DNA of 64,000 nt, taken from Balanoglossus misakiensis. Its lineage: Eukaryota; Animalia; Hemichordata. Location: NCBI GenBank assembly GCA_040954595.2, contig CM082576.2, positions 9,427,129 to 9,491,128 of the forward strand, written 5' to 3'. This document shows positions 1-64,000 of the stretch, one piece after another; positions within the stretch are counted from its first letter, which is position 1; every line of letters starts with the position of its first letter. The position numbers and the translations under genes were made by a program. The notes beneath the pieces are model-generated. The model was not told the origin of the DNA. It did no database searches and worked only from the letters and a program-made list of their open reading frames with translations.

Positions 1-3000
1 CAGTGGCAGATAATATCCAGAGTGCCTTTCTATCCCGATTTCGTCACTCGTGCGCGTATGGCAATCCGTGAAAGTTGTCGCGTCGATGTGACGAACGTGA
101 TCTCCAAATCTCACAGAAGAGAGTTTCACTCCTTGTAAAACAGCGTTGATTGGCAGAACAGTTGGAGGGGCTGCTTCCAGCGCATAAAACTTCCTGCTGT
201 GTCGAAGAGTTAAAAGCTGAAAATGCCAAAAAAGACGAAAAGATATTAAAATGCGAGTCACGTTGGATCCAGGGTCAAGCATTGGCTGGGTGACTATTTA
301 GTGTACGGATTTGCATAATATACAGTGATTCATTAGTGATTTTATTACGTCGACGAGTGAATCTCTGTGACCTTCCGTCATTTCGTTGACAATTTCGAGA
401 GGGGGCACCAAAGTAAAGCATCATTTTCCTCAAATTTCATAATTTTCAGGTAAATTGGATTTGACGGGCTGTAATCATAATGGAGTAATAATCATGATGC
501 TGTCGTTTCAACAAGGTAGTCTGATTCTATGTGTTTGGGCTTGTACACGGGAGGGGGGGTCACGTGCTGGTAAGGGAGCTTTCAATAATTATGAGTCGGG
601 GGTCTTCCACCGACATGGCCCCCTCCCCCGCATGATAGTTTGTCACTACCTCGATAAGACTGCATCCTCGAAACTGAAAAATCGCCGAAGACCAACCTGC
701 AAATTTGACTTGCCGTTCAGCCTCGTGCACTAATTAATTCTTAGAGGTCACATTTTCGCGGAGACGGGCAATTTTGCGTGAGTCAGGCGGCGTTGTAGCT
801 GGCTTATTAATTCTCTCGTCATGATAGTGTTTTTAATATTGAGATTCCATTTATAGTTGATGACCAAAATGACCGTTGACTTGGAGGTGGGGAGAAAATC
901 GAGTGGCTCCACTGGGATTGTAATTAACGTTTGATGTGCCGAAAGTACAAATGTGTCATGATAAAAGGGAATATTGACTAGCCGAGCGTGAGCAGTCAAG
1001 CTGGCGTGAACACCCAAATGCATCACACCGTTGGATGTTCCCGCGCTCGCCGCGAACACGCCAAACGAAACGTGTCCAAGTCGGTGTCTCCAGTTGCACC
1101 AAGCATGCTACAAATCAATGCGTCTTCATTTAAATGTACCCTTTGTTTCTCTGTCCTGGAAGAAACATTACTTAATTTGGCGGTATATAGTGATAAAACA
1201 CGAAACTTATACATGATAATTGTAACGGTTGATTGACAGAATAAATATTTGCAGAAAATTGAATACCGAGATTTGAAGATTAAGTTCGGCCTTTTGAGTA
1301 CATTGTTCATGCATTTCACATTAATGTGGGGGGGGGGGTATTGAATAAATCAGAAAGACGGTAGCAGAATCAAGAATGATAAGGTAGTCATGGAGATGAT
1401 GCTGCGTGGCTCGGGGGAAGAAACGATAACGACCACCGCCCCCAATATTGAAGAAAGGCACTGAACAGCTTCGCCAGATAATGGATATGAAGCTTTGTCA
1501 ACAACGATTTTCGGCTGACTGGGAATTATTCAGGGTCAGTGAGTCCAAGTCTGGTTTTTCGTATTGATATTTGGAGAATGTCGGTATTTTCGCGCGCCTT
1601 CCCGGTGATCTGAAGTAAAAAGCAACAAAACACGCCTAATATTCCTTTTAGGACAAAAAAGCAAAACGGAGATATAGAAACCACGCGGATTTTGGAGAAC
1701 ACGGTGGTTTATTGGTAGTTCCTCTGGCTCTGCTAAGTCTATTATGAAGACCGTTTTGAGTACCGAATTTCAGGAAAAAATAGTGTGCGAGACAACAAGC
1801 AGACTCGGGTCACTGCCTAGGTAGAAATCGAAGCGACGGACCCCCGGGGGGAGCAGAAGAAAGTCGGCATCGCTTTGGTAGACACACCTCAGTGGGCGAG
1901 ACGCCCCTCGCTGGTGTCAGCGGTGCGTTATTGATAACACGCCGGGCGTATTATGTCACATTGTGCCGTTGTTGCGAGAAAAAAAAGCGAGTCGACTTTA
2001 CGCTAGGCTGCGATTTGAAGATTAATATAAGGCAGAAAACGTGACACTCTTAAAATTGTGCTTATGTAGAGGAGAGCGATAAGCGATATTATGAAAGTGT
2101 GAAGCATCGCATGTAATTTCCCAAATCTGCTGCATAAAAAATACACACGAAAAACTTGCAATATTTTTGAGGGCAACTGATGTTATTTTAGTCCCATTTC
2201 AAAGCGACATGGTTTTGCTTGGGGTAAAACACTGACTATCTTACCTAGTAAATGGGTTTTCTGAGTTGGATTTCTCTCTAAAGCAGTAGATTTCCCTTGT
2301 TCGTTTCACGGTGACGTCATTACAAGTCTTGAGAACGCAGATTTTAACGTGTTGCCCTGAAGTTAGTATATCGAGTTGGTTTACCGTGGCATTCACGTGC
2401 GATAAGACACATAAACACAAAAAAACGATTTAAGCGATTCCGTTCGTGGAAGTACTTTCCTCGGCAGTGTCACGCGGCCTGGAACTCACTTCATCCAGTG
2501 TCACGAAGATGACAAAAACAAATCATAATTCTCACATCCAATATTCCACTGCAGTGTGCATTTTCTAGTCAGGCTGTCGAATATTGGTTTATGGCTGATG
2601 GAATTATTATTAAATAGACACAAACGTGATCCCGTTTCACCTCAATATTTCCTTTTGTATGTACTCCTTGTTACACAGTCTATTCATAGGCTGCATTAAA
2701 GTAATTATAAGATTCCGCACTCAAAGAGCGACGTTAATATCAGAAACTAAATAAATTAGAAAACGGGACACTCTGAATCCGCCTCCCTGGATCAGTCCGT
2801 CAAAAAAATACGCAACGTTTTATGGAAATGTAAACACGGCATGGAAGCCGGCGTTAAATGCCAACAGGAAAACGAGATGCTATTTATGGACAGACCGGGG
2901 GAAGCTGGCAATTTTTAATCCAAATAAACTGAAAATATTCTCTCATTTATCAGATCAAAGGCTGTGGATGTGGATGATGTCTTAATGACGTTCAAATATT

Positions 3001-6000
3001 GACAACCAACGTGATGAAATATGTGCGAAATGTAAAGCCAATCCTGTGCGCGTTACTTCAAAGTCATTTCGACGATCGCGTGACGTATCCCCCCTAGTGG
3101 GTATTCTAAGACGATAATTGTTTGCCGTTTGCTGCGACAGTTTTAACGGAAGCCTTCTTGATTGCCAAATAATTTCTTAATTATCACCTAATTAATGTAA
3201 TTACATCACTCTCAATTAACTGCAAAATTGTACGATCACCGAGGGAGCCGCGTGTCAACACTTCTAAGCGTTGACGTTACACAAGAGACGTGTACAACTC
3301 CCATACACGGGATGGGAGCTAAAATGAAGAAGAAAAATGTCGATAATGTTCGATAATCTGTGATATTGATAGCCATTCAGGAGTCATGTGGTTATCGATC
3401 ACTGCTAAGTCTGTTTCAACGTCGACTAAAGTTGAATAAACACAAAATCGCTTACATGACGTTTTCCAGTGACTGGAATGGAAATAGATTTACTACTGGT
3501 ATGTCAATATTATTGACAACGGTGTCAAGATGTCGATTAGCAATACAGACTCGTGGTGGCGCTATTAGTTTATCCGACAATCCAAGTTTCACTAGCACTG
3601 TGACACAAGCTTACCGCATTTGGCATTGTCGGAAATTATCACCCTTCACAGAAGGCAGGTAATCAAAAGTGAAAAAAAAAACGTCTCCAGACTTAACTGG
3701 CACATCATCGCGATAATTAAATTTCAATGTGATGTCCATGTCATCGTTATGTCATTTAAATGTGTGTGATTCCGCGTGCTGTCATTTTTCACACGGAGTT
3801 CTTTGTTGGTATCATTAAATATGTTAACTTAACACAGACAACAGCTGTCAGGCAAGATTCTTGAAATATTTTAGTGGAATCGTTGAATTAAATTAACATC
3901 ACAATCCTTACAAGAATTGAACGACATGCCATTACAAGTGTAACAGGAACCGAACGGCGGGAATAAAAAAGGGTGTTCACTCTAGCCCACCGACCCCAAC
4001 GGCCCGGAAATTTGCCTTCCTCATTATTTTAATTTCAACCAGTTCTACTTCTTGATCCTCTGGCGCAGTTGTGTTTCTGTTTAGTACGGTTCCTACCCAT
4101 CTTTGTTCAATTATTGTCTCTTCGAGATGTGTCCTACGGAATTTTTGCGTTTTTCTATCGAGTTACCTACTAGTATCTATGTCTATATTAAGTGCGCCCC
4201 CATGTGAGCTTGGTGGGGTATCCGTACGCTCCCATGCAGTACTGAGACAACTTGGACAATGTCATTTTTTTATGAAAAGTAGTGACAGAATGGGGGACCA
4301 ATTCAGTCACGTGATCGTTCCTGCCTCTTGACATGAACGACACTACAATCGAACACGGTAGAAGAAGCGCTGGGAGGCAAGTTGATTGGTGGCCGGAGAG
4401 ATTAGATTTTTCTTCTGTTAACGAATGGTGATGGGAAGACTGAAATCTCAAAAGATTACACTTCCTCGTAAAGTATTTAACGCATTCGAAGAAGCGTCCA
4501 ACGGTGGAAAAACCCAACGATGATATAATTTAAATCACGCATGACGACAGCAATCGCGGATATGCTAATCAAAATGACGAGACGTGGATCCTATTTTCCC
4601 AGGAAAATCTACATGTAGTTGAACACCCTAATCATTTATGTAAACAATAGCCCACGAACTGTCCCTGCACATACCGGTACTAGTAATGTGCGCTCGTTTC
4701 TCGATGGGTGATGCAGATCTTATCTATATCTAAAACGGAACTGTTGTCTACGACTCGGCCACATATCAGCCGTCTCACTTACCCAAACTTATAATCTCTG
4801 AAATACTTTAATAACGTAATCAGTGCATCATGCCCTAATTTGTCACGACTTCAACATCATCACGATTGTTAGTCCATGACATTCGATCGCAATTTTAGTA
4901 ACTACCTAACTCCTCACGACTTCTCTCTGTTCGTAGCGAAATGTCGAGGAACTGTTAAAGGTTCCTGGCCTTGTTGAGGGTCAACAAATTGGCTCGTGTC
5001 TCGACTTTTGGCCCGGTTTACTATAAAACGTCATTACACATTGGTTTAGTTTAGGAAATTCGTGAAGGTATACCAGGAAACAGAAGAATATTCTCCCCAC
5101 TATGGAAACGACCGAACGCATCGCAGCCAAAGAAAAACATGAAGACTGCCTAGATAAATGTGACCACTAATGCTATTGGTCAATTTTTAAACACGGTTTA
5201 ATACTTCCGGCCAGTACCCCTTTGACTGTGGTAAACTTTTAGTTTGATTTTGATTTGTCCTAGCCAATGTCCTTTGGAACTAGACTAAGTCATAGTACAG
5301 TCAGTTACAGGTTAACGTTGCGTTATTGTCCAGAAAACAGACAGCAAAATAACAATTTGAGTTTAGTATGCTGATCCACTAACAACTATTGCATCAAATT
5401 GTGGTGTTTTAATTTTTTTGTAACAATGTGATATGTACCTATGGTCGATTTGATGTTCCTTTAGGTACAAGTATCAGTTGATTGCGAGACATGATATTTG
5501 TTGTTCGGTGTGAGGCTTCCAGAATTTCAGTTTTCGCTGACCGTTCTGCTGTTATATAATCCAAATGGAATGTTAATCCAACAGGTGGTCAGTGGCCCAG
5601 ATGGCACAAGTGCGGCGACCGCGAAGTTCATAAGGTCCCACACGACCTGCCCGGCCCTTCGGAGACAGGTTGATTATTAGTATACATGAAGTGTTTGCTG
5701 CCACGTTTTTCGGCATGACACGTCGGAGTTCAGAGGTTGGAGGTTTCGGCGCCTATTGATTACAAACGAATTCGTAGTTTGAGCACTGCCGACATAGAAT
5801 ACCACTATCGTTGAAAATTATTGTGAAAAGGCGGGCCTTCTGCTATAGCTTTCTATCATTGACAGTTTTGGGACCCCCTATCCCCAGAGGCTCACATGTT
5901 TATGAAATTGCGAAAGAAAACAGGAAAATTCTATTAATTATTGAAAGAATGGTAGTGGGCAGACGTCATGATTAAGGCGCTTATAACGACAAACGTGTTG

Positions 6001-7379
6001 TGCAGGTGGTACACAACAAGAGCACGGTTGCGAGGTGGTATTAATACCATACACCACATCATATCATTTACACCGTTGTCGTGTAATAAAGCACGATAAA
6101 AACCCGGGCGTGTCCCGCTTTGAAGCGTCAACTGATAACAAACCTCTTCGTGACTCAGATATGTAATATTTGTATAGAGCGGAGATAAGCATTTGTTGTG
6201 AAGTATTCGCCTTGATAATATTTGATAATACTGAGATAACGTGTAATTCCGTGCGAGGTGTTTCCTCCTCACGGCCACTTCACTACTCGACCTATGCGTC
6301 ATCCCTGGTCCAAACACGCACGATCGGTGAATTTTAGAAGAGTTGTCGGAGAAGTCGCTTCCTGTTTACAGAACGGGAATGAAGCTAGCTTCCATTTATT
6401 GTGATAAATTATATTTGTATATGCATGATATCAGGGGGCAGTAGTCGTAACTTTCAATGATATTTTCATTATCTTCTACGTATCCACTACAGTTTCTCTC
6501 TACACCTTGGTGGCATATACCAAGTAATACAGATTATTAAGATCACAGTCTTTATGTGCACAAAAAACAACTGAATTTCTATCTGAGTTAAAATTCATAC
6601 GTCAACAATAACATTTAACGCATATAGATGCATTCTTTTGGTAAAAATTTAATGTGTACCTAACCCTTGGGTCTCAATGGCCTATGGTATTATACATTAT
6701 ATTCAGCCACTCCAACTGCTGTCAGGTAAACCCAGATCTTAGCTACCGTTCGATTCCCAGACATTAATTAAAAGTGTATTCACAATATCATAAATTTGTA
6801 AATCACCATTGTTAGTGTTGGTAGGTAGTAGACAAATATTTTGTGTGGTTCACAAGCAGAGGAATGTAGGTGCGTAGACTACCTAGCTCAGACAGAGATC
6901 AAAAATGCCGACAATATAATCAAACATTTTCGTGTATCTACACGTTAACCATGGTTCAAGCTCTGGTTTCAAGTGATATTATAAGGTCATTTTTTCGCCG
7001 CGGCCGACCTTGGTCATAGCTGTGTGGTCAATCAGGTCAATGAATATCACAAGCCTCGACACATGTCTCATCGATTTTGGCCATTGGTGTTTCCTTGGCG
7101 ATACGCAAGCAAATAAACAAAAACAAAATATGGTTAAACACAGGTAAGACCTTGTTGCATGCGTCACCTAAACTACGCATTGTCTCATTGAACATGACAG
7201 TGCCTTTCCCCGTACTGGCACCGTATACACAGTTCACGGTAGGCTTTACTAGTAATCGGCTAACCAAATATTTGCAGATGCAGTGACATATTTCCACGTA
7301 GCGCTTGAACAGGGTGTAACCATAACACAATTTGTCATTGGTTCTAATAAATTAGCTGGGCGGGTCGTGACTGACTGGG

Positions 7380-7416
7380 TATATAAATAAGCGTGCGAGA
7401 CTGGGCTTCTTCAGTG
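7380..7416 (+). promoter_or_regulatory. TATA box plus initiator of the GPI micro-protein gene
   Basis: TATATAAATA at 7380-7389, followed about 30 nt later by Inr-like TCAGT at 7411. The ATG is at 7511. Confidence 0.6.
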
Positions 7417-7510
7417 AACATTTGAGAAGCGGTGAACAACGAAGCCACCAGAACACGCAAGCATTTACCATCTCCTCGCGGTAACCAAAGACACCTAACA
7501 AAGTTTCAAA

Positions 7511-8802
7511 ATGAACAGCAAAGTGAGTATTTTTCTGTTTACTGTAGTATTACAATGTGTCATATAGTAGGTTCCACAAACTGGGCTACAAGTATACCGG
7601 GGATCGTGTTCGTATTCGCTATCATTACGGGATAAAAGGTTGAGGCCAAAATTTGAAAATCTTCAGAATTTAGCAACGCTGCGCAAAATGCATCTTTATT
7701 CATCGTCGTTTAGAAAGGGAAACTTGACCTGCACTCGGAATTCGTTTTCTTTCTTTTTTTGAAGTGTTGTACGTTTTTTACGGAAATGCGCCATACCACC
7801 TGTTGCCAGATTTTCCACAAAGCAAGCTGTTCGAAAGAGAGACCAACAGCGACAATAGTCCAACGACTCTGCGATGATATCATGATACAATTCCAACTAG
7901 TGTGGGAAAAGACCCTCTATAATTATAGGGCCTTGCTGTCTGTCACTGATTATAGTAAACTCATTGATATTTTTTTTCTGTCATTGCAGTTATTCTTGGT
8001 TCTCGTCGGCGTCACCATGGCTGCATGCATGACACTGGTGCAAGCCAATACTACATACGCATCCACTGAAGCACTCTCAACTGGCCCTACCTCAAACACC
8101 ACCGACGAAGTCATGAAGACAACATTACTCGTTACTGAAGGTACAGTCATCATGTGCATTTACATGTACAGTCATAAATCCGCGCTGTATCTAAGCAGTC
8201 TGACGTAGCACACTCACCCTGGTCACGGTCACATAGGCGTGTAACACGTGTGCAATTTTGAAAACTCCCGACAATTTGTACTTTTTAAACTTCAGAACGA
8301 CCCACAATTCATCACAAATTCTATGAAAACTGCCCAGAAAAATATATGCATTTAATCGACGCTGAAATTCACGCCATACCAATGTATTTTTGTGACTAGT
8401 TAAAAATAACCGCTTTGTTTGGAGACCCAAATCCACAGGCCTTATCACCAGTATTAATCAATCACCTGAAACATGTTACGGGTTGGTGCAAACTCCTTCA
8501 CTTGTGCACACACTCAAGAATTGCCGGCAAAAAAGGTTGTCCACTATAGACACGATTTATACTACATGATGTAATGTTATAGCCTCGAAGTGTCGGAGCG
8601 GCCGTGGATATAAATAAGTTCCTTGAATGCGCACCTTTATCAAAATACAGATCTAATGATTTAGTTTGATAAAGATTTCAATGGCCAAATTTGGTTTTTT
8701 TTTAAACTCTGCATTTTGATCTACACAATGGATCAAACTGTCAGTTGACAACGTACAACTTTCTTAATTCGTCCGTGTATAACCATAAAAATAGAGCTAA
8801 TG

Positions 8803-8849
<47 letters not shown>

Positions 8850-9014
8850 TTCATTTATTTATTTATTTAGTTATTTAGTTATTTATTTATTTACTTATTT
8901 ACTTATTTTGTTTCTGTTCGTGTAGGAAGTACCGCAGCGGCCGCGGCTGTATCGTTGACACCGCTTGTGACCCTTCTAACCTCTTGTCTGCTCTTCGGCA
9001 TGGCCAGACAGTAA
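7511..9014 (+). CDS. Small (83 aa) secreted, S/T-rich, probably GPI-anchored glycopeptide with CD24/CD52-like architecture; exons 7511-7522, 7990-8140, 8926-9014
   Basis: The junctions ATGAACAGCAAA|gtgagt, ttgcag|TTA...GAAG|gtacag and tgtag|GAAGT...TAA join in frame. Product: MNSKLFLVLVGVTMAACMTLVQA-NTTYASTEALSTGPTSNTTDEVMKTTLLVTEGS-TAAAAAVSLTPLVTLLTSCLLFGMARQ. It has a signal peptide, two NTT sequons and a hydrophobic C-terminal tail. Confidence 0.75.
8803..8908. repeat. (ATTT)n microsatellite
   Basis: About 100 nt of ttat/attt repeats immediately upstream of the 8926 splice acceptor. Confidence 0.95.
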
Positions 9015-12000
9015 ACCTGTCGAGTTCTGCCGACTGGACCATCCGTGGACGAATGACGCAATACAATTGACAGGAAAAGTGAAACATTTTTACCAGCCAC
9101 GTGCAAGTCCTCATTACACTGAGGGGAACAGATTTCCAGGGATATGTAGATTCAAGAGATAAAATTATGCGTTTGTTTTGTATTTTGTAAGTTGTTGAGC
9201 ACACCTAACCTGGCCGAACATCAGGTAACGATTCCCTTTTAGGTTTAAAGCTAAGGACAGGGTTTAAACCCACCACGCTGTGTTTAATCCCTTCCAAGAT
9301 GGGTTAAGACCACTGAAGGGGTTATCTGATCGGCCGCTGCAATGAAACCTCCCTGACCTCTTGTACAAGTTATTTCATTAACGGCTGTATGAAATGCAAT
9401 ACAATGAAGCCCTGGAAATGCCATACAGTATATCACTTGAGCTTAAAATTTTGTAACAGTGAACTTTGATAAATATTGAAAAACTAATAACAAATTAGAG
9501 GAGGATTATCTGTAATTATTGATAACATTTTCATGCTTTTTATTATCCGTTACGCGTGCAATAATCGTTCTGTAATTAACATTAGTGCAATACTTACATG
9601 TACCGATTGCGTGTAAAGAATGATACGGACACTTCAGGTAACGTGCAACACGTGGGTATAGTTGACATTTCTTTTATGACAGGAAAGTCATTTCCTTGAC
9701 GTTTAGTGTTTAAATCTTCCTATAACCGTGACTGTTCGAGGGAACTTCAAAGTTCACATGGCGACATGAAGATAGGAGAGATTTTTTTTACCTCACTTTA
9801 AGTATTTACACTTTGGAGAAAAAATGTTACAATGGAATAGCTCAAGTGATTTTGACAGGCATATATGAAGGAGCTGAAGTATGCGCATGGAAACAGCCGT
9901 GAAATTTGTATTAACAAGTTATTTGTACTTTGGTTATATTTCCCCTACCGGATAGGTATTTATTAACTGAATGTAATGAACACTTGTCGATGTATCCTGG
10001 CGATACTTTACGCATTTACAATAAAAAAATATTTTAACGTTAAATCTTGAACGTGGTGAATTACATTTGAGAGAGGGGGAGACAGAGTGAGAGAGAGAGT
10101 CTCTAAAATGTACCTTTTTTAGTAATACAACGCTGTTGGTGATGACATGACCACCATATACTGACCTATCACTGCAGAAAACGCCAGGGAAATTCAAATT
10201 CTAGCAGCCCAATCACTGCATGCGCGATATTTCTACGCTCAAATTTACACACAATTTTCTTTTGCACGCGTAGTAGCAAAGAAGGGGGTCTGACGTACAT
10301 CTTTCTGATAGTCCGTTACATGACAAACTTGAGTTTGAAACTCAAATCCATTCCTCGGGAACATTTAACTGTAATCGAGAAAAGGTGGTATATGCTTACT
10401 TGTTTGTTGGCGGAACGGACTTCGGCGAACAGGAAAGAATTGCAGTTTCTGTCGGCATAAAATCCCACAAATCTTCCCCGGGAAGTTCTCCAAAATCCAG
10501 GAACAATAATTCCTCCCGGCCAGCCACTCCATGTTTTTCGGCTTCACTTCCTACAGCGTATTTTGGGGGGGAAGTGAATACGCCTTCGTCATCCAACGCC
10601 ACGCCCTTTCCGCGAAAGTGGTCCGTGACACACGTGAAGGGACCCACAAATTGTGTGAAAGCGCCTGGCACTGCGCATGACCACACCCAACCAATAGCAA
10701 TCCCGATATACAATCAGTCTGACAGGAAAGCGGTGTGTGGTTCGTGATTGGTCATTTCACGCCAGGTGTTGTTGACGTGTTGTCCAGTGGACGCAATCGT
10801 TCAGATACTAGTATTCGGCGCCATGGGGGCGCAGGTTCACAGGATAAGATTGTTTCGACCCCTTGCTGAAATTGGAGCAGGGGGACAGATAGAAAGAATG
10901 ATAACCCACAAGCACATTGATTGAATTTCCAAAACTTTGCCTTAAATTGTAGATGTTGACTACACGTGACAATTGCACGAGAAAAGCAATGCAAACGAAC
11001 CCCAGAGATCTTATATCTCCCAGACCTTGGCAAGTACCAAGAGTACTGTAAAACGTGCAAGAGGGCAAAATTCAGCTTGGCGTAGTCTATCAAAACAAGA
11101 GCTTTGAAGCTTTTATCCAAATGTCAGTCCGCCAGACTTCATCCTAATTTATTTCTTGTAGCGTCTGATCTTGGCAACACATTGCGCGTTTAAAGATGCA
11201 TGTACTAGTATTTGGCAGCAAATCTGTCACTGGGCTTTATAGAAAGGGGGCCAGTAGACCACAAGGCAGTTTCACATTCATCTTTGTTGAGTTGTAATTT
11301 ATGAAACGGTTGTTACAACAAAGTGCAATGTTATGAATTATTTGGGGTGAATTACTACCCAGCTGTCATTAGATAAGTATCTAAAGATACTGCCGCTAAC
11401 ACCAGGTAATCTGTCGTGATAAAACGTCTTGCTTTGTTGGCAACTAGCCATACCTAGAGGCTTGACAATTTGATTAGTACGTGCAAGTCCTGAAAAAAGC
11501 AGGTACATGTATTGACAGGAAATTTCCAGGCTCAAAGAGCACAAGGTGTCAACCTTTGGCATTTAGCCCAAGTGACTGCCTTCAAATTGTCTAAAATTTA
11601 ATTGGCTGACCACCTAAACCCGCACTTTGTATTTCATGTGACAACTTGTGTAAATACACGGACATTTCAAGTGGGCACAGTGGTTACTATGATGGAATTA
11701 GGATTAACACAATGTGGTATTGTTGGAGGCAGCTGAAGGAAATGCCACTTTTTCGACCATAAATGATGACAAGTTTATAACTCAGCATATAGGTGGGCGA
11801 GTGGGACTGTCAGAATCAATAAATGTTCAGAATATTTCGGAGAAAACAATGATGGTTTTCATGCAGTCAAAATACAAAATAACCAACACGTCACCATCCG
11901 ATCGCACTCATTGGCAGCACGCGCAAGACACACAGACTGGGTAAAAAATAGGCATTTTATTGGCTAAAAAGAACTCTGGGAATTTTTTTTATTATCATGA

Positions 12001-12237
12001 TGGACATCAAAATCAGACTGATCAAATACCATGGACACTAATAGTGAAAAAAAAAACTGGAGAAATGACAAGATGCACAAACAAATCAGGTCAAAGTTCA
12101 AGTTGCCGGACACCTGCAACCTCCCACAGGTTTAGTTGTACACGCATAACAATAAAGTGTAAAGCACGTTTTTTTTCTTGTCCGGAACAAAAACAAGGAG
12201 TAAATCATTCTTTGTAACTTTTGAAGATGAAAAATAT

Positions 12238-15200
12238 TTAAAATTTGAATTCTTTGTACTTTTTGCTCGGCTTGGTTTCCTGACTCTGGGCTTTCCTCTT
12301 TTTCTGCGGAGAGAGAAAAATACAGGATTTATTGAGAAGATAAAGACTGAACTATTCATAAAGCTTTCCAAGGGAGACTAAGTTAATACACAGGAGAAAA
12401 GACAGAAATAAACAGCCAAAAGTTGAATGCTGTACCTTTTGTTTTGCAGCATGCTCTGCCACCATATCACTGAGATCTTCTTTTTCCAATTGTCCTTGTT
12501 GTTCTCGCACTGTTTCTTCATACCTAGGAAAGTACATAACACAGTAAAAAAATGTCAGAGACGACTCAAAAGCATTTAATATCCTGTGCAAAAATTCATG
12601 GTCACATACATGGATCCATTCTAACCAGATCATTTATAACCAGTTGATTCATCCTTTACAGTTCATTTCACCGATACGTCCCAAGAAAGGGTAAAAACTT
12701 ACTTGGCTTCTATGGCAGACGTGTCCAGATCCAGTTCACTGGGATCCAAAGCCACTGCGATACCCTGGTCAGTTGCACCGGGTTGCTGGGCTGTTTTCTT
12801 AGGCTGCATGAAGGGTAAAATCACACAGAGAAATAATTATAAATCTAACCACATCATAATATTCCACCTTTAGCAGCAATGGCTTTTACGTCATCATTAC
12901 AGAATCGGGAATGCAACAAGCAGAACACGCCTCTTCAAATTCAGAATTTCTTCGCGTCTATTTATCTTTTGTAAACAATCAAGATTTTGGTTCGACTCAC
13001 CCCTGCTACTTCGTAGGTGTACGTAGAACCCATCATGGCAGCCCCAACAGCGGCCTTCTTCTCTGGCAGTATGGTGTACAACTGCGGCGTTTCTCCGCCT
13101 TGCTCCATGGCGTCCTCGATCTTCTTCTTTCTCAGTTCGATCATTTCCGGCGTCTCCATACCCGCTGGCACTGAAGTGATCCCGCTGGGCGTGATCAGAC
13201 CTCTGAAATACAATCACGATTTCATCCCGTTTAATTATTTTCAAATTCTGTTACACACACAAACACAATGATGAATTGAAATACCCCTCTGCTCATCACC
13301 AGATTCAAACACTGAAATAGTATGAAGTAGCTCAGCTTCTTTCTGCTCCTCATACAATGTACATATTTAGCCACAACTGAAGATTATTATCACTTCAGGG
13401 ATTGGCATGACCATGTATATGCAACCAGAAGAGGTAAACTGGTCACAAACATGCAAGTCAACCGACTGCTGGGTCAACTCACCCCTCAGCGGGCGTAATC
13501 AAGCCAGTTTCATCCGGTTTCTCCTCATCTGATGATTCTTCCTCTTCCTCCTCCTCTTCCTCTTCTGATTCACTCTCCAATTCTCCCCACAATGACCTGT
13601 CTATCTCCTCCTCCTCTTGTGGAGTCTGCAGAACAACATGAGTTTTGAGCATCTCATTTTAAAACATCCTAGAAGCATATCTTCCACGCAAATAAGACAC
13701 AGATAGCTACATTCTTTCTCATGAAAACTATGGGGGTGGGGGGAGGGGAATTTGCATCGGGTAACAGTATATCGGACAGTCCAGCTGATGGATTCCAACA
13801 GAAATGTGATTCACTGATAGTCGAGGCTTGACCGAAAGATAAAAACCATTACTTACCGTGAAATCGGTTGCATTAGTGCCGAATACATCACCGTACAGCG
13901 GTTTTCCTGCCTCATCCACGGGGGGTTTACCCCACCCACCAGCATGGTAACCAAATGAACATGCCTGTCGAAGAGGGAAAATGACAGGAGTGAGATGTTT
14001 GTCAGAAAATCCCCATCCCTTAAACATACTAAAAGGTATTGATTTTGCTTGCCCTCTCACTTGATCTTCTCATAAGTCTGACAACAGATTTCCGAAGTAA
14101 ATTGCTCAATGACAGAAATATCCAGTTGCAAGACTACAATACCTCTGGAATGGCTGTGTTCAATCCGGGAATCTTCAGATTGGGATAGGACGGAGGGGGT
14201 CCGTACCTCTGCATGGCAATCAACCATGGTGGTGGAAACTTGTGAGCATTCTGATGGAAAAAATAAGAGTCAGACGTTTAAGTTGTGAGGTTTTTGGAAC
14301 TTTTCACAGCTTTCAATATCATGGAATACATGTAGGTAAGACTTTGTGAAATACTGAGGTCACAAAATGCCCTCTGACCGCAGTCAATATTTTCAGTGGA
14401 CCTGACACAGACTGGGCAGCTTGACCATTCTGGTAATGTATCATCTCTACAGCTGGAAAAACAAGTTTCAAAAGATATTGGGATATAATAGAAGGATAGC
14501 TGTGATATTATCAAACTTACTGGTCCTATTGGCATTCCCAGGGCTGTCCTCAGTTCATCCGAGAGTTCGCCCGGTTTCTTTTCTTTCAGCCTTGTCTCAA
14601 ACTCCTTGCCTTCGTAGTACAGATCACCGTGAATGGTCATCTTGGGTTTGGTTTGCCATCTGCAAGGGACAAGAAATCCAGGCATTTATAGAAGATGGTC
14701 TGGGGGCATGGTGTTGCAGGAGGTAGGGAATGATCAATACTGGGAGTGGGAGCTCCTCACCAGAAGATTGGGAGAAGATTAATGACTGATTTTACACACC
14801 ACTGCCTGACTAAAGCCGTTGAATGAGTGCTACAGTCTCCACTCTGCCATGCTATCTTACACACCTATGAAGGCAAATAAACAGCCTGGATCACTTACTT
14901 AAAGAAGGCATCGTGTAACTTTTGATAATCGATATCAATCTTTCCCATCTTGGGTCGTACTTTTTCTCTCATCTTGGATTTCATCGTTTTCTGCTCCTCC
15001 TGAAATGTAAGAATGGACAGCATTGGGAATGATAAACTTTTAGGTGGTCTCAGTGAAGACTCTTTAGTGGAATGACTGAAGAAACACGCCTTAACCCTCT
15101 TACTGCCATGGTTCATTCCAAATCCATTGCAAAAGCAGAGAAACATACAATGAATCATTGTAACCATGAAGACCATTTGACATACATGTAAAAACATAGA

Positions 15201-18200
15201 AACAAGTGACTTTGCATTCAATTACCTTCTCCTGTAAAGCCTCCCTCATCTCCATGATACCGGTTTTCTTGATGAATTCTGGCAGTTCAAATGGTGGCTT
15301 CTCAATACCTCTCTTGCCCTGCAGGTACTTCCTCTTGAAACACCAATGTCTGGGAACGGGGACTGTGTTTCTGGTTGCCTGTGGGGATTGAAAGAGGGGA
15401 CGTCACATTGAAAAGTCTGCTGAGTGGAGTCATCACAGATCTCACAGCGTGTATTATTCTTGATTTGCAGAAACATTTTTTTTTACATTTTGGACTGGAG
15501 ACTTTGCTATAGAGGCTGTAATCAGATACATGCATGTCATTCTTCAGTAGAATCCATCCGTATACTGTGTACTTCTACACAGACTGACCACAGCAAAGCT
15601 GACTATATTTACAACAACAAAGACAAACTTACTTTCAAATGTACAAGTAGTTTTGGATCCTGGGCTGTCACATCGTGCATCTCCACCACGTCCGGCCTGG
15701 TCACCAGCTGCTTCAACTCGGCCACGCTCAACCTGTTCAGTTTCCGAAGCTTCTTCTTGGAGATCTTTGGCCTGTCGTCATCCATGTTTTCGTCGTCCTG
15801 CGAGAATACGGGAAATCCAAGGTACAGCTATTATGCACAGTTTGCCGTGACATTGAATGCTCTCTTAGCATGCAACAACTCCCAACTAGTATACACTGTC
15901 ACTTTACCACACTCAACAGAACAATGACACTTTTGACTTACTGCATTGAACACTGAACTACCATACAAGACTGGATAACCAACTGGTATTTGTCACCGAG
16001 TACTTACAGACATGTCACTGTCACTCCTCTCCTTTTCCACCTCAGGTTTCTTCGTTGTCTTTTCTTTCAGTTCTTTCGTTTTTTCTTCTTTCTCAGGTTT
16101 GACAGTTTCCGCCAGCTGTATCCAGAGGGAAATAGTACAATGTAAGATGAGGTTGAATTGCTGAGCATAGTGGATATTTCAGTGATGACAATATGGCCAA
16201 GTTTCATGTTTTTGTCTTTGTATGGTATTTGCCCTTCACTTTAATTGGGGCCTTTTAGGTACTGTAGACCAGGAACAGTTCTCTTGGCAAATCTAAACCA
16301 TACCGTTTACGTGGAACCTGACACACGTCTACTTACCTTGAATGCTTCAAATATTTTGTGGAAATGCATGAAAGCCGGGTCTTTCAGTTCTGCAGTTAGA
16401 TCCTCCTGGACGTACTCCACCTCAACATCATCGTCATCATCATCTTCCCTCCCGGCGCCCGCCGCTTCTCGTCTTAACTGCTCCTCCCTCTGTCTTTCCT
16501 TCCTCTTCTTTTTCTTCTTCTTGCGCCGTTTGTTCTTGGACTGAAACACGCAAGTCAGAGAGTATCCTTAATATCCTTTGTAACGTGGACTTAACACTTC
16601 AAGAAAGATACAGACCCCCCCCCCCCCCATATCATGTTGTCACAGCTTTTGTGAAGGGGTCAGAGTGCAAAGGTTACAAAGTCACCCCCTCTCACCTCTT
16701 TAGATTCTGCTTCTGCCGGTGTCATCTCAACTGGCTCGTCGTCAACTGCGTCCAATTCTTCAACCTCAACATCTGGCACCACAGTTGCCTTGCGTTCCAC
16801 TTCTTGTAACACTGCGTCAAGATATTAAAGGCAAGGAAAACGATAAGAGAAGGTCCTACTTGATTTGCCTGTAAAACCCACTACACATGTACATACATGT
16901 AACACTGCATTCTCACCTTCATCCTCTGTTGTTCCAATCTGTTGTTTCCTCTCATCTTTGAATGCCAGTACTTTCTCTAGAGCCTGAGGTAATTTCACTG
17001 GTCTTTTGGGGGGCTCTTCCTCTCTGGCCGGTGGTGGAGGGGGAGGGACTCTAGGGGGAGGTCTTTCGGGTCTGATCCCCGGAGGAGGCTGTCCCATGTC
17101 TCTCATTTCTGGAGTTGGCAATAAGGGCCTGGATGGTTGCCTTTCGGGGGGTGGGGGAGGTGGGGGCGCCCGAGGTCCACCGGGTTGTTGAGGAGGTGGT
17201 GGACCAGACATTGCGGGTCCATGTGGTGGACCTGGTGGAGTTGGTAGCAGCGGCCTGCTGGGTGCGCTGGGAGTGGGCAACAGTGGCTCTGCAAAAAGAA
17301 CAGTATTACAAACATGAAAATCTGACTTTGAGTTTGATGTCCGTGTACATCAACTTAGGACTAACCGGTAAGCCTGGACAAAAATGAAAGTGTTTGATCC
17401 TGTTAAAAAGCTTGTTCATGAACCAGAAATCAGAACACATTTTCTGGCCAACAACAATTTTGTGTCTGAGCTGACTGCTCTCCACAAACTACAAACCAGG
17501 TGTAAAAAATCTGATATACCACGGGGAGAAAAGGGGATTTTATTATGTACAACAAACTGTATAATGCAGATTCTAGCTTACGTCTTGTTGGTGGGTGATG
17601 CTGTTGTTGTTGTTGGTGCTGTTTTTGCTTTTCTTGCATCATGATCATTTCCTGCTGTTGCCTGACTTTAGCATCTTCTTCTCTCTGTTTGATCAACAGA
17701 GCCATCTGTTGTTGCCGTAGCAACTCCTCCTCTTGTGCCTCTTCTTCCAGCATCTTCTGTTGTGCCATCTGTTGTTGCTGTAGAAGCTACACGTAGGACA
17801 AATGAACATCCGGTTATACAGGGAACGCCAAGCAAATTTGTCACAGAAACAGAGTGAAACTAGTGTAGTGACTTTAAGGTGGAATAATAAAGAAAGTCTG
17901 GTGTTTTTAATTAAGGGCGGTACCAAGGTAGATGCTACCTGGGTTCCCCCAGTCATTTTACCGGAGTTCCCCCCTGGGTGTATGATTTCATTCACAAATG
18001 TTCCTCAACCTCAGCAAGAATGCTGTGAAATGAAACTCATTACCTTCTGTTGCTCGGCCAGTTTCTGTTGTTCTATTAACTGCTGTTGCTGCATCACTTT
18101 CTGCCTCGTCTCTTCATCCAGCAGGGCTGCTGCAGCCTCTTGCTGTTGCCGTAGCTTCTCATCTTCGATCTGTTGCTGCTTCCTCTGGGCCAGCCTCTCT

Positions 18201-19078
18201 TTCTGCTGTTCGAGAATTCTCTTCTGCTCACTTTCAATGAGTTTCTGGGCTTCTTCTGACTGCAGGGCTTCCTCGTCATCTAGCTCCGACGGCCTGTTGG
18301 CGCTTTGCTCTTCCGCAACCTGGCTGGCATCAATGGAATGTCCTGTTTGAGGGAGAAAAATTATCAATGAGTGTAGATTCCACGCAGAAGGCTGAAGCCA
18401 TTATGAATAAGATCACTCACTCTGCCAAATGAAACAGACAAACACCAGTTCTAAACACGGTAGATTTGAGCAAAACTGATGTGATTACAATTTAATATTC
18501 TTTGAAACAAGATGGCACATTCAACCCACAAGTAAAACCTATGGTGAACATGTAATCATAACATACCATCCTGTTCTGGGAATGTTCAATTGTAATTGTG
18601 CCCGCAATGTAATGCAACATACCTGCGTCACCTTCCTCTTCCTGCTTTACATAATGTGACCGTAATCTCTCAATGAGGTCATTTTTGATACCTGTGATGG
18701 GAAGAAAATCCAACAATAGTGATGACTGGCATTTGGCTACATTGCATGTAAATGTGATATGGGTCGTCTGACATACATGTACACATGTACAAGTACTGGG
18801 AAGCCCTTAAATTAGGCTTAACTACTATTGTATCATACAGTAGCACAGTAGCACAATGCAATGCTATCGGCGGGCAATCGACCATCAAAACAATTGGCAT
18901 CGCATTTTCAATGTGCATGAGTCGACTGGAAGTGAAACAAATACCTTCATATGTTTGCCGAATACTGCCCCATTGGACCTTTTGTGCACTTACCTCCCAC
19001 TGGTAGTCCAAGAGCACTCAACTTCTCCCTAAGCTCTGCAACTTTTAGTTTCCTAAGTTCACTTATCGTCGGGATCAT
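12238..19078 (-). CDS. SF3B2: Splicing factor 3B subunit 2 (SAP145), about 19 exons
   Basis: Exon 1 (18994-19078) MIPTISELRKLKVAELREKLSALGLPVG is SAP-like. Later exons give Q/E-rich and Pro-rich regions, KMREKVRPKMGKIDIDYQKLHDAFFK, WQTKPKMTIHGDLYYEGKEFE, FGYHAGGWGKPPVDEAGKPLYGDVFG and GLITPSGITSVPAGMETPEMIELRK. The protein ends KKYKEFKF* (stop 12238-12240). Confidence 0.97.
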
Positions 19079-19436
19079 GCTTACTTTTACGGATTGTGTT
19101 TACTACGACAGCAGAACGCTTCGCTTTCCATTACCTTATTCTCTACTTCTTCCTTAGAAAATATCCCATAATTCAAAGCGTTGTTGTCTTTCTAAATACA
19201 TTAGATTTGCGCCAGGATATTATTTATCACTCATATATAACTCTGACATCCACCTCAACATAAAAAATATTATGCTGACTATGTTAATTCATTGCATTGG
19301 TCATGAATAATATAATATTAAACGTTTTCGGGTAATGTGGGACACAGTTTACTACCACTGAATGAGGTATTCAAGATGGCTGCGCACTGAGTGAACTCAA
19401 CCTCTCTTTCGATTCTCCATTCGCCGCGGGATCATA
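19079..19436. promoter_or_regulatory. Bidirectional promoter region of SF3B2 and MRPL11
   Basis: The divergent ATGs are 358 bp apart. A YY1-like CAAGATGGC lies at about 19372. Confidence 0.7.
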
Positions 19437-22400
19437 ATGTCGAAAGTCGCCAGAGCTCGAGTCGCATCAAAGATTGTGAAGGGGGCACAGCAGAAGAAAG
19501 TAATTCCGAGTAATGTTATAAAAACATACATAAAAGCAGGCCAGGCGACACCCGGTCCCCCTCTTGGGCCAGTTTTGGGACAGGTTAGTAACACATGTGC
19601 ATTGTTGAATAGATCATGTGGTGACGGCCACTTTGACCTTTACCCTTGGCTTGCCCGAGCAGTTTTCAGCATAGCGGCCAATACGCTTTAATTTTGCCAA
19701 AACAATGGAAGAACATTAACATAACAATAGCTTATCATTGCATGTATGCATGCATGACATCTGTTGATGTAGCTCTGCGTGGCAGGGCCGCCCTACTGTT
19801 GATGCACATTCCCTCTGTCATGACATGTAATAGCGGAACTGTGATTGTGGTGACCTTAAATGACATTAAACTATCACCTCAGCAATGGCAATGCTCGCGT
19901 TCCACTGTTACATGTGTACCATGGTATTTACATGTATGTATGTACGAAGTACATGTATGCGGTTCGACTGGTTTGTCTGTCTGTCTGTATGTATGTATGT
20001 ATGCGAGTATGTATGTATGTATGTATGTATGTACATGTATGTTTAATACATGTACATATACGTATGTGTGTTGTATACATGCATTTCATTGAGCAGTCAC
20101 CACCATAATACACCACCTCATCAGAGCTAGCTGCATCTCCACATATGTACATTGTACGTCATAACATATGTATCATGTACCTGGTTGTGACAGGGGGGGG
20201 GGGGGTTGCTGGGGAATTTCACTTAAATTGTGTGTTAAACCCTATCATGTGATGCATGGATACATGTATTGTAGATTGTAGGTGGACTTCGATGAATGGT
20301 TTTAAAACCACACCTCCATCAGTAGCCTATTTTCACTATTTGTAAAAAGACAACAGCAATGTTTTTATTGAGTACAAATCATGTATTCTTTACTGTCAAG
20401 TTATCTTGTACTGTTTTCTACAACAATGTGTTCATGAAAAATACATTGGCATTGTACAGTACATGTACTTGAAAAAAATATATTGTTGCTAGCTGTGTAA
20501 ATTGAGAGTATAACAGCACTGTAAATTGGCATGCACTTGTCAGGAATTACTGAGCGCCCTCTATGGCCAAATGAAGTGTTACTGAATTGTACAGAGGTGT
20601 CAATCAGGATTGTATATACAGTGTAGCACCCTCTGTGGCCACATTAGTAAAAGGTCATAAATTGCCAATGGATTTTTTCATGGCTGGAGGGTTCTTCATT
20701 TTAGTGCATATAAGTTAATGATTGATGTGAATTTTGAAAATGAGAAATGAACAGGTATAACAACAGTTTCTCATGTATCCAATTGCCATATTTGTCCAAA
20801 TATGTTACTTGTACATTGGATTTTGTAAGCCTGGACTACCACCACCTTGTAAATACATTACTTAACTGTTCTACTGCTGTTCACGAATATGAAAATGCAG
20901 AACTTGGTTAATATTTTTGAAATTTTTCACCTGATGAGGTATCCAGTTAGAAAAAAGTGCATAGTTTTTGTTAACATTAAGAGCCCTGTAACTTGGTTAT
21001 CTAATCTATATCCAGTCTTAGCTATGAATATGAAATATATTTTTATGCAAGCAGGCAAGGGAAGGCAACGTGTCAGTAATGACCGGTATATCTGTAAATG
21101 AATCTGGAAATCTCCAGACGCTTGTCAAATTGTGCAGCCCATTTTGTCGCTGTATTGTTCCATGGCATTTATATCAGTATGTGAGTTTTATGTAGTTACT
21201 GCAGTTAGTGTTTCTTGTTCAAATTCCTGAAACATGATGAATCACCCAGCATTTAGCCTATCAACACAACAGGTATAGTCAGTGTTGATATTGTGCAAAA
21301 CATGAAATCAAGTGGGGACAGTCCGCATATAAATCATTTATCAACAATAACAATGGCCATTACACATACACACTCACATACAGGGTTTGTTGACAAGCAG
21401 AGTACTGGGTATATTAGCATGCTGTATGGAGTAGAACAAGAAATTGCATTAAGCACACAGAACAAAAAAACTGAAAGTATAGCCAATAGTTACAGCTAAT
21501 GTCCCTTTAAATGCAACCTGTTACATCTTCAGGGTCACAGATTGGGTTCACCTTGCCACCATCTGTGTGTACCTCCATCTCATTGTGATTATTGTTTGTT
21601 GCGTGCATGCTCTCCCGCACGGTGCGTCGTCGCACTGCCGTGGTGGCCTGGCTCTGGAAGTAGCGCGAGGTGCGCTTTGTCCGCTTGCAGACGGGCTGGT
21701 GTTTCATCATTTCGCACTCGGAGAAGCGGTCCCCGCAGTGCTGGCACCTCTGCGGGCCCAGCTCGCTGAAGTAGACCACCAGGTAGCGGGCCCCGAGGAA
21801 GAGACCCACAAAGTTCTTCCCCAGCAGCACCACGTTGACGGCGCTCAAGTGTTGGAAGGCCAGCCAGTTGACGAGACGGATGACGATCCCGGCGAAGTTG
21901 ACCGTCAGGAAGCTGAAGAGGTGGTAGACGATGCTGTGGGGCACGGCGTGGTCCTCCCCGACGGGAACGCCGTAGCGGCAGTCGTGGAGGGCCAGAATGG
22001 GGACAGTCAGCAGGAGCAGCGAACAGTAGACGAAGACGAAGATCTCCATTCCCTTGGGTAGCTTCTGGTGCGCCGCCGCCGATTCTCCCCAGATGATGGT
22101 GAGCAGCTCCAGAATGTCGATCAGGTCGATGACCACCCCGGCCGTCTCCGAGTTCAGGCTGAGCCCTCTCTTGCAGAAGGGTTTGACGTTGTGGTGCATG
22201 CCGACCAGAACCACGTAGAGGGTGGGCACACAGGCGTACAGGGCCAAGCTCAGGCCGCCGGGCCCCAGGACGGGGTGATCCAGCGGCGTGTAGTAGTAGA
22301 TGCAGAAGAGCTTGGCTATGTGCAGCAGCATGAACAGTGCCCACGGCAGCATGGCCGTCCACAGCTCCGTTTGAACAACCTGGCGTTCGTACGGGGCTGG

Positions 22401-25400
22401 AGAGTCCAAAATCTTCGTGGCGTGCCAGGCAAAGTAGATCCACACGGCCAGGACCACAGCGTCGCCAATTATGAAATATCCGTAGTTCAAATTGTCCATC
22501 ATCAGGTATACGTCGAAGGTGGCCATCAGCACAATGACCAACACCACCGACGCGATGCAGTCAACAATTCTGAAAAGTCTTCCGTTCATCTTGACGTGCC
22601 GATGTAGCTCTCTGTCACTCAGTAGCTGTCCAATTCGTACAGATTGACCAGAACTTCTAAGGTGTTGAAGATGAGGACAAGCAACTATAGTGCCTGCAGG
22701 TGGACTGTGTCAACGACGGGCAAAGACAAAGAGCACGGAAAGAGAAAATGACCACAATGGCGGAACTGTGTAGATGATGTGAAGGTTCACGTCTTCCATA
22801 CAATAAATTACATGTGGTAATAATGATGTCATAAATCGCACCACTTCGGCTATAAAGTTTGATTAAATATCTGCAGTCCGCACTACTTATTTTCCCTACT
22901 AATGTGGATGTGGATTTTCAGTAAGAAAGATCCAAAATCAAGACTTGCAAATCTCAAAATTGTCCCCCGAGTACACTCCCACATGGGAGATAAGGAAAGT
23001 GACAATCATACTGCCACAGATTTCATACATCAACAGTTTAGATTTTGCTCTGCTGTTTGTCCTTGTGTATTTTGGTGTGTCTGGCATTTTGGGGGACAAA
23101 TTCCACAGAAAAATTACAGTGCAGACTACAGTAACATTACACAGTGACAGCCTGTTTTGCCGGCGCGGTTTACATGAAAGACAACTGGATAATGACAAAA
23201 GGGCAGACATTCATCACATTCAAGAAAGTGGGGGAAAAAATGTGTGCAGAAAAAGAGGAACAAAGTCGTGAAATGCCAAGAACCATTTATTTACATGTGT
23301 GTGTTAGTAATAGCTGATGGTGGTCTCTTCTTAAATACCAAGCACAGAATTTTCTGCTGCCTGCTTGACATGTTTGAAAATGAAGATATTAAATTATATA
23401 ATTGTCTAATTTAGACCATGATCGTCCTCAAAAAAGGGTAGAGTTTTGAAATGTCACTTACAATATATTGTTGTAGTGTGGAATCTAGTAAATATCAAAT
23501 GTTTTTTTTTGTAGAATTCCAATAAAAAAGTGTTAATGAGCCAATTAACGTTCATATGCTTATAATATCTTTTAGTATAAATCAACAAATATCTTGCAAA
23601 AATTTACCGTAAAAAACAAGAAATGAAATTGGAACAGTAACTATGGTCTTTTTGTGTAGTAGGCAATCCTAGCTGACTTGGATGCCTGATGTCATGCAAC
23701 AGGTTTGTTTAAATAAAAGTGCAACTAATATCTAGTAGCAGTACTTTATTTCACAATTGTCTTTTGACCGCAGACTCAAACTCTATATATATATATGCAC
23801 AATGGTATACATCTGAGTGCTTGGCAACAGGTTGTCAACGCGTGCAAACATATAGTACAGCCGGCCTACAGGTCATACTGTGTGACCCTGACCTATATTA
23901 TAATTATATCCTAGTATGCGTCATAGACAGAGCATGTAGCTTCAGTTATGAGCAAACATCAAATGATTGCATTTCTTTGCCTTGTTATGATGTTATTCAT
24001 GGAAGAAAGTTGTTATCAGCTGTACCTATTTGATTACAGGAAATTTAACCAAGTCATCAAAATAGTCATCATCATATAAGATGAACATTAAAATCTTCCA
24101 TATGCAGCATTACCAGTACATATACTGTTGTACCTATATATGAACTGCCATCTGTCACGTACATGTATTGTCCGTGCCAGGAGCGGTGTGCTTTATTTAG
24201 ACCTGTGTGACATTGAAAGGCCATGACCCCTCTTATTATCCTGTCTGTGAACGCTAGAGTGCACAGCTGCACAGCCCGCTTGTATGTGTCGGTCAAATGA
24301 ATAATGAATAAATCACACAAAATGCCGAGAACCATTTATCTACGCATGTGTGTTAGTGATAGCTGATGGTGGTCGCTTCTCAATTACCAAGAACAGACTT
24401 TTCTGCTGCCTGCTTGACATGACTGAAATTAGAGATAAACCATGATTGGTAAATATCAGATGTCTCTTGTAGAATTCCCGTGAAAACACCAAGTGTTAAT
24501 GAGCCAAGTAAAATTCAATACAGAGGTAGCCTTGTCTCACACACTGCCAATAGAATGAACCTTCTGCATGATGAAAGTAAATTATACATGATACCCGTTG
24601 CATTGTAACAATGTAAGGCTATAGAGATCAATGCAAAGAAAATTCCACAATATCTCCAGGTGGCTCAGTGTTTTCAAAAGAAAAAAACCCCACCCACGCT
24701 GTCTTATAACTAAAGATCCGCATCAAGTTGATTGATTGCTTTATAAAAAAATTGTATTTATAGATGCAAAGTTTGGTGAAACGCTGTCGATGTAAATAGG
24801 GGACTTGTGTGAAAAATCATTACTATATCATGATGTTTGATGTCAACTGGGACTCAACACAATACAAAAAAATTCAATATGAATGAGGAAGTCAAAGAAG
24901 GTCAGATCTTGCTATATAATATATTTATGGTCTATATACACAATAGTTACGTCTCATTGCTTGGCAACAGGTTTTTAGCGTGTGCAAACATCCAGTGCAG
25001 GTCAATATACTGTGCGACCATGACCTAAATTATACACTGGTATATGTATTAGACAGAGCATATGATATATAGCTTCAGTTTAATATCAGCAAATGTAAAA
25101 GTTAATTGCATTTTATTGGCTAGTTATGAAAGGAAGTTGCATATTTCGTGTAGTGCACAATCGAAATATACATTGTAATGTACCCGTTTTTGAAATTCCT
25201 TATAACATGTGAAAAGAAATATCGCCTAAAATATTCTATATAATCAGCTATGCATGGTGTGTGTGCTCAGAGTTGTTTGGTTGTAGTTGCTAGGTAACTT
25301 GGTATGACAGAATACAGTTCTGTAAATTTGTGAATTATTGTACTGACTGACATAGCACTTCTTTATGCGTTGTTGTCATAAAGCGGAAGCTTATGCAGGC

Positions 25401-28400
25401 TGATCATATACATTGTTTGTCCACATTCTGCATCATGACGTTTTCTTTAAATATATTGGTGATATTCTACTGAGAGCTGGCAACAATCCAATATACATGT
25501 ACATGGAGAAAGAAGTGTCCAATTTTAGTGGAAATTCTGTCTCTTACATGGATTGTGAATGCAAACAGTAGTCAAGAATAGTTATCAAACAGCAGAATTT
25601 TTCACCGGTAATTCAAACACTTGTAGTCTCCCCGTTGCATTTCCCCGAGGGTCAGATTGAATCAGAGGGTTGACATGCCTTCGTTGACATGTCCACTGAC
25701 AGTGTCGACTTCTTCCACCGCCAGCTCGGGGCTGGGCGAAACCCTGGACACCTTTTCCTCCCTGCTTTTTGTCGACTTCCCCCCGAAGTACTCGGCCATT
25801 CCGCCGTACGTGGTTTCCGACTGTTTGCATATCTCCTGGTGCACCCCCAGATCGCACTCCGAGAACCGCACCCCGCAACTGAAGCACTTCTTGGGGCCCA
25901 TGGGGCTCAAGTACGTGATGAAATACCTGATGTCCTGGAAGATGTTGACGAAGTTCTTAGCCAGCAGGACCATGGTGATCAGCGACGTGTAGTCGAAGAC
26001 CAGCCAGCTGGCGATTCGAATGGACATGTTGGCAACATCCACAAAGACGAAGCTGATGAGAGGGTAGACGAGGCTGTAGGGAACGGTTTGTGTGTCGCCC
26101 GTCGGGGTCTCGTACCGCAGGTCGTGGATTGCCAGTATGGGCAGGAAGATGAGCATCACCGACGTGAAGGTCAGTATGAATATGTCCATCGCCAAGGGGA
26201 TCTCGTGCCGGTTTTGCTCCACCGTCCACAGCATGGTCAAGATGTCCAGAATGTCGATGAGGTTGACGGCCACGCCGGAGGTCTCCGATCGCAGGTTGGC
26301 CCCCCTCTGACAGAAGGGCTTGACGTTGTGGTGGATGCCCACCAGCATGACGAAGAGCACGGGCACGAAGAAGTAGAGGGTCAGGCTGACGCCGGAGGCC
26401 CCCAGCAGATTGTCCATGGCCTCCGGGTTGTGGTAGATCAGGGCCACCTTGGCCACCTGGAGCGCCATGAAGGCCCCCCACTGCACCATGGCGGTCCAGA
26501 GAGCCGTCTGCACCACCGCCTGCTCGTAGGGCCCGGGGGTCCCCAGCGTCCGCATGGCCATCACGATGAACAAGATCCAGATTGCCAAAACGGCAACGTC
26601 GGCTATGATCAAGTACCCGTAGTTCAGATTGTAGATCATCAAGTAGGCGTCCAGAATGGCCATCATCAAGCATATGAAGACGGACGACAGGACGGAATCG
26701 ACTAGACGGAAAACGGACGGCATTGTGTCAGTCACGACTGCGTTTTATCTTCTGGCCCAAAACAAAAAAATGCCAGCGATAACTGAGAACTCTCCTGACA
26801 CAGCCAGCCAGCAGTGTTTCAGTTGCAGAATGTTATTGTCACCTGGGTTTATCAGCAAAACGGTCACCAGTTTGGGATGGGTTCATTAAATATTAAACTA
26901 AGCTTGACAATACAAGGATGATATAGTTTATCTGACAGACATACCGATGTGTTTTAATTCACCTGTGGGATTGAGTGATTTATGTGTGCGCTGTGTTGAT
27001 TGTTGGCATACGGATCTGATTCAATGCCAGTACTTATAAGAAATATCACAGGACATGATAAGTTGCATGCAAATTACAAATGTATTATTCACCATCATAT
27101 CATTGGATAATTCACATTTCAAAGTTAAACATCATGTCAACTGAGTTTTATAAACTTGACTCATACATGCGTATAAAAAAATACAGGAATGATTGAAGTT
27201 TTGAGAAAATGCCCACATTAACCTCCTGTGTGTTCCTTCTTGTCAAGGATTTTGAAAAAAAACTTCAACTGTATATTGTTGTATTTCCACTCTGTAGGAC
27301 TAAGTTTATATTTTCTATAACGTGTCCATAGAGACAGTTGTTTTTCCATAAGAAGCACATGAATTCATGTCTCTCTGTTTCAAGTTCCTTTAACGTCTTT
27401 GCAATGTGAAGGAGTAAACTTAAAAAGACCTAATAAATGTATTGGTAAATAAAGTTTCCCTACATAATCTTGTAGGAGTTGTCAAACCAAGATGAGTCTT
27501 GTAAAATTGAAATTGTTGCATTGTCAAAAGTTTATATTTGTCATATATGTACAAGCAAGAATAAATGTAAATTCGACAAAATCTCGTGTTCACCCATGCA
27601 CACTACATATCAGATTACTGTGTTACTCAAACAAACAAAAAAATTATCTAATTATCAACTGTACCTATTTGATTACAGGATATTAAACCAAGTGTATCAT
27701 AAATGTTGATGAAATATTCATAATCACATCATATAAACATTAAAAGCTTCCATATGCAGCATTACTCAACCTTCATATGAACCAGTGTCTGTCTGATGTT
27801 TAAAGCCAAAAGCCGTGTGCTTTGTTTGGACCTCTGTGGCATTGAAAGGACATGACCCCTGTTATTGATCTGTCTGCACAGCCTCACAGCCCACTTGTAT
27901 GTGTCAGTCAAATTCATGAATAATGACTTGGGTACTAGAAAACTATATTGTCTGCCAGGTCTGCTGGGAGTTGTAAAATACATGTATGGTTCATGCATGT
28001 ACCACCATCCTAGACTTGGAAGAATTTATTCCCAAAACTGCAAACTAACACAATTCACTCTTTACTGATATACAGTTAAGTATCATAGCCAGTTTAAAAA
28101 AATGATCCAATTCTTACATGTTTCACTTGTTCAACTTCTGGATGGTTCTGTAATTTGTTTGGTGGTTGCTGCTAGGTGACGTCAACTTCAAAAGTAAGGG
28201 CTGGCCTGTTTTGATACTTTGCGCCCAAAGTGAGTGGGATGGTGGGAGGCGGACGTCGGTCTGGGAAATAGACAGCAACAGAGAGAGAGGGGGAGAAAGA
28301 GAGAGAGATTCCAGCATACATATATAGAGGCTGAGCATTGATTCATTCAGGGTGCTGACAATCTGCTCCCAAACAAGTCGTTCAAAGTGGAAAGAAGGGG

Positions 28401-31400
28401 TGCGACTTATAATACCGCCGCGACTTATAAAATGACTTTGACGGGGTACCTGTCAGTCATTTTTTTTTCATTATGAAGATAATGTCTTGCTCTTTTGTGT
28501 ATTGGGATGTGTCAAAAGTCGAAATATTATTCAGATGGCCTCAGTATTATTCGTTCATACGTATCCCTCGTTGAAATGTGGGTTGGATGCGCGGTTGGAT
28601 TCCTCCGCCCAACGCTCGGTTGCTTTGTGGCGACTTCGTACGGCTTGGGTGTTTACGCTCTTGAAGTAAGTGGATGCCGGGTTCGGGCACTTGCAGAGGC
28701 TGCTGTGTTGTTCCATCTCGCACTCGGAATATCGAGCCTTGCAAGACGGACACTTGACCGGTCCCAGTTTGCTGAAGTAGACCACTATGTAGCGGATCCC
28801 GACGAAGATGTTGACGACGTTCTTTCCGATGAGGACGCTGTTGAAATCTATTATCTCAGTGCCGACGGTCGAGGAACTCTTAAACACCAGCCTGTTGACG
28901 AGACGGATGGCGAAGCCGGCAGCGTTGACGGCGACCAGGCTGACTGCGGGATAGACGGCGCTGAAAGGGGTGGCGGTGTCCTCGTCGTCGTTGGGCGTCG
29001 AGTAGCGGCTGTCGTGCAGCGCCAGAAGCGGCAGCCCGGTCAGCACGATGGTGGCGTAGACGAGGATGGCGATCTCCATGATCTGGTGCATCCTCTGGCC
29101 CGTTTCCAACCCGACCCAGATCATGGTCAAGATGTCAATGATGTCGATCAGGTCCACCACCACCTCCACCGTCTCCGGCCGGAGATGGAGTCCGCGCTGG
29201 CAGAAGGGCTTCACGTTGTGGTGCATGCCCACCATGGTCAGGTAGACGGTGGGCAGACAGATGTAGAAGGTCAGGTTCAGCCCGTCCGGCCCCAGCACAT
29301 CGCCGGGGGTCAAGACGGTCAGGTAGTAGATGCACACCAGTTTGCCGACACTGAGGAGCACCAGGGTGACCCACTGCAGCATGGCGGTCCACAGCTTGGT
29401 CTGAATGACCGCTTGCTCAAACCTGGCCGGATGGTGCAGCAGCCTGCTGGCGTACACGACAACACCGATCCATAGACCCAGAACGAGGACATCGCCAATG
29501 ATGAAGAAACCATAATACAAGTCGTCTCTTATCAGGTACAGATCTAGTACAACCATCAGCGCAATTACAAAAGTAATCGAGCCTATGCTGTCCAGAACTC
29601 TGAACACTCTACTTGCGCCAACCATTTTGGACGGTGGAATATTCACACCAACCTCTGTACGTGCAGATAATTATTGGTCTGTTGTCATGGGAACTTCTTT
29701 TGACGAACAACAATGCACCAATTCACTTCTGAGGTTGTCGCGGCAGGGGCAACTACCTGTAGTGAATTGCCCAAAAGGCACCAAGATTATGCACAGTCCC
29801 TTTTCGTTAGATTGATTAGATTGTGTTGCGTCGTCAAGTTGCGACGTATTGGGGGTAACCCAAATACATGTAAGAGGCAGGGAATGGTGGGAACAATGGC
29901 ATTACAAATTTGAGTCACGTAACAGACGTGGACCATAAAAACATATTGTTGGGCGTTGCCAATAGTAAAAAGTAAACAAACAAGTGCCTAGACTTTTTAT
30001 GCGTTGTTGAAGGGTAGGTAAGAGTACACATCACCTTTCACGCAAGTCTTTGTTCAGTGATTTGGGCCAAAAGCAATAACACAATAAATGCTGCAGACTG
30101 TACGTGCCACATGGACAGATTTTCAGAAAAAAATGATAGTCCTCCAAACCTTTCACCTCTTACCTTATATTACAGTGTGTGGGAAATCTTTTTTAAAAAC
30201 AAAGAAGATTCCAGGGTGTTCACCATCTTGTTTGCACTAAAATCACTGTTTTAACATGTCTCAATAGAGTTAACATGTAGATTGGCAGCCTTTTTTAATT
30301 TCAAATTTGGGGAAATTTTTCTCTGTCATGCAAAAATTTGCACATTGACCCCTGATATTTATTCTCAATTTTAAGAGGGGTTTATAATCTGAAGTTGCTG
30401 TCAGCAAAATATATGAACAAAGGGTTAAGGCTCTTAGGCGTATATTGCCCTTAGTGCAGCGCCACGCCAGTTCTCTCGCAGCTTGCTGATAATGCAACAC
30501 TGAGAAAAGCTGCTGCCATCACTGCTGATGTAAACCATCCATTGCATTCCTGCTTTGAAATGTTACCCTCATGTCCTAGATATCGTTGCCTCAGGTGTTT
30601 TAAGCTATTAGGTTCAGCAAGAGCTTTAAGGCAAATGGCCATCAGAAAACTTAATACCTGATATGTGTATGTTTTTGTCCTTACGTGATTTTGTTGTGAA
30701 AGATGCAGCCATTTAGTGTATATTGGTTTGTTTTCTGTGTAGAACTTTTTAATACAATTGTTGTCATAGCAACAGTAACACTGTCTCATCCGAAGTAAAT
30801 TGTAAATAAGAAATTGTATGACGATACATGTAGATACCATTAAAGGGACAAAGTCTCTCTCTCTCGCTGCGCTTTTTCCATGAATTATGTTTGATATAAG
30901 ACACCATTTATGTCATTCTACTTGTGGATATATATAATTGAAACAATGTTCGACCACACACAACTTCCATCCCATTTGTACATGTAGGATATGAGAGCAA
31001 AATTCTTGCCAAAATGAATAAATGGTAGAGACCGATTATTCATTTGGCGAGTTTCTCACTCGCGTTCATCCAATGCCTGGTGTCAGTCAAGCCCGGAGCA
31101 ATATTGCTTTGAGAGTTTGTCTTTTGCTACAATTCCGATTTGTAGAGGTACATCATAGTGTACATACGTGTATATGTATGTTTGTCAGTTTGTTTTGTGA
31201 CATGACTTACATTTACACAGCTGTACAACTGCTACTCGTCGTACATGTATGTCCAGAGCCAACGAAACAGGTGCTCAAGAATCTTATTTCAAACTAGCTG
31301 AAGGAAAAAGTGCTGTGGCATACATGTAATGCATGTCAAATGTTTTCAGGATTTGGTCAGTTTGATACATTGGAATGGATTGTGTTCTCAATATCACATG

Positions 31401-34400
31401 GTCTGTAATGATGCCGTATTGTCCACTCTTCTCTTCCTGTATACAAACTGAATACTCAATCATGCCAACATTTTGCCTCTCAGATTGAGAAATATAACCT
31501 CTTTCTTGTGATAGGAGAGCGAAAGAGACTGGACGGTAAGTGCATGATATGTTTAGATACATTGTATGCAAGCCTGGCTAGTCACAGAGAGTGTTATTTT
31601 ACAGTTTGTATTGAATGTAGGTGTCTTTAATAATTCAAACTTTTGTGTCATCATCGCATTTATACAATGTGTACACTTTGGATGCTTTCCACATCAGCCA
31701 GCTGCATGTCACTAACGCTTTCCCGTTCTCGTAGTCCAGAGTTCAACACCTGAAGGTGTGTGCCACTTGGAAAGACCTTACTCTGCCGGGCTGTTCTCCT
31801 CTTGGTGGACTTTCCAGAAAAGTATTCAGTCAGTTGCCCGTAGGTGGACTTGCCCCGGTTACACATGGCCTGATGGTGCGCCAGGTCGCATTCGGCAAAA
31901 CGCACGCCGCACGCGACGCACTTCTGCGGGCCCGTGCCGCTGTAGTACATGACAAAGTATCGGATGTCCAGGAAGATTCCGATGAAGTTCTTGCCCAGCA
32001 GGACGATGGTGATGCTCGTCAGGTGGTCGTAGAGCAGCCAGTTCACCAGTCGGATGGTGACGTTGGCGATGTCCACGAAGACGAAGCTGAGCCACGGGTA
32101 GACGATGCTGTACGGGATGGTGTGGGTGTCGCCGACGGGGGTTTCGTACCGGGAGTCGTGCAGCGCCAGGATGGGGAGAAATATCAAGAGCACGGAAGTG
32201 TAGCTGAAGAGGAAGTACTCCATCCAGTCCGGCAGACTCTCCGGGTCCGCGGCCGTCTCGGGCGACCACAGCATGGTCAAGATGTCGAGAATATCGATGA
32301 GATCGATGGCGACGCCGGAAATGTCCGATCGGAGGTTGACCCCCCTCTGACAGAAGGGCTTGATGTTGTGGTGCATGCCCACCAGCATGACGTAGAGGCC
32401 GGGGATGAAAACGTAGAGAGTCAGACTCACCCCGCTCGGTCCGAGAAGCTGCTCCAGCGAAGTCAGGTAGTAGATCACAGCAACTTTGGCAATCTGCACA
32501 GCCATGAAGGAACCCCACTGGAGCATGGCTGTCCACAGCTCTGTCTGCACTATGCCGAGCTCGTGGGCTTCAGGTCGCTCTAGCGTCTTGGAGGCGAGCA
32601 CGGCGAAGACAATCCAGACAGTCAGGACGACGGCATCGCCGATGATGAAGTATCCGTAGTGGAGGTTGGCTATCATCAAGTAGGCGTTGAGTACGCACAT
32701 GGTCAGGCACACGAAGATGACTGATATGACAGAGTCCACAACGCGAAAGGCCCGAGTCATATTGGTCCGATGCTCAGTGCACAGTCAAGCAGCAGATACT
32801 GAACTACCGTTGAGCCGATGATATAATAAATACCTGAAAGTAGTTGTTCCCCAATGCTATCGTATCTGGTCAGGTTTCATTTACCATGATCTCAAATTGA
32901 TTATACATGTATTCAGTTATGGGTCTTGAGGGTCCAAATTGCTTGGAAAATGGCCCACACATGCATGTACTTCTGCCTGGGACTTGGGTAACTTTCTTAG
33001 TTAGGCGGTGGCTGTTCTGATTTCAGGGCATCTCAAGCAGTGTGATATATGTCGTATTATGTGTATGGTTTAAACATTAATCATATTATACACCTTGCAA
33101 TTGTTGGGCTGGCACAAGATGATGCATTTGATCTTGTTTTCAATACTAGCCGTCGCAAACACGGCACTCGACATGTTGTAAGGTTACTCAAACAGTCACT
33201 ACATGTATTTATGTAAAGAAAAGTCTCTGTTTCTTATCAGACACAATCTCCGCCGAGAGGTATGAGATTAAGACGGCAACATGCCCATGGCAACAGTGCC
33301 AAACTTTTCAAAACACCTTCTTGAGTTACATGTAACCATCTCCATAAATGTGGTAATTTACAACGTAACTTGATATACTACATGTATGTCTCGACGTTAG
33401 CTGTCATAGCATGGCCATGAAATAGTAAGGTTTCCAACATCCAAAAATTAGCCAAAGATTAAAGTAGTTGTTGTTGTTTTTTTTTGTTGTTGCATAAATG
33501 TGGTGGTTTTTTTTGCTAATTTGCATAAAATCAAAATGGCCGCCGAGGTGACACAATATTCACCCTTTTGTAAATTTAGACAATATTTGAAATTTTGTTC
33601 TGGTTGACTGTTCCAGACTTTAAACTCAAAATGATTAACTCATACCAACAAAATGTCAAGATGTAGAGGTCACGCAGAGGTCATGAAAGTGGCCTGTTCC
33701 CACATCCATTTGGAACTGGAACTTTGTATTAATTCTATTAAAGTTGGATACAGATACACATACATATACTAGAAAATATCAGCCATCTACAGATTGGTTT
33801 TAAAGTGTACCATTATAGTGATATGAAAATATACAACATTAAAAATGTAAAAAATGTTTTCCCATTGCAGAAAGGCGTAGCCATTGGTCAGTTCTGCAAA
33901 GATTTCAATGAAAGAACAAAGGACGTACAGGAAGGCATTCCCCTACCAACAAAAATAACTGTCAAGGTAAGAAATCAAAGGACACCACATTTTTGTAGTG
34001 TGCAATTACGGTCACCTTATTTGGCTAGTAATAACCGTTTCCTGCGTTGCATCCTGTTTGGAATGTCAATATTTGGCAACAAACACAACTCTTATCAAGG
34101 TCAGGTTGTGTCATTCACACACTGTATTAAAGTCAGAGTTGAGATGAATATACCTATAGGTATACTAGTCCCAGGTCAGTGTAAATATGCCTGTCAGTGT
34201 GTGTCTAGACATTCGGACTTCAGCATACGCGTACCTGCAAGAAAATGTGACCACGACCCTTGCTTATGATCACCAAAGACAAACTAAAACAAATGATTTT
34301 GTTTTGCCAGCAACATTTCAGCCCAGGCAACTAAAAGAAATTCTGGCAAAAAAACCCTCTGTGTTCAAAGGTTTGAATGAGATCACATTTCGACACGGTG

Positions 34401-35549
34401 TCTGATTCAGCGCATAGCCACTCAGCCATGACTTGTCAGTTGGCAAATGCTTGGGTATTCAGATTTAGATGAGAATGCTGTCCTTTACACGTGCTTACAG
34501 TTTGTCTCAAAGTGAACAAATACAGTACCGGTAATTGAATTTTTATTGCAAGAGAAACACATTTTCTACTTCAACGGGGAAGCTTCATAGCAAGACTGTT
34601 TCTTTCGGGTTCACATTTGTTTTGAATTCGCCCATAAGGGGAATATAGTCAGTGTACTGACTACAAGTATTGTAACTCTGGGATGAAGGTCATTCGGATA
34701 ATTGTGTATTCTTGTTTACAGTCTGATAGAAGTTACGCAATCAAGATGAGTAAACCCCCTGTGTCGTACTACTTGAAAGCCGCTGCTGGGATATCAAGGG
34801 CAGCCAACAATCCAGGTATGTAACTGTGAAGGTCTTGTAAATAGTGTTGTGATTTGGTTTTTATCATCGGCAAGATTTCAAAAAGGCGTGGCTCTACTGT
34901 GCAGTTGGAAAATTTTCATTACGTCTCTACCCTCTTAATTTTTTAACCAATTATACCAAAGTCTGGTGGAATTGTGGAAATCGTTGATTTGAATAAAGAT
35001 TAAGTCCACAGATTAGGCCCTGTTTTTGGGATGACACCATGAAACCAAATTTTGCTTGAAAATGACAAATTGGACATTAATGTCATGTCAAAAACTGGCT
35101 CCACTTCAGTTGCCCATGCTGATCAGCTCTGATCTGTACTGTACATGTACCAACACTAGGATTGGGGTTTTTATTATGCTGTGGTTGGTAAGGTACCGTG
35201 AAATACTTCCATTCAGTCAGTTAGTCACTCACTCACTCACTCGTAAACACATTTCACTGATTTAAACCGGATTCTCTCATATACAGGTAAAGAAGTTGTT
35301 GGAAAGGTTAGTTTGAAACATGTATATGAAATTGCCGCCATCAAAAGTGAAGACGAGGTGTGGGAAGACGAACCCTTGGAAAATATCTGCAAGTCCATCA
35401 TAGGTTCGGCGCGTTCAATGGGCATCGAAGTGGTGTGTGAACTAGATGTGGATGAATACAGACAATTCCTTGTTGAACTTCAAGCGAGAAAAGATCAGGA
35501 GAAACTTGAGAAAGAAATGTCGGCAAAAGCAGCTTTTGGAAAGAAGTGA
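19437..35549 (+). CDS. MRPL11: Mitochondrial ribosomal protein uL11m; exons 19437-19583, 33871-33966, 34722-34815, 35287-35549
   Basis: The exons give [18 protein letters not shown] | [32 protein letters not shown] | [23 protein letters not shown] | [12 protein letters not shown]...[20 protein letters not shown] phases are consistent. Intron 1 spans 19584-33870. Confidence 0.96.
19931..20082. repeat. (TATG)n / (TCTG)n simple repeat
   Basis: Runs of gtatgtatgt and gtctgtctgt. Confidence 0.9.
21507..22589 (-). CDS. TMEM121/CECR6-family multipass membrane protein with C-terminal C2HC zinc-finger motif (paralog 1, A type), nested in MRPL11 intron 1
   Basis: 360-aa uninterrupted ORF with 7-8 hydrophobic helices. 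Motifs [38 protein letters not shown] and GKN match my recollection of TMEM121 (DAYL, VGD, VPGLFLLLV, DLLDLLD, LLVLPCVAL, GKN). CQHC-x11-H-x3-C lies at 21687-21746. Confidence 0.85.
   Translation of the reverse strand: MNGRLFRIVDCIASVVLVIVLMATFDVYLMMDNLNYGYFIIGDAVVLAVWIYFAWHATKILDSPAPYERQVVQTELWTAMLPWALFMLLHIAKLFCIYYYTPLDHPVLGPGGLSLALYACVPTLYVVLVGMHHNVKPFCKRGLSLNSETAGVVIDLIDILELLTIIWGESAAAHQKLPKGMEIFVFVYCSLLLLTVPILALHDCRYGVPVGEDHAVPHSIVYHLFSFLTVNFAGIVIRLVNWLAFQHLSAVNVVLLGKNFVGLFLGARYLVVYFSELGPQRCQHCGDRFSECEMMKHQPVCKRTKRTSRYFQSQATTAVRRRTVRESMHATNNNHNEMEVHTDGGKVNPICDPEDVTGCI
23270..25140. repeat. Diverged direct duplication with a period of about 1.05-1.15 kb between paralogs 1 and 2
   Basis: About 23272-23375 (gaaccatttat...gctgatggtggt...ttctgctgcctgcttgacatg) recurs at about 24322-24423. 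About 23785-23975 (gcttggcaacagg...gtgcaaacat...gacagagcat) recurs at about 24932-25110. Confidence 0.8.
25662..26723 (-). CDS. TMEM121-family protein with C2HC zinc-finger motif (paralog 2, B type)
   Basis: The first ATG is at 26723 (MPSVFRLV); the ORF-track start is a GTG. Same motif set as paralog 1. CFSC-x11-H-x3-C lies at 25827-25886. Confidence 0.85.
   Translation of the reverse strand: MPSVFRLVDSVLSSVFICLMMAILDAYLMIYNLNYGYLIIADVAVLAIWILFIVMAMRTLGTPGPYEQAVVQTALWTAMVQWGAFMALQVAKVALIYHNPEAMDNLLGASGVSLTLYFFVPVLFVMLVGIHHNVKPFCQRGANLRSETSGVAVNLIDILDILTMLWTVEQNRHEIPLAMDIFILTFTSVMLIFLPILAIHDLRYETPTGDTQTVPYSLVYPLISFVFVDVANMSIRIASWLVFDYTSLITMVLLAKNFVNIFQDIRYFITYLSPMGPKKCFSCGVRFSECDLGVHQEICKQSETTYGGMAEYFGGKSTKSREEKVSRVSPSPELAVEEVDTVSGHVNEGMSTL
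27655..27925. repeat. Diverged copy of the 24015-24310 segment
   Basis: tgtacctatttgattacagga...cttccatatgcagcattac...ttgaaagg.catgacccc...cacagcc.cttgtatgtgtc occurs at both places. Confidence 0.8.
28398..28448. mobile_element. Possible terminus relic of a pogo/Tigger-type MITE
   Basis: gggtgcgacttata...gcgacttata...acggggta resembles the ends of Tigger-derived MITEs. The other end was not found. Confidence 0.3.
28555..29625 (-). CDS. TMEM121-family protein with C2HC zinc-finger motif (paralog 3, A type)
   Basis: The first ATG is at 29625 ([11 protein letters not shown]). Same motifs as the other paralogs. CPSC-x11-H-x3-C lies at 28693-28752. Confidence 0.85.
   Translation of the reverse strand: MVGASRVFRVLDSIGSITFVIALMVVLDLYLIRDDLYYGFFIIGDVLVLGLWIGVVVYASRLLHHPARFEQAVIQTKLWTAMLQWVTLVLLSVGKLVCIYYLTVLTPGDVLGPDGLNLTFYICLPTVYLTMVGMHHNVKPFCQRGLHLRPETVEVVVDLIDIIDILTMIWVGLETGQRMHQIMEIAILVYATIVLTGLPLLALHDSRYSTPNDDEDTATPFSAVYPAVSLVAVNAAGFAIRLVNRLVFKSSSTVGTEIIDFNSVLIGKNVVNIFVGIRYIVVYFSKLGPVKCPSCKARYSECEMEQHSSLCKCPNPASTYFKSVNTQAVRSRHKATERWAEESNRASNPHFNEGYV
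30470..30830 (+). mobile_element. Degenerate 3' end of a non-LTR retrotransposon (Rex1/Babar-like ORF C-terminus)
   Basis: Frameshifted translation [33 protein letters not shown]...RFSKSF...AIRKLN* matches the recalled HPLH..F..LPSG.RYR...R...SF...AIR.LN tail. An AT-rich 3' UTR-like stretch follows. Confidence 0.7.
31015..31072. repeat. Short dispersed repeat, second copy at about 44178-44228
   Basis: gaataaatggtagagaccgattattcatttggcgagttt versus gaataaatggtacagaccgatttattcattttggcgagttt. Confidence 0.75.
31660..32760 (-). CDS. TMEM121-family protein with C2HC zinc-finger motif (paralog 4, B type)
   Basis: 366-aa ORF from ATG 32760. [12 protein letters not shown] resembles recalled TMEM121 LPLWAEGLTFFY. 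CVAC-x11-H-x3-C lies at 31861-31920. Confidence 0.85.
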   Translation of the reverse strand: MTRAFRVVDSVISVIFVCLTMCVLNAYLMIANLHYGYFIIGDAVVLTVWIVFAVLASKTLERPEAHELGIVQTELWTAMLQWGSFMAVQIAKVAVIYYLTSLEQLLGPSGVSLTLYVFIPGLYVMLVGMHHNIKPFCQRGVNLRSDISGVAIDLIDILDILTMLWSPETAADPESLPDWMEYFLFSYTSVLLIFLPILALHDSRYETPVGDTHTIPYSIVYPWLSFVFVDIANVTIRLVNWLLYDHLTSITIVLLGKNFIGIFLDIRYFVMYYSGTGPQKCVACGVRFAECDLAHHQAMCNRGKSTYGQLTEYFSGKSTKRRTARQSKVFPSGTHLQVLNSGLRERESVSDMQLADVESIQSVHIV

Positions 35550-35879
35550 TTTCCACTGATGATGAGGAAGTGTCATTGCTTGGATAGGAAAAGCACTGTG
35601 TGATAAAAAAAATGCCATGTGTGTGTTTTTGAGAGTGTGGGGAGAAATCACCTCTGGGATGGAAGCTTTGCGAAGAAGATAATGACAAAAGAGAACAGTG
35701 ACAGTTCTGCTACCCCTAAAAAAAAACGACCATGAGAGAGGCCATTTCTTTAATTCATAACCGACCGTGGTTTCACATACCTGGTGGTTGTTTCCTTTCA
35801 GTCGTTGAAATAAAAACTTATGATCACCATCACTTATTTTGTGTTTCCTTGATCATCTTATTGTGTTGACACACAGTGT

Positions 35880-36090
35880 AGCATTATAGCAAGCCCTTTT
35901 TGGACACCTATGTCTCCACAATGTATGTGTATATGTGTCTGTCTGTCAAGTCCGTCTGTTCGTTTGTCCATCCATCAGTGCGTCCCTCCATCTTTAAACA
36001 GATTTTGTTCTACTCATAACTTGAGATTGTTTACTGGGTCCACACCTAGGCCCATGCCAAAACTATTAATACCGATGATTATGAGAAGAT
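35880..36090. mobile_element. Probable relic of a Helentron-associated/DINE-like non-autonomous element
   Basis: A degenerate gtct/gtcc microsatellite core followed by the ctcataacttgag motif typical of such elements. Confidence 0.35.
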
Positions 36091-36232
36091 AAGATAGCTG
36101 CCTTCGACAACAGAACCATGTTCGTAAAAACGTAGGTGCAGTATTTCAGCAAACTATTGGCCAATGTGTTCAGTACAGTTTTTGCTATTGGTTCGTTATG
36201 AAATGTGATGCAGGTACTGGCCATTTAGATAC

Positions 36233-36302
36233 ACCAATCAGGGGCCCTGTAAAGTAATGAGAGCTATCGTAGTTAGTAGTATTTACAGGGCCCCTGATTG
36301 GT
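36233..36302. repeat. Perfect 21-bp inverted repeat with a 28-nt spacer
   Basis: accaatcaggggccctgtaaa (36233-36253) and tttacagggcccctgattggt (36282-36302). Confidence 0.95.
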
Positions 36303-37304
36303 CCATTTAAACGATGGCCATTGACTGAATCGCCATCATCACCAACCACACGAAGTTCAAATGTGGTTGCCTCTCTTACTACCATTACCATGCCGCCATG
36401 ACGACTGTAGCTCGATCTGTGGCAGCCTCAAACGTCTAATGCAATGTTACGAGAATCTTTGATCGTATGGACATTGTTTACGTATTTCAGTCGATTTTCC
36501 AAGGAGTACTGCCCGAGTACACGGGTTAAAACTCCGGCATGGCAACGGATTTTGACCTTCGCTCACTGCTGTTGTGCGAGGTCTCATCACAAGGTGAATT
36601 AGGCGTTCTTTTCGGGGAAACAAATGAATAAATAAATAAACACACAAAGAAAGAAACAACAACCACCGTCATGATAAACAACGCGGTGTCTTGAATAGCC
36701 TCCCGCTCGCGCGATCGAGCAGCTGATACAGGATATGGCTTGTGTCATCACCAGCGGGTAGTACTCCTTGGAAAATTGGCTAAAACACGTTAACAAACCA
36801 GTGTTATTTTTTCACGAAAGGAGTTTTGGGACCAGAAATAACCAGAGTTCAGGCTTGTATAGGTCGTTTTATTGAATTACGCTCATTTTGTTTTCTGTCG
36901 CCGGTCAAATGATCCTACTACACCAGTCGTGTCGTTACAACTGCACGATTAGAAAGCGAGTTGACCCGCAGCTGTCCGTGAGGAGTAATCAGCGCCCCCA
37001 CCCCCCTCAACGCTGCGTACCACAGCTAGGCGACCGTATGACGTTAGACGATCCCTTTTACAGTTATTCACAACATCGACAAACAACAGCAAGGAATGCC
37101 CCATTGTTTTTAAGAAGAATACTTATCATCATCATCATCATTTCATCGACAACCAACTAACAAACAACCAAACAATACGATTTCATTTTCTGTGACCCTG
37201 TGGTTTTAAATTTAAATGACACGTGATCCAGATACCTGGCGCGTCCCGCCACGTCCACGTCCTTGACAACAGATCTGGCTGAATATTCGTGACAGTTGTT
37301 GAAG

Positions 37305-38780
37305 ATGAAGCGGAACCGTTGTATATCAACCACGCTGACTTTCCTGTCGGCTTTGACCGTGATTTTCCTCATAGTATGGAACGAGAGTCCCGTGTTATCG
37401 AATATGAGTGCTGAGCAGATGTCCCAAGCAGCGTGGCGGAGACTCGTCTACACAGGGCGTAAACTCTTACAAGATTCGAATGCCACCCCATGCAGCTGCC
37501 TTTCGAAGTGGCAGGTTCCCCCTTTGGATGCGGCGCAGAAGAGACGCCGCCAGGTTGAGTTGGACGACTGGAAGAGAATGCACGCAAGCTCAGAAGAACC
37601 ACTGGCATTGTGCGAGCCATTTTCACCATTTCGGTACTTTGGGAGTGGCATCACAGTGGAGCCGTTACAGTCTACACAGCTACACGGACTAGAAATAAAC
37701 ATTTCCTCTCACTTGGGAGCGGGGGCGAAAACTCAAATTCAACTTCGTTGTCGCAACTCTTTCGGTGTTTTGTACGTCACCAACAAAAAATATTTCGACG
37801 CCGTCATGGGAAATAACACAGAATTATTGACTTTGAATGTGAATACACTTGCCAACACTCCGAACAGTACTGCTATCGTGCTTTCCAATGTCAGATACCA
37901 AAGTACTGTATACTGTACTGAATGTCGAGAAATCGTCGACGTGAGTTGGGACCCATATATGGTGTCGGTGCATGTGCACGTAAAACGACACCAGTTACCA
38001 GTACTGTTCGATCCGGGTCCGTCAAACAGCATCATCAACAAGGTAACTATCGCAGTCAAGACATTTGAGCGTTACCCTAGTCTAAAGAGGTTAATAGCAA
38101 GTGTTCACCAATTTTACCCAAATATGACTATTCTTGTCGCCGATGACACGGAGGTGCCGGAAAAAATCAATGTGCCTAACGTGAAACAGTACATTATGCC
38201 ATTTGCTGAAGGTTGGTTTGCTGGCAGAAATCTGTTGGTCAGTCAGGTGAGAACCAAATATTTTCTGTGGGTGGACGACGACTTTGTTTTCTCGGAAGGA
38301 ACCCGCCTCGAGAACTTTGTGGAGAAATTTGAACATCCAAACGTAGCCGTGGATATTGTCAGTGGAATTGGTTCGGGCACCTTCGGGATATCGAGTGGCA
38401 GCTGTTGGGGTTGTCGAAAGATTGAAATTGAACACAGCGACGAAGGCGATTGTGTCAAGGTCGTGCGTCCGGGGAGCTATCACCAAGTGCCGGAATTTCC
38501 ACAGTGTACCTGGGCGGACATTACGGACAATTTCTTCCTGGCTAGAACCATCTCCGTCAGAAACATTGGTTTTGACCCATTCTATCAGAAAGTTGGACAT
38601 GCTGAATTTTTCTTCGATGGTCTTGGAAAATTGAAGGTGATGTCGTGTTCAGATGTTAATGTGATTCACAAATCAGATCACTCTAATCCTAAATACAACA
38701 AGTTCAGATTCACAAACGACGCCGAAGGTAATATAAGGCATACATTGTTCAAAAACAATTTAAAATGCATCATGGATTAG
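37305..38780 (+). CDS. Beta-1,4-N-acetylgalactosaminyltransferase 1/2-like (GM2-synthase/Sda-synthase family, GT2 fold), uninterrupted CDS
   Basis: Type II anchor MKRNRCISTTLTFLSALTVIFLIVW, then stem CSC, VTIAVKTFERYPSL, ILVADD, YIMPFAEGWFAGRNLLVSQVRTKYFLWVDDDFVF (DxD), NFFLART, GFDP and HAEFFFDGLGKLKV. First ATG at 37305. B4GALNT1 versus B4GALNT2 orthology cannot be resolved here. Confidence 0.92.
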   Translation: MKRNRCISTTLTFLSALTVIFLIVWNESPVLSNMSAEQMSQAAWRRLVYTGRKLLQDSNATPCSCLSKWQVPPLDAAQKRRRQVELDDWKRMHASSEEPLALCEPFSPFRYFGSGITVEPLQSTQLHGLEINISSHLGAGAKTQIQLRCRNSFGVLYVTNKKYFDAVMGNNTELLTLNVNTLANTPNSTAIVLSNVRYQSTVYCTECREIVDVSWDPYMVSVHVHVKRHQLPVLFDPGPSNSIINKVTIAVKTFERYPSLKRLIASVHQFYPNMTILVADDTEVPEKINVPNVKQYIMPFAEGWFAGRNLLVSQVRTKYFLWVDDDFVFSEGTRLENFVEKFEHPNVAVDIVSGIGSGTFGISSGSCWGCRKIEIEHSDEGDCVKVVRPGSYHQVPEFPQCTWADITDNFFLARTISVRNIGFDPFYQKVGHAEFFFDGLGKLKVMSCSDVNVIHKSDHSNPKYNKFRFTNDAEGNIRHTLFKNNLKCIMD

Positions 38781-39110
38781 TTAAGAGACTGCAGTTAAAA
38801 ACCGCACCGATACCCGACTTGTCGAGAAACGTATGCAACATGTGAAAGCATGACCTAGGCCTATGTGCAGGGGAAACAACGGCCTTTTTTAATTCTTTCC
38901 CGAGAAAATTGATTCAAGAGAAAATGTAATAGGGACTGTTTTATAATTTTAAAAAGTGGATATAATTCACAATTGAAACCGAAATACTATAATCAACACC
39001 CGCAGCACAATTATCAGAGACCAACAAGTGGTCAGTCTTTCTTACTTGTATACAGAAGCACGTTTTACATAAAGGAAATCCCATCTTGCTGCCTTATGGC
39101 TGTGTACCGA

Positions 39111-39520
39111 CTTTTAGCACGAACATAGCTCAGTGCCTTTTATCAACGGTTGTTTGGAGAGAGAAAATGTGTACTTGAAAAGTTTTATATTTGATCCATA
39201 TGTGCTTTTACATTGCACTAACAGCCACAATACAGGTCAAGATGGCTGCCTTCGACAACAGAACCATGTTCGTCCTCTTCTGGTTGTTTTTGCGATTTAG
39301 ACGGGACAGTTTTTAGCACGAACATAGCTCATTGCCTTTTATCAACGGTTATTTGGAGAGAGAAAATTTGTACTTGAAAAGTTTTATATTTGATCCATAT
39401 GTGACTTTGACATCATTTTTATGGGTTTATTGTACTAAAAGCCAAAATACAGGTCAAGATGGCTGCCTTCGACAACAGAACCATGTTCGTCACCTTCTGG
39501 TTGTTTTTGCGATTTTTGCG
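39111..39520. repeat. Two-copy tandem duplication with a unit of about 200 bp
   Basis: ttttagcacgaacatagctca...ttttatatttgatccatatgtg...aatacaggtcaagatggctgccttcgacaacagaaccatgttcgt...ttgtttttgcgattt at 39111-39300 and 39311-39520. Confidence 0.93.
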
Positions 39521-39613
39521 ATTAAGGGGACAATTTGACCCATCGATCGCTTTTAAACGAGGTATCTTGTATACGGTTAAGAGTTGACTAGTGATCAGCC
39601 CCCAAATTGAAGG

Positions 39614-39688
39614 TAGCCTAGTATCTAGCTGTGTTTTGTCCGCTTTCTTTGGAAGAAAAGCGGACAAAATACGGCTAGATTCTAGGCT
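39614..39688. mobile_element. Short palindromic MITE-like element
   Basis: agcctagtatctagctgtgttttgtccgcttt and aaagcggacaaaatacggctagattctaggct form imperfect inverted arms of about 32 bp. Confidence 0.65.
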
Positions 39689-40150
39689 TCCCCCAGGGCG
39701 AAACTGGCGGCGTGGTCGTCAGCAGCGTGAGAAAATTCGGCAGTCAAGGAGATGTTTGGTCTTTCTTACAATAATGGGCGCAAATGTGCCATTAATTTAG
39801 TAATTAAAATATGCCTAAAAGACACTTGATTTCTTCCGTAGCCAAGTCGACTCCTCGACGCACCATTGTCAAATGATATCGGATGTTGTGTATAGGTCAA
39901 AGCATAGACCCAAAGACTACACTGTATTTCATCAACTGTAAAGGGCGTCAACTAAGACCTGGGTCGGACAAAACGTGTCCACATACACGTACACACACCA
40001 GGCCGAGACCTGGGTCACAGGCCCTCTCAGGCCGAGCTTCGCTCGGCCCACGAGGGCGCACATTCAACCAGATAATAAGTCTGCGTAGTCGGCGAGTGGG
40101 GATGTGAGAGAGTCTAGATCGAGCAGCTGACGCAAGAAGAAGTGCCTTGT

Positions 40151-40217
40151 GTCAAAGGTCCCGTCAGTAAGCTGGTAAATTACTAGAGTTTACTAGCATA
40201 CGGATGAGACCTTTGAC
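40151..40217. repeat. Imperfect hairpin with a 29-bp stem
   Basis: gtcaaaggtcccgtcagtaagctggtaaa pairs with tttactagcatacggatgagacctttgac across a 9-nt loop. Confidence 0.8.
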
Positions 40218-40780
40218 TGGGACACAAAATTGTCCGGACAATGGCCGGCCAGACCCTTTCACACCTGTTTTTGTTCTTTTGCTCGGCCACGTACCTGCCT
40301 AGGACAATGGCCTACCTTTTTAGAGCAATATGAACGGCCTAGTTGAGTCCAATGTGATGAAATTTAGTATACATTGTAGTATAGATGTGATTAGATTTTG
40401 GTTGTTGTGGCTTATTAATTAAATGCTCATTTGTATTGCTGGTGTAATATGTTGTTGGGGTCGTGGTTATAGGGTTGGGTCGATCATGGTTAGGGGGATA
40501 GGGGTAATAGCGTAGAACATTTCAACAAGATAATGCCGTCAACAAAGGGAAGAAGCAGTATATGAACATACATTTGTGTTCATCGCCAAAAATGCACCCA
40601 GCAAACATCGAAAGTGGTAAATTTCGACGTAGGGCCAACGCAATCCTATACTGATTGGGAGCGGACCATTTGATACTAGTATATCGGCCGGCCGATAACT
40701 AAAATGCAGCTGGTGGCGCTCTTCGTGTGACTATGCTGTCGCGCTGTAAGAAATATGAAATGGCGGAGTTCCGATCTGCA

Positions 40781-40995
40781 TTTTTAGCTCCGCTGTCAGC
40801 GACGCGGAACTTATCCAGATAGGTGGACTGACCGTCGTCCGTCCGTCCGTCGCCCCTCAACATTTGTCTTCATTTGTCTTCTCTGAAATCGCTGGTCAAA
40901 TTGTTTGTAAATTTTGTATGTAGCTTCCTTGAGGTGACTTTAGTCAAGTTTATTTTTTTAAATTGTGGTTATATTTGCATGTTTCATGTTTTTTT
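40781..40995 (+). mobile_element. 5' part of a Helentron-associated/DINE-1-like non-autonomous element
   Basis: Starts tttttagctcc, then a short palindrome (ctccgc...gcggaac), then a (gtcc)n core and ttctctgaaa...aaattttgtatgtag. This is the usual layout of such elements. Confidence 0.55.
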
Positions 40996-42790
40996 ATCAA
41001 AGCTTGTTACTTTTGCATGACAATCAGTACTACTTATTTTGTACTTGTAATAAAACTTACAAATCTACAATATTATTGTGTACTTCATTTATTCTCGTGA
41101 TACTTGTATGTCAACAGTACCTCTCTCTACACAAATCAGTCAAAAATGGCTCAATCATGTGTATGTCTATCCTCTACACTTTCTTATTCTACTCCCTACA
41201 TATGTTGGCTAACTTGGCTTGTTGAATATTCAACTTCTCATTATAACCTGCATATCAATCCGTCTAAATTGTTACCTATAAGCAAAGGTAAATATCGAGC
41301 CAACCGGACCCTACATCTGATTATAACCCGATTGATTGCAATGCACGTTAGCGGGTGGGGGTGACAGTAGATATACACAGAAAAGGGACAAGTCATGAAA
41401 CCAAACATCCACTGTCGACACCTATTGTCAAGTTCGGAAGATGTTTTCACTCACACAGAGGCAAAATTTAATAAATACAATGGCACATCCATACCACCCA
41501 TTTCATGTCAAAATTCATACCCGCTATCCTCTTTGCCCATTTATAACGATCTTTTGTGTTTTCGGGGCGATTTCTGGGGGGGGGGGGGGGGCTGAGCACC
41601 AAAGTGGCGTCCGGATATATCAAATGCCATTTACTTGTGATATCGTGTTTCATTTCAAAGAACCAAAGAAACCGTCATGTGAACTCGATGTCATGTCACA
41701 GGGATGGGCGGTGGGTAATGCCCGCGACAAACCTCGAACGACACCTGTTGAATGCGCAATTCTCTGCAACCCGTCCATCGTACTGTGATACTAGTATAAT
41801 TTGACATTTCATCGACATTTCACTTGTCCGCACCAGGCACGGTAAATAGGGTTGATAGGTGTGGCGGCTCACCCACAGGTTTCGTGAAATCAAGAAACAG
41901 TCCTTGAACACGCAGAGCTGTAGTACCTAGTAGTTTTAAGTGCGCATAACTACGAAGGTTATGAGACTAGAAATTTCCTCAGGTTGAACTCTCACGAATC
42001 TTGATTTGATACAGACGTGTGGTGTATTTTTTTTACCTTGTAAAAAACCGACCATTTTGTAATAAATAAGGAGGATTTTGTAATATATTAAACTGTTTGC
42101 TAAGACTTTTATTTTGTACGGTTTCATAGACTATAGAAATGTGTTTCTCCAGACAATTGTCGGTAGAATGCAGCAAGCTTTGCAGCCATTTTGCAGACAC
42201 CTTTTACATGTAAAAAAAAGTCTAGTCAGTCGTCCAATATTCGGCACGTTTTACTGTGGTGTGTTCTGCAGCAGCTGTATTCAGCAACACACAACCACGA
42301 CAATCGACTCCGGCAGCGGTGGGATAGGCCACATGAAGTTAAACTCGCTGAAATACTTTTGCGCCCATGTCTTGATGATCAAACGATGGGGCTTTTTGTG
42401 TTGGCACATTTCCACTGCAAGAGATGAGAGATGGGGTGCTAGAGGTCGTTGGATCAAAATAGAATCCTTTGTTGAAGTTAAACCTTATGCAGAAAAGGTA
42501 TTGTATATTGATTGCATCGGCGTATTTTATGAATTACGACAAAAATAAGCCATAGGGCGTTAACAATTATCACGACTCCACCTAAGATTCTTGGCACTAG
42601 GCCAACTTGTGAAACTTGTATGATGACGCCAGCGCCGGATCCCAAATTCTACTCGGATGCGCCAGATTATTTGAATCCAGACAATCTATGAAAAATAACT
42701 CAAATCGCAAAAACTGTACATTTTGGCAAATACTTCAATACCCGTTTTGTGTTGTACTAGTGTACTAGTATATCAAAGCGTCATTTTGCT

Positions 42791-42904
42791 CAATCTGATT
42801 AAAATCAGATGTAGGGAACGGCGACTTGTTTTTTTATGCTAGTGTGAGGCGACAGCATAAAAAAACCAAGTCGCCGTTCCCTACATCTGATTTTAATCAG
42901 ATTG
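42791..42904. mobile_element. 114-bp foldback MITE with TIRs of about 50 bp and a 9-bp target-site duplication (Mutator- or Merlin-type)
   Basis: Arms 42791-42840 and 42854-42904 are reverse complements apart from one indel. cattttgct flanks both sides (42782-42790 and 42905-42913). Confidence 0.9.
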
Positions 42905-44562
42905 CATTTTGCTATGACCACATGCGCACGCCGAATCTTTTGAGCGAGAGAACAGAAAAAACCTCGCGAGAGAAATGTCGAGAACCACCGAACCAAACCC
43001 AGCAATATTCTATCATCAAGCAGCCAAGTGCCTAAAACCATACGGCTAAGCATTAGACTAACTGTGAAATAACACTGTTCGGCGGGGATGAATTGGACTG
43101 TCTGTTCCTTAGCAACGCACACACACAATACGTCGGTTGTGACTGTATGCCAATCCTCATTGTTAGGTATTTTCGTCTCAGGTTGTTTTTCAGTAACAGA
43201 CGCACCGTGATCCAATACGCGGTAATTTCAATCATGCAGCCGGGCCTTGAACCGCATTATGAGGTCATAGCGTGATTTTCTATTTGTTTGTGTACTGTAA
43301 CTAGTGGTAACAATACTTTGAATACTGGCAGGGGAAAAATGCCAGTTGTGAACACTCATTTTTCAATGACGTCGGGGAGGGGGGGGGGGTGGCAGATTGG
43401 CAGACTCTCAGGAATGCTTTGACCGATTGCATATCTGTATCATGCGCAAAGTGTGTCATGCCGCGACAGGTGGCTAGAATGCCGGGATGGCAGTACGGAA
43501 AAGGGCAGTATTTTGAAAGTGGCAGAGTAAAAAGGTTCAGTGTTTTTTTACGGAATGGAGGGAACAGATCGAACTCAATGAAAGCAGATTAAGACGCACA
43601 TATCACTAGAGAACATTGAGGGCGAATCTATTCTCTGTACAAACAGAGTGAGAGGCGTTCTCTACAAAGCATTGTAGGTTGCGCTGTTCACGTCCACAAA
43701 AAGGGAGTTGTAGCCTATGTAGGTGAAGGTCGCGCTAACCTCCACAAAAAGGTCAAAGTCGTATGCAGTCTCATGGATAGATTTGACAGAAAAATGATAA
43801 TCCTTCAAACCTTCCGATTATTTGCTTGATTAAAGCATGTGGGGACTCTATTTGAAAGCCAAGAAGAAAACTCAGCGTTTCACTATGTTGTTGTCATGGA
43901 AATTGCTACTTAAAAGCTTGGCAGCCATTTTGAAATTCAAATACAAGACAATTTAGCTGTATCATTCAACAATATGCGCGGTGACCTCAATTTTTTATTT
44001 TCAATTTTAATACCGAATATCTTAAAGTTGCCTGTAAGAGAAAATTTCAGACTGACTTTAGAGGCATTCTTAAGGCAGCTACTGATTAGAAGCAGACCAT
44101 TTGATATCCTGACAACCTACTTATTATTTTGATACCTCTTATTCACTTACACATTGGTAAGAATTTAAGCCCATGCTCGAATAAATGGTACAGACCGATT
44201 ATTCATTTTGGCGAGTTTTTTACTCTCATATATACAAGCACTGGAAGATATGTGTGGTCGCATGTTGATTCAATATATATCCACATGTAAAATAACAAGA
44301 CACTTTAACAGTGTCTTGTATCAAACATAATTAATGGAAAAAAGGGCAGCAAGAGAAAGACTGTCCATTTAATGTGGAAAATGGTACCGGGTTACGGGTT
44401 CTTGAATGTGAGACTGAATTGATTTCACAACTTCATGCGATGTTAAGTTGCCAGTTGTGGGACTAACTTCAGTCTGTGGTTTACATGTCCCAGTGTAAAT
44501 GACAAGAGTTGTCATGAAGACATTGTTTTGTCAGACCGCTGGAGGAAACTAGATCATCACTG

Positions 44563-47500
44563 TCAGCTGTCCATCACTTCAGTCTGTCGGCCAGGCAAGT
44601 GTCTTTTGTCTTTCTTGGCGTTTTTCTTCCGTTTCTTGGCCATGTACTTGTCCAGCTGGCCTTTCTTTTTCAATTCACTGTACTTCTCCGCCAGCTCCAA
44701 CTTCTTCTTGTCAGCTGTAACGTAAAATGAGAGCAAATGTTTTAACCCTTTCACCACCATGGGTCAACTACGATCCGATTTTGACATCAAACGCCAAGAT
44801 TTGAAACTCAACATAAAAAAAAACCAACAACACAAATTGTAAACAACAGTTGATGACCTCAAACAGAAACACACAGTGAACTGTGGAACTTCTAGCCCAC
44901 ATTTTCATATGTGGAGGACAGTCCGACTCCAGTTTGCCATTAGATTCAAGCCGCTCTTGGCGTACTGTCACAAAAATGTTAGCACACTTACATTTTTTCA
45001 AGAAGTAAGGCGCCTTCCCATCCTTGGCCAGTTCTTTCATTTTTCTCTTGAATTCCTGTTCTCGCCTGGTCTTCTCGTCTTTGCGCTTGGAGGACTTCTC
45101 CTGGTCCCTCTGCAAGGAAAGAGCATTTAGTTATGGAGCTGTGGAAATACATTGACGTATATCCATACTCAGCTTAAAATGGTGGCTGACTGGGTGTTGT
45201 ACAGTAGTGTTTCTGGACAACTCCTGGCCCCCCAGGCTCTGTTGCATCAATACTGCATCCATTATGGCCAAGATTACAACGGAGACACGGATAGGCAGCC
45301 AAAATCAACCGTTTCACTGTATTACTGTAAATGTAATTATACTTACCATGCGCTGTAGGAGTGAACCAATTTCCTTCTTGCCGTCGTCTGTCTCGGCTTT
45401 CTTGTATGCCTCCTCCACTTTCTGTGATGGAGATAAATTAACAAAGTACACACTGGGTAAAGAAAGCTAAAAGCAAACACTCAGAAATTAATCTCGACAA
45501 CCCCTGCCATAGAAGAAAGTGTTGTTGTTTTTTCCTTCATATTTCTCTGTTTGTCACAAAAGTGATCTCTGAGGCATATTTGCTTATTCCTCCAATCTGA
45601 ACTTTGACCCCAAAGAAATACCAGTACATCCTCACTTTTGTCTTCGTTTCCCACAACTTTTCTGAGAAAAGCAAAACAAGACAATACAGGATTGCACTCA
45701 GCATAACTGGAAAAAGAAACACAAGCAAACAGATGCCTACCCTCTTTTCTCTTTTCTGTATGTCTGCTACAAACGAGTAACCTTTGTCGAAGAGCTCTTC
45801 CCTGTACTGGCCTGATAAATCATCAAATCGAGGATCTCGACGCACCTAAGGGGAGAGGAAAATCAGTAAGTAACAAGAGAATCAGGGGTCTGAAGAAATC
45901 CTATGCTCTGCAACACTTAATCTTCTGTTTTGTGGGACGCATCCTTCATAAGGTAAGTGTTCAACATCTCTGCGCATGAACTGCATTGTGCACTTTCATC
46001 AGTGAGAGTCTAACTGTGTGGGATTTTGTTTTACCTGTTTCTTCACAGCAATCACTTCCCTGAATCTACGGACAGGAGCTTTAGATGACATTTCTCGTGG
46101 TCTGTTGAAAGTGCAGAAATTACAGAATTTGCAATCTGATGCAGATGTACATTGCTATGGCAACTACACGTGTATGAAAGAAACCAGTCTGGGCATGTCT
46201 GGGTAGGAACTCCAGATGAACGTATTTGAGTTGAAAATAATTTCTATTCTGTTTACACGCATCCATAGAGATTTTTTGTCCCACCCATTTCAAAGCATAG
46301 TGCAGATGACCTCACAGACTACACACCCATCACGTAATAAAAAAAAAACAGAAATGGAATCAAGGGTCACCTACGTGATGAACCTCTAGAATGTGAAGCT
46401 AACACTAATAAAAGATGACCCACATAGTGCATCACTCCAGTTGATGAGCTTAACAAAAGCTCTTTCCTTTTGAGGGACAACCGTTACAAATATGTCCCAA
46501 AAAATATTTTCAATCGCTAAAACTTCCACATTTTTTTTTCCGTTGTTCCACAGACTGGTAAAAGTCAATATGGTTAACTGCCACTTGTTAAAACCAGCTC
46601 CTTCATTTTAAGTTCACAGGTTTGTGCACAATCCCTTTGTGTGTGTCAGTGCGCGGGGACTGCGGTTTGGGGTGTGATATCTAATTAGTTTTACCCTCTA
46701 CTTAACACATTCACAGGACAGACGGCCGACAGACTCAATACACTGTTTGTGCATATATTGTATTGTGCACAAAACCATGGTCCAGACTGAAAGTAATACA
46801 AGACTCAAACACGTGACGAAAGGTCAAGGTAAAATTGTTGAATGGATTTCTGTCTGCAGTCTGCTCTGCTCTGAATGTGAGCTGCCTACCCACATTGTTT
46901 GAGGGACATTCCCCTTGATTAGTTTGTGCCTGCCCTGCTATCATGCTTATTTTTCAGACATCTTGGGCAAAGACGCAACAAAGCTTGGTTGTAAATTGGC
47001 CGTTTCATTGAATTTGTTTTGCAAGACTGTCCCCTTCATGTACGTGAAAGCTGTACAAGCAATGCCTGTAAGCCGTGGCCTCAACATGCATAGACGCATG
47101 GCAGACACCTGACCTTGAAGTGTCATTGGTGATGAAATGTGTCGCTGCTTAATATCAATAGCGTACTGTATGAACATGTTGAAAGGAAACCTGTGATGCT
47201 ACAGCCTGCCATCTACGACAGAAATATGTTTTTTCTTTTGTTTATACGTGGCTGTCATCAGTAACAACAAGTGCTGGTTTTATGCAAAGTAATTATTTTG
47301 GCAGGAGAATGATAGGTCATTTCAGTTACTGGTTACAGTTCTGAGGATGACACGTACCACTACTGGTAGACAAACGGACAGAGTGTCTGTCCTGTTCTAT
47401 TGATATATCTGATACAGGACTTCCTTTCTTCCTTCCTCAAAAACAATTGAATTAAGCCTGCATTCCCAAGATTTAATGAACAATGCCGACTGAGCACTCT

Positions 47501-49077
47501 GAGCTTGATGTTGGGACTCTGTAGCAGTTTCAAAATCTCACCGGTTCTTGTTCTCTCTCTTGTAGTTTTTCTTCTTCGCGTCCTTGGTTGGTGACCCTTC
47601 ACCTCTTCCCAACAATGCCTTGTTGTATCTAGTAAACAACAACAAAAATGCTTACAAACTATTCTGAATGTCACAAGATTTTTGCATTAATTTTTCCCCA
47701 TTCTGTTATGATCATTTCTATGTGGACATCGTTTATAGTTATTAATAAAGAATTAATAATGATTATGAAACATGCTACAATGCTATCCACCCTTACATTT
47801 TTGTTCCAACTTTCTCTTTTAACTTCTGCAGCTCTTCAAAGGGCACTTCTGATAGTTCTGTGAGTGAAAAAAAGTGTTATATTGCTAGTCTTTTTACAAG
47901 ACTTTGCCATGCTCTTTCAACCATATAGATGACTTACCAGTAATTCATGTATTAAATTTGGAGTAAATTGTATGCTTTTAGTCACAGCAACATTTCAATT
48001 GTTCTACAAAAAATATTCCCACAGCATATGAAGAAGATTTAATGGTGGTGCTATTTTACTGTGAAGCTAAAATATTTTCTCAGCTATTCCATGTTTGATT
48101 AATTGAAGTCTTCTGCAATAGAATACAGCTGTCCTGTTCATCTTCTTGCAAGGGTGATGAACTCAGATTGTTTGAGTGGTCCATGTTGCAGACTGAAAAG
48201 GACACAATTCCTACCTTTACGGATAAAAGCCTGAAATTGAAAAAAATGTTCTGGAATTACAAAAGAAACTGCTGTATTAATGTAGGCAAGTGTTTATTTT
48301 TCAAATAAATTTATCAACCAATAACCATATCTCATGAAAATCACTCATTTACGACTTTACGATGACGTCAAACAAAGAAAAATATCATGGGATTATATAT
48401 AATACCCCCATTTTATTCAGTTATCAGAGAGTTACTTATTTCTACTGGGATAAAGGTGATAATTTGCCCACAAACCATTCTTTCTTGTACAGGATCAGAG
48501 GCCCTTTTTTCACTGTCCTGAGATTCATCATCTGTCCCTGCTGAACCTGAATCTGAATCCGATTCTGATGCATATGTTTCAGAGGCATCCTGCAAAGTGG
48601 AAATGAAGAAAACACTTACTTATCTGCTTAGTGCAAGTGTCACTTCAGATAAGCTGGCCTGTCTCGAACAGGAAAATAACAATTAACGGTAGAGGGCGCC
48701 AACCACTGGGTACAGCACACAGAAGAAAGTGTCCCATCTCTCATACGTCCCCCTTCTGAACCATATTCGGTGACACTTCACTCAGTATACATTTGCTGAG
48801 AAAGCAACACACATTTGCTTGACCCGAGACAGTAACCGGAGCGAAGATAACGGTTTACTCCCACAGTCGCGTCCTAAACGTACACTTGATGTGCACACAT
48901 GTATTACACATGTACATGTATGATGTAGTACAGAACCACAACAGACAACTTTACAACCGAAATCACGTTATTTATGATTTCATCATTCGGTTAAGAATTC
49001 CAAATCAGTTTCAATAATGATTAAACGTACTTAGTTATCTCCAAAATTTACAGCTGTCTTACCTTTGACACGACCAT
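44563..49077 (-). CDS. RRP36: Ribosomal RNA processing protein 36
   Basis: Exons give LSEVPFEELQKLKEKVGTK, KRENKNR|PREMSSKAPV, RRDPRFDDLSGQY...YSF, GKAPYFLKK and ELAEKYSELKKKGQLDKYMAKKRKKNAKKD. The start exon ATGGTCGTGTCAAAG|gtaag is at 49063-49077. The acidic N-terminal exons (about 47900-48590) are less certain. Confidence 0.92.
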
Positions 49078-49196
49078 GCTTCTTCCACTGGAAGAAGCCA
49101 TTTTCCTTTTGGAAAACACCTTTTAACTGAAATGCTTCCGGGTCAATCCGTGACCCTAACCACGTTGCGGCATCACGGTCACGATGATGTGAAGTT
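49078..49196. promoter_or_regulatory. Very compact bidirectional promoter shared by RRP36 and the unannotated coiled-coil gene
   Basis: The divergent ATGs are about 120 bp apart. ETS-like cttccgg lies at about 49135 and acttccggt at about 49357. Confidence 0.6.
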
Positions 49197-49907
49197 ATGG
49201 AAGCTTTAAGAGAAGAATATGAAGAACAGAAAAATCGTAACGCAGAACTGAAGCATGAAATTAATATTGTTCGGGCTAACATTCATTCGCTGATAAACGA
49301 TGTAAATTCGCGTGCTGAGGTGAGACAGTAGCGAACATGTTGGTGCCCAGTCTCTGACTTCCGGTTCAATCTTCTGTGTCTGAGCCTAGCCAGGCATGGA
49401 CCCGAATCAGAGCATAGACGTATACACGCTCGGGGTGACCCTTTTCGCGGCTTGGCTGCATGGTTTCTACAGAAGTGTTTTATGCCCCAATTGTGGGCCA
49501 GCATCCGATCGTTTGCAAATTGCCTCAATCCCACCATTTCCTTGACGTGTTTTTTCTTCTTTCAATTCATAGAAAGTTGAAAAGCACTACTTGGAAAGGA
49601 AGTGGGGACCACATGGAACCGAAAGTGAGGGTATGGATCCACACTGGGAGACCGTGACGTTGGTTGAACAACTTGTTGAAGTACCGGAAATGCTGGATAG
49701 TGAGTAGTACATGTATGATGTATATAAACAAACCAGACAACTCGACGGTTACATGCTGAGTAGGTGATCTTTCTGACATGTGACTAACCAGATGTATCAT
49801 GTTTTTTTTCAGCCGTGTTAACTTCACTGAAACACAAACAAGCCAAAATGTATGCAGACATAAATGAAACCAAAGCCAAGCTCCAGCAATTGATGGATGA
49901 TGGATGA
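49197..49907 (+). CDS. Unannotated 114-aa coiled-coil protein; exons 49197-49319, 49573-49699, 49813-49907
   Basis: The junctions GAG|gtgaga, catag|AAA, GATA|gtgagt and tttcag|CC have consistent phases. Product: MEALREEYEEQKNRNAELKHEINIVRANIHSLINDVNSRAEKVEKHYLERKWGPHGTESEGMDPHWETVTLVEQLVEVPEMLDTVLTSLKHKQAKMYADINETKAKLQQLMDDG*. Confidence 0.75.
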
Positions 49908-50643
49908 TAGAAGAGCAAGAGACTGTTTATATTTTAAACTAAACTTTGGTCAGAGAGGTTCTGAAGTTTGGGGATCCTTGTGTGATGTTTTCACAGAAGA
50001 CAAACTTCAACGAAATGTGCACCAAATTTCATGCATTCTGAACATGTACTGGTGAAGTCCTTGCATAAAAAGTACAGTTGATGCAAGTGTTGTTGGTCTC
50101 AGATAAAACAGAGAAGATGATAATCTTGTCTGTCCAACAGCATCTGAGGCTGACTGGATGTTGTAACATCAAATCAACAGGTGTTTCATCTGAACTGCAC
50201 ATAATGGTAGAGCCATCAAGCCAAAAAAATAAGATCACGAGTTGATAATTTACTATTGCCATTATTTATTTATTTATTTTACTGAAAGAATAAATTGCAT
50301 GTTCCCCTATTGAATGCTAAGTACCAGTCAAGTTCATCAAGGGAAGAGTTTACTGTGAATGCGAGATACTGTTTGTTAAGATACGCAGCAGCAGCACATT
50401 GGAATGGAGTTGCTGGAATTCTTTAATAAACATTTGTACACAAATAAAAGCAAAAGGTTTATCCTGCATTTCTTGTCTGACGGCTGCTTTTATACAATTT
50501 TAAATATCGGACAAATTTTTCATAGAAAAAATGCATTTCCGTTGAAGACGTCACATGCACGAGGATCAGAACTGTACACATAATTTCATCTGTTTAAATA
50601 GATAGGCAGCTCTGTAAATGTTTAGGTATTAAAAAAAAGAAGT

Positions 50644-53600
50644 CTAGAGTCTGCGAGCTCCAAGTTTCATGCTTCCGGCAGTCTTTTTGGCTTCTCTCTT
50701 GGCCAGGATTTCCTTCTCCCTCTGTATCCGCCTCTCTTCCCTTTGCTTCTTCGCAATGTCCGCTTTACTGAGACCTGGAAGTCGAACAGACCCACTTTCA
50801 AATACAATCTATTACGCTACTTCATAATAGATGTTTTTTTCCGCTCATAACAAGACTTGGCTACTGTTAAAGCAACTGTTAAAATGTCAAGTTTTTTTAA
50901 ATAATTTTCCCCTCTGAAAATATTTCACCTTCATTTCCAAGTGAACCCCAGCCATCGTCGTCTACGGCGTCCCAACCTTCACTTCCTGTGCCCCAGTTGT
51001 CACCACTGCTGGTCTTGGCGGACGATTTTGGTTTTGACGCTGAAGTAAATGACTTTGCACCACTTTTGGGTTTTGATTTCTGTAACAAGAATAAAAGATG
51101 TTGGCTGCACCCATCGAAGTCGAATTCTGAAACTCGAACCACAATCATTCAAGATCACCATTGCTAGAAAAAGCTACCTTTCATTCAAACATCCGAGCGT
51201 GCACATTGTGTCATTTTGGGGAAGGATTGTATGATGTATGCAAAAAATTTGCAATCACCCGACTCATTACCTCGCTTGTTCCTTTTCCCGCTGAACCAAA
51301 AAAGTCAGCCGATGTGTCGGTGCCCCAGTTATAACTACTAGTGGATGTAAAACCCTGGTTGTCGGTCACAAAATCGGAAGGTTCTTCCCAGCCTGGCGGG
51401 GGTTTGGATTTGGGTTTGGCAGTTGATGCAGCGCCACCACCAGACCGACTACTCCCACCACCAACACCGGCCACTGCCGTCCTGGAAGGCTGTACACAGG
51501 AAACACATGCAATTAACTCGGGGGATGGGACAAAAGAGACCAACATAATTTGTATCCAGAGGTGTATTCCCTATTCCTTGCTTTCACATCACATGCACTG
51601 GGATTTTTTTTTGTGACATGCGCAAGTAACCTCATACAGTCCATGGGTGATGTACCAGGCTATTTTTAGACGTGGACCACTTTTCGGACAAAAAATTAGA
51701 ATTGTTTGTCAGCTGACTGTGTTTTGACTGCAAGGAAAGGTAAGAGGTAGTCTTAGTACCTGTTTCACACATTCACACACTTATATCCCTCACACATGAG
51801 GACACTTCCTGTTTAAACTAATTTCTATGCATAAAATTTGCATATGATCTACACCAGTAGGATCTATGTACGAATAACCAATTTTCACACCATGTCTTAC
51901 TGTGCAGTTCAGTTTTTAATTTTTGCACACTAGATATAGACATGAATTTAGGCTTAAGGAATTTTAAACCTACTAGTAATTCATGAAAAAATAATAAATA
52001 AAGTCGTTCGCAAAGGATCATGGGTAAAAGTTTCCCACTGTGGTGAGATTTTTTTATATAAATACACAAGATAACTATGAAGTATGCCCCAACACTGTGA
52101 CAGCAGCCTGAAGACTTGCTTTCAAAGTCACATACGGGAAGATCTCTTTCCCCCCTTGTATCCTTTGTGGAAAGTCCCTGGACCCAGAACAGTAAGTGTT
52201 AGGCCTTTATTGGCTTCAGCTTGGCTTTGGTACCCCCCTCGACGACAGGGCTAAGACGTCTTAGGACAGAGCCTGGGGGTGGGTCAGGTGTTTGTCTTAG
52301 CACAGTGATGCAAGTGGCATGGCTTCACATGTTACCAGAACAGGGCTCATTATCAGGGTGCTTTTTTTTTTTACCAGGATGTTGAAAGCGGTTCATGTAC
52401 AGGTAAAAACAATGTGTGAATGATGAATGTCTTTTTGTAATGGATGAATAATGTACAGTTCACAAATGTATGCACAGCAACCAAATTAAATTTCTGGCAT
52501 CTGAGTATTGTCTTGTTGGAGCACCCCTCCTCCAACTATGTTGGGCACTGCCCTTATCACTACCCCCCCCCCCCCCCCAGGTACTTGCTAGCTACTATAC
52601 ATGGAATCATGAATTGATTTTTATGACGGGGGAGGGGGGGTTGTTTTCCTTTGGAGAAACCATCTCTCTGTCACAACAGACAGACACACCCATACCAGTC
52701 TGAGTGTACGTACATACCTGAGTTTTATTGCTAAGAGATGTACCCTTCTTTTGTGGTTGGAAGTCTTCAAGTGATCCCCAGTCCTCCTCCTCCTCATCAT
52801 TGTCCCAATCTCCAAAATGTTCCTTTCCCCCCGACTGCTCCCCCGTGTCCATACTACCCCAGCCATCGCCATCATCATCGACCCATCCACCCGCGTCCTC
52901 GCTAGTTTTTTTACTGGCCACACTGCTTGATTTTGCACCCGTGGAAGACGGAATCTGGCCCCAACTGTCGCCGAAGAGTTCTTTGATGTTATCCTCGGTT
53001 TGCTTTTTCCCTCCGAGTTTCATTTTCCCCGTTTTGGACGACGACGACGATACTGTCGCCGAGCTTCTTGGCGCTGTCTGTTTTGCCGGTTTCGTTGTGT
53101 TTGCATCGTCCCAATGATCGTCCCACCCCGGGGCGAGTTCCTCTGGCTCCTTGATCACTGCAGCGATTTTCTGCGTAGTACTGGTGGTGTCTGCTGAAGT
53201 TGAAAAATCCTGTTGAGGTAAGAGACAGGTGGCCTTGTGAGCACAGAGGCTGAGAGATTTCACAAAGTGATCAAGGGTGCATGCATTCTTATAACTTTGA
53301 CATATTCAAAAAGAGAATTGTCTTGAGTGAAGAAAATACAAAATTATAATGAAAACACAATGTTCCTGCCTCTATACCTAAGCATACACCATGTAGAATT
53401 TTTCCAGCACTGCGTGGGCAGCCATTTTCAATTTCAAGTATAGGTAAACATTTCAGATGATCTATCCGTGATTTCCAGTGACTTTGGCACTCTCTCATTC
53501 TTTGTGACTTACACCCATATCGCCCCAGTCGTCATTATCTTCCCAACCACCCCCTCCGTAATCCGAGTCTGAACTGTGTCCGGCTTCTCCGTCGTCCTCA

Positions 53601-56600
53601 ACAACAGGCTCTTCCTCCTCTTCTTCAATCTCATCATCATCTTCTTTAACTGTTGTTTTCTCATTTGCTTTGACTGGACTTGTCCGTGATGGCTGGGCTG
53701 CTGGAATGGGTTTGTCGCCTACACTGGGCTGAGTGACTGAAATGTGTAGATACATGTATGTATAATTAATGTCGTTTCAAAGTCCAATGACAATACTTAC
53801 AAATTGTAGCTTCACTAAATTGGCTCTTAGACAGCATCGGTCGGCCTTACGCTTTGGTATTGTCCGACGTACTCTGACATAAATCCCGGTATTTTGTGAA
53901 TAACCTTATATTATTCTTTAAAAAAATGTTGAAGCATGATAAATCCTCACACTCTCACCTGGTGCTTTGGTTGGTTTCTTTCGGTAAAACTTGGATGTCA
54001 GAGAAGACACGGCCCAGCCCGTCCAGCCAGTGGCACTCTGCGTTGTACTGGCTGCAGCATTAACATCAGCCTCTGATTTAAAAAAGAAAAGTGATGGGAA
54101 GGTTCATGGGAAGAAGCTTCTGGTTTGCGTTGTGGAAAATGTTTCTCTCGTTGAACCAGAACACAGGCATCCGAAACTCACCCATTTCAAGTGCTTTCTC
54201 TGGATTTGCAGACACCTCTTCCAGCTTCTTGAGAAAAAGTTTTATTGCTTTGAACGCCTGGAAGAAACAGAAGGACAGACACTCTCAATGGAGCTGCACA
54301 CTTGATTTTTGTCTAGTACCAAAATCATCACAAAACCTGGACAACTCATGATACACAACACACAAAAGAAAAATCCAGTGTCGATTTGTGCACACACAAC
54401 ATACACAGTACAAGAAATTTGTGTACAAAACAACTTGGTAGATTGCAATCTTCAAAGTGCATGGTTTGTTGGAGGAGGAGGGGGGGGGGGTGTCACAAGT
54501 TCAATGTCAGATAAAAATGGACTTCTCCACTGTAAACGGTTTTGTGCACAAGCAAAGCATACAGACAGTACGATTACATGATGGGGAAAGTGATTTTTTT
54601 ATTTACATGAGTGCATTACTGCAGTCTAATAATTGTCCACCCACCTGTTCCCTGACGCTACTATCTGGATCTATCGTCACACTACACAATGTTGGCAACA
54701 CCTTGTAGGCAATGTCCTTCAGTGAATAGTAATTCTGTGTTGCTGACATGGCCATCACACCAGCTGACCGGGCAGGTGGGAAGGGATCCTTCAGCGACCT
54801 TTGGAAAGCCGACGCAAGAACTTTCTGCCTCATCTAGGTGGGGGGGGGGGGGGGGAACAAAGACACAAAGAATATACATTTAGTCAGCATCAGCATTGGA
54901 ACACCAATTTATCACATATGCCATGGTTTTGTCCTGTTGACATATTTCTTGCTAAATTCTCAGTAAAATTCAGGGTATGGCTATTAATTTAGAGATTTTT
55001 ACTGTAAATGTTCATTTACCTGTGGAGTCAAGTGACCAGCTACTTTTCCAATACACACAGTGGTGTTTGTTCTGATACCAGGCTGCAAGAGACACAATAA
55101 TAAAGTATTACCAAATGTGCTATATCGTGTGTTGTGTGTGGCATGGTGTGGTGTACTGCGGCATGTATCAATGTGACCATTTCCAAAGTTGCCATCAGTG
55201 ACTGCGAAGGTTTCTCGCTCATCACACTGCTTGAGCTAGGGCAAATTTATGGCATTGTTCTTTGGTGTCTGCTGGGTATGAAGATTCCTTGTACCAGCAT
55301 ATGAAAACCGACAGAGCAAGAAAAATGTACTGTCCACAAAATGTATCAGCACAGAGTCAGTTCAGTCACACAAAGGAACTCCAACAGAGTCAAATGTATG
55401 TTTTCATTTCAAAACACCAGGCACACCACATCAACCCCTCGCACCAACAAGTGCACTTTGGAAATGTGTGTCACGTACCTGATCGTCTTTTGACTGAAGT
55501 CGAGCAAAATGCTTCAAAACCTCTACATTGAGGTTTTTCTCATTGAGCTTGGGAGCCAACAGCAGCATAGACTGGAGATGAAGAGAAAAATGAAATGTCA
55601 GTAAGCTCTATACATTATCACAAATTTCCAGCCAAATAAAACAGTTTGGGTAAAATTTGATACTTCTATCACCATTGTGGAATTATGACTTTTAGGCACA
55701 CATCTTCATCAAACGCCAACCAACACAGTATCTTTTACAACCATTTATTCTTTGCTGTCCACACTCCGTCTGAGACGGACAGGTTGTAATGTGTCTAATT
55801 TTTATGGATGGTACAATACAAAGTCAGACTTTTACCTTGACAGTAGCCTCTCTTATTGCAGGGTTGGTATCCATGAAACCATGGCCGATATTCGGAAATA
55901 TCTTGTCGTTGACAACACTTTCGCTCAGGTACTCGACAAACTGATCCATCTGTCAATTGTATCACAGAAAAACCTTCAGTTGCATTTCAGTACTTCTATC
56001 GTTCTCAAGTTCCCCACAAATTTTGTGAAGGAAAATTTACGGCATGGCTCACATAACATTCCTGAGACACTGCCACCACTGATCTCTCTCTCTTCATTCA
56101 ATTCAGATTCAAACTGCCCAACCTGTGCAATTCTGTTCCTTACCTGCTGCAGAAGTTTGATCCTAGTGGCCCTGTCTGTGGACGTGAACATCTTCACAAC
56201 ACACGGCACAATCTTCTTTTGGTATTCGTCTGCATCCAGGAGTTTGCCGAGCTGCGAAAAGAAAATGTGAGACAGCAACAGTTAGACTGCACTTCAATTG
56301 ATATAGTAAAATGAGTAAAGTGAATCAATAAACTAAGAAAGTGAAAAAAACATGAACTGTAATGGAAACAATCTTTTTTTTAAATTTCCACCAAATATGG
56401 CGTACACACACAAGCCTTGGATTATTAAAGTACACACATACTCATTTGGAGAACACACAGTGCGTCACTACTCAGCTGATAATTCAACAGCATAAACTTC
56501 TACAGTGCTTACCTTCACAAGAGGAGTTAGCACTGCGGAACCAGCATTTCCATATTCAAATGCTTGCAGCAACAAGGGCAGGATTTTGTACTTGCAAAAT

Positions 56601-59600
56601 TCTGGCGGAAAATCTTGGAGATCCTCGTTGAGTTTGCCGAAAAAATTTGTCTTCTCACCAGCATCCTTGATCTGGAAAAAACAGGCGTTGAATTTAGAAT
56701 GCCCTGAGGTTAGATCAGCAATGTCATTCTCTAGATCTGGTCTGCAGGTAAATGTCCCCTGTTACACTTTCTCATGAATCCAAGCAAAACTGACATATGA
56801 CCAAATGGGATCAATTCCCCAGCCTTCCCAGTGTTTCATGCACTATGTCTGAATTACAAGTTTTGGGTGCTGTTCACTTCAACTAACACTCAAGTGTAAT
56901 AAAAAAGAAGGGGCTAAACAGGACAGAATCACTGAGAGTTGAAATTCAGTTAGCTGAAGTAAACTCTTCACACTGCAAAAGACCACCAGCTCCTACTGCA
57001 TGTCCTACCTGGATTTCTTCCAGAAATAAATTTGTCCTCACAAATCCGTTGTCCATGAATCCGTTGACTGATCTGCAGTCTTGGATGAACTTGGAAGGGT
57101 TCGGTCTTGATGCAGGGTTGGCACCCACCAACTCGCAGTAGTTTGGCAGCAAAGACTTCGGTATCTGAAAAAAAATGATAAAAAAATAATTCTTGTAGAA
57201 TATCTCTTTCAAGGTTTCAATAGGTGTACCAGTGCCACATACTTAGTGGTAATAGGCATATCATAGATTCACATATAGAATAATTGCTTCACTTTTTTGC
57301 CCCAAAAATAAATACATAAAGCTCTGCAATTATTTTTACTGACTTTTCCAACCGCTTTCAGTGATGACGTCCTGGGAAGAGGTCCATTGAAGACTTCCCA
57401 TATGAGGCAGCCAAGACCCCACATATCTGCCGCCCTGTGTAAAGTAGAGAACAGCAAATCTGTGATGAGAAATAATCTTGAAAGCTCCAATCAAGAACCT
57501 TAGACTAATGTACAGAGGTGGCCACTAACACAGGTTTGACTGTGCTACAAAAAAAAAATGCAATTAAGAGATAATTTCCCAGAGTCTATATTACCGCACA
57601 ACCTACCATTTCGAAGACCTTTTTCTCATCTTTACAGCGTCTCCCTTTTCAGGAGGGTCATATTTCGCCAGGGCTGGCAGTGGCTTCTGGACAGGGCTCT
57701 GGTCAGCTGGGTAGATGTAGTCCACACCGAAGAGTTTCCACTCACCAGCCATGTCCACGTATATGGATGACATGTTGACGTTGTTGTGGATGAGTTGGCA
57801 GTCATTCACTAGAAAACTCAAACCTTTCTGCAAATCACAAAGAAGACAAAACAGTCGTCTATTTGGTGATGGAATATCCTTTATGAATAAAGCTTTTAGT
57901 TTGAAAGATCTAAAGTATGACAGTCACTGGTCACAGGGATATACTTACTACAACCTGATGCAGGCCCCATGACGTCACAAGTTCATTTGTTTTCCCACTT
58001 TGTAACTTCAAGTATGATTCTAGTGGCTGCACCTTCTCAGTGACTATGTACAGAGTTGTTTCCGTCTGCAAAAACAAGCAACCGACATTTCACTTCAATT
58101 GTTTTCATGATAATCACTACCCATCTTAAATTTGCCATGGATGGCACTACAAGTTCATTACTGACACTATAGCTCCTGTACAAGTGAAAGTCCAGTTTTG
58201 ATGCATCAAGGGCACTGTTACCAGAAAGTTTTTTTTTTTTTAGTTTTATACATGTATTAAGTTTTACGTGGCTTATGATGCATGTAAGACGGTTCAGTTT
58301 TCCTTCTTACCTCCAGTCCATCAAGATACATCAGAATGTTTGGATGACGAAGTGTTTTTATCCTCTTGAAAGCTGTCTTTGCTGTCTGAGTCTACGAGAA
58401 AAAGTAGGAACTGTAACTGATTTACTCATATTAAATTAATTAAGCAGACAATAATAATGATACACATATGCATGAATGTATAACATTCCTCGTATGTGCT
58501 AATTCAACAAAGCAGAAATGTTTACCTCTTTTCACCAGTCTTATCTTCATACTGTTTAGTTATAATGAATTGGTGTATCACAATTTGATATATCCCACAT
58601 TTCATGTTGTCTATTTTTCCCATATTCAAACTTACCTGTGATTCGCTGCTTCCTTTGATGTCATATACAAACACAGAAACTGGTTCTCCATTTGCCTAAA
58701 AGTGCAGACCAAATAGTGGCGTCAATAATTTTTTCAAATTTGTACCATATAATAAGGGCAAATAAATAAATAAAGAAATTTATAAATAAATTATAATTTA
58801 TAAACACATAATGTAACATTTCATAAAACCACAGACATTCTTTTTTCTCTGTGTGGTAGTACACATGATGCACGTTATGGTAATAGGAGAACTTGGCACC
58901 CCTGGTGGATTTTTTGAAACCCAACACCTGGCCTTGCAATTTTTACTTGACATGACAAGGGCCTGTGGTTTCGTTTCTGATTACAGCGACATGTCAAGTC
59001 ATAAATGCTTCTTTTAGGCGTTACCAAAAAGACATAGCTTAATAAGGAAGACGAGATTTTAGTGCGGTGCTTGGTTCTCTCGTATTCCACGTTATGAGCA
59101 CGTGTATGATGTACACGCCCACCCGGCCGGCGAGGAGGGAGGGAGGGAGAGAGCTACCTCCCTGATCCCACAAAGACCACGCAACGCTTGCATATGGGTG
59201 ATGTTCCTACTTCATACGAGCTGACTGCTCAACAGTATCATAATGGTGCCGGTACAACAAAATCGACTGACACCTCCGGTTTGCCCGAGAGATTACATGC
59301 ATGGTGATGGATGGGGAGTGTGATACTGTGATGGACAAGGCCAGCAAAAGTCGCTGCCAACACTGATTGTTGGTGAGAAACCTGTAATATGCCACAGCTT
59401 GAGGTGTATCCCTACCCAAGTCAAAGGGATAATTAGACCAAATTGTATTGTTATCTTATTATTAATGATGTCCGACCACCGTCGTTCAGCAGACGGCCCC
59501 GACGGCCACGTCATGAGGTATGATGTTGTTGTAGGAAAGACCGAAACCGGAAGTAGGCTACTCACCTTCCGTTTACCTTCGTGTAGCGCCCATATTGACT

Positions 59601-59685
59601 TGTCTTCTAGCTCTGACAAACTGCACTTTGCGCCTATTTCAAATGCGAGGTCTTTAGTTGGATCTCGGGAGAAAAACGACCACAT
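50644..59685 (-). CDS. SCYL1: N-terminal kinase-like protein (SCY1-like pseudokinase 1)
   Basis: MWSFFSRDP start, [38 protein letters not shown]...[25 protein letters not shown], and HEAT exons ([18 protein letters not shown]; [14 protein letters not shown]). An acidic Trp-rich tail ends [10 protein letters not shown]. Confidence 0.97.
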
Positions 59686-60739
59686 TGTCGCTTGAAAACG
59701 TGAAAAATTGTCCGATCCCCGTACTCTCTGCTCGCTCAAAAAGTTTTTTATTTGTTTGTTGTTTCTTGACTCCAGCCAACTTCTAAAGAGGGCGCTAGAC
59801 TACTAGGTACAAGTACAAAGTATCAAAGGAATACTACACGGAAATAGGTAGCTAACTGATATTGGGAGCTATCCAAAATAACCAAAATGTGGACATTTTG
59901 TGTCGGGCTAAACTTGACTGTGGTTTGATCCTAATATTTTAGTTTAGTACGCACGATCTGACCCAATCCGGGAGAAAAGGTGACGTTTGACCCCTCCCCA
60001 GTCTTCTTCAACATGGAACACAGATCACAACACAAAAAGTAATCATTTATAGAAAACATAGACATATTTAATGATATAACATTTAAATTGTACTGAAATA
60101 TAATAGAGCCAAGATATACAAACGATTTACAAAATCAAAGTTTGGGACGGCTTTTCGCTATAATAGAAATCTTATGTGAAAGAAGGAATAACATAATTAC
60201 ACACTTTTGTAAGTATGGCACTGTGGATAATTGCACTTCCCATACATGTAATAATTCATCAACAAGTCGATATCGTTTGAGTCAAACAAAGAAAGTTTCT
60301 TGACATTTTGGAAAACAAAGTATATGTGAGATAACGGTTGAACTGCATCTTTACTATGAAGATAATTTGTAAATATAAACGCTGACAGATAAGAACATGA
60401 CACCAGCTGTAACTTTTAGATACATTTTCGACACGTTCATTCTGTGTATAAACTACTAGTACGTTTTTATAGTATAGTATTTAATGTACTTCACGAGAAC
60501 CTGGTGTCTGCTACGTGAAGAGGATGTTGCGTTCTCTCCCCCAATTAACACAGAGTCGTTGTGCGCTTTTGACACACGAGCCATACGCGGCTGTTATCTG
60601 AAGGGATGTGCGTTACTTGGATCGGTGCCAAGAATTGTATCTGAATATAAATAAATCTAAAAAATACCTATAGAACTATCAGCATGTGATAACATATTTT
60701 CATGTCAAAAGCAGACCACCTTGAACTTGATACACATGG

Positions 60740-63700
60740 TCATATATGACCATTTATTGGACTGGCTGCGTCATTGTGAGCAGGTATGGGACCTGGTCCA
60801 TGGAAACCCCTGCCCTCACATTTACTGCACTCGACATCAGTTTTCTTTCTGCCGATCAGCCAGTTGTAGACGACAACCAGAGACCCAGTCTGCCCCTGTG
60901 GTCCCATGATGCCCAGCATGGTCGTAAACAACCCCAGGGAAAAGATAAGCGAGAAGCCGATGGTGCAAAACATGAAAATACCGAACTGCATAAAAAACAG
61001 AATTTCAGCGAACAGCATAAACATGGACGCGCCCAGAGTGGTGGCCGCCCCGGACACCACAGACACGCCCACGTGTTCCAACATGTCGCGTAGTCTCCCG
61101 AGGCGGTCCTCTTTCTGTGACATGTGATAGCCTTCAGCCAGGTGTACCACGTAGTCTACTGCCAGACCCACGATCAGCGACAGATTCAACGACTCCAGTA
61201 GCTGTAAAGACAGAAGATAAAGTGAAAGTCACCACATGGGACAGAATATAGTAGATGGTTCTGGTAGGTAGGGCCTATCTAATATACGCTACGTCACCAG
61301 GTAGGGCGACAGTTTTCTGTGATCCGAAGAAAGTGAGTGTGGACGAACTTCTGCAATCCAACCTTCTCAAATTCGATGAATTAATGCCGCCAAATTCGTA
61401 ATTTAATATTTCGCGCGATACGCATATATTTGTATATAGCTTATGGTAACATATACATTGAAATATTTTGCAGAATATGAGTGACACTCTAGTTTTCCTA
61501 CGTCTGTGTACAATGTATTTTACCATGCATCTTCTTCACAAACAGTCATGAAAGTGATACTAGTATGTAATCAATGGTAAATGCACGTTCACTTACTCCG
61601 AGTTTCCAACCTGCCATTGGAATCACGCCAATCACACAACCAGTCGTCAGTCCGATGGAAATGGTTGCCATGGCACCGATGATGATGTTCTGCGTTGCTA
61701 TGACGAGCACGGGAAATGCGAGTACGATTCCGAGAATGATGCCCCTAATGGCAGAATCCGCTAGCGACTGCAATTAGAAATTGTATATACATGTACCATG
61801 CCTTAAATTGGTTGCATAGAACAGAACTTTGCCTTAAGTTTATTGGGTTTGCTTTGGATAGTAAGGCGGGGCTGTCTCTTCAACGAGTTTCCATCACATC
61901 CTGAGGACAAAGCGGTGAAACGTATGAACAAAGATGGTACAAAGTGGAACTTACAAACAGGACGATCGATAATTTGCGGACGCCCACTTTTGGATTTTAG
62001 AGGGAAACAGTTTTACATCTTATCACATGAAACAAGCTAAACCCTGGTAGCATCAAAAATCATCATCCAAGACTGACCTTTTGAACTTTGATCCAGTGCC
62101 ACAGGTTAAATCCTTCGCAGGTACATTGAAATCCGTTCGCCACAGAGGGAGGCATTGTCTGCATCTGTAAAGACGAGATAGAGAGTATGTGATATAGGTT
62201 AACATTGGCGGACACCCCAAAACAGAAAAAATATCGATATATTCACCAACATATAAGTTATCGCGGTATTTACGCCAATTTTTGTTTTCAGTTTTCTAAT
62301 CATGTCAATCAAATCTACCATGACGCATATGGAACAAAATAAGTAAATATAGTGATGGAAATCGGTGTTCATGTCGTTACTGGAGACTGATGAATATAGA
62401 TGTGCTAGTACGATTCGATAAATTCAATATGGCCATGATACTTAATATCTACGAAAATTTATCTCCGGTTCCTCCATTATCTACTCACGTACCTACAACA
62501 TTGTAAGGCTTCGCCAGAAGCCAAAATATCCATTTCTGTAATCCATACAACGTGCTGTCTGTAACATTTCGCGTTTAATGCACTCTATTGCATAATGGAA
62601 ATCATAATTGAAATTTGATATGTCTTCGCTCTGAAACTGAGCTAATATAACCATGAGCAACCTATACATTTTAATGATTGAATTCTTAAACCTAGTACCA
62701 GATTTCTTATTTTGATTCATTTCTGAATAATTTTCAAATGATGTAAGTGAGACTTTGTGCAATCAACTTGATTGATTTTGATTTTATTACATGCAGCTAT
62801 GGACACCAGATTTCCACTGAAATCAGCTGAATGTAACGAGTTAACAATAACGACGAGGAAATTTTAGCACGTCTCATTGCTGAACGAAGGTTTTTTTTTA
62901 ACGTTAATGGGTATAGAGTAATGAAAGAACAGGAATGAATGAAAGCCAAACTTTCAGGAGACAAAAACTCATCACGCAGTTTTTTTATTTTTTACGCTGG
63001 AGGAGGAAATGCCGCACATTTCATTGAGCAGAGCAACTTGTCAAATTTTAATCATCTTCGCCCGCAAATGTCGCTTTGCTCGACGATGAATTGTAATGAC
63101 GTCATATGGACTAGAATCGCACTACCTACCTCCGCGCCGACGAAGTCTTCCCAAGCATTGATGATTGTTATACCGGTCTCGTAGCCGATAGTTCCGTACA
63201 GCAGGGACGTCTTCACAAGAATGGCGGCGTACTTCAGGCGAGTCCCATAGACATCTGCGAGGAAATGACACATTGAAATACATGTACTACAGGGTTGTAT
63301 AATCGGTCATCGATCTCGGCGCCTCGTAGTGAATGTAGTGGTAAACCCAAACGTTTTCGAAGATACGCTTTCGCTGTGTCATAAAAATACGCGTGGCAAT
63401 TCATTTGGGTATTATTTAGAGTGTACACGATGTATTTGGTGGACCATTTGATTTGAGCACAAGTACCTTGTATGTGAAATTAAAACAAACACATTCAACA
63501 GGTGTAATGAACGAGTTGTCCTGGTGTAATGTCAGTGTTTGGGGTAAAACAAGTTTTCAAATGCAAAAAGACATGAAGCAATGTGTCCGTTGGTCTCGTC
63601 ACGGTCACCTCCAAACGGCAATGACGCATGCGGACACGTACCTGTATTGTCGACGGTGGGCAGCGTGTCTCTGCTGTCCATCTCCTCCCCAATGAGCCAG

Positions 63701-63909
63701 TCGTAGTCTTCGTTGTCATCGTTGGCCCTTCCGCTGTATCCCCTCGTTAGCCAGTATCCAAGGCCAGTCTCGAAGTAGCGATAGAAAGTGTCGTGCAACC
63801 CGGACGCGTCGAATGTGTCCGGATTTGCGTCCATCAAACTTCGCATTTTGATCTCGCTTACGGGCATGCTGACATCCGTGCCGTTTGGCAAACCTGTCGC
63901 GTTTAAGTT
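60740..63909 (-). CDS. Dispatched-like (DISP3/PTCHD2-type) RND-family membrane protein, 3' part; exons 63642-63909, 63130-63254, 62078-62164, 61597-61767, 60740-61201; 5' end lies beyond the window
   Basis: GWKLG|LLESLNLSLIVGLAVDYVVHLAEGY (GxxxD motif), VGVSVVSGAATT, FFMQFGIFM...LGIMGP. Splice phases are consistent. Confidence 0.85.
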
Positions 63910-64000
63910 CTGAAAGTGAACAATCATGTCAAACTTGATTTATATAAACGAGGGCAGTTTCTTCTAATACGCATTATGGGTGCACAGTGAACGAAAGAGG

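What the first reader, a model, noticed from the sequence alone, without database searches (positions are those of the whole stretch)
21507..32760. Four antisense TMEM121-family genes nested in MRPL11 intron 1
Seen: the first intron of a compact housekeeping gene is 14.3 kb and holds four intact ORFs of about 355-365 aa on the opposite strand. They are clearly paralogous but well diverged, GC-rich at third codon positions and free of disablements. Known: vertebrates have only TMEM121 and TMEM121B/CECR6, both poorly characterised. Inference: a lineage-specific expansion of an orphan multipass family with conserved intramembrane charged residues (D in helices 1 and 2, the DLIDIL[DE] helix, K, R, GKN), as expected for a channel, transporter or sensor. 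This is the best candidate for an undescribed system in the window.
Basis: partly seen in the sequence, partly recalled or inferred. Interest (0 to 1): 0.85.

Follow-up and report, generated by a model that had tools for sequence, protein, structure and literature searches.

The report
Zinc-finger TMEM121 cluster inside MRPL11 intron
Four intact, long-diverged copies of a poorly understood membrane-protein gene (TMEM121 family) lie backwards inside the first intron of a mitochondrial ribosome gene of what is likely an acorn worm; they are predicted to form eight-helix dimers that likely move or sense a small charged solute, and they join a vertebrate-type core to a predicted zinc finger not seen in the vertebrate proteins examined, while the nesting itself is a common arrangement.

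Summary
Observation confirmed. Four minus-strand single-exon ORFs (353-366 aa, 42-60% identical) pass the Pfam CECR6_TMEM121 cut-off. They lie in a 14,287-nt GT-AG intron 1 of the window's only MRPL11, which is 85% identical to Ptychodera flava's. They are under purifying selection (omega 0.03-0.10 by ML; upper bound 0.5).

New here: (1) all four end in a predicted C2HC zinc finger, shared with sponge, amphioxus and metagenome relatives but with none of 20 chordate-type rows; (2) trees (100/99), an AU test and a one-residue indel put them next to chordate TMEM121, not P. flava's annotated TMEM121B-like gene; (3) a relic fifth repeat unit has lost its ORF; (4) the model has eight long helices, no clear solved-fold match, a predicted homodimer and five acidic plus three basic conserved helix residues.

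Best reading: old local tandem expansion of a likely solute carrier or channel; the MRPL11 intron is a landing site. Expression and splicing are untested (no RNA run listed), and lineage specificity is unproven. The scan's index showed no earlier TMEM121 finding on other DNA.

The parts
19437..19583 (+). MRPL11 (uL11m) coding exon 1, ends at GT donor
19584..33870 (+). MRPL11 intron 1, 14,287 nt, GT-AG; non-coding parts CpG-depleted (o/e 0.34-0.54) like a transcribed gene body
   Evidence: splice inferred, not observed
21507..22589 (-). TMEM121-family paralog A, 360 aa, single coding exon; C2HC finger at 21687-21746
23271..24307 (-). Relic fifth repeat unit: copy of B's upstream element joined to B's 3' flank, lacking about 2.5 kb that includes the whole ORF
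   Evidence: four collinear matches of 69-86% to 27926-27652, 25129-24933, 24517-24449 and 24437-24320
25662..26723 (-). TMEM121-family paralog B, 353 aa; C2HC finger at 25827-25886
27652..27926 (-). Non-coding element upstream of B, copied at 24013-24307
28555..29625 (-). TMEM121-family paralog C, 356 aa; C2HC finger at 28693-28752
31660..32760 (-). TMEM121-family paralog D, 366 aa; modelled with eight long helices (residues 3-273) and a beta-beta-alpha finger; C2HC finger at 31861-31920
33871..33966 (+). MRPL11 exon 2
34722..34815 (+). MRPL11 exon 3
35287..35549 (+). MRPL11 coding exon 4 to stop

Best explanation
Four intact TMEM121-family genes under purifying selection, likely made by old local tandem duplication, lie antisense in MRPL11 intron 1 of what is likely a ptychoderid acorn worm, and each likely encodes an eight-helix, predicted homodimeric membrane protein that likely carries or gates a small charged solute through a polar site in each subunit. 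Shown: ORFs, family, selection, exon positions, the relic fifth unit, the conserved charge set and the C2HC pattern. Predicted: eight membrane helices with both ends in the cytosol, the finger fold, the dimer. Inferred: an intronless ancestor settled in the intron and was copied in place; the B/D and A/C pairing fits a two-gene block duplicated once, and a later copy of the B unit lost its ORF. Also inferred: five acidic, three basic and two Asn residues (D25, D42, K92, D153, D156, D159, N/D230, R237, K257, N258 in D numbering) line an ion- or proton-coupled site; the cytosolic finger binds a protein partner for trafficking or regulation; the variable outer loops tune each copy; MRPL11 is only a tolerant host. 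Gene history about 0.85; carrier or channel function about 0.45.
For: Family. Selection: omega 0.031-0.101 under three codon models on 299 codons; lnL -3387.8 with free omega against -3622.5 with omega 1 at the best of four fixed kappas; NG86 0.36-0.49, an upper bound because GC3 bias compresses dS. Duplication: clade of four 83/94, A+C 81/87; collinear relic. Intronless coding is no sign of a fresh retrocopy: 17 of 18 metagenome loci hold a relative as one full ORF with the finger, and the 18th is cut by its contig end. Model: pLDDT 84, eight long helices; basic residues favour N-in, C-in. Charges: R237 invariant and D156, K257, N258 at 90% or more in 81 sequences; acid minus base is +2 in 34 of the 55 rows filled at all ten sites (26 of 81 rows left out for gaps), and all four paralogs keep five acids although B and D each lack one family Asp and carry D230. 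Dimer: score 0.57, best of 3 controls 0.00, runs agree in at least 80% of contacts, pLDDT 76; the mark was reached by 21 of 30 microbial pairs and 0 of 23 single chains, by 17 of 29 eukaryotic pairs (animals 7 of 16) and 0 of 30 single chains. The listed interface (helices 4, 5, 8) omits D153, D156, R237, K257 and N258. Loops: predicted outer loops 18-30% identical among the four, cytosolic loops 56-74%.
Against: No transport activity of any family member turned up in my searches. The functional report I read describes human TMEM121 as six-transmembrane with an ERK-docking domain and as a MAPK suppressor (PMC9366253, passages). I had no model coordinates, so clustering of the charged residues in space is inferred, not measured. 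Family-wide covariation with D230 is weak: p 0.03 for position 153, 0.36 for position 25, uncorrected among four tests and not corrected for kinship. In the dimer calibration only 1 of 7 eukaryotic pairs without an older solved relative passed, and the counts are small. Variable outer loops may reflect relaxed constraint alone. No close orthologue appears among the 82 hits although P. flava proteins are in the collection, which vertical descent from the deuterostome ancestor must explain by losses or missed annotation.
Confidence: 0.45

Rival explanations
1. Same gene history, but the proteins are signalling receptors or scaffolds: the buried charges hold a ligand or the fold, and the cytosolic loops and finger pass a signal, as reported for ERK suppression by human TMEM121.
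For: PMC9366253 (passages) cites an ERK D-domain and MAPK suppression. The cytosolic face is the most conserved part among the four and the outer loops vary most. The finger model's top matches include RAD18 UBZ and TRAF fingers.
Against: A five-acid, three-base set kept from sponge to fish is more than a scaffold usually needs (inference). GPCR matches are loose, rmsd about 7 A at Z 8-9. I did not test for an ERK-docking motif in the four.
Confidence: 0.25
2. The proteins are intramembrane enzymes or lipid scramblases, with the invariant Asp, Arg, Lys and Asn binding a lipid head group or a metal.
For: Invariant D/R/K/N inside helices. Best single structural match is an iron-binding four-helix bundle, 6n63_A, Z 11.3, rmsd 3.5, 132 residues aligned to model 140-274. 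Weak Tmem26 hits in 7 of 81 members, best E 0.0012.
Against: No His is conserved within the membrane-spanning parts across the family. Z under about 13 for helical bundles may be only a common arrangement (note).
Confidence: 0.18
3. The cluster came from outside (horizontal transfer or a mobile element) rather than by descent, which would explain why annotated acorn-worm proteomes show no close copy.
For: No relative above about 32% identity; sister to chordate TMEM121 rather than to P. flava's gene; GC3 above other genes in the window; intronless.
Against: No relative in viral contigs (44 pattern matches, none confirmed). None of the four spacer ORFs scanned matches any Pfam family. Intronless coding is family-wide. 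Near-saturated synonymous sites leave time for GC3 to have adjusted. No donor is known.
Confidence: 0.07
4. The nesting is an assembly or model artefact, or the ORFs are silent pseudogenes.
For: No RNA evidence could be obtained.
Against: Single-copy exons in order with a clean frame. Exon 1 lies head-to-head with an SF3B2-like gene at a CpG-rich stretch (o/e 0.87); CpG depletion runs from exon 1 to exon 4 outside the ORFs and ends after it. Omega is far below 1.
Confidence: 0.05

Closest known systems
Vertebrate TMEM121 (Hole) and TMEM121B/CECR6, Pfam PF14997
   Same: Pfam domain above cut-off; nearest clade in both trees; shared one-residue-longer helix 6 (4 of 4 and 20 of 20, against 3 of 55 others); same buried charge set.
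   Different: About 21-30% identity; the four carry a C2HC finger found in 0 of 20 chordate-type rows; four tandem copies nested in MRPL11; eight modelled helices against six reported for human TMEM121 (PMC9366253, passages).
Invertebrate 'TMEM121B-like' proteins (Branchiostoma XP_035674210.1 cluster, P. flava XP_070558296.1, Sycon P050244, Owenia, Tubulanus)
   Same: PF14997, the His-His loop after helix 4, intronless coding in metagenome loci, and in several the same C-terminal finger.
   Different: Separate clade; grouping the four with the P. flava gene is rejected, p-AU 0.0017; no second copy in any of 18 loci, though most are short.
TMEM26 (PF09772)
   Same: Weak hits in 7 of 81 family members, best E 0.0012; a possible remote relative.
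   Different: None of the four window proteins hits it; homology not established here.
C2HC beta-beta-alpha zinc fingers (zf-C2HC_2, RAD18 UBZ4, TRAF-type)
   Same: C-x2-C-x11-H-x3-C spacing; modelled beta-beta-alpha; top structural matches are such fingers.
   Different: Scores are low (Z 3.7 at best); the acidic helix residue that UBZ4 uses for ubiquitin (recalled) is not conserved in the four.
Antisense nested genes in long introns (Drosophila nested pairs; LRRTM in alpha-catenin)
   Same: Small intron-poor genes on the opposite strand in a 5' intron of a broadly expressed host (PMC5174743, PMC11694760 passages; PMC3933685 abstract start).
   Different: The host is otherwise compact; the nested set is a four-member tandem family making up about 30% of the intron.

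Membership tests
CECR6/TMEM121 (PF14997) | HMM score above the curated cut-off over most of the model | tested here: met
   4 of 4, 88-104 bits against 25, model positions 3-191 of 194
CECR6/TMEM121 (PF14997) | Family-invariant residues D156, P196, R237, K257, N258 | tested here: met
   present in 4 of 4
Chordate TMEM121/TMEM121B orthology group | Groups with chordate proteins, not with invertebrate TMEM121B-like | tested here: met
   99 SH-aLRT, 100/99, AU p 0.0017, shared indel; root not inferred, long stems
Chordate TMEM121/TMEM121B orthology group | Conserved synteny with chordate loci | not testable with these tools
   no animal genomes available
Vertebrate TMEM121 as described | ERK D-domain and proline-rich C-terminus | not tested
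   described in PMC9366253; tails of the four are not proline-rich on inspection; no motif test run
C2HC zinc finger | C-x2-C-x11-H-x3-C ligands | tested here: met
   invariant in 4 of 4
C2HC zinc finger | Pfam zf-C2HC_2 match and beta-beta-alpha fold | tested here: inconclusive
   no Pfam hit for the window tails (B's piece was out of frame); 2 of 81 relatives hit, best E 3e-4; model pLDDT 72.5, Z up to 3.7
Known transporter, channel or GPCR fold | Structural match over the whole membrane domain | tested here: inconclusive
   Foldseek best E 0.42; VIA best Z 11.3 over one half only; GPCR rows rmsd about 7 A
Secondary transporters with internal repeats | Sequence repeat between halves | tested here: inconclusive
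   hhalign probability 0.3%, E 0.21; helices 3-4 fell on 7-8
Nested gene pair | Host transcript splices across the internal genes and these are transcribed | not testable with these tools
   no RNA holder listed; genomic anatomy fits
TMEM26 (PF09772) | HMM match above cut-off | tested here: not met
   0 of 4 window proteins; only weak hits in relatives

The most novel reading that the evidence does not exclude
TMEM121 proteins are an unrecognised family of dimeric eight-helix ion or solute carriers with a fold not yet solved. These four are the missing link between zinc-finger-bearing invertebrate members and fingerless vertebrate TMEM121, and they mix as homo- and heterodimers with different outer loops and shifted acidic residues to give a small combinatorial sensing or transport set.
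Probability: 0.2. Interest if true: 0.68.

Novelty: new variant of a known kind. Interest (0 to 1): 0.38.

Why it matters
Human TMEM121 and TMEM121B have no biochemical function that my searches found. This locus offers four natural variants with a fixed charge set, a confident eight-helix model and a dimer prediction, which name the residues to mutate. If the tree holds, the vertebrate-type gene dates to the deuterostome ancestor and once carried a zinc finger. The nesting and tandem copying are ordinary; the value lies in the family biology, not in a new genomic system.

Tried and rejected
No whole genome is held, so copy number elsewhere in this genome is unknown. No RNA holder listed: no evidence either way. 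Word-indexed protein searches found nothing with D (2801 candidates) and only a query member with alignment A3. None of the four exact sequences is in the collection. No relative of the four in metagenome contigs (106 pattern matches) or viral contigs (44). PDB sequence searches gave no membrane-domain relative (best E 0.53; 1.1). No clear fold match in PDB or BFVD; XK-related scramblases (a recalled lead) were not among the 50 rows listed, which does not exclude them. The ESM Atlas gave only the PF14997 family, and nothing when it was skipped. The internal-repeat test was inconclusive. Long plus-strand and off-frame ORFs over the genes (e.g. 25689-26705) are read as shadows of high GC3 and were not scanned. 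A shared upstream leader or 5' UTR intron: weak acceptor-like sites before A and B only, TATA-like sites for A and B only; unresolved. One Pfam query (B tail) was out of frame and is disregarded. Rows dropped from trees: 13 of 82 hits by length; the careful tree and AU test used 26 of 82 chosen by hand; the 69-row tree is the quick one. Names were looked up for 26 of 82 hits, and 12 clusters carried an organism name. Literature searches found no paper on invertebrate TMEM121, its finger or its fold (listings only); two supplements of PMC11618098 had no hit. Subscription papers and unseen supplements could hold such work.
Full report
Observation. Four ATG-to-stop ORFs lie on the minus strand at 21507-22589 (A), 25662-26723 (B), 28555-29625 (C) and 31660-32760 (D), 353-366 aa. 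Each matches Pfam CECR6_TMEM121 far above cut-off. tblastn finds no further coding copy in the window. They are 42-60% identical. Four MRPL11 exons flank them and join through GT-AG sites into an open 199-aa frame; intron 1 is 14,287 nt. The frame is 85%, 78% and 69% identical to uL11m of Ptychodera flava, Glandiceps talaboti and Saccoglossus kowalevskii, and each exon occurs once. The window is therefore likely from a ptychoderid acorn worm. Exon 1 faces an SF3B2-like gene head-to-head. CpG o/e is 0.87 there, 0.34-0.55 in all non-coding stretches from exon 1 to exon 4, and about 1.0 just after the gene. This fits one methylated transcription unit across the intron (inference from invertebrate gene-body methylation, recalled). 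No RNA run was listed, so splicing and expression are untested.

Are they genes? Identity by codon position is highest at the second, and four-fold sites are at or moderately above chance (0.41-0.58 observed, 0.33-0.42 expected). ML omega is 0.03-0.10 depending on the model, and omega 1 fits 235 log units worse. Counting methods give 0.36-0.49 as an upper bound. A neutral ORF of this length rarely stays open past 0.2 substitutions per site (8 of 2000). GC3 is high (0.78-0.86) but other coding stretches of the window reach 0.70.

History. The four form a clade (83/94), with A+C at 81/87 and B/D the closest pair. A and C also share a four-residue gap after the finger. This fits a two-gene block copied once, with moderate support. 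Between A and B, 23271-24307 repeats B's upstream element and B's 3' flank in order, at 69-86% identity, with about 2.5 kb missing between them that includes the whole ORF. I read it as a fifth unit that lost its gene, so the array has gained and lost copies. Intronless coding is shared with relatives: 17 of 18 metagenome loci carry a full single ORF, the 18th being cut by its contig end; none shows a second copy or an L11 neighbour, though most loci are short.

Relatives. HMMER over 1.84 billion representatives gave 82 hits, the best at 118 bits. Of 26 looked up, 12 clusters had organism names, spanning a sponge, an annelid, a nemertean, a cuttlefish, amphioxus, P. flava, Ciona, hagfish, lamprey and fishes. 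Both trees separate the four plus the chordate-type proteins from all others (99 on 69 rows; 100/99 on 30 rows). Holding them with P. flava's TMEM121B-like protein is rejected (p-AU 0.0017; the group was chosen after I had seen the tree). A helix-6 spacing of 16 residues is shared by 4 of 4 window and 20 of 20 chordate-type rows, and by only 3 of 55 others. Because the sponge protein lies among the others, the four are likely co-orthologues of chordate TMEM121 and TMEM121B; the root was not inferred and both stems are long. Against a simple story, no close orthologue shows up although P. flava proteins are in the collection. That needs missed annotation, several losses or, less likely, transfer.

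Protein anatomy. AlphaFold2 on an 81-sequence alignment gives pLDDT 84 and pTM 0.81, with eight long helices over residues 3-273, a beta-beta-alpha unit at about 279-300 and a disordered tail. Basic residues sit at the N-terminus, loops 2-3, 4-5, 6-7 and the C-terminus, so both ends are predicted cytosolic. The small unit is C-x2-C-x11-H-x3-C in all four. A like pattern is in 15 of 82 hits and 17 of 18 loci, and in none of the 20 chordate-type rows. Folded alone it matches zinc fingers weakly (RAD18 UBZ Z 3.5, rmsd 4.4, 38 aligned; TRAF4 Z 3.0). Ten polar helix positions are kept from sponge to fish. All four paralogs hold five acids and three bases there, although B lacks the Asp at 153 and D the Asp at 25, and both carry Asp at 230; family-wide covariation is weak. 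A homodimer of D(1-305) passed: 0.57 against a best control of 0.00, runs agreeing in at least 80% of contacts, pLDDT 76, with the calibration limits given under Best explanation. Its interface uses helices 4, 5 and 8 and part of the finger, and includes D159 but not D153, D156, R237, K257 or N258. The fold searches are told under Tried and rejected and Membership tests.

Mechanism. I commit to a dimeric carrier or channel for a small charged solute, one polar site per subunit, regulated through the cytosolic finger (about 0.45). This rests on conserved buried charges, helix number and the dimer model; no transport activity is shown. Receptor or scaffold (0.25) has the only published support: human TMEM121 is described as an ERK-docking MAPK suppressor (PMC9366253, passages; the primary papers were seen only in its reference list). 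Enzyme or scramblase is 0.18.

Nesting. [quoted passage not shown] Mammalian nested genes favour 5' introns of broadly expressed hosts and are more tissue-specific (PMC11694760, passages). The arrangement here fits that pattern, and I found no sign of a functional tie to MRPL11.

Verdict. Real, functional-looking genes of a known orphan family in a known kind of arrangement. What is new is the combination of chordate-type core and zinc finger, the four-copy array with a lost fifth unit, and a testable structural hypothesis. My searches found none of this in print, within a library that lacks most subscription papers. PMC4729200 was read in passages for context only. New variant of a known kind; interest 0.38.

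Noticed in passing
window about 14281-19017, minus strand: SF3B2-like gene (SAP, DUF382 and PSP matches) head-to-head with MRPL11; as I recall, human SF3B2 and MRPL11 both lie on 11q13, so this may be old linkage.
   Followed up: partly
window 37305-38780, plus strand: Single-exon 491-aa family-2 glycosyltransferase with an N-terminal membrane anchor (PF00535 E 1e-11); resembles B4GALNT1/2 by recall; CpG o/e 1.0.
   Followed up: partly
window 44771-45130, minus strand: RRP36 exon (PF06102 above cut-off).
   Followed up: no
window 60743-61228, minus strand: Weak MMPL and sterol-sensing matches, likely an exon of a Patched/Dispatched-type gene.
   Followed up: no
window 30838-31061 and 44179-44374: Dispersed repeat (74-91% identical pieces) with one copy between ORFs C and D.
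   Followed up: no
window 36189-36348, 39612-39691, 42791-42904; 39112-39515: Three palindromic elements (MITE-like) and a tandem repeat of about 200 nt.
   Followed up: no
ORF D residues 130-137 and 290-291 (window about 32350-32373 and 31888-31893): His-His, a Cys in the loop after helix 4 and an extra Glu-Cys in the finger are invariant in the four; the two Cys fall in the predicted dimer interface. A possible second metal site.
   Followed up: no
alignment A2: Weak Tmem26 matches in 7 of 81 TMEM121-family proteins hint that the two orphan families are related.
   Followed up: partly
P0012 cluster: Some fish TMEM121-family entries are labelled 'Transmembrane protein 265' in UniRef, probably a naming error.
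   Followed up: no
window 19584-33870: The motif TACATGTA is three to four times denser in intron 1 (18 copies) than in the flanks.
   Followed up: no
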